In this document: positions 1 through 64,000 of the stretch, one piece after another
Position numbering within the stretch: the stretch's first letter is position 1
How the letters are laid out: every line of letters starts with the position of its first letter
Source of the DNA: a bacterium
GTDB lineage: Bacteria > Patescibacteriota > Minisyncoccia > JACQLN01
Length of the DNA: 64,000 bases
Reading direction: 5' to 3'
Assembly (NCBI GenBank): GCA_030697795.1
Contig: JAUYOV010000004.1
Location: forward strand, 211,334-275,333
Position numbers and translations under genes: made by a program
Notes under the pieces: generated by a model
Seen by the model: only the letters and a program-made list of their open reading frames with translations
What the model was told of the DNA's origin: nothing
Database searches by the model: none

Positions 1-1
1 C

Positions 2-703
2 AGTCTGTGGCGAAAATTACAGAAATACGATTTTGATTTAGAAAGAATGTACGACCTGGTGGCTCTTAGGGTTATAGTACCCGACATTGTTTCCTGCTAC
101 GAAACACTAGGAATACTTCATAAATATTGGCAACCGCTACCAAATAGAATTAAGGATTTCATTGCCTTGCCCAAACCCAATGGTTATCAATCGCTCCACA
201 CCACAGTTTTTTGCGAAGAAGGAAAAATAACAGAGTTTCAAATAAGAACCGACGAGATGAGTAAAAATGCTGATTATGGTATTGCAGCCCATTGGAGTTA
301 TAAAGAATCAAAAAGCCCGCTGGCTAAAAAATATTCTTGGTTAAAGCAACTGGCCGAATGGCAACAACAAAATTTAACCAGCGAAGATTTTTGGGAAAAT
401 GCCAAAATAGACTTCTTTAAAGACCGTATATTTTTATATACGCCCAAAGGCGATGTTATAGAACTACCCGAAGAAGCCACGCCCCTAGATTTTGCTTATG
501 CGGTGCACAGTGATATTGGCGACAAATGTATTCAAGCTAAAGTAAACGGAAAAATTATGGCTATAACTCATTCGTTAAATGATGGCGATATTGTAGAAAT
601 TGTAACCGCAAAAAACCAGCGCCCTTCGCGCGACTGGTTAAAGTTTATAAAAACTTCAAAGGCGAGAACAAAGATAAAGGAAAGGTTACGATTAGTTAGT
701 TAA
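2..703 (+). CDS. RelA/SpoT-family (p)ppGpp synthetase, C-terminal part, truncated at the 5-prime end by the window edge; synthetase core (YQSLHTTV..GIAAHW) plus TGS domain
   Basis: Reading frame is open from position 2. Motifs YQSLHTTVF, EFQIRT and GIAAHWSYKE match the RelA/SpoT synthetase domain. The TGS-like segment IFLYTPKGDVIELPEEATPLDFAY follows. The gene stops soon after TGS, so the usual C-terminal regulatory domains are absent. Confidence 0.8.
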   Translation, partial: SLWRKLQKYDFDLERMYDLVALRVIVPDIVSCYETLGILHKYWQPLPNRIKDFIALPKPNGYQSLHTTVFCEEGKITEFQIRTDEMSKNADYGIAAHWSYKESKSPLAKKYSWLKQLAEWQQQNLTSEDFWENAKIDFFKDRIFLYTPKGDVIELPEEATPLDFAYAVHSDIGDKCIQAKVNGKIMAITHSLNDGDIVEIVTAKNQRPSRDWLKFIKTSKARTKIKERLRLVS

Positions 704-949
704 TCAATCAGAATGTTTTAAAATGTTCAAAACCAGATAAACATCTTTTTGGATCTGAAAAAAGAACCTATAGTTATCGTCTACTCTTGCCTGCCAAACG
801 TCCCCTAATTCTTCTCGCTTTTTAGATCGTAATGACGGATATCTTATATCTCTAAGAAGGAAAGATAACTGTTTTTTGAATTTTCTTTTTATCTCTGGAG
901 GTAACTTCTCTAAATTTTTATCAAATTGCTCAGCAAACCGAACCTTCAT
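704..949 (-). CDS. RelE/ParE-family type II toxin
   Basis: 81 aa basic protein with a RelE/ParE-like C-terminal pattern. Its start overlaps the stop of the upstream RHH gene by 4 nt, a typical antitoxin-toxin coupling. Confidence 0.5.
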   Translation of the reverse strand: MKVRFAEQFDKNLEKLPPEIKRKFKKQLSFLLRDIRYPSLRSKKREELGDVWQARVDDNYRFFFQIQKDVYLVLNILKHSD

Positions 950-1203
950 AAGCGGCTAAGATATTTCATCGCCTCTCTACTATTAGTAAAAGCTTTTGAA
1001 ACTCGCCCTTCTTTGATATCTTTTAATCCCTCGGCTACGGCCTTTTTTTCTCGTTTTAAAAGTAGTTCTTCTTTAAGTAAATTTTTTCTAACAAGATCGC
1101 GAAAATACTCCGATTTAGAAGCATAACGACCGCTTTTTACCTTTTTCTCTATTTCTAAATTAAGTTCTCTTGGTAACGATATAGAGACAATTACTCTAGG
1201 CAT
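946..1203 (-). CDS. Ribbon-helix-helix (CopG/ParD-like) antitoxin
   Basis: 85 aa. The N-terminus MPRVIVSISLPRELNLEIEKKVKSGRYASKSEYFRDLVR has an RHH-like beta-strand/helix pattern. Translationally coupled to the downstream toxin. Confidence 0.5.
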   Translation of the reverse strand: MPRVIVSISLPRELNLEIEKKVKSGRYASKSEYFRDLVRKNLLKEELLLKREKKAVAEGLKDIKEGRVSKAFTNSREAMKYLSRL

Positions 1204-1275
1204 ATTTTTATAAATTTATCTGTATTACATTGTAATACAGATAGCGTATACCGAGCACATATTAAAATCAACGGG

Positions 1276-2199
1276 TTATAACTGGTTAGTTAATTTTTTA
1301 ATTAGCCTGTCTAGATCCTCTTGAGAATAAAAACTAATAGCGAGCTTGCCCTTTTCGCGGCTACCCGAAAAAGAAACGGGCGTGCCTAAGGTATCTTGGA
1401 TTGTTTTTTTATAATTTTCTAGTTCAGGGTCACTGACTCTTGCGGTTTTGGCTTTATAAGATTCATCTTGGCGAACAATATCTTCTAATTCGCGCACCGA
1501 TAAAGTTTTTTTAATAATTTCGTCGGTTAAAAATATCTGGCGTTCAGAATTTTTAATAGCGAGCAGTACTTTAGCGTGGCCTTCGCTTATTTTCCCATCG
1601 GAAATGCTTCGCTGAACTTCGTAGGGTAAATCTAAAAGCCTAACTCTGTTGGCTATAACCTCGCGGCTTTTGCCAACTTTTTGCGCTACTTGCATTTGAG
1701 TTAACTTAAATTCGGTCATCAAACGTTCGTAAGCCAAAGCTTCTTCTATGGCGTTTAGGTTTTGACGCTGAACATTTTCTATTAAAGCTATTTCTAACCT
1801 TGTAGCATTGTCGGGATTTTTAATGATTACCGGAACTTGTCGAAGCCCCGCAATACCCGCAGCCCTTAAGCGGCGTTCGCCTGCTATTAACTGATATTCC
1901 ACCCTAGTGCCGCTAGAAACAGCCAGCTCAACTTTAGAAACCAGAAGCGGCTGAAGCATGCCGTATTGCTTCATAGAATCGGCCAGGCTGTTAAGTTCGG
2001 TTTCGTTAAATTCTTTTCTGGGCTGGTAAGGATTTGGTTTTATTTTTTCGAGTTCAATATAAAAAACACTTTCTTGCCTGGCGGTGGTGACCACGCTTTT
2101 TGCTGGAACAGAAAAATTAGTTTGTTCTTTGGGAGAAGAAACTTCTTCACCATTCTTTTTTTGAGGAATCAATGATTCCAAGCCTCTACCTAGGGCCAT
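1276..2199 (-). CDS. parB: ParB/Spo0J partition protein
   Basis: ParB box LIAGERRLRAA, HTH region and C-terminal dimerisation region. Adjacent to parA. Confidence 0.85.
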   Translation of the reverse strand: MALGRGLESLIPQKKNGEEVSSPKEQTNFSVPAKSVVTTARQESVFYIELEKIKPNPYQPRKEFNETELNSLADSMKQYGMLQPLLVSKVELAVSSGTRVEYQLIAGERRLRAAGIAGLRQVPVIIKNPDNATRLEIALIENVQRQNLNAIEEALAYERLMTEFKLTQMQVAQKVGKSREVIANRVRLLDLPYEVQRSISDGKISEGHAKVLLAIKNSERQIFLTDEIIKKTLSVRELEDIVRQDESYKAKTARVSDPELENYKKTIQDTLGTPVSFSGSREKGKLAISFYSQEDLDRLIKKLTNQL

Positions 2200-2210
2200 A
2201 TTTTTTTAAA

Positions 2211-3200
2211 TTAAATTTGATTAGTATTTTCTTCTAAAGAAACTTCTGAACTATTTTCTATATTCACTGAAGCTAACGTAGTAACAATTTCTGTATCAAC
2301 AAACTCGTTACTTGCTATAGTCGCCACGACACCACTTTCTGGTTCTAAATTATTAATACTTTCTGTATTTGATATATTTTCTTCAATAGCAGTTTCAGCA
2401 ACGGCTTCTGTGGCAACAGATACTTCTGGCGCACCAACATTCTCTAAACCTAATATTTCTTCGGCTAACTGTCTATATGCTTTGCCCCCTTTGGAATAAA
2501 GATCATATTGTAAAATTGTTTTGCCAAAAGAAGGCGCTTCGGCCAAAGACACACAACGCGGTATAACAGAATTAAAAACTCGCCCCGGAAAATTTCTGTT
2601 CATTTCTTTGACCACATCACGGTTTAACCTGTTGCGCTTATCGTACATGGTTAAGACCGCACCCAACACATTAATATTATGCCCCAGATTATCGCGAATT
2701 AATTCTATAGTTTTTAAAAGATGCCCAATGCCTTCCAAAGCGTAATATTCGCATTGTACAGGAATAACAACGTAATCGGAAGCAACTAAACCATTTATGG
2801 TAAGTAGGCCAAGTGATGGTGGTGAATCAATTAAAACATAATCGTAATTTGTGGAAACTCGGCCTAAGGCTTCGCGCAAACGAAACTCTCTGTTAGGTTG
2901 AGTTACTAATTCTATGCCCGCGCCGGCTAAATTTGTATTGGACGGCAAAAGATCCAAACCCATTACACCGGTTTTTCTTATGGCTTCTTCGGGTAATAAG
3001 CCATTAGTTAAAACATGATACAAATTCCATTCTATTTGATATGGATCCACGCCCAGACCAGAAGTTGTATTAGCTTGTGGGTCTAAATCCACCACCAAAA
3101 CAGACTTGCCATGCGCTGCCAAAAAAGCGCCTACGTTTATAACGCTGGTTGATTTCCCTACACCGCCTTTTTGGTTAACAAAAGAAATGGTTCTAGACAC
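2211..3200 (-). CDS. parA: ParA/Soj partition ATPase with acidic low-complexity C-terminal tail
   Basis: Deviant Walker A KGGVGKST at the N-terminus. ParA-family length plus an extension of about 70 aa. Confidence 0.85.
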   Translation of the reverse strand: MSRTISFVNQKGGVGKSTSVINVGAFLAAHGKSVLVVDLDPQANTTSGLGVDPYQIEWNLYHVLTNGLLPEEAIRKTGVMGLDLLPSNTNLAGAGIELVTQPNREFRLREALGRVSTNYDYVLIDSPPSLGLLTINGLVASDYVVIPVQCEYYALEGIGHLLKTIELIRDNLGHNINVLGAVLTMYDKRNRLNRDVVKEMNRNFPGRVFNSVIPRCVSLAEAPSFGKTILQYDLYSKGGKAYRQLAEEILGLENVGAPEVSVATEAVAETAIEENISNTESINNLEPESGVVATIASNEFVDTEIVTTLASVNIENSSEVSLEENTNQI

Positions 3201-3367
3201 AAAATTACTTAGTTACTTAATTAGGTATTACTTATTTTACCTTAAGAAATCTTCATTGACAATGAAGCGTTTTTACTAGAAAATACCTAAATATTGGGCG
3301 ACCCGCCAAAGGCGGGTAAAGTGGCAGATTTAGTCGCCTTTGGCGACCGCACAAGACTCAAAATCAA

Positions 3368-3604
3368 ATGATATCTGTTTATGTAATTAGAAGTAAAAAT
3401 AAAAACTTTCGATATGTTGGCATAACAAATAACATAAATGAGAGATTGGAAAGACATAATACAGGCAAAAACAAATCGACAAGAAATTATGCTCCTTTTG
3501 TACTGACCTATTCAGAAAAATATAAAGACTATAAAGAAGCAAGGATGAGAGAAAAATTTTTAAAAAGCGGAGTTGGAAGAAAATTTTTAGATAGTTTACA
3601 ATAA
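3368..3604 (+). CDS. GIY-YIG domain protein (UPF0213-like small nuclease)
   Basis: ISVYVIRSKN..FRYVGITNNINERLERHN matches the GIY-YIG signature. 78 aa. Ends 8 nt before the tRNA-Leu gene. Confidence 0.6.
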   Translation: MISVYVIRSKNKNFRYVGITNNINERLERHNTGKNKSTRNYAPFVLTYSEKYKDYKEARMREKFLKSGVGRKFLDSLQ

Positions 3605-3612
3605 ATAACCAT

Positions 3613-3699
3613 GCCCAGGTGGCGGAATTGGCAGACGCACAGGACTCAAAATCCTGCGATGGCAACATCATGAGGGTTCGACCCCCTTCCTGGGCACCA
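3613..3699 (+). tRNA. tRNA-Leu (anticodon CAA)
   Basis: Cloverleaf: 7-bp acceptor stem GCCCAGG/CCTGGGC; anticodon stem CAGGA/TCCTG with loop CTCAAAA, giving anticodon CAA; long variable arm typical of tRNA-Leu; T-loop TTCGACC; discriminator A; CCA is encoded. Confidence 0.85.
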
Positions 3700-3747
3700 C
3701 ATAAAAACAGGCGTCTAACTTGTCTGTTTTTAATTTTAATAAAATCT

Positions 3748-4137
3748 CTAATTAAACTTTATAGAAAAACCATACATCCCCATAGCGCAAGTTCCGTTTA
3801 TAACCGAACCGATCTTTTGGGGTGGCACTTCAATTTCGGTTGTACCCGATGGAGCTAAATTGGCTCTGTAGTTTAAACTTGGAATAACTAAAGCCGAAGT
3901 GCAATCAAAAGTGCCTTGTGTTTTTACTTTAATAACCGTGGGTATATCGGCTTTAGCTAAAATTTTTCGAGGCGTATAACCGCCCTTGGCTTTGATTGCT
4001 ATAATCTGTTTGCCGTCTATAATTTCTGAAACAGCTACGCTATCCACCGCACCGCTAGAATTTCTATTATTGGCAAAAAATATGGTGGCAAAAATAATAC
4101 CGGTCGAAACCACGATGGAAATAATTGTTAACTTCAT
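3748..4137 (-). CDS. Small secreted or membrane-anchored protein, putative metal-binding (CAMGM Cys/Met motif), co-operonic with cop genes
   Basis: N-terminal hydrophobic anchor and beta-rich sequence. Lies directly downstream of the HMA/CopA genes. Family is not recognised with confidence. Confidence 0.3.
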   Translation of the reverse strand: MKLTIISIVVSTGIIFATIFFANNRNSSGAVDSVAVSEIIDGKQIIAIKAKGGYTPRKILAKADIPTVIKVKTQGTFDCTSALVIPSLNYRANLAPSGTTEIEVPPQKIGSVINGTCAMGMYGFSIKFN

Positions 4138-4148
4138 AATCTTTGTTT

Positions 4149-5168
4149 CTAAAAATTAAATACTGGATTTAATAACCCTACTGCGACCAAACTATTAATT
4201 AAATTAAAAATTCCAAAAAATATTACCACCAAACCCGCCGCTTTAAAAAATATTCCTGATTGCGCTTTTTTGTGGATGCCGAGCGAACTAAAACTTAAAA
4301 GCAAAAGCACGGGCAATGTGCCAAGCGCAAACACACCCATAATTAGCGAACCTGCTAAAAAATTTCCGGTAGTTAGTGTATAAATCTGCATAGATTGAGT
4401 GAAACCGCACGGCAAGAAAAAGGTGGCAACGCCTACCAAAAGAGGCGTAAGCGTATGGTTTACACTTTTGAGGCCATGCACCCGCTTCCCAATAAAATTA
4501 GGTATAGTTGGTTGTAATTTTTTGGCCCAAGGGAACACATCCAGAAGATTAATGCCGAGCACAAGAAGCACTAAAGCCACTATAAAACTAAGAACGAATG
4601 TGACGGTTGATCCAAGCTGAAAAGCCGAGCCAAGCAGGCCGATAGCACCACCCAGAATAAAAAACGATACTAACCGTCCTATATGAAACAACACCTGCGG
4701 ACGAATCTTATCTCCTTCTTTGGCAAAGTTTGCGGACATAGAAAGAACTAGTCCACCGACAACTGCCATACACGTAGAAACAGAGGCTATCAGACCAATA
4801 ATAAAAGCCGTGCCCAAGCCAACTTCCGAACTGTTAACCAAATTTACTAAGCCAATCTTTTGTAAAAAAATAAAAAGCAAAATAAAACCTAAAGCTATTG
4901 GACCCGCCATTAAAAAATCTTTCCATTTAACTGAATGTTTTTGTTTTTCCAGAGAAAGTATATAACCGTGCGGTTTTAAGACTTCGTTTAAATCTCTCGC
5001 GATGTGTTCGGGTTCTTTATCACCAAAATCACCAGTCACTTCTATAGTATGATTTGTAAGCGATGACTTTGCTTTTGACACCTCGGTCATATTAGCAAGT
5101 TCGCTTTCTGTGAGCGCCACGCAGGCGTTGCAGTGCATACCGTTAACGTGAAATATGTATGTTTTCAT
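4149..5168 (-). CDS. HMA-domain (GMHCNAC) fused to a DsbD_2/CcdA-like polytopic membrane protein
   Basis: The N-terminal heavy-metal-associated motif GMHCNAC is followed by about 6 TM helices. These carry two membrane-embedded Cys residues (STCMA and FLPCGF), typical of the DsbD_2 family. Confidence 0.5.
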   Translation of the reverse strand: MKTYIFHVNGMHCNACVALTESELANMTEVSKAKSSLTNHTIEVTGDFGDKEPEHIARDLNEVLKPHGYILSLEKQKHSVKWKDFLMAGPIALGFILLFIFLQKIGLVNLVNSSEVGLGTAFIIGLIASVSTCMAVVGGLVLSMSANFAKEGDKIRPQVLFHIGRLVSFFILGGAIGLLGSAFQLGSTVTFVLSFIVALVLLVLGINLLDVFPWAKKLQPTIPNFIGKRVHGLKSVNHTLTPLLVGVATFFLPCGFTQSMQIYTLTTGNFLAGSLIMGVFALGTLPVLLLLSFSSLGIHKKAQSGIFFKAAGLVVIFFGIFNLINSLVAVGLLNPVFNF

Positions 5169-5215
5169 ATTACTTGTAGTGAGTCTGTTGAACTATTTAT
5201 AGTGAGCCCGTCGAA

Positions 5216-7513
5216 CTATAATTTCTTTGTTTTAATCCTCAAAGAATTTGCTACCACCGAAACACTAGAAGCCGCCATAGCAAAACCAGCAAACACTGGG
5301 CTTAAAAGCCAACCCAAAAATGGATAAAATGCGCCCGCCGCCAGAGGTATGCCAACAATGTTATAAATAAACGCCCAGAAAAGATTCTGCTTAATACCGC
5401 GCATTGTTGTTTTAGAGAGCGTTATCGCTTTAACCAGTTTTGAAATATCTCCGTGCAGTAAAGTTATACCAGCCGATTCTATAGCTACATCTGTACCCGT
5501 AGCCATAGCTATACCAATATCGGCTTGAGCCAAAGCTGGAGCATCATTTACACCATCGCCCGCCATAACAACAATCTTACCTTGCGATTGAAGTTCTTTA
5601 ATCTTTTTAAGTTTATCTTCGGGCATAACTTCGGCCACAACTTCATCTATACCAACTTCTTTAGCAATATACAAAGCAGTCTGTTTATTATCGCCTGTTA
5701 GCATAACCACTTTAATACCTAATTTATGCAAACGTTTAACGGCTTCGGCTGATTCTGGTTTTACCGCATCGGCTATCATAACCACACCTAAAACTTTTTC
5801 TTTGGCTGCAATTATTACAGGAGTTTTGCCGTTAGCCGTATCTTTTTCCATCAAGCTAGAATCAAATTGAATATTTAGATCGCGCATAAGTTTAATGTTG
5901 CCAGCATAATATTCTGTATTATTTATTAAACCTTTAACACCTTTACCTTTTATAGCTTCGAAATTATTTATTTGAGCAAAAGAAATATTTTTTTCTTTAG
6001 CATAATTAATAACTGCGTAAGCTATGGGATGCTCGGAATTTTTTTCTAGCGAGGCCAAAATAGAAATTAATTCTTCGTCTTTTTTTTCTGAAAAATTTTT
6101 AACAGAAACTAGCTCCGGCTTGCCTTTGGTTAGAGTTCCCGTTTTATCTACCACCACCACATTAGCTTTATGTAACTTTTCTAGCGTAGCCGCATCTTTT
6201 ACCAAAATACCTTCTTTGGCGCCCTTACCCACGCCGACTATAATCGCGGTGGGCGTAGCCAAACCAAGCGCGCAAGGGCAAGCAATAACCAAAATACCCA
6301 CAAAAGAAACCAGGCCAAATGAAAGCGCTTGCGAAAAATCCATATAACGAGCGCCGACTATAAGCCATAAACCTAAAACCACGAACGATAAAACTAAAAC
6401 CACCGGCACAAAAACAGCAGAAATTTTATCGGCTAAAGCCTGTATCGGCGCTTTACTGCCTTGAGCCTCCTCAACCATTTTAATTATATGCGCCAACATA
6501 GTCTCGGAACCTACTTTAGTGGCCTTAAAAGTAAAAGCACCGCTAGTGTTTATAGTTCCGGCCACAACATTTTCTCCAACGTCTTTTTTAACCGGAATAG
6601 GTTCGCCCGTAATCATAGATTCATCCACGTAAGAAGCTCCTTCGGTTATTACCCCATCAACTGGAATTTTGCCGGCGGGTTTAATCAAAATTAAATCGCC
6701 GTGAATAACTTCGCTTATTGGAATTTCTTGTTCGTGGCCATTTCGAACAACTAAGGCGGTTTTCGCCTGCATATTAATAAGTTTTTCTATGGCATCACCT
6801 GTTTTTATTTTAGAACGCGCTTCTAAATATTTTCCCAGAGTGATAAAAGTGATAACGACTATTGTAACATCATAATATGTATCTTCTGTGTTTATGAAAG
6901 TAGCCAAAACATCTTTAAAAATAGTAATGATTAAGCTATAGGCAAAGGCCACAAAAGTACCGATACCAATAAGCGTATCCATATTAGCTTTGCCATAGCG
7001 CAGAAAACGATAAAAACCCATTAAATAGGGTTGGCCGATATAAAACAAAGTATAGGCCGCTATTAAAGGCAGTAAATTTTGAAAAACATTTTCTACTGCA
7101 TTAGGAATTTCGGAAGCTACACCTAACTTAGAAAAAATTCCCCAAACCATAAAAATAGCGCTAACAATAGCCAAAGGAACTGCTGTTATTAACTTTTTTT
7201 TCATATTAGACAGTTCAGCTAGTTTTTCTTTTTTGCTTTGGTTCAAACCTAGATGTTCAGCGTGTTCGCTTTCCGACATATTCATTTCTTTAGCTGTTGG
7301 CTGAGGTAATGCCAAAGAATAACCTAATGGTTCTATTTTTTTAGAAATGGTTTCTAGGTTTGTTTTAGATTCATCAAAAGAAACTTTGGCCGTTTCTGTT
7401 CCATAGTTAACCTCTACCGATTCCACGCCCTCAACTTTTTTAAATATTTTTTCTATAATGGCCGCGCAGGAAGCACAATGCATCCCCTTGATTCTAGATG
7501 TTTTGGTTATCAT
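5216..7513 (-). CDS. copA: Cu(I)-translocating P1B-type ATPase
   Basis: N-terminal HMA GMHCASC; TM CPC motif CPCALGLATP; phosphorylation site DKTGTLT; hinge GDGVNDAPAL. Confidence 0.9.
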   Translation of the reverse strand: MITKTSRIKGMHCASCAAIIEKIFKKVEGVESVEVNYGTETAKVSFDESKTNLETISKKIEPLGYSLALPQPTAKEMNMSESEHAEHLGLNQSKKEKLAELSNMKKKLITAVPLAIVSAIFMVWGIFSKLGVASEIPNAVENVFQNLLPLIAAYTLFYIGQPYLMGFYRFLRYGKANMDTLIGIGTFVAFAYSLIITIFKDVLATFINTEDTYYDVTIVVITFITLGKYLEARSKIKTGDAIEKLINMQAKTALVVRNGHEQEIPISEVIHGDLILIKPAGKIPVDGVITEGASYVDESMITGEPIPVKKDVGENVVAGTINTSGAFTFKATKVGSETMLAHIIKMVEEAQGSKAPIQALADKISAVFVPVVLVLSFVVLGLWLIVGARYMDFSQALSFGLVSFVGILVIACPCALGLATPTAIIVGVGKGAKEGILVKDAATLEKLHKANVVVVDKTGTLTKGKPELVSVKNFSEKKDEELISILASLEKNSEHPIAYAVINYAKEKNISFAQINNFEAIKGKGVKGLINNTEYYAGNIKLMRDLNIQFDSSLMEKDTANGKTPVIIAAKEKVLGVVMIADAVKPESAEAVKRLHKLGIKVVMLTGDNKQTALYIAKEVGIDEVVAEVMPEDKLKKIKELQSQGKIVVMAGDGVNDAPALAQADIGIAMATGTDVAIESAGITLLHGDISKLVKAITLSKTTMRGIKQNLFWAFIYNIVGIPLAAGAFYPFLGWLLSPVFAGFAMAASSVSVVANSLRIKTKKL

Positions 7514-7514
7514 T

Positions 7515-7778
7515 TTATTTTCGCTTAAGCTTATAAACTTTCAATATCTCCTTTTTGGCTTTATTGTTTTCGCCGGAAGATACCTGTTTTAATACACAGC
7601 TATCCAAATGATTTTCCAAAAGAAGATCTTCGGCATTAGATAGCCCTTGTTTAACGGCCGAAGTTTGAGTAATAACATCTATGCAATAAACATCCTTTTT
7701 AACCATTTCTTGTAAACCTCTAACTTGCCCTTCTATTATTTTTAAGCGATGAATTATTTTATTCTTTGTTGGACTCAT
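7515..7778 (-). CDS. csoR: CsoR/RcnR-family copper-sensing repressor
   Basis: 87 aa four-helix protein with the C...H...C ligand pattern (YCIDV ... HLDSC). Overlaps the copA start. Confidence 0.8.
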   Translation of the reverse strand: MSPTKNKIIHRLKIIEGQVRGLQEMVKKDVYCIDVITQTSAVKQGLSNAEDLLLENHLDSCVLKQVSSGENNKAKKEILKVYKLKRK

Positions 7779-7793
7779 AATGTTTTTAAGTAT

Positions 7794-7810
7794 ATACCCC
7801 TAGGGGGTAT
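7794..7810. promoter_or_regulatory. Putative CsoR operator: GC-rich palindrome ATACCCCTAGGGGGTAT upstream of csoR-copA
   Basis: Perfect 17-bp palindrome 16 bp upstream of the csoR start. Recalled from memory, not checked here: the known CsoR site has the form TACCC-N-GGGTA. Confidence 0.5.
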
Positions 7811-7900
7811 TGGTCAACCCTTCAGTTAAAAATCTCCCCGATATCAATCAAGGAGATTTGTTTTTATCCCGCACCTTTTTTGTTAAAAAGGTGCGGGATT

Positions 7901-8500
7901 TTATTTTTGCGAGGGGAAAAATCTTTCTACATAACCCCATAAACTCAAGAAAGCAAGAACAGCGGAGCTAAACAGAAAAAAGAGAAACATATAATCAAAA
8001 AATGTTTTGCCTAAAACTGGCACAAAGTAACTATCGACAAAAAATAAACCGGCTACAAAAAAATACAAACACATTTTTCTCTTGCCCCAAACGTGAGCGC
8101 TTACATCCAAGTTTCTGCTTACACCAAAAATCCAAGTGCTTATTAAACCCGCTTCAAATACAAGTATGGCTATCAAAAAAGCCGAAGCCCAAACCGAAAC
8201 CGTACCTGACTCATTTATAAGTTGATTTAATTTAAACCCAAAAAGCGTGCAGGCAAAAAGTTTATCCCTAGCCCTATCTAGAGATTTTCCTAGTGTAGAA
8301 ACAATTTTAAAGCTCCGGGCTATTTTACCATCTAGCAAATCCGAAATGCCTATAAACACAACCATAAAAATCATGATCCCGCCTGAATAACCCTTAAACA
8401 AGAGCGTGATAAAAAGTATTACAGCAATTACGCCGATCCCTGTTACCATGTTGGCCAAATTATTCTTCATTTCTCTCCCCCTTTGTGATGAGTTAATCAC
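7901..8500 (-). CDS. CDP-alcohol phosphatidyltransferase family membrane protein
   Basis: Signature DLLDGKIARSFKIVSTLGKSLDRARD (D-G-x2-A-R...G-x3-D-x3-D) in a polytopic membrane protein. Confidence 0.65.
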   Translation of the reverse strand: MINSSQRGREMKNNLANMVTGIGVIAVILFITLLFKGYSGGIMIFMVVFIGISDLLDGKIARSFKIVSTLGKSLDRARDKLFACTLFGFKLNQLINESGTVSVWASAFLIAILVFEAGLISTWIFGVSRNLDVSAHVWGKRKMCLYFFVAGLFFVDSYFVPVLGKTFFDYMFLFFLFSSAVLAFLSLWGYVERFFPSQK

Positions 8501-8623
8501 ACCATCTTTTTAAAGAACGGAAAAGCCAACATATAGTAATACATTGGCTTAAAATAGGCAAAGGCAAGCGCAAGCTAATGGTCACAAATTTATGCTATAG
8601 CATTTTTTAGTGACTATAAAATA

Positions 8624-9169
8624 TTATTTACCAAACCTATTTTTAGTAAGTTCAAAAATAATATAACTTACAACAGCACCTACTGCCCAACCAGCAACAA
8701 TATCGCTCGGCCAGTGAACCCCGGCTGCTACTCTAGCCACACCTATTAAAATAGCCGAAATAAAAAGAAACAAACTAAGTTTGGGTTGCTTAACTAAGAA
8801 AAAATAAACAGCCAGCGCCATAAAAAAAGTGGCGTGGCCCGAAGGAAAAGAAGCTTCTAATGGGTTTTGATTTATAAGAGCATCCAAACCGCCAAAGACA
8901 AACGGCCTTTCACGTGGATAAAAATAACGGATTAGCGAGGTTACACCGAATCTAGCGACTAAAGCCGAAAAAAGAGCAATGCCGGTATGAACTGCTCTAA
9001 TTTTTAAATCGGATTTTCTAAACTTGGGAGTCCACAAATAAAAAAGCAAAACCGCCACCACCACAAACTCCCAATAGGCCGCAAAAAGAATTATGAGCGT
9101 ATCGGTCCAAACATCCTTAAAAGATAAATTATAAATTGAAGCGAAAAAAATATTATCCATTAAAAACAA
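8624..9169 (-). CDS. PAP2-family phosphatase (undecaprenyl-diphosphatase / PgpB-like)
   Basis: PAP2 motifs PSGHA and GVHWPSD within a 6-TM protein. Confidence 0.7.
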   Translation of the reverse strand: MFLMDNIFFASIYNLSFKDVWTDTLIILFAAYWEFVVVAVLLFYLWTPKFRKSDLKIRAVHTGIALFSALVARFGVTSLIRYFYPRERPFVFGGLDALINQNPLEASFPSGHATFFMALAVYFFLVKQPKLSLFLFISAILIGVARVAAGVHWPSDIVAGWAVGAVVSYIIFELTKNRFGK

Positions 9170-10406
9170 ATTTACTAGCTAAACTTTTAACCTCTTCTCT
9201 TATTTTACCTAAATCTTCTTTATTTTGTAAGGTTTTGTGTATAAGTTCAGCTATTTTTTTCATTTCTTCTTCTTTCATACCCCTCGTAGTTACCGCAGGC
9301 ATACCAATTCTTATGCCCGAAGGATCCCACGGCTTACGCGGATCAAATGGAATCATATTTTTATTAACTACAATGCCCACTTCTTCTAGTTTTTTTCCAG
9401 CCTCGTCACCGGTTAATTTTAAAGGCGTAACATCTACCAACATTAAATGATTATCTGTTCCGCCAGATACCACAGAAAAACCTAGATTAGTTAATTCTGA
9501 AGCTAATGCTTTTGAATTTTTAACAACTTGTTCTGCATATTCTTTGAAATTAGATTGACTAGCTTCTTCTAAAGAAATTCCGATAGCTGCGATCGTATGT
9601 AATTGTGGTCCGCCTTGCAAGCCCGGAAAAACTGCCTTGTCTATATTTTCCGATAATTCTTGTTTAGAAATAATTATGGCACCCCTTGGACCGCGCAAAG
9701 TTTTATGTGTAGTTGTAGTAACAATATCGGCATAAGGCAGTGGCGATGGATGCGCGCCGCCAATAACTAAGCCAGCAATGTGTGATAAATCCACCATCAA
9801 CTTTGCACCAACTGCATCGGCAATTTCTTTAAACTTTTTAAAATCTATTATTCTAGGATATGCTGTGGCGCCCGCCACAATTAGTTTAGGCTTAAATTTT
9901 TTAGCCTGATCCAAAATTAGTTCATAATCCAACAAACCATCTTTGCCTACGCCGTAATGTTCAAATTTAAATAATTTTCCGGTAAAGCTTACTTTATGCC
10001 CATGGGTTAAATGTCCGCCATGTTCTAAAGACATAGCCAAAACCTTATCTCCTAGCTCTAAAACCCCTAAATAGGCGGCCAAATTAGCAATGCTACCCGA
10101 ATAAGGTTGAACATTTACACCCCAGTCATTATTGGATATTCCAAAAACTTTATAAACCAAACTTTTTGTTTCATCTTCTATTTTATCTACAATTTTGTTG
10201 CCAAAATAATAACGCTGGTGCGATTTACCCTCGGCATATTTATTAGTTAAAACTGAACCTAAGGCTAATAAAACATTTTTTGAAACTAAATTTTCCGAAG
10301 GGATTAAATTTATAGTTTCATTTTGACGCTGTTCTTCTTCTTTTAAGAATTTGGCTATATTTGAATCCATCTTATGTAAAAATTTGATACTTCTGAGCGA
10401 CTTCAA
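9153..10406 (-). CDS. glyA: Serine hydroxymethyltransferase
   Basis: 417 aa, SHMT-like along its length, including the PLP-lysine region TTTTHKTLRGPRG. Confidence 0.9.
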   Translation of the reverse strand: MKSLRSIKFLHKMDSNIAKFLKEEEQRQNETINLIPSENLVSKNVLLALGSVLTNKYAEGKSHQRYYFGNKIVDKIEDETKSLVYKVFGISNNDWGVNVQPYSGSIANLAAYLGVLELGDKVLAMSLEHGGHLTHGHKVSFTGKLFKFEHYGVGKDGLLDYELILDQAKKFKPKLIVAGATAYPRIIDFKKFKEIADAVGAKLMVDLSHIAGLVIGGAHPSPLPYADIVTTTTHKTLRGPRGAIIISKQELSENIDKAVFPGLQGGPQLHTIAAIGISLEEASQSNFKEYAEQVVKNSKALASELTNLGFSVVSGGTDNHLMLVDVTPLKLTGDEAGKKLEEVGIVVNKNMIPFDPRKPWDPSGIRIGMPAVTTRGMKEEEMKKIAELIHKTLQNKEDLGKIREEVKSLASKFVFNG

Positions 10407-10429
10407 GGAGGTTCAACTTCTTAAAATAG

Positions 10430-10470
10430 GGAGGATGAAGGTGCTCCTCCTTGCCAGGAGCGAAGAAGTA
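10430..10470. repeat. Small palindromic repeat family, intergenic copy (glyA/tsaC intergenic) with hairpin GGAGGATGAAGGTGCTCCTCC
   Basis: Contains ...CCAGGAGCGAAGAAG. Confidence 0.5.
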
Positions 10471-10483
10471 TTAAATTTTGGAG

Positions 10484-11134
10484 TTATTTAATTTGTATTG
10501 TTTTTAAAATATTTAAAAAATTTTCCTTGTTGGTTGGGTTAATTCGAACGATTCTGGCATTATCCGTGGTTAAATCAATTATGGTGGAAGGATCGGATTC
10601 TGGCAAAACCCCGCCATCAATCACTAAATCCGGTTGCGAATTTTCTCGGCTAAAACGCTCTATAATCTCTTGCGGATCTTGAGACGGCTCTTCGCCCGAA
10701 ATATTGGCGGAAGTTGCAGTAATTGGTCCTTCAAAATCTGTTATAACGCTTTGGCAAAAATAATTATCGGGCATTCTCAAGGCTATAGAACTTCTGCCGG
10801 CGGTAAGCAAAAAAGAAATACTAGGTTTTTTCTTTAATATAAAAGTAAACGGGCCTGGCCAAAAGTTTTTTAATATTTTTTCTCTGGGCTTATCTATAAC
10901 CGCCAGGGCTTTAGCCATACTGATGGAATTTACCATAACCGGCAATGGTTTTTTATCGGAACGTTTTTTAATGGCAAAAATTTTTCTAATGGCATCGTTA
11001 TCAAAAGCATTAACTCCCATACCATAAAGTGTATCCGTGGGATAAACTACTACCCGCCCTTTTAACAACGCTAGCGCAGCTTCTTTAGAGGCCAGTTCCG
11101 GAGAAAAATTGTTTCGAATATCTAAAATTTTCAC
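10484..11134 (-). CDS. tsaC: L-threonylcarbamoyladenylate synthase (YrdC/Sua5 family)
   Basis: YrdC-domain motifs VVVYPTDTLYGMGVNAFD. 216 aa. Confidence 0.8.
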   Translation of the reverse strand: MKILDIRNNFSPELASKEAALALLKGRVVVYPTDTLYGMGVNAFDNDAIRKIFAIKKRSDKKPLPVMVNSISMAKALAVIDKPREKILKNFWPGPFTFILKKKPSISFLLTAGRSSIALRMPDNYFCQSVITDFEGPITATSANISGEEPSQDPQEIIERFSRENSQPDLVIDGGVLPESDPSTIIDLTTDNARIVRINPTNKENFLNILKTIQIK

Positions 11135-11145
11135 GTAATACTAAT

Positions 11146-11243
11146 TTACGAATTTATGCGAATGATACGAATACTATATGCGAATATTTTTATTCGTGCA
11201 TCTATTTGTATAATTCGTATGCATTCGTATATTGGCATTGCAC
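11146..11243 (+). repeat. About 95-bp repeat Y, copy 1 (TACGAAT heptamer array; between the leuS stop and the tsaC start)
   Basis: Homologous to 16283-16367. Four ACGAAT/GCGAAT direct repeats at about 10-bp spacing, then inverted ATTCGTAT copies. Confidence 0.8.
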
Positions 11244-13729
11244 TATACCACGAAGTTAATAAACCTGTCTTTAATAAAAATAACTTTTTTTACGGGGGAG
11301 ACAAGATACTTAGAAATATTTTTGTTGTTTTTAGCCGCCGTTTCAACCTCTTTTTGAGAAGAATCTGCTGGCATTTTAATAACCGCGCGCATTCTGGCAT
11401 TAACCTGCACTACTATGTCTACCTCCTTGTCTTTGACCAGTTTAACGTCAAACTTTGGCCAAGGCGCTATATGAATAGATTTTTTATTCTTTAAAATTTC
11501 TCTAAATATTTCCTCGCTCATATGTGGTGCAAAAGGCGCTAAAATCTTAGCAAAAATTTCTAGTTCGCTTTTGCCAACAGATTCTATATTGGCTTCAAAT
11601 TCATTTAACAAAACCATTAAAGCCGAGACCGAAGTATTGTAATTTAAATTTTCTAAATCTTCTGTAACTTTTTTGATTGTCTTGTGTATCTTTGTTTGTA
11701 TATTGGAATTTGCTTGCCCTTCCGAAGCTCTGAAAGAGCGAAGGAGGGTGATTTGTTTAGAAATTAGAAATTGGGAATTAGAAATTTTCCAGATTCTTTC
11801 CAAGAATCTGATTATCCCTTTTATACCACCATCTCTAAAATCACCACCTTGATCGAACGGACCCAAAAACATTAAGTACATTCTTAAAACATCGGCGCCG
11901 TAATTTTTAATATATTCGTCGGGATTAACCACATTCCCCTTGGATTTTGACATTTTAGCGCCATCTTTTATTAACAAACCGTGGGCACGGAATTTTTTAA
12001 ATGGTTCGTCAAAATTAGTTAAACGCAGGTCCTTGAATACCATTGCTAAAAAACGCACATACAATAAATGCAAAACAGAATGCTCCGCGCCACCAATATA
12101 CATATCTACCGGGCACCATTTTTTAGTTACAGATTGATCCCAAGCGTATTTCTTTTCTTTAACAGAAGCATAACGCAAATAATACCAAGCCGAATCTAAG
12201 AAAGTATCGGAAACATCGGTCTCGCGTCTCGCCATACCTTCGCATTTAGGGCATTTAACTTTATAAAATTTTTCATCGGCCGCTAAAGGCGACTGGCTCG
12301 TACCAGTTGGCCTAAAGTTTTTTATGTAAGGCAATCTAACCGGTAAATCTTTTTCGGGCACCACAACCCAACCTGGATTTTCCAACTCTCCCAAATTAAA
12401 TTCTCCCTTATTTTTGAGATTTGATTTTTGAGATTTGATTTTTTCTGCGCAGTTTTCACAGAAAACAAGCGGTATAGGCGCACCCCAATAACGCTGTCTG
12501 GAAATTAGCCAGTCACGAAGCCGGAATTGAATTGTTTTTTTACCTCCACTCTTTTTTATTCCTTCTTCAATAGAGACTAAAGGTGCGCTACTCACTGGTA
12601 ATTTGAATTTTTGGGCAAATTCTAAATCACGCTCATCGTGCGCTGGAACACCCATAACTGCGCCTGTGCCGTAACCTGCTAAAACATAATCCGAAATCCA
12701 AACCGGAACTTTTTCGTTGTTGGCTGGGTTAATGGCCGAGATACCAGAAAAAACTCCTGTTTTTTCTGGACCCCGACCCTCATGAGGCGTCGGGGTTATA
12801 TTATTTTTTATATACTCCCTGACCTCATTCGGCGCTTGCCAGCCGATATCTAACCAAGACTTTGCTTTCTCGGGCGAAATTGCAATAAACGTTACACCAA
12901 AAACTGTATCTGGGCGTGTAGTAAAAACTTCCAAATACGCCGATTCACGCTGATCTGACGCAGATTTACGCAGAAAAATTCCGCGTTGATCCGCGTTAAT
13001 TTCCGCGTTGATCCGCGTAAGGGGAAATTTTATAGAAGCACCTTCCGATTTACCTATCCAATTTTTTTGAGCTATTTTTACTTTTTCGCTCCAATCTATT
13101 TTATCTAAACCTTTTAAAAGTTTATCGGCGTATTTAGTTATTCTAAAAAACCATTGCTCTAATTCTTTTTTAATAACTTTAGTATTACATCTTTCACATT
13201 CACCACTTATTACTTGTTCATCGGCTAAAACTGTTAAACACGAAGGGCACCAATTAACCGCCGATTTTTTGCGGTAAGCCAAACCATTTTTATATAACTG
13301 AATAAAAATCCATTGAGTCCATTTATAATATTCAGGGTCGTAAGTTTCTAGTTTTTCGTGCCAAGCAAAACCATTGCCTATCATTTGCAGTTGGCGATAA
13401 AAATTTTTCTCGGAAACTCTGGCTTGATCCATCGGGTGTTCGCCAATTTTTAAAGCGTAGTTTTCGGAATGTATGCCAAAACCATCTAAACCAATCGGCT
13501 CAAAAACGTTATAGCCCTGCATTCTTTTAAATCGCCCGTAAATATCGCTCCCCACAAAAGCGTACACATTACCCACGTGTAAGCCTTCAGCTGAAGGATA
13601 TGGAAACATCATTAGGTTATAGAAAGGATTCTTAGCGTTTTTAAGATCCGGTTCGTAAACCTTCTCGGCCAGCCATTTTTTGCGCCATTTAGATTCTACT
13701 CTCTTGTGGTTGTATTTAGCCATTTGCAT
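11243..13729 (-). CDS. leuS: Leucyl-tRNA synthetase, carrying several low-complexity or repeat-derived in-frame insertions
   Basis: HIGH-type motif HVGNVYAF; KMSKS; editing-domain TTRPDT. Inserts at about 11717-11750, 12410-12450 and 12979-13023. Confidence 0.9.
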   Translation of the reverse strand: MQMAKYNHKRVESKWRKKWLAEKVYEPDLKNAKNPFYNLMMFPYPSAEGLHVGNVYAFVGSDIYGRFKRMQGYNVFEPIGLDGFGIHSENYALKIGEHPMDQARVSEKNFYRQLQMIGNGFAWHEKLETYDPEYYKWTQWIFIQLYKNGLAYRKKSAVNWCPSCLTVLADEQVISGECERCNTKVIKKELEQWFFRITKYADKLLKGLDKIDWSEKVKIAQKNWIGKSEGASIKFPLTRINAEINADQRGIFLRKSASDQRESAYLEVFTTRPDTVFGVTFIAISPEKAKSWLDIGWQAPNEVREYIKNNITPTPHEGRGPEKTGVFSGISAINPANNEKVPVWISDYVLAGYGTGAVMGVPAHDERDLEFAQKFKLPVSSAPLVSIEEGIKKSGGKKTIQFRLRDWLISRQRYWGAPIPLVFCENCAEKIKSQKSNLKNKGEFNLGELENPGWVVVPEKDLPVRLPYIKNFRPTGTSQSPLAADEKFYKVKCPKCEGMARRETDVSDTFLDSAWYYLRYASVKEKKYAWDQSVTKKWCPVDMYIGGAEHSVLHLLYVRFLAMVFKDLRLTNFDEPFKKFRAHGLLIKDGAKMSKSKGNVVNPDEYIKNYGADVLRMYLMFLGPFDQGGDFRDGGIKGIIRFLERIWKISNSQFLISKQITLLRSFRASEGQANSNIQTKIHKTIKKVTEDLENLNYNTSVSALMVLLNEFEANIESVGKSELEIFAKILAPFAPHMSEEIFREILKNKKSIHIAPWPKFDVKLVKDKEVDIVVQVNARMRAVIKMPADSSQKEVETAAKNNKNISKYLVSPVKKVIFIKDRFINFVV
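11717..11750. repeat. Small palindromic repeat family (core CGAAGCTYTRAGCGAAGGAGG), copy in frame inside leuS
   Basis: Shares the core with copies at 10430-10470, 14263-14293, 35714-35770, 41711-41776 and 53781-53812. Confidence 0.7.
12979..13023. repeat. ATCCGCG-unit GC-rich repeat (TTCCGCGTTGATCCGCGTTAATTTCCGCGTTGATCCGCG) in frame inside leuS
   Basis: Related copies lie in ileS (34941-35009) and polX (48637-48676). All three are in minus-strand genes. Confidence 0.7.
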
Positions 13730-13793
13730 CTACTTAAAATAGCGAAAAAGAAGGTTTAAAGCAAGAAAACCTGCTTAAAAAGCATGCGGCAAA

Positions 13794-14690
13794 TTAAATC
13801 CCAAAAATAGCGCGGGTGTTTTCAACAGTATGATGAGAAACTTCTTCAAAATCAATGCCTTTTATTTCGCCGATTTTTTTGGCTACTTCTATAACATAGG
13901 CGGGCTCGTTGCGTTGCCCGCGATAAGGCGCGGGCGTGACATAAGGCGCATCGGTTTCTAATAAAATTCTATTTACCGGAACTGTTTTTATAATTTCATC
14001 GTAATCGCGAGTAAAGGTTACTACACCGCCAAACGTAAAATAAAAACCCATATCCAAAAGCATGGTCGCTTGTTTTATGTTGCCACTAAAGAAATGGATA
14101 ATACCGGGGATAATTTGTAGCTTGGAGCTATTAGCTTTTAAGGTATCTATCAAATCATCAAAAGCTTCGCGGCAATGAATCATTAAAGGCTTTTTGACTT
14201 CGTGAGCTAATTCTATATGCTTTATAAAAGTTAGTTTTTGTTTTTCCTGGCGTAGCTCAACTGATCCGCCTTCGCTAAAAGCTTCGGCGGATGCTCGATT
14301 TTGCAATCTCTCACTCCGTTCGCGAGCAAAATCGGCATAATAATCTAAACCACATTCACCAATCGCCACAACTTTTGGATGTAAAGCTAATTTTTTATAT
14401 TCTTCGTAATCAAAAACTTCGCCTCTACTAGTAAATTCCATTCCTCCTTCACCAAGCTCAGCTTGGTCGTGGAAAGATTTATCGGTATGCACCGGATGCA
14501 AACCGACCGTGGCATAAACACCTTCGTTATATTTTTCGGCAAGTTTGATTGCTTCAAGAGAAGTATCTAGCTGTGTGCCAACATTTACCAGCCAAATTCC
14601 AGCATCTAAAGATCTTTTAATAACTTCGTCTCTATCGTCTTTATAGGCTGCAAATTGAATATGGGTATGTGCGTCTATTAGTTTTGGCAT
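13794..14690 (-). CDS. tatD: TatD-family metal-dependent hydrolase/DNase, with an in-frame repeat insertion
   Basis: N-terminus IDAHTHIQF and conserved TatD His/Asp/Glu ligands. Insert of about 45 aa (SERLQNRASAEAFSEGG...) contains a copy of the small palindromic repeat. Confidence 0.8.
   Translation of the reverse strand: MPKLIDAHTHIQFAAYKDDRDEVIKRSLDAGIWLVNVGTQLDTSLEAIKLAEKYNEGVYATVGLHPVHTDKSFHDQAELGEGGMEFTSRGEVFDYEEYKKLALHPKVVAIGECGLDYYADFARERSERLQNRASAEAFSEGGSVELRQEKQKLTFIKHIELAHEVKKPLMIHCREAFDDLIDTLKANSSKLQIIPGIIHFFSGNIKQATMLLDMGFYFTFGGVVTFTRDYDEIIKTVPVNRILLETDAPYVTPAPYRGQRNEPAYVIEVAKKIGEIKGIDFEEVSHHTVENTRAIFGI
14263..14293. repeat. Small palindromic repeat family, copy in frame inside tatD (reverse orientation CTTCGCTAAAAGCTTCGG)
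   Basis: Reverse complement of the CGAAGCTTTAGCGAAG core. Confidence 0.6.
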
Positions 14691-14707
14691 GTTTTTGAGA
14701 AAAAAAT

Positions 14708-14785
14708 ATCATTCCGAACAGCATTATGGAGAAGACTAATTTATAAATAAAGAGGCTCCATATCGTCTGTGAGGAATGATATTTT
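14708..14785 (+). repeat. About 78-bp structured repeat X, copy 1 (upstream of tatD)
   Basis: About 90% identical to 29077-29157. Nested inverted repeats (TCATTCC/GGAATGA; ATGGAG/CTCCAT). Confidence 0.8.
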
Positions 14786-14787
14786 TA

Positions 14788-16269
14788 CTAGTTTAATCTA
14801 GGAAACAAATTCTCGCCTTTCTTAAAGTTTATTGCGGATTCTGTAAACCAGATTTGTTTTCTAATTTTTTCGCCTGTTTCTGGTAAAAATGGTTCAACCA
14901 AATTTAGTATAACACCTAGCAAGTAGCCAGAATTAGCCATAACTTTCCTAAGATTTTCAGTTGAAACCACGTTTGACGTGGCGTCTTTAATTTCCCAAGG
15001 TTTTTTATCGTTAATATATTTATCGGCAAAAGAAACCAAACCCCAAACATTTATTAAAGCTTCGTGTAATTTAATTTCGTCTAAAGAAGATTCATATGCT
15101 TTATAAAAATCGTTGCAAGCTTTTTTAACTTCTGGTTCTATATCCGTAGCAAAATCAAACTTTACCGGGTTTATTTTTTCGCCCAAAGTAACTGTGCGCG
15201 CTACCAAATTTCCTAAACCATTAGCTAAGTCTGCGGAATATCTATCTTCAAACTTTCTTAAACTAAAATCTCCGTCATCGTAAGAAGGAATTTCTCGTAA
15301 AAGATAGTAACGTAACGCATCTGTGCCATATTTTTGAACCAGTGGCACAGGATCCACAATATTACCCAAACTTTTAGACATCTTTTGCCCTTCCACCGAA
15401 ATAAAACCATGAACAAAAATAGCTTGGGGTAATGGCAAACTAGCCGATAAAAGTATACCCGGCCAAATAGCCGCATGAAAACGTAAAATATCTTTGCCTA
15501 CAACTTGAAGATCGGCTGGCCAAAGTTTTTTAAATTGCTCGGTTTCATCGCCATAGCCAATAGCTGTAATGTAATTAGCTAAAGCATCACACCAGACGTA
15601 TATAACTTGGTCGGGATCGCCAGGCACCGGTACGCCCCACGGCAAATCTTTTTTAGGCCTAGAAAAGCTAACATCCTCTAAACCAGATTCTATAAAAGAT
15701 AAAATTTCATTTTTACGAGATTCGGGAATTATTTTTAATTCGTCATTTTTAATTTTAGAAGCAATCTGGCTTTGATATTTTGAAAGCCTAAAAAACCAGT
15801 TTTCTTGTTCTACTGTTTCTGGTGCTTTTTGGTGATCGGGGCATTTACCATCCACCAAATCTTTTTCTGTTTTAAAAGATTCGCAACCCACGCAATAAAG
15901 CCCGTTGTATTTTTTCTTATAGATATCACCGGCTTCCGAAAGTTCCTGCCATAATTTTTGAACACCTGGCCAATGAACTTCTTGATCGGTTGTTCTAATA
16001 AACCCATCCCAAGAAAGATTTAAAACATTTTTTAACTGTTTAAAATATTCTGCGTTTTCGTTTACAAATTCCTGTGCATTTTTATTCTCTCTTTCGGCTG
16101 CGCGAAAAATCTTAACACCGTGTTCGTCGGTACCCGTTAAAAAGAAAACTTCATCACCTTTTATTCTGTGATAACGCGCCAAAACATCCGCTTGAATCTT
16201 TTCTAAAGCGTGTCCAATGTGCGGTTTCGCATTAACATAATCAATGGCGGTTGTAATATAAAACTTCAT
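14788..16269 (-). CDS. metG: Methionyl-tRNA synthetase (short form, no C-terminal tRNA-binding domain)
   Basis: HIGH motif PHIGHALE and KMSKS; Met-RS catalytic core. 493 aa. Confidence 0.9.
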   Translation of the reverse strand: MKFYITTAIDYVNAKPHIGHALEKIQADVLARYHRIKGDEVFFLTGTDEHGVKIFRAAERENKNAQEFVNENAEYFKQLKNVLNLSWDGFIRTTDQEVHWPGVQKLWQELSEAGDIYKKKYNGLYCVGCESFKTEKDLVDGKCPDHQKAPETVEQENWFFRLSKYQSQIASKIKNDELKIIPESRKNEILSFIESGLEDVSFSRPKKDLPWGVPVPGDPDQVIYVWCDALANYITAIGYGDETEQFKKLWPADLQVVGKDILRFHAAIWPGILLSASLPLPQAIFVHGFISVEGQKMSKSLGNIVDPVPLVQKYGTDALRYYLLREIPSYDDGDFSLRKFEDRYSADLANGLGNLVARTVTLGEKINPVKFDFATDIEPEVKKACNDFYKAYESSLDEIKLHEALINVWGLVSFADKYINDKKPWEIKDATSNVVSTENLRKVMANSGYLLGVILNLVEPFLPETGEKIRKQIWFTESAINFKKGENLFPRLN

Positions 16270-16282
16270 AAGTATACTAATC

Positions 16283-16367
16283 TACGAATCTATGCGAATT
16301 ATACGAATGGATTTAACGAATATTTGTAACTTATTTGTATCATTCGTATCCATTTGTATATTGGCAT
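16283..16367 (+). repeat. About 85-bp repeat Y, copy 2 (immediately upstream of the metG start)
   Basis: See copy 1. Confidence 0.8.
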
Positions 16368-16369
16368 AT

Positions 16370-17410
16370 TTAATTTTCTTCGTGATGATGTCCAAAATCT
16401 TTTATAATTTCCACTAAAACTACAGCTACCGGCACCGCAAGAATTATGCCCGGTATGCCAAAAAGTTCACCACCCACCAGCAAAGAAATTATAACGATAA
16501 CCGGGTTAAGACCGATAACTCGGTTCATTATATTAGGCACAAAAACATGATTTTCTAACTGGTGCACAATAGTGTAAACAAGAAGCACCCAAAGGGCTAC
16601 TATGGGCGATTTTAATAAACCCAAAATTACAGCAGGCACCGCGGCCAGTACCGGCCCAAATATTGGAATAATTTCCATAATACCTGCCACCAAAGCCAAG
16701 AGAACTCTGTGATTAATTCCAAAAATCAAAAGCCCAATATAAATTAAAACGCCAACTATTAAACTAAGCACCAACTGCGCTTGCAACCAACGGCCCAGTT
16801 TGTATTGAGCGCGAGACCATAAACCCAAAACATAGGGCTGTTTTTCTTTGGGTGTAACCGCACGCAAAAACATACTAATACCGTGTTCTTGGGCCGCTAA
16901 ATAAAAAGAAATAACAATAACAAAACCTGCAGAAATAAATCCGCCAAAAATTCCGCTGGTAGCTCCAAAAATATTTCCAGAAACATGCGCCAGATCGTTA
17001 CTGATAGCCACCAGATTATCTTGGACCTTGTTTAACAATTGTTCATACTGTGGCGCAGAATCTCTTATGACCTTAAAAAAACCATTCACCTTATCAAAGT
17101 AAACCGGCACAGTTAAAGAAAGATTGCCTAATTCGTCCGACAAAGGAGAAATTATAAAATAAAGTATTGTGCCCAGTACCAAGAATGCTAAAAGGTAAAT
17201 AACAAAAACACCCAAGGTTCTGGGAATGCCTTTGCCCTGAAAATAATTAGCCAGAGGTGTCACCGCCGCCGCAATTATTATAGAAAACAAAAGCACCGCT
17301 ATGACGTCGCGGATTAAATAAACTAAGGCTAAACCCAGCACAATAGCAAAACCACGGAGTAGGGTTTCCGTGTTTATGCTGATATCGGTATGAGCTAACG
17401 GAGATTTCAA
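16370..17410 (-). CDS. AI-2E family (UPF0118/PerM-like) transporter
   Basis: 346 aa, about 8 TM helices. Topology and length fit the AI-2E family. Confidence 0.6.
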   Translation of the reverse strand: MKSPLAHTDISINTETLLRGFAIVLGLALVYLIRDVIAVLLFSIIIAAAVTPLANYFQGKGIPRTLGVFVIYLLAFLVLGTILYFIISPLSDELGNLSLTVPVYFDKVNGFFKVIRDSAPQYEQLLNKVQDNLVAISNDLAHVSGNIFGATSGIFGGFISAGFVIVISFYLAAQEHGISMFLRAVTPKEKQPYVLGLWSRAQYKLGRWLQAQLVLSLIVGVLIYIGLLIFGINHRVLLALVAGIMEIIPIFGPVLAAVPAVILGLLKSPIVALWVLLVYTIVHQLENHVFVPNIMNRVIGLNPVIVIISLLVGGELFGIPGIILAVPVAVVLVEIIKDFGHHHEEN

Positions 17411-18678
17411 AATTTTAATATCCCTTCAAAGCCTGTCTTGTCCTTAAGCGGGCCAATTACGGCCAAGTTGAGATTCTTGTTTTGGAAGATATCTTCGGCG
17501 ACATTTTTTACATCAGCCAAAGTAACCTTGTCCATCATACTGAACTTTTGTTCAACTGTCAATATATCGTTGGTTAGTACCTCCTGAAGGCCGAAAAATG
17601 AGGCTAAATCATCGGAAGCTTCTAGCCCCAACAAAGTTCCGCCTCTTATAAAATCCTTAGCCTTTTGGAGCTCTTTTTCTTCTACTCCATTGGCTTTTAC
17701 CTTTTTAAGTTCGGCCATTATGGCTTCTACAGCTTCGTATACTCTAGTCGTATCAACTCCAGAACTTACTTCGAAGTAACCATGATCCAAAGAAAGTGTG
17801 GACGAGGCGCGAATGTAATAACCCAAACCAAGTTCGTCGCGAATTCTAATAAATAATCTAGAAGACATGCCTCCGCCCAAAATTGTAGCGAGCAACCCCA
17901 AAGCCCAACGGCGCGGATCAAACATATTATAAGCCCGCACGCCTAAAATCAAATGGCATTGATCGGTGTCCTTATAAAAAACTTTTATTTGGGGCGCATC
18001 TTGAGATTCCACGCAGGGCAATGGTTTGGGCACATCGCCTTCTTTTACCGCACTAAAATATTTTTGCACTTTGGTTTTGGCGTCTTCCGCGGTAATGTTA
18101 CCTGCCACCACCACGACCACGCCTTTGGAACGATAATGCTTAGCCATATAATCTATAAAGTGCTGGCGGTTAATGGAACGAATAACTTCTTTTCGGCCGG
18201 CAATATCCCAACCCGCCGGCTGATCGCCATATAATAATTCTTCAAATAAGTCACCGACTTTACGCGTCGGCGTATCCTCGTACATATCTATTTCGCCAAT
18301 AATTACACCTCGTTCTTTTTCTATTTCTTCTTGCGGAATTTTAGAATTTAAAAATATATCGCTTACCACATCAAAGGCGAGATCGGAATGTTTTGAATCA
18401 ACTTTGACCCAGTAACCCGTTAATTCTTTATCTGTAAAAGCATTGTAAGCCGCGCCCACCGCATCCAGTTCGTGCGCAATATCCGATTTGCCCGGACGCT
18501 TGGTCGTGCCTTTAAAAAACATATGTTCTAAAAAGTGCGAGATGCCGTTTATATCTTTAGTTTCGTACCTAGAACCTGTGCCGGCTAAAACCAGCAAGGT
18601 TAAAGTTTGCGTGCCTTGCATTGGCACATAAATCGCTCTTAAGCCATTCGGCCAAACATCTTTTATAAAGTTATGCAT
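17407..18678 (-). CDS. M16-family (pitrilysin-like) zinc peptidase
   Basis: Inverted zinc motif HFLEH...E in GISHFLEHMFFKGT. Confidence 0.8.
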   Translation of the reverse strand: MHNFIKDVWPNGLRAIYVPMQGTQTLTLLVLAGTGSRYETKDINGISHFLEHMFFKGTTKRPGKSDIAHELDAVGAAYNAFTDKELTGYWVKVDSKHSDLAFDVVSDIFLNSKIPQEEIEKERGVIIGEIDMYEDTPTRKVGDLFEELLYGDQPAGWDIAGRKEVIRSINRQHFIDYMAKHYRSKGVVVVVAGNITAEDAKTKVQKYFSAVKEGDVPKPLPCVESQDAPQIKVFYKDTDQCHLILGVRAYNMFDPRRWALGLLATILGGGMSSRLFIRIRDELGLGYYIRASSTLSLDHGYFEVSSGVDTTRVYEAVEAIMAELKKVKANGVEEKELQKAKDFIRGGTLLGLEASDDLASFFGLQEVLTNDILTVEQKFSMMDKVTLADVKNVAEDIFQNKNLNLAVIGPLKDKTGFEGILKF

Positions 18679-18712
18679 AATTTGTTTTTTAAAATTATAT
18701 TTAAACTATATC

Positions 18713-19621
18713 TTAAAAATAGAATAGCAGTTTTTGTTTTATATTAAAACCCTTACAATGCCTCAAAACTCCCAAATACGAATCTACATTTTTCTCATTA
18801 ATCTTTCTTAACATCCTTCTTTTTGTTTTAGTCCTCAAAACCCTATGGTTAGGCAAAACCACATAACCCAGAAAATCTATACCCTGCCTGTATTTACGAA
18901 TAATTATTTTGTCTGGATGCAAAAATAGCTTTAGATTCTCAAAAAGAAAAGTATTAATTTTGTAAGACAGATTTAATAAATAATATTTATTACTTCCTAA
19001 AATAACAAAATCATCGCAGTAACGAATATAATACTTTTCTTTTAAGTTATGTTTAACAAATTGGTCTAATTCGTTTAAATAAATATTGGCAAATAACTGG
19101 CTGGTTACATTGCCTAAGGGTAACCCTTTGTTAAAACTACCTATTATTTTCTCAACCAACCATACAGCATTATCGTCTTTGATCTTTAGTTGAATCAATT
19201 TAATTAGAGCATCTTGATCTATGGAATCAAAAAACTTTTTAATATCACACTTTAAAGCAAAAATAGTTTGGCTATTGTTTTGGCTTAACTTACGACAAAA
19301 AGTTTCTAGTCTTGTTACTGCTTTGTGTGTTCCTTTGCCTATTCGGCAAGAATAAGAATCAAACATAAAATGTCTATCGAATATTGGATATAAAACTCTA
19401 AAAACAGCTTGATGTAAAACCCTGTCGCGTACACAAGCTTTATGGATATGACGCAATTTTGGGTCGGTAACATAAAAAGGAATATACTGGCTGTGTTTAT
19501 ATGTTTTATTTTTTAATTCGCTATGCAGTTGAAACAGATTATCTTCTAGGTTAAAATCAAATTCTTGAACATCCAACCTTTTTCTTTTGCCTTTTTTAAA
19601 TTCGCGCCAAGCTAAAAACAA
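18713..19621 (-). CDS. DGR reverse transcriptase (RT1)
   Basis: Matches DGR RTs along its length. N-terminal LAWREFKKGKR. Motif 4 is LGNVTSQLFANIYL, the I/LGxxxSQ DGR hallmark. YxDD motif is YCDD. Confidence 0.85.
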   Translation of the reverse strand: MFLAWREFKKGKRKRLDVQEFDFNLEDNLFQLHSELKNKTYKHSQYIPFYVTDPKLRHIHKACVRDRVLHQAVFRVLYPIFDRHFMFDSYSCRIGKGTHKAVTRLETFCRKLSQNNSQTIFALKCDIKKFFDSIDQDALIKLIQLKIKDDNAVWLVEKIIGSFNKGLPLGNVTSQLFANIYLNELDQFVKHNLKEKYYIRYCDDFVILGSNKYYLLNLSYKINTFLFENLKLFLHPDKIIIRKYRQGIDFLGYVVLPNHRVLRTKTKRRMLRKINEKNVDSYLGVLRHCKGFNIKQKLLFYF

Positions 19622-20024
19622 GTTTTCTAAGCTAATAATTTTTTTAAAAATATTATGGAAAATTTCTCCATTAAAGCCCCCCCCCTACGGAGTTGAAATA
19701 TCGCTGGTGCATAAAATTTGTGAATTGTATAAATTATTCCACGAATGTTTGAAAATATTTCCCAAGACGGAACGATTTACTTTGGGCCAAAAAATTGAGA
19801 ACACCATTCTAGAAATTTTAGAACTAATCCTTTCAGCCAGTTACCAATCAAAATATGGAAAAAGTGAAACCTTAATAAGAGGTAGCGATAAAAATGACCT
19901 TCTAAAGTATCTTATCCGTCTTGCTCACGATACCAAATCAATCAATATAAAAAAATATCTATTAGTTGAGGAAAAGGTTTTAGAAATAGGTCGTATGTTA
20001 GGTGGCTGGATAAAATCCAACTAA
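19587..20024 (+). CDS. avd: Avd-like accessory variability determinant (four-helix-bundle family); true start probably near 19709-19718
   Basis: Paralogous to the two other Avd-like ORFs and shares the C-terminal IGRMLGGWI motif. Alignment to those paralogs places the N-terminus near VHKICELYK. Confidence 0.7.
   Translation: MPFLNSRQAKNKFSKLIIFLKILWKISPLKPPPYGVEISLVHKICELYKLFHECLKIFPKTERFTLGQKIENTILEILELILSASYQSKYGKSETLIRGSDKNDLLKYLIRLAHDTKSINIKKYLLVEEKVLEIGRMLGGWIKSN
19677..19686. repeat. Homopolymer C10 in the divergent RT1/avd1 promoter region
   Basis: 10 consecutive C, 56 bp upstream of the RT1 start codon and about 25-30 bp upstream of the likely avd1 start. Confidence 0.9.
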
Positions 20025-20055
20025 ACTTTGCAAAGAGCGCCTAAAAAATAAGGCG
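20024..20055 (+). terminator. Intrinsic terminator after avd1 (AGAGCGCC-loop-GGCGCTCT followed by a T-run)
   Basis: 9-bp GC stem and U-tract. Lies between avd1 and TR1. Confidence 0.5.
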
Positions 20056-20180
20056 CTCTTTTGTTTGGAAACTACCAGAGGACGACCAGCTATGTTGTCG
20101 TTGCGATTGCTAGACCAATTGTAGTTGACGTTGGCTAGACCACCGTTCTCACGGTTACCACCGTAAAGCCGGCTGGAGTC
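20054..20180 (-). repeat. DGR template repeat TR1 (AAC-rich on the minus strand)
   Basis: About 127 nt, nearly identical to 20491-20618. All 8 differences are A in TR1 versus C/T/G in VR1. TR1 encodes GGNRENGGLANVNYNWSSNRNDNIAGRPLV. Confidence 0.85.
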
Positions 20181-20431
20181 CTCAAATTTTTGCTTTAAAC
20201 CGTCCATAATCACCGAAAATCTAAATATAAATTTTCTGAAATCCGCATCCCACGGATAGTTTTTTACTCGGCAACTCTTAAATAATCTAAGAATACCCGA
20301 TCTAGTTTAAAGCAAGGAGTTTCGTTATTTCCTGTTTTAAACAGGAGAGTAAATGCGAGAATAAACCTTAGTCTATTCTTCATTAGCTTTACTCAAGGAA
20401 AATTTTACCAAATTTGTGAAAATAAAAAAAT

Positions 20432-20451
20432 CCCCCAACTTACGTTGGGGG
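20432..20451 (-). promoter_or_regulatory. GC-rich hairpin (CCCCCAAC-GTAA-GTTGGGGG) about 40 bp downstream of VR1
   Basis: 8-bp stem with a GNRA-type loop on the target strand. Confidence 0.4.
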
Positions 20452-20486
20452 AAAATCCAAGGGCCAAAGCCCAAGGGGAAAAGAAC

Positions 20487-21320
20487 CTACTTTGCGAAAC
20501 TCACCAGAGGACGACCAGCTATGCTGCCGCTGCGATTGCTAGACCAATCGTAGTTGACGTAGGCTAGACCACCGTACTCACGGTGACCACCGTAAAGCCG
20601 GCTGGAGTCCTCAAACTTATCGTCGAACCACTCCCACATATTGAATCGGCCGCGATTGCTGTCGTAGAGATTGCCAATGGCATTGGACTCTACAGCCCGC
20701 TCCAACCGAACCTGTTCGGGTTTGAAACCGAATGCTTCGGCGATAGCAGGACAAACCACATCTCGCCATTCATCGTTGGTAATGGCAAAACGAGAGCCCG
20801 AAGGAGTATTATCGTGTTTGCCGATTTTTCCTTCTTCGCGCAATTTACTGATGATTAGCGCGAGAGGGTCATTGGAAAATACTTGCGTGCCGTCGGTGTA
20901 ATTCACACCGACGGTGAAATCAGCTAGATACCAACCTCTGTAGAGTTTGGCACTGTCGGGGGCGAGCTTGCCTTCCCCGATTTTCTGGTAGAACCATTTT
21001 TCAGGTTTTACCCAATTCTTGAGCTTGCAATTCTCGCCAATTCCTTCCATCGGCAGATATACCGGCCTGAAGTCGAACCCAGCCCACTTGGCCAAGTTCT
21101 CTTCGGTGAATTCGGGAGGCAGAGGATCAACATCCACACGGAAGAACTTTTGAAGCTTCTTCTGTGTTGCCTCCACTAAAGCTACCAGCAAAGACACTAT
21201 GCGATGTTCGTTGAAAGCTTTAACACTTTCCAAAGTGTGACTGCCGTCATCTATCTGACGGAAAAAATCTTTGAGCACGCCGGACCACGCCGACATCTCA
21301 CCGACTGGGGCATTAGCCAT
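20487..21320 (-). CDS. DGR target protein 1 (FGE/C-type-lectin-like C-terminal variable domain); GC-rich
   Basis: VR1 lies at the C-terminus. The pattern WEWFDD...RLYGG...GRPLV resembles FGE-type CLec folds. Strong SD AGGAGA upstream. Confidence 0.75.
   Translation of the reverse strand: MANAPVGEMSAWSGVLKDFFRQIDDGSHTLESVKAFNEHRIVSLLVALVEATQKKLQKFFRVDVDPLPPEFTEENLAKWAGFDFRPVYLPMEGIGENCKLKNWVKPEKWFYQKIGEGKLAPDSAKLYRGWYLADFTVGVNYTDGTQVFSNDPLALIISKLREEGKIGKHDNTPSGSRFAITNDEWRDVVCPAIAEAFGFKPEQVRLERAVESNAIGNLYDSNRGRFNMWEWFDDKFEDSSRLYGGHREYGGLAYVNYDWSSNRSGSIAGRPLVSFAK
20491..20618 (-). repeat. DGR variable repeat VR1 (3-prime end of target 1)
   Basis: Encodes GGHREYGGLAYVNYDWSSNRSGSIAGRPLV at the C-terminus of the 277-aa ORF. 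Confidence 0.85.
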
Positions 21321-21478
21321 AGCCAGTTTCTCCTGTGATTAAAAGGTTTTAAGAGTACAATTTAGGCTCTATTTGAGCTTGATAACATAATAGCAGTTAT
21401 TGTATCTTGTGTCAAATTGACTTGGTTGTAAACAAACTAAGAATATACTACTATTCAGTTACTAGTCCTTAGGGTTCC

Positions 21479-21511
21479 GAGATCCCGCTCCGTTATGGAG
21501 CGGGATCGAGT
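21479..21511 (-). terminator. Hairpin terminator downstream of glyQS (GATCCCGCTCC-loop-GGAGCGGGATC)
   Basis: 11-bp GC stem 20 bp after the glyQS stop. Confidence 0.5.
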
Positions 21512-21530
21512 CTTTTGTGCGAGATTGTTT

Positions 21531-22931
21531 TTAACTATAAATTTTGTCTGAAAGATAATTTTGTAATTCCGAAATTTTTATTCTTTCTTGTGTAGTGGTA
21601 TCCCTATCCCGAACCGTTACTGTTTCATCTTCCAAAGTTTGAAAATCTACAGTTATACAGTAAGGTGTACCAATTTCATCTTGGCTGTAATAACGTTTAC
21701 CAACATTACCGCGATCATCCCAAGCTACCACAAATTCTTTTTTCAAACCCACATAAACTTTTCTAGCCGCCTCCACAAGTTCTGGTTTATTTTTCATTAA
21801 AGGAAACACCGCAACTTTGTAAGGCGCTATTTTTGGGCTTAATTTTAAAACAGTGCGAGATGAATCAGTATCGTCGTAAGCGCTACATAGAATAGCAAGT
21901 AACGATCTATCTACTCCCCACGTTGGCTCTATAACATGTGGCCAATATTCTTCGCCGCTAGATGTACCATCTCCTTGTTCACGATATTTTAAATTTTGCC
22001 CAGAGCCTTTTTCATGATTTTTTAAATCAAAATCGGTGCGGTAAGCCAAACCATAAAGTTCTTTTCGGCCAAAAGGGAAATCAAATTCAAAATCTATGGT
22101 GCGTTTAGAATAATGAGCCCTGTCTTCGGCTGGAATTTCTATTTCGTGCACGTGTTTTAAATCTATGCCGACATCTTCCATCCAACCTAGCATTTCTTTC
22201 CGCCAATGTTCAAAATTTTCTTGCCAAGTATCTTTTTTAATAAAATATTCAATTTCCATTTGTTCAAATTCGCGCGTTCTAAAAATAAAGTTCCCTGGTG
22301 TAATTTCATTTCTAAAAGCTTTACCAATTTGAGCAATACCAAACGGAATTGTTTTACGGGTTGTATCTAAAACATTTTTAAAGTTAACGAACATGGCTTG
22401 CGCCGTTTCGGGCCGAAAGTAAACCGTATTAGAGCTATCTTCGGCTGGACCAAGAAAAGTTTTTAACATCAAATTAAATTGCTTAGGTTCAGCAAGATTT
22501 CCTCCACAGTTTGAACATTTATTTTTGTTTTGTAATTTGGTATTTGTTTCGGATTTCGAATTTCGTGCTTCGGATTTATCATGTTCATCTACCCTAAACC
22601 TTGAGTGACACTTAACACATTCTGCTAATGGATCGTTAAAATTTGAAAGATGCCCACTAGCCTCCCAAACTTTCGGATTCATTATTAAAGCAGCATCTAA
22701 ACCAACCATATCGTCGCGACCATGCACAAATTTTTTCCACCACAACTGTTTTATATTATTTTTTAATTCCACGCCTAAAGGCCCGTAATCCCAGCTATTA
22801 GCCAAACCACCATAAATTTCGCTCCCAGGATAAACAAATCCTCGGCGCTTACATAAAGATACAATTTTATCTATAGAATCTACCATAAGAATACTATAAC
22901 AATTTGATAGCTTGTGAGCAAAAAAAATCAC
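21531..22931 (-). CDS. glyQS: Glycyl-tRNA synthetase (dimeric GlyQS type) with Cys-rich insertion
   Basis: Class II motifs and the GlyRS N-terminus GFVYPGSEIYGGLANSWDYGPLG. Insertion containing CVKCH...CSNCGG. Confidence 0.9.
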   Translation of the reverse strand: MIFFAHKLSNCYSILMVDSIDKIVSLCKRRGFVYPGSEIYGGLANSWDYGPLGVELKNNIKQLWWKKFVHGRDDMVGLDAALIMNPKVWEASGHLSNFNDPLAECVKCHSRFRVDEHDKSEARNSKSETNTKLQNKNKCSNCGGNLAEPKQFNLMLKTFLGPAEDSSNTVYFRPETAQAMFVNFKNVLDTTRKTIPFGIAQIGKAFRNEITPGNFIFRTREFEQMEIEYFIKKDTWQENFEHWRKEMLGWMEDVGIDLKHVHEIEIPAEDRAHYSKRTIDFEFDFPFGRKELYGLAYRTDFDLKNHEKGSGQNLKYREQGDGTSSGEEYWPHVIEPTWGVDRSLLAILCSAYDDTDSSRTVLKLSPKIAPYKVAVFPLMKNKPELVEAARKVYVGLKKEFVVAWDDRGNVGKRYYSQDEIGTPYCITVDFQTLEDETVTVRDRDTTTQERIKISELQNYLSDKIYS

Positions 22932-22953
22932 CCGATATTCTTTCGGGTGATAG

Positions 22954-23418
22954 CTATATAGTCGATACTTCTACTATTTGGCTTTCTAAAACTATGTTTA
23001 TATCCTTAAAAAGAACATGCCCTTTAAATTTCTTACCTTCTAAAAATATAGGAAACCATAACTTATCGGCAGGCCACATAGATTCAAATGGAATTTTATT
23101 TATATTAAACCATTCTGGCTTCATCTCATCACTTTCAACCATTTCCCCGCTAAAATCTTTTACACAGAAAATATGAACCTCGAGAGTTTCTGGATTACCT
23201 TCGAATTCAAAATCCATAATACCAACTTTTTCCAAGGCACCAACAACAATTCCCGATTCTTCTTGCATTTCTCTTTGAGCTGCAACTTCGATAGTTTCTC
23301 CTTCCTTAACCTTTCCACCAAACCCATTCCATCTGCCAGCACCAAAACCTCGCTTTTTCATGCCGAGTAAAACCTGCTGATTTTTATAAGGAACACATAA
23401 AGTATAAATCTTCTTCAT
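22954..23418 (-). CDS. NUDIX hydrolase (MutT-like)
   Basis: Nudix box GGKVKEGETIEVAAQREMQEESGI. Confidence 0.75.
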   Translation of the reverse strand: MKKIYTLCVPYKNQQVLLGMKKRGFGAGRWNGFGGKVKEGETIEVAAQREMQEESGIVVGALEKVGIMDFEFEGNPETLEVHIFCVKDFSGEMVESDEMKPEWFNINKIPFESMWPADKLWFPIFLEGKKFKGHVLFKDINIVLESQIVEVSTI

Positions 23419-23458
23419 ATTTCACTCTCCTCTATAAAAAGTACACCGTATAAATTTT

Positions 23459-23911
23459 TTATCCCAAAAACAAACCATCGATAACTTTACTTCCCCGCTT
23501 TACTTCTATAAAAGCGGACCTATGCTTAGATTCATCAAACACTACACCAAAGCGCGGAAAAATACCTTCTCTGCCCAGGATCCTAGGGATGGCGGGGTTA
23601 TCCATTACAATCGCTGGCGCCTTGAATAATAAATTGTCAATCTTAAATTTAATATAGCAACGGTGACCCATAAGTGTCTCGTCTCCGATTCCTCTAACCA
23701 TAATCCTTTCACTATCGCTCAAATCCAAGCCTAGCGCGGCGGCGTCGCCAGAAGGGATAACAGTTGTAGTAGCTCCAGAATCAATATAAAAAATAGCGCG
23801 TAGGCACATTGTCCCAGACCCGCAAATTGAAAGTTCCACCGCAGGAAATGCCTCAATTCGCCCATTCTCGCGGAAACGAACCCCATAAGGAAAGACATGC
23901 AGAGATTTCAT
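23459..23911 (-). CDS. Retropepsin-like (clan AA) aspartic protease
   Basis: Active-site motif IDSGATTTVIP (D-S-G-A). 150 aa. Confidence 0.55.
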   Translation of the reverse strand: MKSLHVFPYGVRFRENGRIEAFPAVELSICGSGTMCLRAIFYIDSGATTTVIPSGDAAALGLDLSDSERIMVRGIGDETLMGHRCYIKFKIDNLLFKAPAIVMDNPAIPRILGREGIFPRFGVVFDESKHRSAFIEVKRGSKVIDGLFLG

Positions 23912-24114
23912 AAGCGATACACCACCATCAAACTTTTGGGTACACTGACAAGAAGAATGTCCTGAATACGAACCTTAGGCAATTGCTGTCTAGCCTTTTC
24001 TATAACCTCACTTGTATTGATACCGGAGGCAACTATTTTACCTCCAAAAATAGCCACTTGCTGTCCGCCATATTTTTTAATATCTATAACAGGCAATTTT
24101 GTCGATTTTCTCAT
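23908..24114 (-). CDS. Small hypothetical protein coupled to the aspartic protease gene
   Basis: 68 aa, 4-nt overlap with the downstream gene. No recognised family. Confidence 0.3.
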   Translation of the reverse strand: MRKSTKLPVIDIKKYGGQQVAIFGGKIVASGINTSEVIEKARQQLPKVRIQDILLVSVPKSLMVVYRL

Positions 24115-24156
24115 AAGTTTTATTATTGCTTATTATTGCATAGATATGATAAAAAA

Positions 24157-25542
24157 TCAATCTCCACCTTTAGTCTCTAAGATCAAACTTTGACTAGAAA
24201 ATATTCTGTCAACCGCCAGGCCTTCGGGTTTAGTAGTAGATTCTATAGTAACCGTGACTGGTAACTTAGCGCCACTAGACACACTATCTTTTACTTTAAT
24301 TTTTAGCGTTATTTCTTTTTTTTCCAGGGGCTCTAGGCCAAAAAGATTGGAAGTGTTATCGCGGTTTAAAATTACGGTTTTAGAAGCAGAATCTAAACCA
24401 GTGCTTGGTTGCACCGAAGTTAAATTAAAACTATCACTATCAAACTTAACTTTTAAGGTTAAATTAGCCAGTGGAATATCTAAATTATTTTGATAACCAA
24501 TTTTATATGTAATCGTCTCACTCGCGCGCGCTGAAGTTATGCCGTCGGGGCTAGTATTTATAAACAAAGCCAAAGGCGCCATAATAAGTTTAACTGTGCC
24601 GCTGGCTTCTTTATATGTTTTCCAACTTGTGCCCTCCGCGCCTTCAACCAAAGCCCTAAAAACCTTGCCTTCACCTTCTAAACCCGTAACCACGCCTTTA
24701 ATAGTTAGGGTTTTTTCTTCTTGAGGCAAAACAGAATCTAGTCTCCAAACATTATTAAATTCAGAAAGTTTTTCCGAAGATTCTATTAGCCTAAAACCGG
24801 CTGGTGACTCCAAACGCAGTCTTAAGTTATTAAAAGCAACTTCGCCTTCGTTTTTTAATTTAAATTTAACCTCTACGTTTTCGCCCGAAATGGTCTCGGC
24901 GGAGGATTCCACGTTTAAACTTACTGGAAAAGAAGAAATTTTTATAGAGGCCGTAGCCATAGATTGAAAAACAATGGTGCCGGCCGAAGGCTTAAAATTA
25001 AAAACTGCCTGTGCCTTTCTTTCAAAATTATCACCGCCAAAAACAACTGCTTTGAACTCTCTTTCATAAAGACCGCTGGGCTTAAGTTCGGGAATATTGA
25101 TAGTTTGCTTTAAAATACTTTGTTTAAATTGATCAGCTTCAGCGGTAGAAATTACCGGCTGCGAAAAATCTGGAAACTGAAAAGTTAAAATACCATCTTT
25201 TAATTCGGTTTCGTTTTTATTAACCAATCGCAATTTCCAAGTAACAGTTTCGCCCGCACTAACTTCGGCCGGTGCATTTATTTTAATTTCTATACGATCT
25301 TTTCTAAAAGCATAAAAACCACGAAAGAAAACATAAACTGCCACAGTTACTGCCAGCAAAAAGAAAACACCCGCGCCTAGAAATATTTTTTTCCAAATAG
25401 CCGGCGAAGGAGTTGTATCTTCTACTGTTGGCGGAGGCACAATAGGCTCTTCTATAGGAATAGCGATATTTTCAACCGGTGGTAAAGTCGGTTTTTCTTC
25501 GGTATAAAGCTTTTTTTGTAGTTCTTCTAAATTATCTGCCAT
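24157..25542 (-). CDS. Single-pass membrane-anchored protein with extracytoplasmic beta-sandwich (DUF11/CARDB-like) repeats
   Basis: Pro-rich N-terminus, one TM (IFLGAGVFFLLAVTVAVYVFF), then about 380 aa of beta-rich repeats. Confidence 0.4.
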   Translation of the reverse strand: MADNLEELQKKLYTEEKPTLPPVENIAIPIEEPIVPPPTVEDTTPSPAIWKKIFLGAGVFFLLAVTVAVYVFFRGFYAFRKDRIEIKINAPAEVSAGETVTWKLRLVNKNETELKDGILTFQFPDFSQPVISTAEADQFKQSILKQTINIPELKPSGLYEREFKAVVFGGDNFERKAQAVFNFKPSAGTIVFQSMATASIKISSFPVSLNVESSAETISGENVEVKFKLKNEGEVAFNNLRLRLESPAGFRLIESSEKLSEFNNVWRLDSVLPQEEKTLTIKGVVTGLEGEGKVFRALVEGAEGTSWKTYKEASGTVKLIMAPLALFINTSPDGITSARASETITYKIGYQNNLDIPLANLTLKVKFDSDSFNLTSVQPSTGLDSASKTVILNRDNTSNLFGLEPLEKKEITLKIKVKDSVSSGAKLPVTVTIESTTKPEGLAVDRIFSSQSLILETKGGD

Positions 25543-25870
25543 ATAGATGAATTGTATCGTAACAAGAGAAAAATATCACGCTAAAGGAATGTTATAATAT
25601 TCATATCCTGCTAATGCAGTTTGAACCATGGTTCAAACTCGCGGGATATCTCATTTTTGCCTTTCCGCCAAAGCTTTACGGGCGGTAAAAGAATCGCCAG
25701 AGTATTAAACCTTACGGGGTTTAATAGCGTGCGAACTAAAATGGAGATGGAACTTCTTGCTTGTTTTTGGTGGAGATTCCGCCAAAGGCGGATGCTCCCA
25801 AGTAAAATTCAGGAAAGAAGAAACATAAATTTCATACTTTCCGGTGATATTGGATGGAAACAAGCAAAAT

Positions 25871-25992
25871 CTTGACTCCGATGGCAACCGCGTTAGCGTC
25901 GGCAACTTCGATCAGAACGGCCTCAACATCAACAACAACTGGGACGATAACCGCAACGACAATCTTGGCCTGGCCTCCTCTCGAACTTCCAT
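25871..25992 (+). repeat. DGR template repeat TR2 (AAC-rich on the plus strand, non-coding location)
   Basis: Matches the reverse complement of 27629-27749. Encodes VGNFDQNGLNINNNWDDNRNDNLGLASSR, versus VR2 VGDFDRFGLYFDYDHDDNRYDSLGLASSR. Confidence 0.75.
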
Positions 25993-26002
25993 CTGCAACC
26001 AT

Positions 26003-26026
26003 AAAACCCTCCTTTAGGAGGGTTTT
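26003..26026. terminator. Bidirectional hairpin AAAACCCTCC-TTTA-GGAGGGTTTT between TR2 and the avd2 stop
   Basis: 10-bp stem flanked by A/T runs on both sides. Confidence 0.5.
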
Positions 26027-26037
26027 ATGGTTTTGCA

Positions 26038-26388
26038 TCAATGAGTTTTTGACGAGCGGATCCAACCGCCTAACATCCGCCCTATCTCATTAACCATTTC
26101 CTGAATTAAAATATATTTTTTATTCTCTAAAACACCAATATCTTTAGCCAAGCGGACATAAACCCTAAAAAGATTGAGCTTAACACTAACTCTTTCTAAG
26201 TATGTTACTCTTTTGAGCTTATCCAAACTGCTTATTTCCAACAAATAGCCCAATATCTCAATCAAAATCAAATTGCATTTCTCGCCTAAAGAATACTTGT
26301 CTTGCTTGGGAAAACCTTTCAAACAAGCATAAAATTCTTTATATAAATCGTAGGTTTTTTTAAATAGCGGAATATCAAAACTATCCAT
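26038..26388 (-). CDS. avd: Avd-like accessory variability determinant (avd2)
   Basis: 116 aa. C-terminus EIGRMLGGWIRS. Paralog of avd1 and avd3. Start diverges from RT2 with a 2-nt overlap. Confidence 0.75.
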   Translation of the reverse strand: MDSFDIPLFKKTYDLYKEFYACLKGFPKQDKYSLGEKCNLILIEILGYLLEISSLDKLKRVTYLERVSVKLNLFRVYVRLAKDIGVLENKKYILIQEMVNEIGRMLGGWIRSSKTH

Positions 26389-27382
26389 GAAAATTTATCA
26401 AAATATATACGAACAAATAATCTCTGCCGAAAATTTGTTTCTAGCTTGGGCAGAATTCAAAAAAGATAAACAAAAAAGAAAAGACGTTATGCAATTTGAA
26501 TACAGGCTGGAAAAAAATATTTTAGGCTTGTGCCAAGAACTAAAAAATCAAACATATAAGCATAGTCCTTATAGTAATTTTTATATAACCGACCCCAAAC
26601 CCAGGCACATTCACAAAGCATTGGTTAGAGACAGAGTGGTGCACCATTCAGTTTTTAATATCCTTAATCCTGTTTTTGAAAAAACTTTTATCTTTAATTC
26701 TTATTCCTGCAGAAAAAACAAAGGCACTCACAAGGGCATAAACCAATTACACAAAATTTTAAGAAAAATAAGCCAAAACAATCATAAACCATGCTTTATA
26801 TTAAAATGCGATATTAAAAAATTCTTTCAATCAGTTAATCACGGTATTTTGTTAAATATTATTGATCGAAAAATATACGATGAAAAAGCATTGGCCTTAA
26901 TTAAAGAAATTGTAGAGAGTTTTAAACCCGGGTTGCCCATAGGCAACCTAACCAGCCAATTATTTGCCAATATTTATTTAAATAATCTGGACCAATATAT
27001 AAAGCACCATTTAAAAATTCCCTTTTATATAAGATATACCGATGATTTTGTGATTATTTATAACGATTTGGAAAAACTAAAACAGTGGCTTAGCCAGATT
27101 CAGGAATTTTTAAATGTAAACCTAAAACTACGTCTGCATCCCAATAAAGTTATTCTGCGCAAATATCATCAAGGAACTGATTTTTTGGGCTATGTGCAAT
27201 TTCCCCATTATTGTATTTTGCGCCCTAGAACCGAAAGAAGAATAATGAAAAGGATACAGCAGGGAGTTTCTGAACAATCGCTAAATTCATATCTAGGTGT
27301 GCTTTCTCATGCTAATAGTTATAAATTATCGGAAAAAATCAAAAACTTGTTTTGGTTTAATAAAAAAGAAAACCCGTCTTGA
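26387..27382 (+). CDS. DGR reverse transcriptase (RT2)
   Basis: IGNLTSQLFANIYLN (SQ motif); IRYTDDFV. Matches RT1 and RT3 along its length. Confidence 0.85.
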   Translation: MKIYQNIYEQIISAENLFLAWAEFKKDKQKRKDVMQFEYRLEKNILGLCQELKNQTYKHSPYSNFYITDPKPRHIHKALVRDRVVHHSVFNILNPVFEKTFIFNSYSCRKNKGTHKGINQLHKILRKISQNNHKPCFILKCDIKKFFQSVNHGILLNIIDRKIYDEKALALIKEIVESFKPGLPIGNLTSQLFANIYLNNLDQYIKHHLKIPFYIRYTDDFVIIYNDLEKLKQWLSQIQEFLNVNLKLRLHPNKVILRKYHQGTDFLGYVQFPHYCILRPRTERRIMKRIQQGVSEQSLNSYLGVLSHANSYKLSEKIKNLFWFNKKENPS

Positions 27383-27427
27383 TGGACGAGTTAAAAAATA
27401 ATTATAATTCCACAATTAAAAATTACG

Positions 27428-27463
27428 TTGGTTGGTTGGTTGGTTGGTTGGTTGGTTGGTTGG
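27428..27463. repeat. Microsatellite (TTGG)9
   Basis: Perfect tetranucleotide tandem repeat between the RT2 stop and the target 2 stop. Confidence 0.9.
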
Positions 27464-27567
27464 AATTGGAACTCTCTTTCATTATAAATTTAGTATAACA
27501 TAATTGGTTATAAAAAATTGAACCCTCGGATTTTCCGAAGGTTCAAGAAACAAAATTCAAAAGCCTG

Positions 27568-27597
27568 CCCCGCACCGAGCTACGCTCTGGTGCGGGG
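27568..27597 (-). promoter_or_regulatory. GC-rich hairpin (CCCCGCACC...GGTGCGGGG) about 30 bp downstream of VR2
   Basis: 9-bp perfect GC stem. Position is analogous to the hairpins after VR1 and VR3. Confidence 0.4.
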
Positions 27598-27622
27598 ATT
27601 CAATACTTCAAAACTCAACTCC

Positions 27623-28396
27623 CTATTTGGAACTTCGAGAGGAGGCCAGGCCAAGACTGTCGTAGCGGTTATCGTCATGGTCGTAGTCGAAGTAGAGGCC
27701 GAACCGATCGAAATCGCCGACGCCAACGCGGCTGCCATCGGAGTCAAGAGACGAAGTTCGGACATAGGTGTGTTCGAACAGTCGCTCACCAGTAGCCATG
27801 AAGTGGCCAATGATGGCGTAGACCACCACTTGCGCCTTCGGTGTTTCCTCGTCTTTGCCGAGTAGCTTCTGCTGATCATCCCAAGTCTTGGACGTGGAAT
27901 CCATAACCGGAGTTTTGCGGACGAGATGCCATCCGACTTCGCCCTTGTATTTGGCAAAAGTCTCCTTGTTGTACCAATCCTGTTCATAAAACAGGCGCTG
28001 ACCGTTGTTAGCGACCTTGCCTCGGATGTCCAGGATTGAGAGAGGAAAAATGGCGACAAGGGTATGCGTGTCTCTTGCCTCGGTAAGCTCGGCTTCAGTG
28101 AACGGAACTTCGGCCAAAGCCGAGATCTGCGCTCGCGTGGGCTTTACACCGAGATACTGAATCGCTTCCTCTACCCCAAACATGTTGCGCCCCATTATCT
28201 GATGGGCCGTTTTCTGCGAAGTGGTGGCTTCATAGCCGCCGTTGCTGATAAGCCTAACCACTTTCGTGGCAAGGTCATTGCCCTTGGAGCCTATGACTCT
28301 CTGGGCAAGTTCATCGTTGAGGCCAGCGGCCTCAAGTTTTAGGAGCACTTCATGCTCTTTGTGCACCGACAGAGTACGGCTCACGATGGTTTCCAT
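27623..28396 (-). CDS. DGR target protein 2 (C-terminal variable domain); GC-rich
   Basis: 257 aa. VR2 at the C-terminus. Strong SD GGAGGT upstream. Confidence 0.75.
   Translation of the reverse strand: METIVSRTLSVHKEHEVLLKLEAAGLNDELAQRVIGSKGNDLATKVVRLISNGGYEATTSQKTAHQIMGRNMFGVEEAIQYLGVKPTRAQISALAEVPFTEAELTEARDTHTLVAIFPLSILDIRGKVANNGQRLFYEQDWYNKETFAKYKGEVGWHLVRKTPVMDSTSKTWDDQQKLLGKDEETPKAQVVVYAIIGHFMATGERLFEHTYVRTSSLDSDGSRVGVGDFDRFGLYFDYDHDDNRYDSLGLASSRSSK
27629..27749 (-). repeat. DGR variable repeat VR2 (3-prime end of target 2)
   Basis: See TR2. About 13 mismatches at TR adenines. In addition, one codon differs at all three positions (TGG in TR, CAT in VR) and there is one C/T difference. 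Confidence 0.75.
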
Positions 28397-28492
28397 CGCG
28401 TACCTCCTATAGGAATGAGTTATCCCGAAATCGTCGGGACCGCGGTTTTTACTAACTTTTAAGTACTAATAACCATACTATCATATTGACAA

Positions 28493-29038
28493 CTATAAGT
28501 CAATAGTAACCCCAAAATTATTTAAAAACATATCTTTTATCTTTGTTCTAAGAATAGTGGAATCAGCTAATTTAAAATCTGGTGCTCTGGGGTTTAAGCC
28601 ATTGGAATCTAAAATATGATAACACCATAAATAAGCCGACTCCTTTAAGCCTTCTCTAGTAGCATATTTATTATTTAAAATAGAAAAGAAGTTTGCGGTT
28701 TGTTGCCAAATTTTTTCTTCGCCCATACCTGGTTCAAAGATTCTAAATATAATTTGCGTAGCAAAATGCGCCAACTTTAGGCAGTATAAATCATTCTTTA
28801 AAATTAAATGCGAATCCTTAATTTTAAAATCTGTAATTATCGGTATATGTTTTGATGGCACAAAAAAAACTTCGGCATGATTAAACATATCTAGGCCATG
28901 CCTAAGTTTGCCGGTATATTTGCGCACACTTTTAGCCTGCAGTTCCATTAAGCCAAACTCTTTGGTATAAAGTGTAAAAACCGCATCAGCTTCACGGCGA
29001 GGTGTGTTTTTTAAAATAATGCCTTCTATAGATTTCAT
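28493..29038 (-). CDS. RecO-like recombination mediator (short, N-terminal OB-fold type)
   Basis: N-terminus IEGIILKNTPRREADAVFTLYTKEFGLMELQAKSVRK resembles the RecO N-domain. No C-terminal zinc finger. Confidence 0.45.
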   Translation of the reverse strand: MKSIEGIILKNTPRREADAVFTLYTKEFGLMELQAKSVRKYTGKLRHGLDMFNHAEVFFVPSKHIPIITDFKIKDSHLILKNDLYCLKLAHFATQIIFRIFEPGMGEEKIWQQTANFFSILNNKYATREGLKESAYLWCYHILDSNGLNPRAPDFKLADSTILRTKIKDMFLNNFGVTIDL

Positions 29039-29076
29039 AAACGGTAAAAGTATAACATGTATCCTAAATTAAAATT

Positions 29077-29157
29077 ATCATCCCGAACAGCATTATGGAG
29101 AAGACTATCTTATATAAATAAAGAGGCTCCATATCGTCTGTGAGGGGTGATAATTTT
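29077..29157 (+). repeat. About 80-bp structured repeat X, copy 2 (upstream of recO-like, divergent from the GT39 gene)
   Basis: See copy 1. The outer stem shows a compensatory change (TT/AA to CC/GG). Confidence 0.8.
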
Positions 29158-29211
29158 TCTTAAAAACTTGCTGGCGAGCGAAAGAGCAATTTTTAAGCTA
29201 AACTATTAAAC

Positions 29212-30906
29212 ATGAGTAGGAATAGTAAAATTTTAATAGCAATTATGGCTCTGGCGGGTATTTTGCGCTTATGGGGTTTGGGTTCGGCCGAACTCCTTTT
29301 TGATGAATCTTTTTATTCTTTTAGATCCATCGGCTGGCTGGACTACCTAGAAAGCCCATACCAAACCACGCCGGTACAGTGGTTTATCCCGAGCGAAGTC
29401 GAGGGACTCATGGATGGCGAGAGTAACCGAACCATGAGTGGTACAAATATGCCATGGTGGCTTAAACTATCTTTCCACGACCACCCGCCTTTATTCTTTT
29501 TAATTCAAAAAGTATTTTTTAATTTATTCGGTGATTCACTTTTTATCTCACGCTTACCCTCGGCAATTTTCGGCTTGGGTTTTGTTTATTTAATTTATTT
29601 AATTGGCAAAAAACTTTTTAAAAAAGAATCGGCCGGTTTAATTTCCGCTTTTATTGCCGCCATAAGTTTTGCCCATATTTCGCTTTCGCGACTCGCCATG
29701 CTGGAATCTGTTTTGTTCTTTTTTATACTTTTAAATATTTATTACTTTTTAAAACTGCTTGAGATGGATTCGGCAAGCTCACCGCAAGCTAAAAAATATT
29801 GGTGGCAGTTTGGCTTAACGTTTGGCATGGCTATGTTAACCAAATATATCGCCGTTTTTTTGATTCCAACTTACCTTGTCTTTCTTGTCATTAAGAAGGT
29901 TCAACCTTCCTGGAAGGTTGAACCTTCTAGGATTTCCTGGCGATCTATCTGCCTAGCTATCGTTTTGGCTATAATAATTTTCTCGCCGGTTATTGTTTAT
30001 AACATTTATTCTTACAAAACCTTTGGGCATTTTGATCTGCAGTTGGCTTATCTTCTAAAACAAGATACCCCTTGGCCCATTGAAGCTTTCGGTGGCAAAA
30101 CCCAGGATCCTTTTTCTAAAATTGGCGAAAATTTGCCCGCAGTGTTTTCTATGCCATTCCTAGTAATAGTCTTGATTAGTTTAGTTTTCGCCACCATAAA
30201 ACAAAGAAAAGAATTGTCTTTAGTGTTAATTTCTTTTGTTTTTATAATTTTACTTTTAACCCAAACTGGTTCAGCCATTCGTTTTGTTTCTTTACTTGTA
30301 ATTCCTGCCATATTTTTTATAACTGCGTTTATTTTATTTTTATGGCAAAAACCGTATAGATTCTTAAGTGTTGGTTTAATATTTACTGCCATAATTTGCA
30401 GCGAACTTTACTTTTTTGCTTTTTCTAAACCCGATTACGGCGTAGTAAAACTAGATAAATATTTCGATTCTGTTTTTAACGGTAACAGACCCGAGAATTT
30501 ACCTACACATCTCAATCCTTATTTAAATAAAGTTATACAAGATTATTCACAAAAATACCCCGCCACACTGGCGCCAACCGGCATAATTTACGACGACAAT
30601 ATTGCTTTGCAAGCTCAACTTTGGCTTTTTTCGCGAAGGCAATATTACCACGGTATACCTGTTATGACGGCGAGTAACTTTGAAAATATTATAGAAAAAA
30701 ACGGCGTCTCGGCTTTTAAAGACTTTACACTTTACTTTGTAAAGGCCGAAGAAGCTTCACCTTTAAAACCAACCATCTCAACAGAATATGCCAAAAATAT
30801 TGAAGCCCTGTTACAAAAAAACAACCAAAAACCGGTTATAACAATAACCGGCTATGGAACGAACGCTATTCCTGCTTTTAAAGTTTATAAATTCTCGCTT
30901 AACTAA
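29212..30906 (+). CDS. Glycosyltransferase family 39 / ArnT-PMT-like integral membrane glycosyltransferase
   Basis: N-terminus LRLWGLG...DESFY and a 564-aa polytopic architecture typical of the PMT_2/ArnT family. Confidence 0.7.
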   Translation: MSRNSKILIAIMALAGILRLWGLGSAELLFDESFYSFRSIGWLDYLESPYQTTPVQWFIPSEVEGLMDGESNRTMSGTNMPWWLKLSFHDHPPLFFLIQKVFFNLFGDSLFISRLPSAIFGLGFVYLIYLIGKKLFKKESAGLISAFIAAISFAHISLSRLAMLESVLFFFILLNIYYFLKLLEMDSASSPQAKKYWWQFGLTFGMAMLTKYIAVFLIPTYLVFLVIKKVQPSWKVEPSRISWRSICLAIVLAIIIFSPVIVYNIYSYKTFGHFDLQLAYLLKQDTPWPIEAFGGKTQDPFSKIGENLPAVFSMPFLVIVLISLVFATIKQRKELSLVLISFVFIILLLTQTGSAIRFVSLLVIPAIFFITAFILFLWQKPYRFLSVGLIFTAIICSELYFFAFSKPDYGVVKLDKYFDSVFNGNRPENLPTHLNPYLNKVIQDYSQKYPATLAPTGIIYDDNIALQAQLWLFSRRQYYHGIPVMTASNFENIIEKNGVSAFKDFTLYFVKAEEASPLKPTISTEYAKNIEALLQKNNQKPVITITGYGTNAIPAFKVYKFSLN

Positions 30907-31175
30907 TCTCGGCCGTGCCCTTTGTTCCAAATGAAAGCAAAAACAAAACCTATTACATAACCCATTACGGCCGTAAATACAATCAATTTTACAGCGTTAA
31001 CCATCATAAACGCCGAAACAGTATGGGGATTGTTTAAGAAGTGAAGTCCATAAACCATGTCTAAAAACCTTTGGGCAAAATCAGCAGAAACCAAAAGTGA
31101 CCAAACCGCATGCCATAAACCCATAAACAAACCCACCGCCAAACCCGTCTTATTTTTATTTAATTTAATTGCCAT
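30903..31175 (-). CDS. Small membrane protein (hypothetical)
   Basis: 90 aa, 2-3 TM helices. Confidence 0.3.
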   Translation of the reverse strand: MAIKLNKNKTGLAVGLFMGLWHAVWSLLVSADFAQRFLDMVYGLHFLNNPHTVSAFMMVNAVKLIVFTAVMGYVIGFVFAFIWNKGHGRD

Positions 31176-31243
31176 AGTATTAATTTTAATTACTATTTTC
31201 GACTTTTATTAAAGTTATATTTTAATTTTAACACTGAAGCGTC

Positions 31244-31813
31244 CTAATAAAAAGCAATACCGCCGTGTTTTAGTTCTTTTCTTATAGACAAATAATCTGG
31301 AATTGTTTTGGCCACTAAATTCCAAAAATTATGCGAATGATTAAATTCGCCCAAGTGGCAAAGTTCGTGAACAATAATATAGTCGGCAAAACTTGGCGAC
31401 AAAAGCGCAATTTTGTAGTTAAAATTTAAATTACCCTTTTTAGAACAACTGCCCCAGCGAGTTTTCTGGTTTCTTATATTAATTTTATTAAATTTAAAAT
31501 TATACAACTTATTAAAATATTCTACCCTGCTTTGAGCCAACGCCAATGCTTGGGTTTTGTGTTTAATAAATTCTTTTCTGGTATTTTTTACAGGCACCCT
31601 TGGAACAAAAGGCTTAAAACCTTCTAACTTTTTTAAAATCCAGTTTTTGTTTTTATTAACAAACTGGTTTATAAAATTCTGGTTAGCCGAATGAGGCGCG
31701 GTTAACACCACCGCGCCGTCGCAATAAATAGCCAGCCTTAATCTTCTGGCTTTCTTACTTATTTTTAGAGTGTATTTAATTTTTTCCATTTTAGAACATA
31801 CCAACATTCTCAA
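31244..31813 (-). CDS. M48/DUF45 (YgjP-like) metal-dependent hydrolase; likely real start at about 31789
   Basis: HEXXH motif in IIVHELCHLGEFNHSH. Layout matches the DUF45 family. Confidence 0.6.
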   Translation of the reverse strand: MRMLVCSKMEKIKYTLKISKKARRLRLAIYCDGAVVLTAPHSANQNFINQFVNKNKNWILKKLEGFKPFVPRVPVKNTRKEFIKHKTQALALAQSRVEYFNKLYNFKFNKINIRNQKTRWGSCSKKGNLNFNYKIALLSPSFADYIIVHELCHLGEFNHSHNFWNLVAKTIPDYLSIRKELKHGGIAFY

Positions 31814-31823
31814 GTATGTTGGG
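31801..31823. promoter_or_regulatory. Palindrome CCAACAT-N7-ATGTTGG, copy 1
   Basis: Near-identical inverted copy at 32244-32267. Both sit 12-15 bp upstream of minus-strand gene starts. Confidence 0.4.
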
Positions 31824-31968
31824 TTGTCGTTTGTGCCAATTTATGATATTTAAAAATCTTCTCCCCACATTTGCATTCAACGGTCACAGATGTAATTCGC
31901 GGCATAAAATTATCACATTCTGGCAAGGATGGTCCTTGCTAGTTGGTAGGGGTCATTGGATAAGAGTC

Positions 31969-32229
31969 TTATATGAAAAAACCCACTCTATCTCCATCAT
32001 TAAGAAGTTCGTGCTCTGATGGTCGTTGACCATTTAGCGTCATTATTAGTTTGCCCGGCGGGTACCGTCTTTGGATTTCAGGATAAGAAGCAAAAATACT
32101 ATGCAAGAGAAAAATAAATGGTGCGTCATGACTCATAATAATTTTCATTTCTGTCTGACCAGTAATTGCTTCCATAACTGGATCAAATTTAACAAATACA
32201 TTAATTGATTTTAATACTTCTTTACTCAT
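31969..32229 (-). CDS. MoaD/ThiS-like beta-grasp small protein lacking C-terminal Gly-Gly
   Basis: C-terminal LLNDGDRVGFFI resembles the MoaD/ThiS LKDGDEVAI segment. No GG terminus. Confidence 0.3.
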   Translation of the reverse strand: MSKEVLKSINVFVKFDPVMEAITGQTEMKIIMSHDAPFIFLLHSIFASYPEIQRRYPPGKLIMTLNGQRPSEHELLNDGDRVGFFI

Positions 32230-32243
32230 CTTATTTACAACAT

Positions 32244-32267
32244 CCCAACATACTTGAGAATGTCAGG
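32244..32267. promoter_or_regulatory. Palindrome CCCAACAT-N7-ATGTCAGG, copy 2
   Basis: See copy 1. Confidence 0.4.
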
Positions 32268-32447
32268 CTGTTATTAGCCGATTCTTATTAGTTTAATCCG
32301 TTCTTGATTTAATTTTACCGCAACTTTCCCACTCCTGTAAAATATTTTTATAACCTTATAGAAACATGAAATTATCTGCACTTGAATTATATCGGTTGTG
32401 GATAACTTTCGGTTAATTTTCGGTATTGAAAATAGTATAATTAAGTT

Positions 32448-33794
32448 ATGAATAATCTAACTCCTAGGCAAAAACAAATCCTTGATTTTGTAACTAAATA
32501 TAGCAATAAGAAAGGCTATGCTCCTTCCCATAAAGAAATCGGGAAATATTTTAAACTTACTTCCTCTGCCACCATTAATGAGCACCTAGATGCCATTGCA
32601 AGTAAGGGTTATATAAATAAAGAAAAACATCAAAAAAGAAATATAGAAATTAAATCTTTAGAAACATTGGTTTCCGTACCCCTTGTTGGAACCATCACGG
32701 CTGGTGAACCAATAGAAACATATGAAATCCCAGAAAAAATATCAGTACCAAAAAACCTTTTATCTCAACAGGGTGAACACTTTGCTTTAACAGTTAATGG
32801 TAATAGTATGATTGGCGAAGGAATTTTTAGTGGAGATACAGTGATTGTTCGTAAGCAAGATACTGCAAAAGACGGAGATAGTATAGTTGCACTTATAAAT
32901 GGAAGTGAAACAACATTAAAAAAGATATATAAAGAAAAAAATGGCTTTAGGCTTCAACCAGCTAATCCAGAACTCAAACCAATATTTGTAAAACAACTTG
33001 AAATACAAGGCAGGGTTATAAGTGTCATTCGTAATCTAGAAACCTTAGTAAATAAAATTAACTGTGGCGATGTTTTGGAAACAATTAAAAAAATACCAGA
33101 AAGTTCAGTACACCTAGCAATAACTTCCCCGCCATATAACGTTGGAAAAAGCTATGATAATCATAACGATAAAATGGAGTATTCTGACTATCTTGATTGG
33201 TTGTATAAAGTTTGGCAGGAAACAAAAAGAGTTTTAGTTCCTGGTGGAAGATTTGCTATAAATATTGCTCCAACTGGTATAAAAGATTTTGTACCAATAC
33301 ATCACGATTTTATAGCTCAACTCAGGAAACTCGGAATGAAATTTCGAACAGAAATTATATGGTACAAACAAACAATGCTAAAACGAACTGCGTGGGGAAG
33401 TTTTAAAAGCCCAGCCAACCCACATATTGTTCCGTCTTGGGAATATGTTTTGATTTTCTCTAAAGATCAAGATCGTTTAGATGGAGATAGTAAAATGGCT
33501 GATATTACCAAAGATGAGTTTATGAAATTTTCCGATGGATTTTGGCAGATTTGGCCAGAAAGACAAAGAAAAGGACATCCAGCTCCATTTCCCGAAGATT
33601 TAATATATAGATTAGTAAAATTCTATTCCTATAAAGATAGTACTATTTTGGATATGTTTGGAGGAACAGGCACAGTAGCAACTGTAGCCGCCAAAACTGG
33701 TAGAAATTTTATACACATAGATGTTTCTCCTCAATACTGTAAAATCGCTAAAGACAGACTAGAAAAAGAAATTAACCAAGGAAAGTTAGTTTAA
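32448..33794 (+). CDS. Fusion protein: LexA-like repressor (wHTH plus S24 self-cleaving peptidase) fused to a beta-class amino (N4/N6) DNA methyltransferase
   Basis: Residues 1-200 match LexA (HTH; Ser in VNGNSM; catalytic Lys in TLKKI; C-terminal QGRVISVIR). Residues 200-448 carry MTase motif IV SPPY (LAITSPPYNVGKSYD) and an AdoMet motif (DMFGGTGT). Confidence 0.7.
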   Translation: MNNLTPRQKQILDFVTKYSNKKGYAPSHKEIGKYFKLTSSATINEHLDAIASKGYINKEKHQKRNIEIKSLETLVSVPLVGTITAGEPIETYEIPEKISVPKNLLSQQGEHFALTVNGNSMIGEGIFSGDTVIVRKQDTAKDGDSIVALINGSETTLKKIYKEKNGFRLQPANPELKPIFVKQLEIQGRVISVIRNLETLVNKINCGDVLETIKKIPESSVHLAITSPPYNVGKSYDNHNDKMEYSDYLDWLYKVWQETKRVLVPGGRFAINIAPTGIKDFVPIHHDFIAQLRKLGMKFRTEIIWYKQTMLKRTAWGSFKSPANPHIVPSWEYVLIFSKDQDRLDGDSKMADITKDEFMKFSDGFWQIWPERQRKGHPAPFPEDLIYRLVKFYSYKDSTILDMFGGTGTVATVAAKTGRNFIHIDVSPQYCKIAKDRLEKEINQGKLV

Positions 33795-34364
33795 TTTGTT
33801 TGAATACCAATTAACAAGGTCTTTGGCTAAACTACTTAATGCTTTTAACTTGCCTCCTAATTTAGTTTTGTTGTTTTCAATATATATTCCGTCTGTATAA
33901 TGGGAACCTAGTTGTCTATCTTTTGTTGGACTTTCTTCACTACCCCATTCTGACTGCCAAGACCGCCCACTTTGCTGTCTTCCTTTGTCAGGAGTAGAGA
34001 AAACAAATTTTAAACTTGGAATCATATCTTTTAAAACAACAGCATAAAATAATGATTCTGAAAGTCTTCCGTGTAAACTAGTTTTACAACTTATAATTGC
34101 AACGGGATTGTTGTTTCCATCAACTACAACAAGATCTATATCGCCCCAAATTCTTTGATTAGAATTAATTTTGCCAACGGGAATACTAAGTTTTTTCCAT
34201 AAACTACTATCATTTCTAGCATCATCACCTCTTATGACTTTTAATTTAGATTTAAGAGAAATCAAATCTTGATTTACTTTATCTCTGACAAAATGCTCCC
34301 AAGCTCTACCGCTTTTTTGGACATATCTTTGTCTTTGACTATTTGTTTCGTAGTTATTAGGCAT
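33786..34364 (-). CDS. Putative PD-(D/E)xK restriction endonuclease, convergent with and overlapping the methyltransferase by 9 nt
   Basis: Core GDIDLVVVDGNNNPVAIISCKTS fits the D...(D/E)xK pattern. 192 aa. Confidence 0.4.
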   Translation of the reverse strand: MPNNYETNSQRQRYVQKSGRAWEHFVRDKVNQDLISLKSKLKVIRGDDARNDSSLWKKLSIPVGKINSNQRIWGDIDLVVVDGNNNPVAIISCKTSLHGRLSESLFYAVVLKDMIPSLKFVFSTPDKGRQQSGRSWQSEWGSEESPTKDRQLGSHYTDGIYIENNKTKLGGKLKALSSLAKDLVNWYSNKLN

Positions 34365-34370
34365 ATTATT

Positions 34371-37300
34371 TTAAATATTTTTAATCCCCACCCCGATTTC
34401 AAATCCTTCATAATTCCAAACTTTGTGGACCAAGAAATTTTCGTGTTCGGTTATGCCAAAGTTAATTTGTGTAGAACGAGTTTCGGCTTTTATAACTTGT
34501 TCCCAACGAGTTAATAATTCTTTAAAGTTGGCGTTTTGGTTAAGTTCGTAATGTAAAATTATTTTATCTTCTGGTGTTAATTTGGCTTCTTTTCGCATTT
34601 CGTTTATATTGCGAATCATTTCACGAACCATTCCTTCTTCCTTAAGCTCCGCCGTAAGTTCGGTATCCAAATTAACGTTGTTCTTTTCTATTTTTCTATC
34701 ACTTAAAACTTTTTTAACATTGAGTTCTTCGGCAACTATATATAGAACATCGCCAATTAAATTGTAATCAGCCGGTGAAACATATAAAGCATTTAAGGGC
34801 TGGCGTACGCGCAAACCCGCTTGAGCGCGCTCGGCAAGCCCCAGCGCCACAATTTCGCGGGCTCTATCCATGACTTTCGTAATATCGGAAGCCTTAACAG
34901 TTTTGGTATTTGGCCATTTTTCCAAATGAACCGACTCCCCAAACGCCGATAAACGCCGATTTTTATCCGCGCTGATCCGCGCTGATCCTTGCGTTAATCC
35001 GCGTAATTCTTGATAGAGCCATTCCGATATAAACGGCGCAAATGGCCCCATAACAACAGATACGCGTTTTAAAACTTCGGTTAAAGTATTTTGAGCCGAT
35101 AGTTTTTCGGCATCTATATTTTGCTTTTGGAACTTACGGCGGCTACGGCGTATATACCAATTAGAAAGTTCGTCTATAAAAGCTTCTATAGCACGCGAAG
35201 CGGAAGTAATGTCGTAGCTTTCTAAAAATTTATTTACTTCGAACTCCAACATTTCTGTTTTAATCAAAACCCATTTATCTAAAATATCTGTTTTGGCTAG
35301 TAAAGATTTCGGAGCTTCGGTGTAATAAGTTTCTAAAAACAAAAACGAATTAATTAAAGTATCGGCGAATCTACGTTTTTTAGATTCTATATCGCGCAAA
35401 CTAAAAAGTTTATTATCGCCCGGCGCGTTTACAGTGTAAAAATACCAACGCATCATATCGAACCCAACTTTCTCACCCACCAGCCAAGGGTCTACAATGT
35501 TCCCTTTAGACTTCGACATCTTCTCGCCCTTTTCATCTAGAACATGGTTTAAACTAATTACATTCTTATACGGATTACCTTCGCCTAAAGCGGTAGATAC
35601 CGCCATTAAAGTATAAAACCAGCCCCGGGTTTGATCGATCGCTTCGCAAATATAATCTGCTGGAAAATGGTCTTTCGGTAAATTTTTATTTTTTATATTT
35701 AAATTTTTCTTGTCCTTCGAAGCCTTGCTGTGCCACTCCGTAGCTTTGAGCGAAGGGTGGGCGTAGGAGGAAACTTGAGACGCCCACGGCATTGCACCCG
35801 AATCAAACCAAACATCGGCCAAGTCTTTTATACGTTCCATCTTCGAGGAACACATAGAACACTTAAGGAACACGCTATCGGCATAGGGGCGATGCAGGTT
35901 TAAATTGCCTTCTTCATCGTGGGGCCAGTTATTTGTTTCTACAAAAGTAAATTCGGCAGGGGACAAAGCTAGTTTAGAATCTTTAACTGCGTTTTGATAC
36001 AAAAGTTTTGTTTCGTCTTCGCCATAAATTCCATTAGATAATTGCATTAAAAATAAGGGGTCCATATGGCTTACCACAACCACCTTCTTGCCAGCGTGTT
36101 CTCTAGAAACATCCATCATAAATTCGCGCACCCGTTTGGCCACATCCAACCACGATTCGCCTGCCGGCGCGGGGCGAATAAATTTATCTTTAAAAGAATT
36201 AAAATATTTTTCATATTCCAAAAATGGCCCGCCATTAAACTCGCCAGTGTTTATTTCGCGTAAGCGTTCATCAAAAATTACTTCTTTTATTTTAAGTTCG
36301 TCCGCCAATATTTGAGCCGTCTCTCTGGCTCTTAATAGATCCGATGAATATATGGCCGATACCTTATTAGCCGCCAAAAGTTTTTTTATATTTTGGGCGG
36401 ATGCCTCTGCTTGTTTTCTACCCTTTTCGGTTAGGGGGTTTAAAATCTTTTCAGGGTAAGCACTGCAAATACCTTTAGCGTTAGATTCTGCTTCGCCATG
36501 GCGCATTAAAATTAAAGTGGTTGGAGAATCTAGGCGGTGTTCGTTAAGCTCGGCTAAAGAACCAATAACAGTTTTGTGTTCGCATTTGGTGCATGCCCAA
36601 ATTGGCAAGGGTGTTCCCCAATAGCGTTCGCGGCTTATAGCCCAGTCTTTAACCTCGCGTAACCATTCGCCAAACCGGCCATCTTTAATGTGTTCGGGCA
36701 CCCAATTAACTTTTTCGTTATTTTTAATTAGATCGTTTCTTAACGCCGACATTTTTATAAACCAACTTTCTTGGGCGTAATATAGTAAGGGCGATTTACA
36801 CCTCCAGCAAAAAGGATATTCGTGCTTATAGCTTGACTCATTAAACAGCAAATTTTGTTTTTTTAAGTAAAACAAAATCGTTTTTTCGGTTATGGGGTCT
36901 TTTTTGTTTTCACTAACAACAGCAAGCCCGCCTACTATAGGAACAGATTTTACAAAAACTCCTTCACGATTAACCGTGTGGAATTTAGGCAAATTTAATT
37001 TGGAACCGAGTTCAAAATCGTCGACGCCATACATTACGGCTGTATGCACAATGCCCGTACCATCTGCGGTAGTTACAAAATCGGCTTCGTAAACTCTGTA
37101 CGAATTTTCGGATTCCAACTCTTTAACAGCAAAAAGTGGTTCGTAAGAAAGTCTAGTAAGCTCGCTAGAAGTTAGTTCTTTATTTATTTTGTATTCTACT
37201 TTAGCCTCGCCAAAAACTTTAGGCGCTAAATCGCGAGCCAAAATATATTTTTCACCATTAGCTTCGACTTCTACATAGGTAACTTTCGGGCCAACAGCTA

Positions 37301-38003
37301 ACGCAACATTTCCCGGTAACGTCCAAGGCGTCGTGGTCCAAGCCAAAAGAAAAGTGTTTTCTCCGCCAGCTGGCGGATTTTTAACTTTAAATTTTATTAT
37401 GACCGACTTATCTGTAACTGTTTCGTAACCCTGCGCCACTTCGTGGCTGGAGATGGGCGTACCACACCTAACACAAAAAGGCACAACTTTATAATCTTTA
37501 ACTAAAAGTTTTTTATCGTAAATTCTTTTTATAATATTCCACAAACTTTCTATGTATTGCGGTTCGTAGGTTATGTATGGGTTTTTAAGGTCGAGCCAGT
37601 AACCCATGCGGCGCGTTAGCTTTTCCCATTCATCTTTATACTGCCAGACTGATATTTGGCATTCTTTATTAAATTGAGCGATGCCGTATTTTTCTACTTC
37701 GCGCTTATTTTTTAAACCTAATTTTTTTTCGACTTCAATTTCTACCGGCAAACCGTGTGTATCCCAACCAGCCCGACGCAAAACATAGCGCCCTTTCATT
37801 GTTTGAAAACGGCAAACAATATCTTTAAACGATCTAGCTAAAACATGATGGAGCCCTGGTTTACCGTTGGCCGTAGGCGGGCCTTCGTAAAATACGAAAG
37901 GTTTACCATCTTTAGTGGCTTTTAAAGTCTTTTCAAAAACATCGTTATCGTGCCAATGTTTTAAAACTTTTTCTTCTTCTTGGGGTAAATCAACGTGACG
38001 CAT
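34371..38003 (-). CDS. ileS: Isoleucyl-tRNA synthetase with an inserted histidine-phosphatase (PGAM-like) domain and repeat-derived in-frame inserts
   Basis: HIGH-type motif PPTANGKPGLHHV; KMSKS; editing domain. The insert LILMRHGEAESN...VVVSHMD (RHG and second His motifs) sits between WACTKCEH and LHRPYAD. Confidence 0.9.
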   Translation of the reverse strand: MRHVDLPQEEEKVLKHWHDNDVFEKTLKATKDGKPFVFYEGPPTANGKPGLHHVLARSFKDIVCRFQTMKGRYVLRRAGWDTHGLPVEIEVEKKLGLKNKREVEKYGIAQFNKECQISVWQYKDEWEKLTRRMGYWLDLKNPYITYEPQYIESLWNIIKRIYDKKLLVKDYKVVPFCVRCGTPISSHEVAQGYETVTDKSVIIKFKVKNPPAGGENTFLLAWTTTPWTLPGNVALAVGPKVTYVEVEANGEKYILARDLAPKVFGEAKVEYKINKELTSSELTRLSYEPLFAVKELESENSYRVYEADFVTTADGTGIVHTAVMYGVDDFELGSKLNLPKFHTVNREGVFVKSVPIVGGLAVVSENKKDPITEKTILFYLKKQNLLFNESSYKHEYPFCWRCKSPLLYYAQESWFIKMSALRNDLIKNNEKVNWVPEHIKDGRFGEWLREVKDWAISRERYWGTPLPIWACTKCEHKTVIGSLAELNEHRLDSPTTLILMRHGEAESNAKGICSAYPEKILNPLTEKGRKQAEASAQNIKKLLAANKVSAIYSSDLLRARETAQILADELKIKEVIFDERLREINTGEFNGGPFLEYEKYFNSFKDKFIRPAPAGESWLDVAKRVREFMMDVSREHAGKKVVVVSHMDPLFLMQLSNGIYGEDETKLLYQNAVKDSKLALSPAEFTFVETNNWPHDEEGNLNLHRPYADSVFLKCSMCSSKMERIKDLADVWFDSGAMPWASQVSSYAHPSLKATEWHSKASKDKKNLNIKNKNLPKDHFPADYICEAIDQTRGWFYTLMAVSTALGEGNPYKNVISLNHVLDEKGEKMSKSKGNIVDPWLVGEKVGFDMMRWYFYTVNAPGDNKLFSLRDIESKKRRFADTLINSFLFLETYYTEAPKSLLAKTDILDKWVLIKTEMLEFEVNKFLESYDITSASRAIEAFIDELSNWYIRRSRRKFQKQNIDAEKLSAQNTLTEVLKRVSVVMGPFAPFISEWLYQELRGLTQGSARISADKNRRLSAFGESVHLEKWPNTKTVKASDITKVMDRAREIVALGLAERAQAGLRVRQPLNALYVSPADYNLIGDVLYIVAEELNVKKVLSDRKIEKNNVNLDTELTAELKEEGMVREMIRNINEMRKEAKLTPEDKIILHYELNQNANFKELLTRWEQVIKAETRSTQINFGITEHENFLVHKVWNYEGFEIGVGIKNI
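34941..35009. repeat. ATCCGCG-unit repeat in frame inside ileS
   Basis: AAACGCCGATAAACGCCGAT...ATCCGCGCTGATCCGCGCTGATCC..TAATCCGCG. Confidence 0.7.
35714..35770. repeat. Small palindromic repeat family, copy in frame inside ileS
   Basis: CCTTCGAAGCC...CCGTAGCTTTGAGCGAAGGGTGGGCGTAGGAGG. Confidence 0.7.
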
Positions 38004-38022
38004 AGTGATTTAAATATATCAT

Positions 38023-39018
38023 TTAAGCTAGCGGAAAATAAGACATTAGTAAAATATCGGTAATTCCATAAGTATTCCCATGCTTCAACAACCCCAAATA
38101 AGAACTTACCGTTTCTGGCTCTGGGTTCTCTCCAATTCTTTTCATCATCCGTTTTTTAGTAACTGTTCTTAAAACTTTATGATCTGTAAAATGAACCCAA
38201 CCCAAAAAATCCGCACCCGAAGCTAGAGTTTTGATAAAAACTTTGTCGGGGTGGAGTGTGAGTTTGAGATTTTTAATTAAAAATTCTTGAATCTTTGGGA
38301 TTAAGTTCTCTAACCATTCTTTGTCTTGCGATAAAACCACAAAATCATCGGGGTATCTAATGTAATACTTAACTTTTAATTTATGTTTAACAAACTGGTC
38401 AAACTTGTTCATATAGATATTCACCAAAAGCTGGGAGGTTAAATTGCCCAAGGGCAAACCAATATTGGGTTTTGTTTTAAAACTGGACACAACATTATTG
38501 AGTAACCAAATAATATTTTTGTCTGGTATATATTCAGTTAGTATCTCTAGCAAAACTTTGTGATGAATACTGGAAAAGAATTTTTTAATGTCGCATTTTA
38601 AGACCCAGCAAGTTTTAGTGTTATTTTGACCAACTTTGTAAGCAAAAGACTGAAAACGATTCAGGGCTTTATGCGTGCCTTTGTTCTTTCGGCAAGAAAA
38701 AGAATCGGCTATGAATGTTTTATCAAAGAAAGGGTAAAGAATATGATAAATTGCGTGGTGAAGTAGCCTATCCCGAACTGTGGCTTTATGTATGTTTCGG
38801 GGTTTGGGGTCGGAAATATTGAAAGCTTGGTAAATGCCATGCCGATAAGTGAAATTGACCAAGTCTTGGTTAAGTTGAAAAATATTATCCATTAAATTAA
38901 AGCCAAATTCCTGCACATCTTTTCTTTTTCTCTTGCCTTTGATAAACTCCTGCCAAGCCAATAACAAATTATCAACGCTAATAACATCTTCAAAACTATG
39001 GATCAATTGAGTTTTCAT
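38023..39018 (-). CDS. DGR reverse transcriptase (RT3)
   Basis: LGNLTSQLLVNIYMN (SQ motif); IRYPDDFV. Paralog of RT1 and RT2. Confidence 0.85.
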   Translation of the reverse strand: MKTQLIHSFEDVISVDNLLLAWQEFIKGKRKRKDVQEFGFNLMDNIFQLNQDLVNFTYRHGIYQAFNISDPKPRNIHKATVRDRLLHHAIYHILYPFFDKTFIADSFSCRKNKGTHKALNRFQSFAYKVGQNNTKTCWVLKCDIKKFFSSIHHKVLLEILTEYIPDKNIIWLLNNVVSSFKTKPNIGLPLGNLTSQLLVNIYMNKFDQFVKHKLKVKYYIRYPDDFVVLSQDKEWLENLIPKIQEFLIKNLKLTLHPDKVFIKTLASGADFLGWVHFTDHKVLRTVTKKRMMKRIGENPEPETVSSYLGLLKHGNTYGITDILLMSYFPLA

Positions 39019-39035
39019 AATTCTACATTAAGTAA

Positions 39036-39046
39036 CCCCCCCCCCC
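39036..39046. repeat. Homopolymer C11 in the 53-bp divergent RT3/avd3 intergenic region
   Basis: 11 consecutive C. A similar C10 tract at 19677-19686 sits between RT1 and avd1. Confidence 0.9.
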
Positions 39047-39071
39047 GAGACTTCCACCGCTGATTGATAAA

Positions 39072-39443
39072 ATGAAAAATCTCTATTTTATCTGGTTTCA
39101 ATACTACCAGATTTTACCCAAAGCGCATCGCTACACGCTTGGCCGCAGAATTGACTCTATGTTTATTGAAATAGTTGAAGCGATAGTTACAGCGTCTTTT
39201 CTAACGCAAGAAAAGAAGCTCCCGTTTGTTCAGCACGCCCTTCGCAAAACAGACACGCTTAAAATCCTATTACAAGTATTATGGGAAACTAAATCTTTAG
39301 ATGATAAAAAATATATAGCCGTATCAAAACCTTTAGAAGAAATCGGCAAAATGCTGGGTGGCTGGAATGGCCAGCTTCAAAAACCCCTCGACATAGCTCG
39401 GGATAAAGAAAACTCTCCCCACAAAAAGCAGAGAGAGAAATAA
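39072..39443 (+). CDS. avd: Avd-like accessory variability determinant (avd3)
   Basis: 123 aa. C-terminal EEIGKMLGGW motif. Confidence 0.75.
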   Translation: MKNLYFIWFQYYQILPKAHRYTLGRRIDSMFIEIVEAIVTASFLTQEKKLPFVQHALRKTDTLKILLQVLWETKSLDDKKYIAVSKPLEEIGKMLGGWNGQLQKPLDIARDKENSPHKKQREK

Positions 39444-39447
39444 AGAA

Positions 39448-39573
39448 AGTTGCGAGCACGGCCGAAGGATTGTTGGCATTCCAGTCGTTCTCAAGCCAGT
39501 TGTAGTTCCAGTCCCACTCACCATCGTTCCAGTAGAGATAAAGAACGTTGCGGTTGCCATTCGGACTGCGAAT
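39448..39573 (-). repeat. DGR template repeat TR3
   Basis: Encodes RSPNGNRNVLYLYWNDGEWDWNYNWLENDWNANNPSAVLA. Begins 5 nt after the avd3 stop. Confidence 0.85.
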
Positions 39574-39824
39574 ATATTGTATAAAGCGCCACCTATGCCA
39601 CCACCCCTTGAATACTCTTAGGGTTGTATCGTATTTGGTATCTAAAATACCCTAGCGCTATATACCGAGTATCTTCATTTTTTTAAGCTTCCATAAACCA
39701 CCCTATTCCCAACCGTAATCGGGAATACTCTCGATTTATGGTTACTGGCTTCGGTAGCAGGCAACCTTAATCGCCCGCGTATTCACCTAATACCATTTGC
39801 ATAATAACATTTTGCAAAAGAAAA

Positions 39825-39851
39825 TTCCCTACGACATTACGTCGTAGGGAA
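39825..39851 (-). promoter_or_regulatory. Hairpin TTCCCTACGAC-loop-GTCGTAGGGAA about 54 bp downstream of VR3
   Basis: 11-bp stem. Confidence 0.4.
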
Positions 39852-39902
39852 TTTAGAGTACAAAGTCCAAAGGATCTAAAAGTTCTAGAATTCTAAGGAC
39901 TA

Positions 39903-40547
39903 TTAACTCGCGAGCACGGCCGAAGGATCGTAGGCACTCCAGCCGCCCTCAAGCCAGCGGCAGTACCAGCCCCACCCACCACCGCCCCAGCAGAGACAAA
40001 GAACGTAGCGGCGGCCAAGCGGACCGCGAAGGGTGGTGCCGTCAAAGGAAATGAAGGTGGTATTGCTGTTCGTTTTTTCTTTCCAACTTTCGGGAATAAG
40101 ACTCTTGTTTTCCCAGAGAGTTTGGAAGATTTTGGCATCTAGGCGGACGTAATTTTTGGCTTTGAGGCGCTTCAGTTTCTCTTCACCTTTGATGACACTC
40201 TCGTCTTCTTTGAGGCAAGTGACTAACTGGATGTTGGAGAGGTCTAGCTCGGTGAGGTTGAGAGAGCGCTCATCCTGTTCTTCCTCGCCCGAGAGACCAT
40301 CGCCATCTGCTGGACCTTTCCAGATGCTCCAACCTTCGCCCAAAAACTGGGCGGGGTTGAAGGGTTGGGTGCGGTTGATTTTTAAGACCGTATCTCCAAA
40401 ACGCCCCTCCACCGCATTCTGCAAATAGCGTTGGAGTTTTGCCGGATCGTAGGGATAACCCTTGGGCTGACGAAGCTGTCGGCCAATTTCAAAAAGCTGG
40501 CCAGTGATGCTTTCGTACAGTTCGCCTGCGACACTAGGATGTGCCAT
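39903..40547 (-). CDS. DGR target protein 3 (C-terminal variable domain); GC-rich
   Basis: 214 aa. VR3 at the C-terminus. Confidence 0.8.
   Translation of the reverse strand: MAHPSVAGELYESITGQLFEIGRQLRQPKGYPYDPAKLQRYLQNAVEGRFGDTVLKINRTQPFNPAQFLGEGWSIWKGPADGDGLSGEEEQDERSLNLTELDLSNIQLVTCLKEDESVIKGEEKLKRLKAKNYVRLDAKIFQTLWENKSLIPESWKEKTNSNTTFISFDGTTLRGPLGRRYVLCLCWGGGGWGWYCRWLEGGWSAYDPSAVLAS
39905..40030 (-). repeat. DGR variable repeat VR3 (3-prime end of target 3)
   Basis: Encodes RGPLGRRYVLCLCWGGGGWGWYCRWLEGGWSAYDPSAVLA. 24 substitutions relative to TR3, all at TR adenines. Confidence 0.85.
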
Positions 40548-40754
40548 GACGATAATCCTTTCTTTATTTGGCTATCTAAGATGCCGGACATCTGCCGGAG
40601 CCCCAGATAAACCAGTTATTAAGGTACAATACAAGTGTAGCAGATAGTCAAATGGAAGTCAAGAGTGCACTATTGGAAGGATTCGTGAGCATTTTTTCAG
40701 CTTAATTTTAAATACAAATAATACCCAACGGTAACCTGTGTTAAACTAAAATCA

Positions 40755-41195
40755 ATGGAGGCCAAAACAAACAAAAAGGCGTTTTTTAATTACGAAATCC
40801 TAGAAAAGTTCGAGGCGGGTTTGGTGTTGCTTGGAGGCGAAGTTAAATCTATAAGAAATAATCATTACAGTTTACAAGGCGCATACATAACAGTAGAAGA
40901 TGAAGAGGCTTGGTTAGTGAAAGCCATGATCGCCCCTTACCAGCCTAAAAATATGAGCGGGCAGTATAACCCCGAACGCAAGCGCAAACTTTTACTTAAC
41001 AAAAAAGAACTCCAGTATTTACAAGGAAAAACAAAGGAAAAAGGCTTGACTATTGTGCCTCTAAAAGTTTACAATAAGCACGGTCAAATCAAGTTAGAAA
41101 TTGCTTTAGCCAAAGGTAAAAGCAAGGGCGATAAGAGAGAAGTTCTTAAAAAACGTATCGCCGACCGAGATATCGCCAGAGAACTTAAATCTTGA
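40755..41195 (+). CDS. smpB: SsrA-binding protein
   Basis: Matches SmpB along its length (FFNYEILEKFEAGLVLLGGEVKSIR...). Confidence 0.9.
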   Translation: MEAKTNKKAFFNYEILEKFEAGLVLLGGEVKSIRNNHYSLQGAYITVEDEEAWLVKAMIAPYQPKNMSGQYNPERKRKLLLNKKELQYLQGKTKEKGLTIVPLKVYNKHGQIKLEIALAKGKSKGDKREVLKKRIADRDIARELKS

Positions 41196-41260
41196 AACTT
41201 GTAACCTGAAACTTCAGAAAAAAGATACGAGCTACAAGTTGCGAGTTACAAGATTAACAT

Positions 41261-41620
41261 CGGGGATGACATGAATCGACAAGGAACGTATCGATAAGAA
41301 TTCGAAGCTGAGGTAGACCACAAACTCATAAAACTGGTTACAAATAGTAAGTGCAAACTTATTTAGCGCTAATAAACCAGCGTTTGCTGTAGCTTAAAAT
41401 CTATCAGCCATCGCCCTGTTTTCGCCCGAGTAAACAGTGTGCGGTGCCAACCTTTCGGGCCGCTCTTTCAGGCCAGGCGAACTTGAAAGCTAAGACAACG
41501 CCAAAAGTTTAATTTTTTTCACCATTCTTTAAGGGTTAAACTTAAATTAAGAATGGTTAGGCTTCGTACTAGTTCAATCGAGAAATTTTTTGTACGCGGG
41601 TTCAATTCCCGCCATCTCCA
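41261..41620 (+). ncRNA. ssrA: tmRNA (ssrA)
   Basis: 5-prime end GGGGATGACATGAATCGACAAGG matches the canonical GGGGnTGAnnnnGAnTCGACnGG. 3-prime tRNA-like end GTACGCGGGTTCAATTCCCGCCATCTCCA has a T-arm and a 7-bp acceptor stem pairing with the 5-prime end. Immediately downstream of smpB. Tag ORF ends ...PAFAVA-stop. Confidence 0.8.
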
Positions 41621-41710
41621 CTGCTACGCCAAGGCTACGCAGTGCACGCACCAATCTAAACAAGACATGCTATATTAATTGAACGATCTTGTTAGATTAG
41701 AATAGTAGCA

Positions 41711-41776
41711 GTGTCCTTCGTAGCTTTACCGTGTCCTCCGTAGTCTTTGACGAAGGAGGAGCGAAGTAGGACAACC
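41711..41776. repeat. Small palindromic repeat family, intergenic copy (between tmRNA and the GIY-YIG gene)
   Basis: CCTTCGTAGCTTTACCG...GACGAAGGAGGAGCGAAGTAGG. Confidence 0.7.
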
Positions 41777-42019
41777 TTTATGTATTACGTATATGTCTTA
41801 AAAAGTTTAAGAGATAACAGTTTTTATAAAGGTGTTACTGCTGATTTAAAAAAGAGAATCTTGGAGCATAATTCTGGATTAGCTAAATATTCTTCTTTTA
41901 AAAAACCTTTTAAACTAGTCTGGTACTCTGCGTTTTCAAACAAAGAAAAGGCTTATAAATTTGAAAAGTATATAAAATCTGGATCTGGTTTCGCTTTCGT
42001 TAACAAACACCTAATTTGA
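41747..42019 (+). CDS. GIY-YIG domain protein (paralog of 3368-3604); probable start at 41780
   Basis: YYVYVLKSLRDNSFYKGVTADLKKRILEHN matches the GIY-YIG signature. Overlaps the infC start by 4 nt. Confidence 0.55.
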   Translation: MTKEERSRTTFMYYVYVLKSLRDNSFYKGVTADLKKRILEHNSGLAKYSSFKKPFKLVWYSAFSNKEKAYKFEKYIKSGSGFAFVNKHLI

Positions 42020-42507
42020 AAATAAACAACCAAATACGTTCCGAAAAGTTAGTAGTTATAGATGAAACCGGCAAAAACTTGGGCGTTTTAACTTTGCAGG
42101 AAGCTTTAAAAATGGCCAAAGAAAAAGGCCTAGATTTAGCCGAAGTTAACCCTACTGCTACCCCGCCAGTTGCCAAAATCATAGATTATGGTAAATTTGA
42201 ATACCGCCAAAGGAAAGCCGAACAGAAAATGAAAGCCTCCAACAAGAGGCAGGAGCTTAAAACGGTACGTATTGGGCTTAAAACATCTGTGCACGATACC
42301 GAGGTAAAAGCTGGTTTAGCTGATAAATTCTTAAAAAAGGGTGATCAAGTTAGGTTAGAAATATTCCTAAGAGGCAGAGAAAAAGCCTTCAGAGACTTAG
42401 CTAGAACCAAGCTTATAGCTTTTGAGAAGATGATTGCCGAGACTCACAAAACAGATGGTTCGCCTACTAGCTCGCCTTCCGGTTGGTCTATAACTATACA
42501 TAAATAA
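42016..42507 (+). CDS. infC: Translation initiation factor IF-3
   Basis: Conserved IF-3 N and C domains (VRLIDE-like VVIDETGKNLGV; LEIFLRGRE). Confidence 0.85.
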   Translation: MKINNQIRSEKLVVIDETGKNLGVLTLQEALKMAKEKGLDLAEVNPTATPPVAKIIDYGKFEYRQRKAEQKMKASNKRQELKTVRIGLKTSVHDTEVKAGLADKFLKKGDQVRLEIFLRGREKAFRDLARTKLIAFEKMIAETHKTDGSPTSSPSGWSITIHK

Positions 42508-42527
42508 ATATTGATTCATAGAAAAAT

Positions 42528-42731
42528 ATGGGTGCAAAAACAAACAAATCGATGGCGAAAAGATTCCGTGTAACCAAGAACGGAAAGCTTATGCACAGAA
42601 CCCCAAACCAGAATCACTTTAGAGCTAAAAAATCTAGTAATAGAAAAAGAAACATAGGAAAAGGTTCAGCTATGGCTAAACCCGAAGTTAAAAATATTTT
42701 AGAAAGAATGCCGTTTGCAAGATTAAGTTAA
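42528..42731 (+). CDS. rpmI: 50S ribosomal protein L35
   Basis: 67 aa, basic. Position between infC and rplT, and KRFRVTKNGK match L35. Confidence 0.8.
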   Translation: MGAKTNKSMAKRFRVTKNGKLMHRTPNQNHFRAKKSSNRKRNIGKGSAMAKPEVKNILERMPFARLS

Positions 42732-42737
42732 AAAAAT

Positions 42738-43088
42738 ATGGCACGCGTAAAAAGAGGAACAATTGCGTCTAAACGCAGAAAAAATTTATTAAAATATACC
42801 AAAGGCTTTAAGTGGTCACGTAATACGCATTACCGAGCGGCTAAAGAAGCTTTGTTGCATGCCTGGAGCAAAGCTTATCACGATCGCAAAAAGAAAAAGG
42901 GTGACTTTAGAACTTTTTGGCAGATTAAAGTTGGTGCCGCGGCTAAACAAAATGGAATTTCTTACAGCCGTTTTATAAACGCCCTTAAAAAAGCCAACGT
43001 GGAGTTAGACCGAAAAATTTTGGCCGACATCGCCGAAAACAATCCCGAGGTTTTTGCTAAAATTGTAGAAAAAGTAAAAGTTAAATAA
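42738..43088 (+). CDS. rplT: 50S ribosomal protein L20
   Basis: MARVKRGTIASKRRKNLLKYTKGF matches the L20 N-terminus. Confidence 0.9.
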   Translation: MARVKRGTIASKRRKNLLKYTKGFKWSRNTHYRAAKEALLHAWSKAYHDRKKKKGDFRTFWQIKVGAAAKQNGISYSRFINALKKANVELDRKILADIAENNPEVFAKIVEKVKVK

Positions 43089-43104
43089 TATAACTTAAAT
43101 AAAA

Positions 43105-43133
43105 ATACCCCCAAGCTTGGGGGTATTTTTATT
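43105..43133. terminator. Bidirectional intrinsic terminator ATACCCCC-AAGCTT-GGGGGTAT plus T-run
   Basis: 8-bp GC stem with flanking A- and T-runs, between the rplT and racemase 3-prime ends. Confidence 0.6.
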
Positions 43134-43830
43134 TGTAGCTAAGCCTAACCACTTCTTTAGCTAATACTTCTAAGGGGTCAACGATTGGAATCTTAACAAA
43201 TTTTCTTACCTTTTCGGCGTACAAAGAAAATTCCGTACAAGCAAAAATAACAGCTTCGGAATTTTCATCAAATTTTTTTATTACGCTAACAATATTTTCT
43301 AAAATATTTTTCTCGCATCCAGCTTTTATGCTGTAAATAATCTTAGAGACTTTCTGCTGCGTTCTTTTATCCGGACAGATCCAGTTGATTTTATTAGAAT
43401 CATTTTTTGATTGATAAATCTTTTCTCTTACAGTAGCCTCGGTGGCTAAAATAAGCACACTGCCAAAATTACTGGCGACATTATTTACCGTAAGATCGAT
43501 CATATCTAATATCGGTAGTGAAGTATTTTTTTGTATTTCTTTAAGTTTGGCATGGGCAGTATTACAAGTGATAGCCACTAAACTTGCACCGGATTTAGCA
43601 AGAACATTAAGCGATTTACAAACCTCTTTTACATAATTTTTACCACCATCTTGAGTCAAAGATATTGTTCTATCTGGAATTTTAGGGTTGGTAAAACAGA
43701 TCACTTGAATATGGTCTTGATCTTTTTTGGCTGGCGTTGAGTCTATTATAAGTTTTTGAAACCAGATACCCGCCATTGGCCCCATACCACCTAGAACACC
43801 CAAACGAAATAACTTTTTCTTTTTATCCAT
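43129..43830 (-). CDS. Asp/Glu/hydantoin racemase family protein (aspartate racemase-like)
   Basis: Motifs LGGMGPMAG and the two active-site Cys regions (CFTNP... and ITCNTAH). Confidence 0.7.
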   Translation of the reverse strand: MDKKKKLFRLGVLGGMGPMAGIWFQKLIIDSTPAKKDQDHIQVICFTNPKIPDRTISLTQDGGKNYVKEVCKSLNVLAKSGASLVAITCNTAHAKLKEIQKNTSLPILDMIDLTVNNVASNFGSVLILATEATVREKIYQSKNDSNKINWICPDKRTQQKVSKIIYSIKAGCEKNILENIVSVIKKFDENSEAVIFACTEFSLYAEKVRKFVKIPIVDPLEVLAKEVVRLSYK

Positions 43831-44893
43831 TTTTATTTTTTATTATTTCAATAACTTGGTCTTTAGGGATAGATTTTAAAGTATTACCTCCTCGACCAGT
43901 AGTGGTTTTGGCAGCAAATAAAGCATCGTAAACACTCTCTTCCACCGCCTCAACGGCTCCCAAGAAAAACTGCGTTAAATCTGCATCGAGCAAACATTTA
44001 GACAAATCTCCTTCGCCCTCTATACCATTTCTGTTAGTACTAAAAGCTATAATATAATCTCCGCTACCATGCGCCATCACAGAACCTGTTTTAGCCAAAC
44101 CCAATACCGCTCTTTTAGCTATTCTTTTTAGCTGGCGAGCTGAAAATGGAGCGTCCGTTGCTAAAACAACCACACAAGATCCATCGCCTGTTTTAATAAA
44201 ATTATCAAAATCGGTTTCGCCTAGAATTTTTCCTATGGGTAATCCTAAAATATTTAATGCTCCACCAAAATTTGTTTGAACCAAAGCACCCAATGTATAT
44301 TTTTTATTTCCAATTTTTATTAAACGCGAAGACGAGCCAATACCACCCTTCCAAGAAAATACTCGCGTGCCAACACCTGCTCCCACACAACCCGCCCCTG
44401 TATTAGTCGATAAATTTTTAAAAGCCTTAAACACATCGTCTGCACCGATTGAATTTTTATGAATGTTATTTAACCAACCATCGTTAGTTTCGCCAACTAC
44501 AGTATTTATAGTTTCTATTGGTTTAATATCTGGTGAATTTTTTATAACCCAATCTACTACACCGCGCATTACCGGCCCCACCGCCAAAGTATTGGTTAGG
44601 GCAATTGGTGTTTCCAAAGTACCTAATTCTTCTACTTGAGTTATGCCAGTCAACTTTCCAAAACCGTTACCCACATAAATTGCCGCCGGAATTTTTTTTC
44701 TAAATAAATTTTTTATTCCAGGATCAATTATAGTTATTCCAGTTCTAATATCGCGACCAGATATTTTATTAAAGTGACCAACTCTTACACCTAAAACATC
44801 GGCTATAGAATTTTTTTTGCCGCATGGCAAAAAACCGACTTTAAAGCCATAATCTTTGAATCTTTTTATTAATATATTTTCTTTGTTTTTCAT
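43823..44893 (-). CDS. P1/S58 family (DmpA-like) aminopeptidase / D-aminopeptidase
   Basis: Motifs FSWKGGIGSSSR, VQTNFG and VVLATDAPFSARQLKRIAKRAVLGLAKTGS...HGSGDYIIAFST match the DmpA family. Confidence 0.6.
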   Translation of the reverse strand: MKNKENILIKRFKDYGFKVGFLPCGKKNSIADVLGVRVGHFNKISGRDIRTGITIIDPGIKNLFRKKIPAAIYVGNGFGKLTGITQVEELGTLETPIALTNTLAVGPVMRGVVDWVIKNSPDIKPIETINTVVGETNDGWLNNIHKNSIGADDVFKAFKNLSTNTGAGCVGAGVGTRVFSWKGGIGSSSRLIKIGNKKYTLGALVQTNFGGALNILGLPIGKILGETDFDNFIKTGDGSCVVVLATDAPFSARQLKRIAKRAVLGLAKTGSVMAHGSGDYIIAFSTNRNGIEGEGDLSKCLLDADLTQFFLGAVEAVEESVYDALFAAKTTTGRGGNTLKSIPKDQVIEIIKNKNG

Positions 44894-44948
44894 TTATTAA
44901 AATTGGCGCGTGCTTGAAGTTTTATTCCACCTCAAGCCCGCGCACTTT

Positions 44949-46718
44949 TTATCCAAACACTACCGGAGCAACCGCCATATCTACCATGCCGTGAACCCTA
45001 AAAGTATTTGAGGGTACAGCACAAGCAGAAACAGAGACGAGCTCCCCACCAACCATCCACGGACGCAACAAAATGCGACAACTAAAGGCTTCGCCACAAT
45101 TTCGGCGAGTATTCATAACCGGTATACGCACAACGCCGCTCTCCAAACGACGCTGAACTATAAATGGCTGGTTTAAACCCAAGCGCTCTTTGATCCAGTC
45201 TGACCAAGTATCGCTAGTTAAACCATGACCAATCAAAACACCATAGGATCTGGCCGATAGAGTATTCGCTCCACAGACCTTAAGCACCAATCGGTTTCTC
45301 TCCTCTTCCTCTAAATGTATAAGCTGGAGAATACCTACAATGTGTAATCCAGCCACAGAACACGGAAAAGATTTATGAACACTGTGAGGACGAACCAAGT
45401 GAGAATCTGGCAGAATCGTATCTAGAACAGAAAAAGATTCTAGAGAAAGTTCACGACGGAAAAAATCTGCTCGGCTCCTAAAAATAGAAAACCAAGCTTT
45501 GTTTCCGAAATGAGCAAACTCTGGCACCATACGCACAAAACCGTCTCTGGCCGCACAAACCAAATCACCTAACTTGTTACCTTCGGTTTCAAAGATTGGG
45601 AATTGTCGCCAAATAGTACCGATCTTTTTCTCACCCAAATAAACTCCATGAGAATTAATAGTGAGACAATCTAGGTGTTCGGTAGAAAGAAAAAAAGCTG
45701 GGTAACCGCGTCTCCGTAAGTCTTCTACCAACCACTTAATTTCGGGCATGTAGCATAGACTCCACTTATGCGACACAAGAAAAAGTATTGGCCCAGATTC
45801 TACTAACCAATCAAAACATCTTCTCCACCTATCCTGATTAACTCCGTAGGCTTGATCCAAATGAACCAGCTCCGCAAAACCACCTGGCATCTCGTCATTT
45901 TCTGAAGCGAATACACCATCGCCTGTAAAATGTAAATCGGGACGACGCACCGAAAATGTTTTTTTGGTAGGAAAAAGATAAATATCCTTAAGCGCTCCAT
46001 TAAGATCAACACCGGAAAAAAGCATTTCAGGAACACTGCTATCAAGAGAGGTTAATTTACAACTCGATTCTTCAAACTCATCAAATGCCATCATTATCTG
46101 TTTTAAGCTAGTTTCATCACAAACCAGAGGTTCGGGAGGAATTCTTATCCAGCTTATTTTAGAATCCTTGGGTAATTCTAAAACCTTTTCTTGATCAGCT
46201 ATGGCTTGGGCGAAATCCGGACCACTGTTTAGCCTACCAATTACTTTAGATACATCGCCTAAATTTACACTCATCGGAGGTTTTTCATTGAGACGAGGCT
46301 TGCCCCATGGATAATAACCAATACCAATACGATCTTGGAAATTGCGAACAAAATCGGCACGCAATTGGCGAGCGCAGCCCTCAATTCTTCTACAACTTCT
46401 ACCAACTCTAACGCACCATTGCGCACCATATGCCCAACTAGGAATATTTGAAGATTCACCGGGACGAAGTTGTGTCGTTGGGCTAAACTGCTTAATCATA
46501 CCGCTGTCAAAAAGAACCACCGCTGAATCTGGCGAAATTCCGCTTTCAAACATAGCCTTAACTTCATTGGCGTCTGTGAAAACAATGCACTCCTGTTCAC
46601 TGCCAAGCATCGATTTAAGTTCACCAATAACCTGCTCGCTTACCGAATTACCCTTTAAGGTAAAAAACAATCTCGGCGTATTAAAGAGCGCCTGAAAAGT
46701 ATTGTTAATGCGTAACAT
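44949..46718 (-). CDS. Hypothetical 589-aa protein; compositionally atypical (about 48-50% GC; Cys/Trp/Arg-rich); possibly ATP-grasp-like
   Basis: Long ORF with a strong SD (AAGGAGGA). The fold is not confidently recognised. GC is clearly above the flanking genes. Confidence 0.3.
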   Translation of the reverse strand: MLRINNTFQALFNTPRLFFTLKGNSVSEQVIGELKSMLGSEQECIVFTDANEVKAMFESGISPDSAVVLFDSGMIKQFSPTTQLRPGESSNIPSWAYGAQWCVRVGRSCRRIEGCARQLRADFVRNFQDRIGIGYYPWGKPRLNEKPPMSVNLGDVSKVIGRLNSGPDFAQAIADQEKVLELPKDSKISWIRIPPEPLVCDETSLKQIMMAFDEFEESSCKLTSLDSSVPEMLFSGVDLNGALKDIYLFPTKKTFSVRRPDLHFTGDGVFASENDEMPGGFAELVHLDQAYGVNQDRWRRCFDWLVESGPILFLVSHKWSLCYMPEIKWLVEDLRRRGYPAFFLSTEHLDCLTINSHGVYLGEKKIGTIWRQFPIFETEGNKLGDLVCAARDGFVRMVPEFAHFGNKAWFSIFRSRADFFRRELSLESFSVLDTILPDSHLVRPHSVHKSFPCSVAGLHIVGILQLIHLEEEERNRLVLKVCGANTLSARSYGVLIGHGLTSDTWSDWIKERLGLNQPFIVQRRLESGVVRIPVMNTRRNCGEAFSCRILLRPWMVGGELVSVSACAVPSNTFRVHGMVDMAVAPVVFG

Positions 46719-46837
46719 ATTATCCTCCTTAGGATAAAAGTAGTGTTAGGATTTTAAGGAACTTCCAGTGGCCTAAATTTTAGGACACTGGTTTGAACAT
46801 CCAGTTTAGATGCTCAAACCAATTTCCAAAACTTAAA

Positions 46838-46857
46838 AAACCTCCGGAAGGAGGTTT
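46838..46857 (-). terminator. Hairpin AAACCTCC-GGAA-GGAGGTTT downstream of the MGMT-NUDIX-PolX cluster
   Basis: 8-bp stem plus a T-run on the minus strand. Confidence 0.5.
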
Positions 46858-47073
46858 TGATGATTATCTTTATAAAATATATCGGATTAGACCATGTAGA
46901 CTGCTATATTTTTATCAAAACCTCCTTGGTTTCTAACTTTAAGTAAGCGCAAAGTAAACCAGTTAATTGTTCTGGTCTTTGGCATATATGTATAATGCGT
47001 GGCTTTGATAAAACTCATAGTATATGAGTATACTATATTAACTATATTCTTAAGTCAACTAGGCTGAGCTTGG

Positions 47074-47361
47074 TCAAATAGTATGCAGTAAGTCAACTTT
47101 ACCGTTTTTTACGCCAACTCCTTCTACTTGAAGGAGTTTTGCTTTTTGGGCTGGGCCGCCGCGGTTATAACCGCCCAAAGAACCATCAGATCTAACCACG
47201 CGATGGCAGGGAATTTTAGGATCAAAATTTTTAGATAGCACCACCGCAACCCCTCGACTAGCTCGAGGCGAACCAATAGAAATCGCAACCGATTTGTAAG
47301 TGGCTATTTTCCCTTTTGGAATTTTTTGTGTAAATTTATAAACTTTATCCTTAAAATTCAT
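47074..47361 (-). CDS. MGMT-family protein (methylated-DNA-protein-cysteine methyltransferase DNA-binding/active-site domain)
   Basis: Active-site PCHRVV motif. 95-aa single-domain form. Confidence 0.75.
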   Translation of the reverse strand: MNFKDKVYKFTQKIPKGKIATYKSVAISIGSPRASRGVAVVLSKNFDPKIPCHRVVRSDGSLGGYNRGGPAQKAKLLQVEGVGVKNGKVDLLHTI

Positions 47362-47773
47362 TTATATTTTTTAAGAAAAATTCTTTATCCTTATAGTGAG
47401 TCAATAAATTAGCGACTTCATTTTTAGATACCCATCTCGCCTCTGGGTTATCTGGATCTACAGGTTTTAAATCCTTTTCTATAGTTTTAAACAAAAACAT
47501 GTAAATTGTTTTAAGTTCAGAAATATCATCTTCTCCATCGGCGTTAATTCTATGGCGCTTATAACTACCTAGATCTCTGATCAATTCCAAACTAGATACT
47601 CCGGACTCTTCATTAATCTCCCTTTTTGCCGCAGTCAAACCATCTTCCCCTGTTTCAATGTGGCCTTTTGGCAAAGACCAAGATTGATTTAGGTCGGGCC
47701 TTTTTTGACTTACAACCAAAACCTCACCTTTTTCGTTTATCACAATACCGCCAGCGCTTTCTGTGTGTTTCAT
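47351..47773 (-). CDS. NUDIX hydrolase (start taken at the internal Met to avoid a 70-nt overlap with polX)
   Basis: Nudix box GHIETGEDGLTAAKREINEESGV. Confidence 0.75.
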   Translation of the reverse strand: MKHTESAGGIVINEKGEVLVVSQKRPDLNQSWSLPKGHIETGEDGLTAAKREINEESGVSSLELIRDLGSYKRHRINADGEDDISELKTIYMFLFKTIEKDLKPVDPDNPEARWVSKNEVANLLTHYKDKEFFLKNINEF

Positions 47774-49536
47774 TTTTTTAAAAATCCCAACATCTTCTCT
47801 AATGGCCAAGCATTCACGATGTCCGACTTCGTGGTCCAAGCACGCCTGGCTTGCGCAATGCCAAGTTCTAAATATTTAAAGTGATCCGTATGATGCGCAT
47901 CAGAATCTATAGACAATTTTACCCCTTCTGCTAAAGCCATTCTTATATGCTCATCTTTTAAATCCAGCCTATCGGCAAAAGCGTCTATTTCTAAAACTGT
48001 GCCCGTTCTTTTAGCGGCCTTGACGATCTCCACCATATCAACTTCGTAAGCTGGGCGTTTATTAATAATTCGGCCTGTTGGATGAAAAAGAATATCTACA
48101 TTTGGGTTTTCCATCGCCTTAATTATTCTTTTGGTTTGCTCGGCTTTTGGTAGGTTAAATAACGAATGCACCGCCACACCAACAATATCTAACTTGGCTA
48201 AAGTTTTGTCGTCTATATCCAGCGAACCGTCTTTTAATATATTAACCTCTGCTCCCTTTAGAACTCGTAGCTTACGACTTTTAGCTTTTAGCTTATAGTT
48301 AATTTCGTCAATCGCAGACATTTGCTTTTCTAATTTTTTCTCGTCTGATCCGCCTGTCATAGCAAGGGATTTTGTATGATCGGTTATTAAAATATATTCT
48401 AAACCCATCTTCATAGCCGCTTCTGCCATTTCTTCTATTGTGTTTTCGCCATCGGTCCAAGTAGTTTGAATCTGCAAGTCTCCCTTCAAGTCATTGTACC
48501 CAATGAGTTTTGGTAATATATGATTTTGAGCGGCTTCAATCTCGCCTGATAATGTTCGGAGTTCAGGTTCAATATAATCCAAGCCAAGTTTATTATATAT
48601 TTCCTCCTCGGTTTTACCAGCAATCATAACCTCTTTCCGCGTAAATCCGCGTTTTGATCCGCGCCTTTCCGCGACCTTAAAGAGGCCGTATTCGTTTAAT
48701 TTATATCCTTTATCTATAGCAATCTTTCGCAATTCAACATTATGGTTTTTGTCTCCGGTAAAATACTGGGCGGCCGCCCCAAAACTTTCGGGGACCACCA
48801 CGCGTAAATCCATTTCTAAACCATTTCTTAATTTAACCACACTTTTAGTTTCGCCTTTCGCCACCACTCGCCCAACTTCGGGCATTTTAATAAAAAGATC
48901 CATAACTTCTTTTGGTTTTTTAGAAGTTATTAAAATATCTATATCGCCCACAGTTTCCTGCATTCGGCGGGCCGAACCGCATAATAAAACTTTTTCTGTA
49001 TATTGGCTTTTTTCTAAGCGTGAAATTATTTCCCTAATTTCCGGCAAAACAAAACCCAAAACATAGCGGTAGATATGTTTTTTAACAAATTCTAAACCTT
49101 TTAAAATTTTCTCTTCGGACTTTTCGCCAAACCCCTCTAGACTTTTTATTAAACCCGCCTTCGCCGCCTTCTCTAAATCGCCTAATGTCCTAATTCCTAG
49201 CTTCTTATATAGCTTATAAACTCCTTTCGGCCCAACACCCTCCACACTGGTTAAACCTTCTATATCTACCGGAATTTTCTTTTTTAAAGCTAAGTGTTCC
49301 TTTATTTTTTTTGTTTTTATATATTCCTCTATCATTTCCGACATGCTTTTGCCTACACCCTGAATTTCTTCTAAAGCTTTGGTTCCGCCTCTTTTGTATA
49401 TATCTTTTAAGTCTTCGCCTAGGTTTTCTATATTCGTGGCCGCGCGTTCAAAAGCCTGTGGCTTAAAAGCCACCTCTTGCATAGCAAACAATATAGAGAT
49501 TTCTTTAAATATCTTGGCGATTTCTTGGTTTATCAT
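47770..49536 (-). CDS. polX: DNA polymerase X family protein with C-terminal PHP phosphoesterase domain
   Basis: HhH N-terminus; Pol-beta nucleotidyltransferase motif LCGSARR...GDIDILI; PHP His/Asp motifs (HTDHT, HH). Confidence 0.85.
   Translation of the reverse strand: MINQEIAKIFKEISILFAMQEVAFKPQAFERAATNIENLGEDLKDIYKRGGTKALEEIQGVGKSMSEMIEEYIKTKKIKEHLALKKKIPVDIEGLTSVEGVGPKGVYKLYKKLGIRTLGDLEKAAKAGLIKSLEGFGEKSEEKILKGLEFVKKHIYRYVLGFVLPEIREIISRLEKSQYTEKVLLCGSARRMQETVGDIDILITSKKPKEVMDLFIKMPEVGRVVAKGETKSVVKLRNGLEMDLRVVVPESFGAAAQYFTGDKNHNVELRKIAIDKGYKLNEYGLFKVAERRGSKRGFTRKEVMIAGKTEEEIYNKLGLDYIEPELRTLSGEIEAAQNHILPKLIGYNDLKGDLQIQTTWTDGENTIEEMAEAAMKMGLEYILITDHTKSLAMTGGSDEKKLEKQMSAIDEINYKLKAKSRKLRVLKGAEVNILKDGSLDIDDKTLAKLDIVGVAVHSLFNLPKAEQTKRIIKAMENPNVDILFHPTGRIINKRPAYEVDMVEIVKAAKRTGTVLEIDAFADRLDLKDEHIRMALAEGVKLSIDSDAHHTDHFKYLELGIAQARRAWTTKSDIVNAWPLEKMLGFLKK
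48637..48676. repeat. ATCCGCG-unit repeat in frame inside polX
   Basis: CCGCGTAAATCCGCGTTTTGATCCGCGCCTTTCCGCG. Confidence 0.7.
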
Positions 49537-49668
49537 CTTTTATATCTTAGCAAGCCCACCTAAATTTTGCTAAGCAAAACTTTGGCGGGCAAGTCGCGTA
49601 ACAAATATAAAACGGCTCAACATCATTGAGCCGTTTGGCAGTTCCAAAAGGACCGCCCTTTTTGAAGT

Positions 49669-49950
49669 TTAAAGATGAACGAACCTACGCCATCGCGATA
49701 GTGGCCGCGTAACTTCTTCTGGTTTTGGATCATCTGGCAAAAGCATTTCCCAGCTACCTTCGTCATGTGGCATTGTTGGAACAACTTCAGAGCCAAGTTC
49801 AGGGCAGTATTCTTCCATATCTTTGGCGATTTGTTCGTCGGGAGTCTCGGAAAAATATTCGTCTAAAATCTGGAAAGATTTTTCTTTTGAAGCGGCCATG
49901 GAAACCTCCTTTTTTAAAAGAACTATGGCGTAAAGCCATGTGATGGCCAC
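49669..49950 (-). CDS. Hypothetical acidic protein
   Basis: ORF only. Confidence 0.25.
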   Translation of the reverse strand: MAITWLYAIVLLKKEVSMAASKEKSFQILDEYFSETPDEQIAKDMEEYCPELGSEVVPTMPHDEGSWEMLLPDDPKPEEVTRPLSRWRRFVHL

Positions 49951-49956
49951 GCCATT

Positions 49957-50169
49957 TTACATGGCTAGAGCATTTTTAAGCTCTTTTATATCCAATTCCA
50001 ATTTCTCTATTCGGCGTTTGTGATCAATCAAGATAATATTTTCTACCTTATCAAAACGTCTGTTCATTTCCAAACGCAAATCACCGAGATCTTTCTTAGT
50101 AGCGGTTTCTTCAAATCCTTTAGCCACCATTCTAGCTAGATCTTCAATTGTAGTTTTCTTCTTTGGCAT
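49957..50169 (-). CDS. Hypothetical coiled-coil small protein
   Basis: ORF only. 70 aa. Confidence 0.25.
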   Translation of the reverse strand: MPKKKTTIEDLARMVAKGFEETATKKDLGDLRLEMNRRFDKVENIILIDHKRRIEKLELDIKELKNALAM

Positions 50170-50276
50170 ATCTTAAAAATATACCTTATCAGATTGTCCG
50201 TCAAATAAAAAGCCCGATGGATTTTCCATCAGGCCTGTGGTTTCGGAAGGATTGACCTTTTTGGATTGTTACAAGA

Positions 50277-50501
50277 TTATGTTTTTGCCTTTGGCCCTCC
50301 AGAAAACAACTTACCTAAAAACTTTAAAACGAAGATCAAAACGTCAATAAACAAAAGAACTGGCCATATTACCAAACACACCAAAAAAAATATACCTCGC
50401 GGAACAAAGTATCCTTTCCTGTATTCGGACGGTGTCTTCTCTTTTACATAAAACCAGCTATACACTGAACCAACCACCAAATACAGTAAAACTTCAGACA
50501 T
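50277..50501 (-). CDS. Small membrane protein (hypothetical)
   Basis: ORF with 2 TM helices. Confidence 0.2.
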   Translation of the reverse strand: MSEVLLYLVVGSVYSWFYVKEKTPSEYRKGYFVPRGIFFLVCLVIWPVLLFIDVLIFVLKFLGKLFSGGPKAKT

Positions 50502-50686
50502 GACCCACCTCCTTTTTGGTTTGCGGAAGGACTGCCCTTCCTGGATTTATTTCCTAAGGTATCCCAATTTTACGATCGGGCGGATCCAGTTTAGAGCATA
50601 ACCACGAATCAAACCCCAGCCCAAACAAAGAACAAGACCGACCAGTACGGCAACCAGCTCGCCGATGCTTTTTAAAATTCTCATAA

Positions 50687-50944
50687 CTACACCACCTTTC
50701 TTAGGCAGGCCAACATTTTTGTTATAGCTTCTTCGCCTTCCCAAAAACTCCCCGAGGGAGAAACTAACCTAGTCACTTTACAATCCAGAGAAATTTCGTG
50801 GTCAACTACATTAATTTTATTTCGCAATTCTTTGTGTAATTCAACAGGAATATCCCTATTACTTGTGACGATTTTCCATTTTCCGTGAAAAAGTTTGAAT
50901 TTACGTGCAATTCCTTTCCTTTTAGGTAACTTCATAAACACCAT
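50687..50944 (-). CDS. Hypothetical basic small protein
   Basis: ORF only. 85 aa. Confidence 0.2.
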   Translation of the reverse strand: MVFMKLPKRKGIARKFKLFHGKWKIVTSNRDIPVELHKELRNKINVVDHEISLDCKVTRLVSPSGSFWEGEEAITKMLACLRKVV

Positions 50945-51008
50945 CCTTTTTTAAAAGAACATTAAACCTTCATATACGCCAAAATCTACCAAATATACAA
51001 AAATAAGT

Positions 51009-51647
51009 CTACTGAACTATACGGCGGTGGCGTTCGGGTATGATTCTATCTTGGTAGCGTTTTTTAGGGCTAAGATGGCTAAGCAAACCAAGCAAAAGCA
51101 ATGAAGCCAAAAGAGATATGGCGCTAGCCGAAAGGAAAAGCGTAACAAAGCCATATTTATCGGCCACATAACCACCTACTGCTGTAGCCACCGAGGCGGC
51201 CAGCCCAACTGAAAACACGCTATCCAAACTCCATTCAAAACTTATGCGCCATTTATCTACATGGCGCGTAAAAATGGAATACCAAGCCGGTACCGCCCAC
51301 GCCATTATAAAACCATAAAAACCTTGCACAATATATAAGTGCATCGGCGTTGTAACAAAAATATAAGCTATGGGAATAAGTGAGCTCAAAAAATAACCCA
51401 AAAATAACGCCCAAAAATCATCGCGTTCGCCATCGGTTTTATCTAAAAAACGCGCGATGGGCAGTTGGAAAATAGATTTTACTATCCAAAAAATTGAAGC
51501 GGCAAAACCAGCCACCTTAGCCGAACCGCCTTCAATTTGATTTGTTAAAAAAATTGCGAACACCGGACCAAAAGAAGCAAAAGCCGAATTATAAAAAAAG
51601 TCGGCTGCCACTATTACTTTTATAATGCGATTTACGCCAGTGAACAT
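51009..51647 (-). CDS. 6-TM membrane protein resembling the C-terminal half of an MFS transporter
   Basis: Hydrophobicity pattern. 212 aa. Confidence 0.35.
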   Translation of the reverse strand: MFTGVNRIIKVIVAADFFYNSAFASFGPVFAIFLTNQIEGGSAKVAGFAASIFWIVKSIFQLPIARFLDKTDGERDDFWALFLGYFLSSLIPIAYIFVTTPMHLYIVQGFYGFIMAWAVPAWYSIFTRHVDKWRISFEWSLDSVFSVGLAASVATAVGGYVADKYGFVTLFLSASAISLLASLLLLGLLSHLSPKKRYQDRIIPERHRRIVQ

Positions 51648-51718
51648 TCTTATAGTATAACAAAAAATCCCGCTAAATAGTCGGGATAAGTTTACGCCTT
51701 AGTTTTTTATTTTACTTT

Positions 51719-53026
51719 TTAGGGTAATAAAAACACAGGAGGAGTTTCTACCTTGCTTCTTGGTAAAACAATTACCCCAAAGCCCGTGGCATTATCATCG
51801 CCTATTAAACCAACGTCGCGGCTCAATTCTTCTAAATTAGTCATTGTGTTCGTAGCCGAACCATTCCATATTTTAGCCGCAAGACCAGAAACAAAAGCCG
51901 CAGACATAGAAGTACCAGAAAGAAACCTATAACCACCATCAACCCAAGTTGATTCTATATTTACACCAGGGGCAATAAAAGAAACTTCTCTCTCCTCTTT
52001 TATATAGTCCCCATCGTTTACGCCCCGGCTAGACCAAGTAGCTGTTATCTTATCTTCAGTTAAAGCACCCACGGCCACAGAATTTTTATAAGCGGCTGGC
52101 CAATCTATAGAAGCTTTATCCGGACCATCGTTACCAGCGCCCGTAATAATTAAAATATTTTTATTCCAAGCCGAATTTATAGAATTTTTTAAAACAGAAC
52201 TTTCACTATTTCCACCCAAACCCATAAAGGCAATATCGGCCTTACCTATGTTGGCTGCGTAATCTAGGGCTGAAGCCACATCGTCCGCCCAACAGGTGCC
52301 GTCGTTGCGGCAAACTTTGTAGACCAATAAATTAGCCTCGCTCGCCACGCCCCAAATACCTTTAGCATCAAAACCGCCATCGCCCGCGATTATTCCAGCC
52401 ACATGCGTACCGTGACCATTTTTATCTTCACAGGCAGAACGAGGGACTGATCCGCGCGTAAAATCTTTACAGTCTTTTATGTCGCTAACTAAATCTGGAT
52501 GAGAAACATTAACACCTGTATCCAAAACAGCAACATTAACTCCTTTACCGCCAGAAGTAGAAGTTACAAAATCGTCGTTGTATACAGTAGCCACCCCCCA
52601 AGAAATTCCAGCTGTAGGCAAAATATCTCTATCTTTTATTTTTTGAGCGTCTTTTTGCAAAGAAGCTACAGTCTCAGAAACAACACCGTCCACATTGGCC
52701 GAAACAGTATCAACCACCTCTATACTATTTATTTTATACAAAGGCACAGGCACAACATTAATTTTAAATATTTTTTCTAGTGTCCAAACTTCGCCCGAAG
52801 TTAGGTCGGCCGTAAAACCAGAATCAAATTCGTGCTGAACGCCAAAAAGAGACTTTATAAAGTAGCTTTTAGTTGAAATTAAATATCGGCCGTTTTCTAA
52901 ATTGGAGTTTTTAGAAACAGCCAAGGCTATATTTGAGGAAACCAGAAAAACAGCTAAAAAAGCTGTTAAAACAAGAAAAAACCTAAGTTGTGGTTTTTTA
53001 TACATTAAAAGCAGATTGTTCGTCAA
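51719..53026 (-). CDS. Subtilisin-like (S8) serine protease, secreted or membrane-anchored
   Basis: Catalytic triad motifs VAVLDTGV (Asp), HGTHVAGIIAG (His) and GTSMSAAFVSG (Ser). N-terminal signal anchor. Confidence 0.85.
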   Translation of the reverse strand: MTNNLLLMYKKPQLRFFLVLTAFLAVFLVSSNIALAVSKNSNLENGRYLISTKSYFIKSLFGVQHEFDSGFTADLTSGEVWTLEKIFKINVVPVPLYKINSIEVVDTVSANVDGVVSETVASLQKDAQKIKDRDILPTAGISWGVATVYNDDFVTSTSGGKGVNVAVLDTGVNVSHPDLVSDIKDCKDFTRGSVPRSACEDKNGHGTHVAGIIAGDGGFDAKGIWGVASEANLLVYKVCRNDGTCWADDVASALDYAANIGKADIAFMGLGGNSESSVLKNSINSAWNKNILIITGAGNDGPDKASIDWPAAYKNSVAVGALTEDKITATWSSRGVNDGDYIKEEREVSFIAPGVNIESTWVDGGYRFLSGTSMSAAFVSGLAAKIWNGSATNTMTNLEELSRDVGLIGDDNATGFGVIVLPRSKVETPPVFLLP

Positions 53027-53134
53027 TTGTACCCTTTTGGGGTGACAGAAGTCAAGCCTACAGCCCTATGCAAAAACAGGCATAAAATGGGCTTATTTTC
53101 GGTGTAAAAACCATATTTTCCACAGAGCTTACTA

Positions 53135-53698
53135 CTAAAGTAGAGACTCGCACTTTTTGAGTATCTTGGGGATTCTTTTAAAAGCTGCCTTTAAAGCCTC
53201 CATATTTTGCGTAGATCTAAGAGCGGCCGCCGGATGAAAAACTGGGGCTATAAACCTACTGTCCAACTTAAAAACCTTGCCTTGATCTCGGCTAATTTTT
53301 GCTGTAGGTAAAAAATAGTTCATAGAAAAACGCCCTAGAGTTACGATGAGTTTTGGATTTATAATTTCTATCTGACGAGTCAGATATGGTTTATAAGCTT
53401 CTATCTCTTGGGGTAGTGGATCACGATTTTCCGGTGGTCTTCTTTTTACAATATTAGTTATATAAACTTCTGCCCTCTGCCAACCCACGCCTTCTATCAA
53501 AGTATTTAAAAGTTGGCCGGCTCTGCCCACAAAAGGTCGGCGCTGTTCGTTTTCGTTAAAGCCCGGCGCTTCACCTATAAACATAACTTTGCAATTTATA
53601 TCACCTTCACCAAAAACCAAATTGGATTCACGCAGAGGCAACAAACTGTTTTCTTCTAATTCTTCTTTGAGTTTTTGTAGTTCTAACTTTTTATCCAC
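53135..53698 (-). CDS. Uracil-DNA glycosylase, family 4
   Basis: Motif A GEAPG in FIGEAPGFNEN, and the family-4 C-terminal motif HPAAALR. Confidence 0.8.
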   Translation of the reverse strand: MDKKLELQKLKEELEENSLLPLRESNLVFGEGDINCKVMFIGEAPGFNENEQRRPFVGRAGQLLNTLIEGVGWQRAEVYITNIVKRRPPENRDPLPQEIEAYKPYLTRQIEIINPKLIVTLGRFSMNYFLPTAKISRDQGKVFKLDSRFIAPVFHPAAALRSTQNMEALKAAFKRIPKILKKCESLL

Positions 53699-53780
53699 GG
53701 TTTTAATGACTAATGACTAAACTTTTTTATCATTTTGATTTAGACATTAGGTTTTGATTAGAAATTAGGCATTAGATATT

Positions 53781-53812
53781 GCTCGCCCTGCGAAGCTTTA
53801 GCGAAGTAGGGG
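53781..53812. repeat. Small palindromic repeat family, intergenic copy (between the UDG and permease genes)
   Basis: GCTCGCCCTGCGAAGCTTTAGCGAAGTAGGGG. Confidence 0.7.
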
Positions 53813-53817
53813 AAATT

Positions 53818-54963
53818 TTAAAGTGTATATATAATTTCGTAGGCAACGCCTAATGCAAACATTAGCGCTAAAAGAAAAACAAGACCAGTTTTTAAAGATA
53901 AAGAATATTCTGGCGATTGATTACCTTTTTTTCTGGCTCTCGTCCAAAGCAGAATTATAAGCAAAGCTTCTAGCCCGCCCATAACACCCCCAGCCAAAGA
54001 AATTAGTTTAATAAAATCGGAAAAACCAGAGAAAAACAAATACATAGGCACACCTACAGTTAAAACAAAGCTTGCCAAGACGGGCAGTTTAAAATCTAAC
54101 TGAAAAGAATTTTTTAAATTTAAACCTATAGTAAAAAAAGAAGTTATGACAGCCAAAAACCCAACTAGAGCGCCATATTTTACAAAACCTTTACCCAGAA
54201 AATCGCTTAAACCAGCTATAGCCTCTCTGGATGTAGAAACACCGCTTATACTTACCACTGCCACTGTAAAAACCGCGTAAACTAAAATAGGAATAACTGT
54301 GCCCCAAACAATGGCTCGGCCATAGTTTTTGGCGTTTGATTTAAAAAAAGATCTAATTTCTGGTATGGCCGAACCTCCAGCCAAAGCAAAAAGAACTATG
54401 CCATAAGGAAAAAACAGTGAATCAACAGTAGAAAAATTTATTAAATTTTCTGGCCGAGCCATATCAAAAGCGTAAAAAACAAACCCCCCAATTAATAAAA
54501 TCATCGCCCCCACCAGAAAAAAATCTGTCCAGCCAGCTAAGCGCATGCCCTTAAAAACAACTGTAAAACCGATAATAGCTAAGGCGATAGAACCAGCTTG
54601 CGAAGAAAAATTTAAAAAACCAGAAAAAATAATCCTTAAAAATTCTCCGCCTACCACCAAATAGGCTAAAAGAGCTAAGTATAAATTTATAAAAAATATA
54701 ATGCTGGCAATTGTTTTCCCTGATGAACCAAAGTAAACCTCGGCGTAACCCGCCAACCTATGTTTGGTAGATGTTCTTAAAACAACTTCGCCATACATTA
54801 AATGAAGCAAGATGACTAAAATACCCAAAATAAATAAATAAAATAACACTGGTCCAATCCCAGAAATGGCGGCCGTGTAAGGCAAACCAAACATACCCAC
54901 GCCAATTATGGTTCCGACCAGAGTGGAAACTGCTAAAGTAAAATTGCTTAATGTTTTTAGCAC
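53818..54963 (-). CDS. Amino-acid permease-like polytopic membrane transporter (APC superfamily-like)
   Basis: 381 aa, about 11 TM helices. N-terminus resembles Trp/Tyr permease-type transporters. Confidence 0.45.
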   Translation of the reverse strand: MLKTLSNFTLAVSTLVGTIIGVGMFGLPYTAAISGIGPVLFYLFILGILVILLHLMYGEVVLRTSTKHRLAGYAEVYFGSSGKTIASIIFFINLYLALLAYLVVGGEFLRIIFSGFLNFSSQAGSIALAIIGFTVVFKGMRLAGWTDFFLVGAMILLIGGFVFYAFDMARPENLINFSTVDSLFFPYGIVLFALAGGSAIPEIRSFFKSNAKNYGRAIVWGTVIPILVYAVFTVAVVSISGVSTSREAIAGLSDFLGKGFVKYGALVGFLAVITSFFTIGLNLKNSFQLDFKLPVLASFVLTVGVPMYLFFSGFSDFIKLISLAGGVMGGLEALLIILLWTRARKKGNQSPEYSLSLKTGLVFLLALMFALGVAYEIIYTL

Positions 54964-54967
54964 AATT

Positions 54968-55204
54968 CTATATAGTGCTTACCGGTAAATATTTAGAAGT
55001 TAGCCAAAAAGCTATCGCGCCCCAAATTGCAGCGAGAGGCAAAATAATACGACCGTATTTTTTTAAACCCGGTTCGGTTGTGTATAAAGCACCCAAAATT
55101 ACACCCGAAAAAATTGGGTTAAGCGCAGTGATGATTAAACCAGCCCACAGCCATTTTTTAGACCTGAGCCCGTCGATAGGTTTTGAAAAATTTTGTTCAA
55201 TCAT
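54968..55204 (-). CDS. Small membrane protein (hypothetical)
   Basis: ORF with 2 TM helices. Confidence 0.2.
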   Translation of the reverse strand: MIEQNFSKPIDGLRSKKWLWAGLIITALNPIFSGVILGALYTTEPGLKKYGRIILPLAAIWGAIAFWLTSKYLPVSTI

Positions 55205-55209
55205 TACAC

Positions 55210-55632
55210 TTAATAGTGACTTTCTCTTATCGCAACAACATAAAAAACCCTATCAATAAGAAAAAAGAAAAGACGGCCTTTGTCATAATCAATTTTTGCT
55301 TCTTTTATTTCAGCATCGGGTAAATCAAACAACCCTTTATATAATTTCCTGTAGTTTCCACTATTATTAATAGGGGTAATTTCTAATTTTGGTAAACATT
55401 TTTTAAAATCATCTTCGGCTTTTATATTCACCCCTACATCACGCACTACACGAAGTGCTTTTTTTGCCATTTTAGGATTCATTCCATCAAGTTGGCACTC
55501 GCCACGATTATAGCGTTCAAATGAAATGAGTAGAGGTTTTGCCTCCGGAGCTTCTTCTGGTTGAGGAATTTCAGTTACCCTCTGGGGTATTGAACTTATC
55601 GATTGTTCTTCTTCGGGTTTTGGAATTGTCAT
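55210..55632 (-). CDS. Putative toxin partner of the Panacea-domain protein; RelE/ParE-like C-terminus with Pro/Glu-rich N-terminal extension
   Basis: C-terminal GRLFFFLIDRVFYVVAIRESHY resembles the RelE/ParE C-terminus. Immediately downstream of the DUF4065 gene. Confidence 0.35.
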   Translation of the reverse strand: MTIPKPEEEQSISSIPQRVTEIPQPEEAPEAKPLLISFERYNRGECQLDGMNPKMAKKALRVVRDVGVNIKAEDDFKKCLPKLEITPINNSGNYRKLYKGLFDLPDAEIKEAKIDYDKGRLFFFLIDRVFYVVAIRESHY

Positions 55633-55647
55633 AGCTCAAAAACATTT

Positions 55648-56118
55648 TTATTGCTTGAGCTTAGCGGCATAAAACTCTTTCATGTCTTTGAGTGAAATCT
55701 CGTTTTCTGAACCAACGCTTGATTCAATTCCCTCGCGTGCTTTTTGCCACGGTATCTCAGAATGAGAAAGATACTCTAAGTAAGCTGCGTCTTTTTTACC
55801 ATACACTGACCACACTTGATCTAGAAAGTTCTTTATCTCCTGTGAAATCATCGCAATATCCTCACTACTCACGTTTTTAACAATTGGTCCAAAGCCAAAA
55901 TTTTTATATTCAAAATATACATCACGCACAGCAGGGCCGTGTACCCACGCCTCAATTTTTTCATTAAAAAGTTTTTTGTCACGCAAGACAAGAGACCACG
56001 CCTGTGCATAGTAAAGTAGTTTTTGCAGTTTCTTATTTGTAATTGCCTTTTTTTCATTACTTGCTTTCCAGAGAAAATAGTCAGCAATTTTTTGTGCCCT
56101 CAAAATTCCGCGAATCAT
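55648..56118 (-). CDS. Panacea-domain (DUF4065, SocA/PanA-like) antitoxin-type protein
   Basis: Signature KLQKLLYYAQAWSLVL...WVHGPAVRDVY, typical of DUF4065. Confidence 0.6.
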   Translation of the reverse strand: MIRGILRAQKIADYFLWKASNEKKAITNKKLQKLLYYAQAWSLVLRDKKLFNEKIEAWVHGPAVRDVYFEYKNFGFGPIVKNVSSEDIAMISQEIKNFLDQVWSVYGKKDAAYLEYLSHSEIPWQKAREGIESSVGSENEISLKDMKEFYAAKLKQ

Positions 56119-56229
56119 AATAAATTAAGTATAGCAAACAGCAAGCGGGTGGCAAAGCTATCGCCCGATATTACACTAAATTTACTCAACCTACTTTTGG
56201 ACGGACGGATTTTGCGGCGGAACTAAATT

Positions 56230-59200
56230 TTAATAAGATCGTGTTCCTTTACAATAAGGAAATTTTGAACAACCATAAAATTTACCGCGTCTACCATTTC
56301 TTAAAATCATTTTTGCTCCGCATCGTGGGCAGATTTTATTGCTCGTTACCGTTGTAACTCTTTTTGTCGTTCCCATAACCCTGTACGATGAACTATGTCC
56401 CTTACAATACTTACAGAACCTACCATATTTGGTAAGCAATGAGGAATCCCTGAAATCATTGGCAGTTCTTATCTCTTTGCATTTGGAGCACTCTTTCATA
56501 TCCCCATTTTGCAAGCCCTCAATCGTCTCATGAATATGATTTATTCTGCTATGTCTGCTCACTCCGTTTTTGATCAGATTTCCAATTCTCTCATTGAGCG
56601 TTGCAACGGGATCATCACCGACATTGAATTTATTGATTCGTAAAAACTTATAACCGTAACTTTCTAGAACCTTTTCTCGATAAACATGAGCTTCGGTGTG
56701 ATAATCCTCATAATTAAACTCATTTATCTCGTCAATGTTTGTAAAGTGTTCCCTAAATCCGTCATATTCAATGATTATTTTGTGTTCTTTATGGCCTTCA
56801 TCTTTATAAACTAGAAGGAAATCAACTATGTAGTTTGGGTGGTTATAAGTTTTTTCTAACTGCTTCAAGTACTTCCCTAATTCAAATTGGGGGATAAATT
56901 CAATGTCGTCTTTGTGCTTCTTCCAAAAGTCGGTTTTGTAAAACCAATCCATGACTTTTGGCTCCATCTTTGATTTCACATCGGTTTCGCTGATACTCCG
57001 TTCTTTCCTCGCTTCGGCAAGCACAAAGTAGTAATGTCGCAACGCTTCTCCGATTGAGCCATTATATTTTTCAATTGGCTTGCTCAACACAAAGTACATA
57101 CACTCTTTAGCGCGACTCAACCCAACATTTAATCTTTGGGCTTTTATTTTTCCATCCTCTTCAATATCAACATTGCTCAAATCTTTAATAAACACGCCCC
57201 AAAGATGGTCGTCTTCTTCAGTGGCAACCAACGAGTAATAAATAATGTCTCTTTCCTCGCCCTGACAAGTGTCAAAAGTCATTATTTTCAGATTCAATTT
57301 GTCGTAGAAATAATCCTTTTCGAGTAACTTGCTAATCATCTCTACAAGAAGTTTCTGCTGATTGGTGTGCGGGGTGATTATTCCAACGCTTGAATTACTA
57401 TCAGCCTTTTTTAGCCTTTGTAATTCCGAGATAATAAATTCCGCTTCAAGAGAATTGGTATTTTGGGTTAATTCTTTTTTACCATCATGCTTGATAAAGG
57501 AGAAACGCAAAACTTCATCAATTGCTTTTCCTCTTATTTTCATCACCTGCAAGCTGTCTTGATAAAAGTACTTATTTGAATAGGAGATAATCTCTTTATA
57601 ACCCCTGAAGTGTTTGAGGAGTTGAGTATTGTAGTTAGTGATGAAAGAGCAAAACTCAAGAATAGATGTTTTGATGTTGAATTTACCAAGCTTAACCATA
57701 TTGGTTTCCTCATCAGAAACACACTCAAGGAAAGTAGCTTTAAGATCGTTAAGATATTCTCTATTTGTTTCAGTGCGCGCCTGTGCCGACTTGACGTTGC
57801 TGAACTGTTTCTTATCACCAAGAATGAGAACTTTCTTGGCCCGTAATAATGCCGGAAATGCCTGAGCGATGCTAACCTGCGACGCCTCATCAATGATTAC
57901 CAAATCAAATATCTCCGGCTCTAGCGGGATGTACTCTGCATAATCCCGTATACCAGCTAAAATACACGGAAATGCCTCTTTCAGTTTTAGAAATTTATCT
58001 CTCGGAAATCTTCGTTTTTGTCTGATAATGTCTCGCAACGCTGTGGCCGTTGTGCGGTTATTATCGTAGAAGTCAATCAACCTGTTATCCAAAAGATGGG
58101 TCATTTGAGCCGTTACTAACTCCTCTATACTTCGTTTTTGTCCCGCATAATTTAGTGGTGGAATATCTGCAAAATTCTTTTTTATTTTGTGTTGAAGTCC
58201 CAAGTATCTAATAAGTTTTGAGTATTCGAGATCGCCTACCTTCAAAAGCTCATTATCAATAAATGTGCTGATATTCGTTTCATCTATTTTTGTTTGCTTA
58301 GAAAATTTTGGATAACGATTGAGTAGAGAAACAATATAGGTTAAGTCTTCAAAACTGTCCGTAATAATCTCCAAGAAACTAGAGTATTCTTTCAAAGATT
58401 CTATTTCCGCTAAGAAATTATCGTCGTTTAGAAATTTCTCTATACCATCAACGCTTGTCTTATAGTTTTTGTTGCTAATCGCTTTATATTTGGTGAAAAC
58501 AGAAACGGCACTCCCTGCGATCTCAAGCTTCCTTAGTTCCTCAATATCTTTTGGAGCGAATGATTTATACCAATCAGTTTTTTGAAGTTGAGCGATTGCA
58601 GATTGATATTTATTTGTCGAAGTAAATAAGGCCTTGAATTTTTCTTGAAGCTCGCTGTCTTTGATAAGAGTGGTAAGGGATTCGATCAAATCAATCGTTC
58701 TGATAGTTGTGGGAAGGTCTTTTTTATAGTCAAAAATTTGTTCGGCAACCAGTTTAATCTCTTTCAATTTCTCGGTTAGTTTTTGAGGGGCGTTCAATTC
58801 TTCCGCTTTGAATGTCTTTTTAAATTTTGCGTTTAGTTCCTCAACCTGCTTGCCACGGAACAGATAGCCAAGGATAGGGAGTTTTAAACTCTCGTATTGT
58901 TCTATGAACCATTGAATTTGCTTGTAATTAAAATCAGAAAAAGTTGCTGATATTGATAATTCTGACAATCTCGGTCCAAAAGTTGAATTGAGATTTTCTA
59001 TACAATTTTTTATGAAAAACAAAACTTTCAACAAACTATCTACGTCTGCGAATTGTCTCGGCTTTTCAGTGCCGAGTAAGTTATATATAGTATCGTGTGA
59101 AGAAAGTTCGTTTCTGTAATTTTCAATTTCTAAAAACGACTCACCGCTCAAAGTGAAATCGGTTTTATCTTTATGTAAGCGAGTCGCTTTGTCCCGAATA

Positions 59201-61272
59201 TCAGCAACTTGAAAATATTTATCATAGTCGGTTTGAAATTTTTTCAAGAGAGATAATGCCGACTTTATGTTATTAATAAGTAACTCTGACGGTTTTGCTT
59301 TGGGGTCAAAATCATAATCATAATCTTTCAATTTTACTTTCAAATCTACAAGAATAGATCGTAGTTCTTCTAACTCGCCTGCTGATTCCGGATTCTTTAT
59401 CGCCTCATCAATATCAAGCGGAAACCCCTTTTCTTCAAAATAAGTTTCGAGGTCAATCAACTCGTGAATTTCTTTAAGATCAATTTCTCCGTAGGCCAAA
59501 ATCTCCGCTTGTAAATCTTCTTTAAGAGTATTTCCAACTTTTTCAATATCTGACTCAAGCGCGTCATGATTTTTCTTTACTGCCCGCAGATTGGTTCTGA
59601 TATTCTCAATTGCTGTTGTTGCCAAAATTTTACTGTAAGTACTCCCTGTTTTGCCAAGCCGTAAAATTGGATTTTGGAAATTCTTATCATACCGTACTGT
59701 GTTTAGTGTTTCGGTTATCTTATCCTCAACAACATCAAGAGCTTCTTTTTTATCAGAAAGAACCAAGACGGATTGATCCTTCAAAATATGATCAAAGGCA
59801 ATCGCGGTAATTGTATGACTTTTTCCTGTCCCCGGAGGTCCCTCTACGATGATATATTTACAATCGTCTTTTTTGATGGCTGACAAAATTTGACGTTGCT
59901 CACTATTGAGCGGAATTGGACTGTTGAAAACAAGGCGTTCGCTTGTTTCGGTTTCGTCCCACTCATCGTCTATAACTTTTTTGAAGGACTTGGGCTCGCT
60001 ATAAATGAAATCATCAATGAGTTGATTAAATGCTCCCGCCAAAATACTATCTCCAGAGGCAAGAAGTTTTAGAATTTCTTCATAGTCATTAACCAACGCC
60101 TCGTCCGACTTATCAAACAGGGCAATATAGCGGGCGTTTGACGCTCTCACCCAAAGACTTTTTGCAATTTGGTGCTCTGTGTCTGTTATGCTAATTTTCT
60201 TATCAAGTTTAAAAAAGTTGGTAATCTCATTCATTATCTCGCCAACCAATTCTCCAAAATTTTCTTTATATTGGGCAAGATAAATTATTCGATCCGTTAT
60301 GCTTTGTAGATTTCCGTGATGATTAGTTTCTTTGTTATATTCTTGTGTAATATATTCAAGTGCTTTCTTGTTTATATAAACTTGCGAATCAAATTCGACG
60401 GTCAGTGCGTCGCTCTGTTTGCTGACAGAAAACGGGATATAGAAAATTGGGTATTTAGCATTGTTGAAAGTTATATCGCAAAAGTAAAGATAAAATTCTT
60501 GCTTATCTAAAATCGTCCTATTTCTTTCCATCTCGTATATTTCGGCAAATAGATCGCCGACTTGGAAATTCTCGAAGAAAGAAACAATACTTGATTTAAC
60601 ATCTTTGACTTCAAAAACTTCTTTTACTTGCTTTGCAACATCAACTTCTGTCTTCGCCAAAATCAGTTTTACAATTTCAGAAATTTTGTTTTCTAATGGC
60701 GCTACAAGAACAGCGGTTAGTTCTTCTTCCATGAGATAGATACTGTTTTCATCGCCTAAATTCAAATTTTCCAGCGACTTTTCAAGGTTGCTGATAAACG
60801 GCAATACGAGTTCGGCTTTGATTACTTTTTCTGTTACTTCAAGAGAGGTCGTAAGAGCTTGATCATATTCTTTTAGGTGAGGTGCAGTCGATTTTTCTAT
60901 TTCCTCGGCTAACTTATCAATTATTTCCGAAATTTGCTTGGGCTTGATTTTGCCTAATTGTAGCCCAATAAGACCAAGGAGATTTTTAGGGATATTTGTT
61001 CTATAAACTCCCGCTTGAATGGTATTCAAAACATTAAAATCGAAGCCGCGAGTAACGGCTTTCCATGCGAGCGTATTGAAAGATGGGTATTTGTTAAGAT
61101 TAAGACCAATGAGCAAATTTGAACTATTGCGTAATTGGATGCTTCTTTTTGGGTTCCGCCGTTTATGGAAATCTGTTTCCAAGAAATCCATAAAATACTT
61201 GGCAACTTCTTTGATAAAAGCCAAGCCGTTATTTTGATTTTGTTCCGTTTTGTTACCTATTTTGTTTGCCAT
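56230..61272 (-). CDS. Giant (1680 aa) Upf1-like SF1 helicase with C-terminal DUF559/Vsr-like endonuclease fold and topoisomerase-type C4 zinc ribbons
   Basis: Walker A IIVEGPPGTGKSHTI with an AAA_11/AAA_12-like core. C-terminal IIIEYDGFREHF resembles DUF559. Final CPRCGAKMILRNGRRGKFYGCSKFPYCKGTR matches a Topo-type zinc ribbon. Confidence 0.75.
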   Translation of the reverse strand: MANKIGNKTEQNQNNGLAFIKEVAKYFMDFLETDFHKRRNPKRSIQLRNSSNLLIGLNLNKYPSFNTLAWKAVTRGFDFNVLNTIQAGVYRTNIPKNLLGLIGLQLGKIKPKQISEIIDKLAEEIEKSTAPHLKEYDQALTTSLEVTEKVIKAELVLPFISNLEKSLENLNLGDENSIYLMEEELTAVLVAPLENKISEIVKLILAKTEVDVAKQVKEVFEVKDVKSSIVSFFENFQVGDLFAEIYEMERNRTILDKQEFYLYFCDITFNNAKYPIFYIPFSVSKQSDALTVEFDSQVYINKKALEYITQEYNKETNHHGNLQSITDRIIYLAQYKENFGELVGEIMNEITNFFKLDKKISITDTEHQIAKSLWVRASNARYIALFDKSDEALVNDYEEILKLLASGDSILAGAFNQLIDDFIYSEPKSFKKVIDDEWDETETSERLVFNSPIPLNSEQRQILSAIKKDDCKYIIVEGPPGTGKSHTITAIAFDHILKDQSVLVLSDKKEALDVVEDKITETLNTVRYDKNFQNPILRLGKTGSTYSKILATTAIENIRTNLRAVKKNHDALESDIEKVGNTLKEDLQAEILAYGEIDLKEIHELIDLETYFEEKGFPLDIDEAIKNPESAGELEELRSILVDLKVKLKDYDYDFDPKAKPSELLINNIKSALSLLKKFQTDYDKYFQVADIRDKATRLHKDKTDFTLSGESFLEIENYRNELSSHDTIYNLLGTEKPRQFADVDSLLKVLFFIKNCIENLNSTFGPRLSELSISATFSDFNYKQIQWFIEQYESLKLPILGYLFRGKQVEELNAKFKKTFKAEELNAPQKLTEKLKEIKLVAEQIFDYKKDLPTTIRTIDLIESLTTLIKDSELQEKFKALFTSTNKYQSAIAQLQKTDWYKSFAPKDIEELRKLEIAGSAVSVFTKYKAISNKNYKTSVDGIEKFLNDDNFLAEIESLKEYSSFLEIITDSFEDLTYIVSLLNRYPKFSKQTKIDETNISTFIDNELLKVGDLEYSKLIRYLGLQHKIKKNFADIPPLNYAGQKRSIEELVTAQMTHLLDNRLIDFYDNNRTTATALRDIIRQKRRFPRDKFLKLKEAFPCILAGIRDYAEYIPLEPEIFDLVIIDEASQVSIAQAFPALLRAKKVLILGDKKQFSNVKSAQARTETNREYLNDLKATFLECVSDEETNMVKLGKFNIKTSILEFCSFITNYNTQLLKHFRGYKEIISYSNKYFYQDSLQVMKIRGKAIDEVLRFSFIKHDGKKELTQNTNSLEAEFIISELQRLKKADSNSSVGIITPHTNQQKLLVEMISKLLEKDYFYDKLNLKIMTFDTCQGEERDIIYYSLVATEEDDHLWGVFIKDLSNVDIEEDGKIKAQRLNVGLSRAKECMYFVLSKPIEKYNGSIGEALRHYYFVLAEARKERSISETDVKSKMEPKVMDWFYKTDFWKKHKDDIEFIPQFELGKYLKQLEKTYNHPNYIVDFLLVYKDEGHKEHKIIIEYDGFREHFTNIDEINEFNYEDYHTEAHVYREKVLESYGYKFLRINKFNVGDDPVATLNERIGNLIKNGVSRHSRINHIHETIEGLQNGDMKECSKCKEIRTANDFRDSSLLTKYGRFCKYCKGHSSSYRVMGTTKRVTTVTSNKICPRCGAKMILRNGRRGKFYGCSKFPYCKGTRSY

Positions 61273-61306
61273 ATAGCTACTTTATTAATCATCAATATTA
61301 GCACTA

Positions 61307-62692
61307 TTATGTCAAATCATGAATCTGACCTACTTGAGGAACCATTGCTTCCACCCCTAGATCGTTTTTGATTTTACCAGCTAGCACTGAAGCCGGGCCT
61401 TCTTCGCCTTGGACCACAAAAACTTTTTTAACACCTTTAATAGCACTTACCCATTTTAAAAGACCAATTTGGTCGGCGTGGGCCGAGTAACCGCCGATAG
61501 CTTTAACTTCGGCGCGCACTGGAATAACCTCGCCAAACATTTTTACTTCTTGCGCACCATCCAAAAGGCGCCGACCCAAGGTATTTTGAGTTTGATAACC
61601 GATTATCAAAAGTGTGGATTTGGGATCGGGTAAATATCGGCGTTCGTGATGCAATATTCGCCCGCCTTCCGACATACCCGAACCCGCTATTACAATTTTT
61701 GGCGGCAAAACTTCGTTTATGGCTTTAGAAGACTCTGTGGTTAAAGAAAACTGTAAGCCCGGGAAATTAAAAAGATCATCGCCCGACTTTATTAAATAAC
61801 CAGCCTCTTTATTAAAATAATCCGGATATTTTTGATATATGGCCGTGGCTTTTATAGCTAAGGGGCTGTCTATAAAAATCGGCATTCTTTTTATTCGGCC
61901 GGATTCCACTAGATCATTTAATTCAAAAAGCAATTCCTGCGTTCTTTCTAAAGCAAAGGCTGGAATCATTAACGTGCCGCCATTTTTTACTACAGATTCA
62001 ATTATAGCTTTTAATTTTTCTTTTCTGCGCGAACGATCTTCATGAGTTCTATCGCCATAGGCCGATTCCACTAAAACATAATCGGCTTCGGTTATAATTT
62101 CTGTGTTTTTTAAAAGCGGGGTGGGCGAATTGCCTAAGTCGCCCGAAAAAACAATTTTAGTTTTTCGGGACGTCCCGAGCGTAGTCGAGGGATTACTTTC
62201 ATTTAGATAAAATTCTATTATAGATGAGCCTAAAATGTGGCCGGCGTCTCTAAAAAAAGCTTTAATATTTTTATTTACCTTAACCTCTTCGCCGTAAGAA
62301 CGCCCATGCGTTAATTTCCAAATTTCTATAAGATCATTTTCGTCAAATAATGGTTCTAAACCAGTTTCTTCGGCTTCTCTTTTTAACAAATGCAGGGAAT
62401 CGTCCAAGTTAACGCGGGCCAAATCCAAGGTGGCATGCGTAGCAAAAATTTTCCCCCTAAAACCTTCTTTGTAAAGTTTGGGTATGCGCCCCACATGATC
62501 TAAATGCGCGTGGGTTATAAAAACAGCATCTATGGTTGAAGGATCGTAAGCAAATTTTTCGTAGTTTTCTTTTTCAGCCATTCGGCCGCCTTGCTGTAAA
62601 CCGCAGTCAATTAAAACTCTGGTGTCGCCACATTCCAATAAATAATTTGCGCCAGTAACCACACCGGCCCCGCCGTAGAAATATAATTTCAT
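61307..62692 (-). CDS. MBL-fold beta-CASP ribonuclease (RNase J / CPSF-like)
   Basis: HAHLDHVGRIP (HxHxDH) plus downstream beta-CASP motifs. 461 aa. Contains an in-frame GC palindrome insert at about 62163-62192. Confidence 0.7.
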   Translation of the reverse strand: MKLYFYGGAGVVTGANYLLECGDTRVLIDCGLQQGGRMAEKENYEKFAYDPSTIDAVFITHAHLDHVGRIPKLYKEGFRGKIFATHATLDLARVNLDDSLHLLKREAEETGLEPLFDENDLIEIWKLTHGRSYGEEVKVNKNIKAFFRDAGHILGSSIIEFYLNESNPSTTLGTSRKTKIVFSGDLGNSPTPLLKNTEIITEADYVLVESAYGDRTHEDRSRRKEKLKAIIESVVKNGGTLMIPAFALERTQELLFELNDLVESGRIKRMPIFIDSPLAIKATAIYQKYPDYFNKEAGYLIKSGDDLFNFPGLQFSLTTESSKAINEVLPPKIVIAGSGMSEGGRILHHERRYLPDPKSTLLIIGYQTQNTLGRRLLDGAQEVKMFGEVIPVRAEVKAIGGYSAHADQIGLLKWVSAIKGVKKVFVVQGEEGPASVLAGKIKNDLGVEAMVPQVGQIHDLT

Positions 62693-62801
62693 GAAATTTC
62701 TAATTACTAATACCTAATTTCTAATCAAATCCTAATAACCAATGACAAAATTATTTAGACATTCAGACATTAGAAATTAATTAGATATTAGTAATTGGAT
62801 A

Positions 62802-63443
62802 TTAGATATTTTCTAAAGTTGCCCACTTCTTCCTCACTATATTCGGCCACTCCGCATGTGATTTCTGCCAATCCTTAAGCCATTTTATTGTTACAGGATC
62901 CGAAGGATAGCCCGAACCAAAATCACCATACGTCTTTTTTAAAATTTTAACATATTTTTCACGTTCCGACTTAGCCAAAATAGAAGCCGCCGCTACGGCA
63001 ATATTAGAGCTATCCATTTTATTAGCGCCGATTATTTTATGATCTTGATTCAAACAGAGCGAGCTAATATTTTTGCAATAGTTTTTAATACCAGTTCCAG
63101 ACACAGGCGCGTCCAGATAAACCCTGTGGGGCAAAAAATGATTTATGAGTTTAGCCGAAAATTTAATTTCTAAGTCATTTATGGAATATTTATCTATATC
63201 GGCTGGGCTAATTTTAATAACTTTATAACCGTGGGCTATTTTTTTAATTTCTTTTGCTATCTCTTCCCTTTTTTTAGCCACCAGTAATTTTGAGTCTGTA
63301 ACGCCAAGATCGTTTAATTTATCTATTAAATGATCTTCTTCGGAAATTAAAAAACCGCCCAAAAAAAGCGGACCAATAACACAACCCTTACCAGCTTCGT
63401 CTATGCCTAAAACTAAATCGTGCATGAATGGATTATAGCGCAA
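62802..63443 (-). CDS. rnhB: Ribonuclease HII
   Basis: LGIDEAGKGCVIGPL and downstream RNase HII motifs. Confidence 0.85.
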   Translation of the reverse strand: MRYNPFMHDLVLGIDEAGKGCVIGPLFLGGFLISEEDHLIDKLNDLGVTDSKLLVAKKREEIAKEIKKIAHGYKVIKISPADIDKYSINDLEIKFSAKLINHFLPHRVYLDAPVSGTGIKNYCKNISSLCLNQDHKIIGANKMDSSNIAVAAASILAKSEREKYVKILKKTYGDFGSGYPSDPVTIKWLKDWQKSHAEWPNIVRKKWATLENI

Positions 63444-63494
63444 AGAATTAAATCAGCCCCGACGATGTTACGTCGGGGCTGAAAGGTGTTGATA

Positions 63495-63671
63495 TTAGTG
63501 CTGGGTTTCGCCTAGCCGATAGTCGGGTAGAAGACCAATACGCCTCATGGCGTAGTGCATCTCCCGATCGCTGGCATCGCGAATCGTGTGACCCGCCACC
63601 GAGTGACGGATATCTTCGCCGTCTCTGCGAATGGCTTCCATGACTCTGACTTGAATCTGATCGCCTTCCAT
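63495..63671 (-). CDS. Possible small ORF (58 aa, Arg-rich) in a GC-rich segment; below the ORF-track size cutoff
   Basis: Open frame MEGDQIQVRVMEAIRRDGEDIRHSVAGHTIRDASDREMHYAMRRIGLLPDYRLGETQH, followed by hairpin 63458-63486. No homology recognised. Confidence 0.15.
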   Translation of the reverse strand: MEGDQIQVRVMEAIRRDGEDIRHSVAGHTIRDASDREMHYAMRRIGLLPDYRLGETQH

Positions 63672-63747
63672 ATGCCCCTCCGCATATGAAATGTTTGGAA
63701 TCCTTTCCGTAGGATTTATAAGAGCCTCCCGCTCTTATGGTTTTGAT

Positions 63748-64000
63748 CTAGTTGGTAATATACGCAACGGTCACAATCACCACCCATGAGAGAATGGATC
63801 CGATGCCGACCCCTCTAAAAATGGGGCCGGGTTTTTCTGGGTATTCGGCGCTTCCGCCATCGTATCCCATGAAAAGGCCCATCTTTGTGAATAACGGGGT
63901 CAAATAGGCCTTTCCCGATTCTTCTCGCAGATAAAACGAGATGATCAGGATAGAAACCAACATCACCCCAGCACCAATCAAAGTCGGTGCAATGAAGGGC
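63748..64000 (-). CDS. Membrane protein, 3-prime part (ORF stays open to the window edge)
   Basis: Reading frame continues upstream of 63981 (PFIAPTLIGAGVM...). Hydrophobic. Confidence 0.3.
   Translation of the reverse strand, partial: PFIAPTLIGAGVMLVSILIISFYLREESGKAYLTPLFTKMGLFMGYDGGSAEYPEKPGPIFRGVGIGSILSWVVIVTVAYITN

Follow-up and report, generated by a model that had tools for sequence, protein, structure and literature searches.

The named defence families closest by profile to the protein described here are ProA, Hhe, PDC-S37 and Mokosh (MkoA and MkoC). Hhe is reportedly the single-gene system of Gao et al. 2020, and MkoA and MkoC are said to be those of Millman et al. 2022; Nhi, to which the protein had also been likened, was reportedly described by Bari et al. 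2022. Hhe consists of one helicase-nuclease gene with demonstrated anti-phage activity (bioRxiv 10.1101/2024.10.10.617714), and in Nhi, a protein of about 610 aa, the nuclease is HsdR-like and N-terminal and the helicase is of the DUF2075 type (PMC11232893). A further group, the DUF3320-type helicase-nucleases, joins an SF-I helicase to an MTES_1575 Vsr-REase and a wHTH (Anantharaman et al. 2013, PMC3710099).

Here we analyze a gene for a 1680-aa protein that lies in the window, by which we mean the whole 64,000-nucleotide stretch of patescibacterial DNA under study. A sequence-only reading of this DNA had proposed a single-protein helicase-nuclease acting in defence or repair. A single-protein helicase-nuclease with an anti-phage role remains the best-supported idea, the closest profiles being those of anti-phage proteins, although the likeness to Nhi, a nuclease match at Pfam threshold and the significance of a toxin-antitoxin neighbour all failed on inspection. 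Judged by profile comparison, the protein appears to belong to a superfamily that also holds Hhe, ProA and PDC-S37. In the common plan of this superfamily, an N-terminal accessory domain precedes an SF1B Upf1-type motor, which a very large insertion divides in two, and a Vsr-like MTES_1575 endonuclease and a nucleic-acid-binding tail follow. The protein and its relatives form a separate clade: they have an N-terminal domain of their own, their nuclease is divergent, and zinc ribbons replace the winged helices of DUF3320.

Gene and domain architecture

The open reading frame is real and intact (Table 1), and every string quoted from it by the sequence-only reading is found in the translation: YIIVEGPPGTGKSHTIT at aa 472-488, IIDEASQVSIAQ at aa 1126-1137, IIIEYDGFREHF at aa 1499-1510, CSKCKE...CKYCKG at aa 1595-1625 and CPRCGAKM...CSKFPYCKGTR at aa 1648-1677. 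The domain order proposed there, a long N-terminal region, an Upf1-like SF1 helicase, a Vsr-like nuclease and zinc ribbons, is also correct. An identical protein (P0001) is recorded from a 278-kb MAG contig. The homologue at locus L007 is 87% identical; DNA similarity to it is confined to 56229-61295, and the flanks are unrelated, so that this copy occupies an unrelated location. The only non-coding DNA common to the gene, L007 and a further locus, L008, is the 23 nt upstream of the ATG. A promoter-like site that overlaps the end of the beta-CASP gene lying upstream stops 16 nt short of the ATG; it is weak evidence, because the scan that yielded it did not exceed chance (18 sites found, 23.6 expected). 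An Rfam search found no structured RNA near the gene.

Table 1. Features of the gene and its upstream region, in window coordinates
Feature	Position	Strand	Basis
Complete gene, 1680 aa + stop codon	56230..61272	(-)	ORF list, ATG start
Promoter-like site TTGACA-16-GATGAT, 10 of 12	61288..61315	(-)	best score in region
Family-specific N-terminal domain, aa 1-450	59923..61272	(-)	no Pfam/PDB relative
Helicase domain 1A, first part, aa 455-590, Walker A GPPGTGKS (K484)	59503..59910	(-)	AAA_11, AAA_30, AAA_19
Insertion of about 510 aa inside helicase core, aa 591-1100	57973..59502	(-)	homologue alignment
Helicase motifs II-VI, aa 1101-1400	57073..57972	(-)	AAA_12, residues conserved in 31 divergent members
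Divergent MTES_1575/DUF559-type (Vsr-like PD-(D/E)XK) nuclease, aa 1432-1560	56593..56979	(-)	sub-threshold Pfam + hhalign
First C4 zinc ribbon, generic type (C1595, C1598, C1620, C1623)	56398..56490	(-)	cysteine conservation
Second C4 zinc ribbon, topoisomerase-I type (C1648, C1651, C1668, C1674)	56236..56334	(-)	Zn_ribbon_Top1

Conservation was assessed in an alignment (A3) of 31 divergent members, with 28-46% identity, and separately in 8 close members. The Upf1-like helicase is borne out as an Upf1-type SF1B motor by two Pfam profiles, AAA_11 (aa 455-588 plus a second stretch, E 2e-16) and AAA_12 (aa 1214-1395, E 1e-20), which score 60.8 and 74.1 bits, both above the gathering score of 27, and which are both present in all 31 divergent members. 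The residues of motifs II to VI are DEASQ (D1128, E1129), Q1156, QGEER (1337-1341), R1380 and R1387; across the 31 sequences K484, D1128, E1129, Q1156, R1380 and R1387 are invariant, and the QGEER residues are invariant or nearly so. When compared with the PDB, the family profile finds Upf1, Dna2, IGHMBP2 and Sen1 at E-values of 1e-10 to 4e-14. The helicase core is non-contiguous, with about 640 residues separating Walker A (K484) from motif II (D1128/E1129). The center of the insertion, about aa 641-1000, is variable in length and sequence: in 120 homologues its identity to the query is 0.11-0.42 with gaps of up to 77%, against 0.6-0.97 elsewhere. The ProA and PDC-S37 models align across the insertion. 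This split of the core is absent from the sequence-only reading.

The nuclease is divergent. When the full protein is searched against Pfam, MTES_1575 alone appears for this region (E 0.017); with the isolated C-terminus, MTES_1575 (E 1e-3) and DUF559 (E 9e-3) are both found below their gathering scores, the former at 15.6-19.2 bits against a cut-off of 38.2 and the latter at 16.3 against 20.6. These sub-threshold matches to MTES_1575 and DUF559 recur in 8 of 8 close members, and those to MTES_1575 in 17 of the 31 divergent ones. Against canonical MTES_1575 domains of plasmid proteins, hhalign gives a probability of 94% and an E-value of 1.3e-7, aligning the motifs S..E, h-D-h, E-x-D-G..H and D..RQ..LE..G. 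Among the 31 members D1484, F1485, D1504, R1545 and N1547 are invariant, and E1502 and H1509 nearly so. An AF2 model of aa 1400-1680, built from an alignment of 8 homologues, has a pLDDT of only 47; its strand-strand-helix-strand-helix order is compatible with a Vsr-like fold. Thus the DUF559/Vsr-like nuclease of the sequence-only reading falls below the Pfam thresholds, yet the profile-profile alignment and the conserved catalytic residues overturn that formal absence of a DUF559 match and support the assignment of the C-terminal domain as a probable divergent MTES_1575/DUF559 (Vsr-like) nuclease. From these patterns of conservation, both predicted enzymatic centers are seen to be under purifying selection.

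Two zinc ribbons follow the nuclease. The sequence-only reading had taken both to be of the topoisomerase type, which holds for the second: Zn_ribbon_Top1 (PF01396) matches aa 1647-1679 above its gathering score (E 2.4e-11, 43.7 bits against a cut-off of 32), its cysteines are invariant in the 8 close members, and the region matches the C-terminal region of E. coli topoisomerase I (4rul; E 1e-7). The first is instead a generic C4 ribbon; its four cysteines are invariant in the 8 close members and recur in the consensus drawn from the 31 divergent ones, and a Pfam search returned no specific family for it, only weak generic zinc-ribbon matches. Only 9 of the 31 divergent members have Zn_ribbon_Top1; in some members, which give no match to it, the C-terminus bears a WYL or a DUF5710 domain.

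The N-terminal domain has no Pfam match in the 8 close or the 31 divergent members, and no sequence relative in the PDB at E<=10. It carries the conserved motifs FLETDFHKR, YLYFCDITF...YPIFYIPF and FDKSDEALVNDYEEIL. Its profile retrieves 507 clusters (at 50% identity) from 1.84 billion representatives, matching at the N-terminus of long proteins of about 1300-1700 aa, though many of those listed are shorter fragments. DUF4011, which had been suggested as a search target, is absent by Pfam from the query, from 8 N-termini (E<=10) and from the 31 full-length members (E<=0.01). We also rejected a DUF4011 identity by hhalign against four DUF4011/Hhe N-termini, where the probability was 2% (P 0.025, not significant), and hhalign against the N-termini of DUF3320-type proteins was likewise not significant. 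In each of the DUF4011/Hhe comparisons YLY..I....YPLFYIP aligned with GFleW....APLf.vPv, a shared short motif that is suggestive only. The AF2 model of this domain, made from a shallow alignment of 8 close homologues, has a pLDDT of 50.

Comparison with named defence families and helicases

The protein was searched against the defence models of PADLOC v2 and NCBIfam 20. No model reached its cut-off, the scores amounting to about 5-10% of the NCBIfam cut-offs, and because the models match the helicase core alone, far under those cut-offs, the protein is a member of no named defence family. The Hhe models are a case in point: NCBIfam NF042953 ('DUF4011 domain-containing anti-phage protein Hhe') scores 89.1 bits against a cut-off of 2000, with only aa 1097-1393 aligned, and PADLOC PDLC02194 matches the same residues at E 1e-15. 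Nevertheless the two proteins resemble each other in plan. In each, one large polypeptide begins with an accessory region of about 440 aa and continues with a helicase whose GPPGTGKS and DEASQ motifs are set far apart by a very long insertion, the Vsr-like nuclease coming next; each is also encoded by a solitary gene on mobile DNA. In Hhe the gap is longer (Walker A at ~440, DEASQ at ~1380, about 940 aa against about 640 here). The protein described here differs further in having no DUF4011 by Pfam and an N-terminal profile with no significant similarity to that of Hhe, in its C-terminal zinc ribbons, and in a taxonomic range that is mostly patescibacterial.

The best full-span matches, compared by models alone, are ProA (NF058533, 'anti-phage protein ProA') and the PADLOC candidate PDC-S37, which align over aa 437-1392 and aa 459-1394 respectively, and so span the motor from Walker A to motif VI with the insertion included. 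The ProA match, at 142.9 bits, lies below the equivalog cut-off of 1500, and the PDC-S37 match (135.5 bits) covers only positions 298-1193 of a 1550-position model rather than its full length. Neither model aligns with the N-terminal domain, the nuclease or the tail. The DUF3320-type proteins share a split AAA_11/AAA_12 helicase followed by an MTES_1575 nuclease, and the nuclease domains are homologous by the hhalign comparison above; theirs pass the Pfam threshold easily (102-109 bits), whereas the domain here is sub-threshold and has two insertions. Their tail is DUF3320 (wHTH) instead of two zinc ribbons, and their N-terminal domains are not detectably related to the one here. A tblastn search arrives, on plasmids, at genes annotated as hhe and at helicase-nucleases of the DUF3320 type. 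The three plasmid relatives inspected adjoin defence genes, of BREX in one, a BPTD_3080 restriction enzyme in another and AbiE with a GIY-YIG nuclease in the third.

Other comparisons are more distant. The proposed Nhi-like character is wrong on architecture, since order, families and size all differ from those of Nhi (PMC11232893): here the nuclease is C-terminal, the helicase is of the AAA_11/AAA_12 kind and the protein has 1680 aa. The PADLOC search returned no Nhi match, and the likeness is limited to both being single-protein fusions of an SF1 helicase and a nuclease, which in Nhi acts in defence. The top PADLOC E-values belong to Mokosh (MkoC, 2e-41; MkoA, 1e-37), which shares the Upf1-type helicase core, but what they have in common covers only the C-terminal half of the helicase (aa 1120-1394; aa 1120-1392 for the MkoC model). 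The Mokosh nuclease, fused to the helicase in type II (MkoC), is of the PLD type rather than Vsr-like, and a Pfam search of the protein found no PLD domain. Dna2 and Upf1 offer the closest solved motor domains. Dna2 also joins a PD-(D/E)XK nuclease to an SF1B helicase, though that nuclease is of another family and N-terminal to the helicase, and both Dna2 and Upf1 lack the giant insertion, the N-terminal domain and the zinc ribbons.

Distribution and genomic context

Relatives with 52-86% identity were counted in 504 of 185,579 species genomes, which is a minimum. Most are from Patescibacteria, and others are found in Acidobacteriota, Nitrospirae, a cultured Elusimicrobium, a Priestia plasmid and Methanoperedens. 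The Methanoperedens label (L038) is supported because an archaeal ACDS alpha gene adjoins, and on that contig the gene is AT-richer than its flanks by 0.14. A 'Woesearchaeota' label (L071) was rejected as mis-binned, since the contig reads UGA as Gly. In 50 of 56 loci the gene has a higher AT content than the flanking DNA. Together, the patchy range, the composition and the unrelated location of L007 show an accessory gene that moves between distant lineages by horizontal transfer. A phage origin was considered and rejected: 50,697 phage records held only weak matches to the helicase core, and 2.9 million viral contigs of IMG/VR held 3 family members. In 32 of 78 loci the gene is cut or lies within 700 bp of a contig end; assembly breaks as a sign of a repeated element were dismissed, there being 6 cases against about 4 expected among 38 contigs above 30 kb (hand calculation).

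Clustering of 643 neighbour ORFs revealed no conserved partner gene across 84 loci. The gene often lies on islands bounded by a large serine recombinase: of 86 loci, 25 encode such an enzyme within 10 kb, as do 16 of the 33 that are well flanked. Terminase genes are present too, TerS-like in 10 loci and TerL in 6, and an island of about 12 kb at L003 holds a recombinase, TerL, a TerS-like gene, two methyltransferases, an HTH gene, the helicase and a PD-(D/E)XK gene. Serine recombinases make up 6 of 120 immediate neighbours, which also include DUF2130, PD-(D/E)XK nucleases and methyltransferases. About 10% of these 120 have strong PADLOC matches, a pooled count without a matched background, and those matched are type I/II R-M, Ppl, SoFic, MzaA, Old/Gabija-like proteins and PDC candidates. 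Of 63 loci, 14 have a small HTH gene, of one of two unrelated types, immediately upstream in the same orientation, and several loci show translational coupling to an upstream excisionase-type HTH_17 gene. In roughly one locus in five, transcription is probably controlled by the small HTH protein encoded there. Upstream HTH genes and C-terminal WYL domains are both regulatory features that are common in defence systems, as with the BrxR-type WYL regulators (PMC9122589).

The window itself is not a defence island. Its surroundings are housekeeping and repair genes (beta-CASP RNase, RNase HII, UDG, PolX), the one exception nearby being a toxin-antitoxin pair, and neither here nor at L009, where the homologue, like some others, stands alone among housekeeping genes, is a recombinase or terminase within reach. 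The toxin-antitoxin neighbour of the sequence-only reading does exist, as a Panacea pair whose SocA/Panacea antitoxin (E 2e-19) is encoded at 55648-56118; it is incidental, however, a Panacea homologue being present in 1 of about 85 other loci. Nor do the beta-CASP, RNase HII and 140-aa proteins of the window recur near the gene in any other locus.

Discussion

We consider it somewhat better than an even chance that this mobile gene encodes a stand-alone helicase-nuclease with a role in defending the cell from invading DNA. In such a protein the zinc ribbons and the motor would bind exposed single-stranded DNA, for example replication or recombination intermediates. Upf1/Dna2-type helicases translocate 5'->3', and the motor would move in this direction by ATP hydrolysis; the Vsr-like domain would cut DNA, with the N-terminal domain and the variable insertion determining the timing and target of cutting. 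The invading DNA may be that of phage or of some other kind of mobile element, and homology alone underlies what is predicted here of substrate, polarity and trigger. Against a defence role stands the identity of 55-77% over 1500 aa with saturated synonymous sites, which is unusually high for a defence gene.

Such conservation is more typical of the core genes of an element, and the protein might instead serve the replication, processing or transfer of its carrier, an integrative element or phage satellite mobilised by a serine recombinase, rather than protect the host. The recombinases within 10 kb of half or nearly so of the well-flanked loci (16/33), the TerS-like and TerL genes, compact islands such as that at L003 and the coupled HTH_17 genes all fit this possibility. 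We nevertheless judge it unlikely. More than half of the loci, the window and L009 included, have no recombinase or terminase in reach, and where a recombinase is present it lies on either side, in either orientation, from 20 bp to 9 kb away and with differing cargo in between, a variability that suits the gene as cargo. The family is also all but missing from viral contigs (3 members in 2.9 million), and we know of no replication or relaxase module that combines an Upf1-type helicase with a Vsr-like nuclease. It seems quite unlikely, too, that the protein is a host genome-maintenance enzyme, a Dna2- or AddAB-like helicase-nuclease for end processing or repair that would be useful in small, repair-poor genomes. 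Dna2 is indeed among the closest solved cores, the whole length is under strong purifying selection, and repair and replication genes are neighbours: UDG, PolX and RNase HII in the window, XseAB at L003, a Y-family polymerase with YolD on the Priestia plasmid and DnaX before L007. Moreover, every P. aeruginosa isolate carries, as part of its core genome, a DUF4011 helicase from the wider superfamily (PMC10250203), so not all such relatives are accessory genes. Yet these neighbours vary from locus to locus and none recurs, the location differs even between copies 87% identical, the gene is AT-richer than its flanks in most loci, and a patchy presence in at least 504 of 185,579 species genomes, across bacteria and archaea, comes with identities far beyond those expected from vertical descent.

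A defence role might also be exerted on RNA, as proposed for Mokosh, with the motor working on phage transcripts or RNA-DNA hybrids. MkoC and MkoA are the best PADLOC matches and three of the nearest solved cores, Upf1, IGHMBP2 and Sen1, are RNA helicases, but we hold this to be very unlikely: the Mokosh similarity is restricted to aa 1120-1394, the effector is a probable Vsr/MTES_1575-type DNA endonuclease and not a PLD nuclease, and the tail includes a topoisomerase-I-type zinc ribbon, a domain known for DNA binding.

Returning to defence against invading DNA, we raise as a tentative and rather doubtful extension that the clade is an unrecognised, highly conserved single-gene immune module, that its 450-aa N-terminal domain is a new kind of sensor, and that it is spread by large-serine-recombinase islands. 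If so, the module would have reached ultra-small Patescibacteria, some of whose lineages decode UGA as glycine, as well as unrelated bacteria and Methanoperedens, and would be among the main nucleic-acid defences of organisms in which recognised defence systems are few. Its 55-77% identity at saturated synonymous divergence would then point to a target that invaders cannot easily change. Because PADLOC v2 and NCBIfam 20 detect the helicase core alone, the family goes unannotated as defence in at least several hundred species, a gap that weighs most in the candidate-phyla-radiation bacteria. The copies on the Priestia megaterium plasmid (WP_323874070.1; NZ_CP065336.1, 22497-26600) and in Elusimicrobium simillimum Sma112 are in cultivable carriers and make the family experimentally accessible. 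If the protein does act in defence, it widens the Hhe-type design by a new N-terminal module and by interchangeable DNA-binding tails (zinc ribbons, WYL, DUF5710, DUF3320); if it does not, a helicase-nuclease architecture alone would be no predictor of defence.

Results

The helicase-nuclease gene is an intact ORF with an ATG start (56230..61272, minus strand) encoding 1680 amino acids, and an identical protein (P0001) occurs on a 278-kb MAG contig. Every motif string cited by the sequence-only reading was found in the translation, and its assignment of an Upf1-type SF1 helicase was borne out by Pfam (AAA_11 and AAA_12); the family profile also matched the solved structures of Upf1, Dna2, IGHMBP2 and Sen1. 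Absent from that reading is a split in the helicase core, where ~640 residues separate Walker A (K484) from motif II (D1128/E1129). Two topoisomerase-type C4 ribbons had been described: the second is recognized by Pfam and matches the E. coli topoisomerase I C-terminal region in solved-structure comparison, whereas the first is conserved but generic.

The proposed DUF559/Vsr-like nuclease fell short of the Pfam threshold, with only sub-threshold DUF559 and MTES_1575 matches; in profile-profile alignment, however, the region matched canonical MTES_1575 domains at 94% probability (E 1.3e-7), the family motifs falling in register. These canonical domains, scoring >100 bits in Pfam, were taken from plasmid-borne DUF3320-type helicase-nucleases. 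By definition (PMC3710099), MTES_1575 is a novel Vsr-type restriction-endonuclease fold in fusion with SF-I helicases, with DUF3320 as its winged-helix tail. DUF4011, for which a search had been proposed, gave no profile match whatever in the query, in close N-termini or in 31 divergent members. Residues 1-450 of the family have no relative in Pfam or PDB; by profile search they form a coherent family (507 clusters at 50% identity), lying N-terminally in long (about 1300-1700 aa) matches, although many of the matches listed are shorter fragments. Alignment to the DUF4011 region of genuine Hhe proteins did not reach significance, yet one short motif aligned every time. Among the 31 divergent members, Zn_ribbon_Top1 was found in 9 and DUF5710 in 2, and some close homologues carry a WYL domain without a Zn_ribbon_Top1 match; the C-terminal tail is thus exchangeable.

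Alignments of 120 close homologues and of the 31 divergent full-length members (28-46% identity) both revealed strong constraint over nearly the whole length. The motor residues K484, D1128, E1129, Q1156, R1380 and R1387 are invariant, as are D1484, F1485, D1504, R1545 and N1547 of the nuclease, with E1502 and H1509 nearly so; selection thus acts on both activities. Only the middle of the insertion (about aa 641-1000) departs from this pattern, varying in length and sequence among the close homologues. Within the N-terminal motif FDKSDEALVNDYEEIL (aa 386-401; nt 60070-60117, minus strand), D387, D390, D396 and E398 are invariant or nearly so in the divergent members, and this acidic cluster could serve in metal binding or interaction.

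Features of the protein and of the surrounding window
Feature	Position	Strand	Remarks
AAA_11	aa 455-588 and a second stretch		Pfam
AAA_12	aa 1214-1395		Pfam
First C4 ribbon	aa 1595-1625		Conserved, generic type
Topoisomerase-I-type zinc ribbon (Zn_ribbon_Top1)	aa 1647-1679		Pfam, over gathering score
1210-aa ORF	34371-38003	-	Adjoins reverse transcriptase gene
Reverse transcriptase gene	38023-39018	-	RVT_1, E 6e-26
SmpB gene	40755-41195	+	
tmRNA gene	41262-41623	+	Rfam 105 bits; ARAGORN gave none
140-aa ORF	55210-55632	-	15 nt after Panacea gene; no Pfam match
Panacea (SocA) antitoxin gene	55648-56118	-	Only defence-like neighbour in the window
Promoter-like site TTGCCA-16-TATACT with TG	56155-56128	-	Near Panacea gene

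In the window the gene lies among housekeeping genes (RNase HII, UDG, permease, subtilase, PolX, SmpB/tmRNA, IF3 and L20), with a beta-CASP RNase gene 34 bp upstream. A toxin-antitoxin neighbour had been noted, and a Panacea antitoxin gene and a 140-aa ORF, presumably its toxin, do adjoin; their pairing with the helicase gene, however, recurred in just 1 other locus. Another ORF (18713-19621, minus strand) has 75% DNA similarity over 127 nt to a reverse transcriptase gene located at the beginning of a related locus, L003. Group II intron RNA was not detected by Rfam in the window; these ORFs may thus belong to some other type of retroelement.

When 643 neighbour ORFs from 84 loci were clustered, no conserved partner gene emerged. 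A large serine recombinase is the most frequent neighbour, occurring at a distance of 10 kb or less in 25 of 86 loci (16 of the 33 with good flanks); it may lie on either side, and its orientation varies. Methyltransferases (13 loci), TerS-like genes (10) and TerL (6) come next. Pfam families among 120 immediate neighbours include resolvase, DUF2130, DUF2779, PDDEXK_1 and N6_N4 methylase; about 10% matched PADLOC models (type I/II R-M, Ppl, SoFic, MzaA, Old/Gabija-like and several PDC candidates). In 14 of 63 loci the gene is directly preceded on its own strand by a small HTH gene, which belongs to one of two unrelated types (HTH_17 or XRE). Small recurrent islands (L001 12615-15937, L003 2964-4824 and others) bring together the helicase-nuclease, a TerS-like protein of 140 aa, the large subunit of a terminase, DNA methyltransferases and a PD-(D/E)XK protein, in some cases with DUF2130 as well. 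With no capsid genes in view, they resemble phage-satellite-like elements, or degraded prophages, of Patescibacteria.

Scanning one genome per species identified relatives in at least 504 species, the best 78 sharing 52-86% identity with the query save three loci (37-46%). About a third of the relatives listed are labelled Patescibacteria; others come from Acidobacteriota (a 2.27-Mb contig), Nitrospirae, Planctomycetota, Dehalococcoidales, cultured Elusimicrobium simillimum and Methanoperedens, though labels of MAGs call for caution. A Priestia megaterium plasmid bears a full-length member, and on the Methanoperedens contig an archaeal ACDS alpha gene lies 3.5 kb away. On a 'Candidatus Woesearchaeota' contig (L071 3314-7861) the gene contains 30 in-frame TGA codons, 24 of them aligned to glycine of the query, which indicates code 25 (Gracilibacteria/Absconditabacteria) and hence mis-binning; it also shows that residence lasted long enough for the gene to become recoded. 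The Acidobacteria MAG fen_180 has two distinct copies on separate contigs (L079 and L080; identity to the query 56% and 55%, respectively), suggesting paralogues of one genome or a mixed bin. In 50 of 56 loci the family gene has a higher AT content than its flanks (difference up to 0.20), and its GC also follows host GC (r 0.80), arguing for repeated transfer followed by residence. At L007, which carries an 87%-identical copy, DNA similarity to the window is limited to the gene and 23 nt upstream, and the surrounding genes differ. IMG/VR contained 3 members; a search of GenBank phages found none.

PADLOC matched the query to MkoC, PDC-S37, MkoA and Hhe, and NCBIfam to ProA (143 bits, cut-off 1500) and Hhe (89 bits, cut-off 2000), but no defence model in either collection matched at its cut-off. 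ProA and PDC-S37 align over the entire split helicase, whereas Hhe, MkoA and MkoC align solely to its C-terminal half; none of the matching models covers the N-domain, nuclease or tail. In true Hhe, GPPGTGKS and DEASQ are also far apart (~940 residues), so the giant helicase-core insertion characterizes the superfamily as a whole. The annotated hhe genes L100 2011-7692 and L101 1960-7707 place Walker A at about aa 440-456 and DEASQ at about aa 1380-1398. Three plasmid helicase-nucleases, one of them DUF3320-type, are likewise built from an N-domain, a split helicase and MTES_1575, and they too give no Pfam DUF4011 match. Given this common plan, the query represents a separate clade within the superfamily, outside every named family. 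Upstream of a distantly related helicase-MTES_1575 gene on a Variovorax plasmid (L014), a 65-aa ORF (4664-4861) overlaps its start by 4 nt, an arrangement like that of the small HTH genes; it has no Pfam or NCBIfam match.

Discussion

The sequence-only reading of a defence or repair factor was largely right in observation and partly so in interpretation: the protein is of Hhe/ProA type, and the likeness to Nhi does not hold, as Nhi has an N-terminal HsdR-like nuclease and a DUF2075 helicase in about 610 aa (PMC11232893). The closest experimentally tested analogue is Hhe, a one-gene helicase-nuclease that phage genes of DNA metabolism provoke into activity (bioRxiv 10.1101/2024.10.10.617714). 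We lean slightly towards the query being a helicase-nuclease that defends against invading DNA. The SF1B motor and Vsr-like nuclease are both conserved, and a zinc ribbon of DNA-binding type is present. The family gene stands alone, is accessory and spreads horizontally, often on recombinase islands with defence genes. Such islands might also house a protein that serves its carrying element, which we consider unlikely; the window itself contains no recombinase or terminase. Caveats on the defence reading are that this degree of conservation is unusual for a defence gene, that every defence model stays below its cut-off, that P. aeruginosa has a DUF4011 helicase among its core genes (PMC10250203), and that the local context is not a defence island. 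Host genome maintenance, with which the housekeeping surroundings would agree and the mobility of the gene less so, seems quite unlikely. RNA-directed defence, conceivable for an Upf1-type motor, is the least probable reading.

Based on the families involved, a protein defending against invading DNA would bind single-stranded DNA, translocate 5'->3' by its ATP-driven motor and cut invading or replicating foreign DNA endonucleolytically. The N-domain and variable insertion may provide control or specificity, and in some lineages regulation may come from HTH proteins encoded upstream or from a WYL domain fused to the protein. The clade thus comprises Hhe/ProA-type helicase-nucleases with their own N-terminal domain, divergent nuclease and zinc-ribbon tail, widespread in Patescibacteria and beyond, yet missed by current defence annotation.
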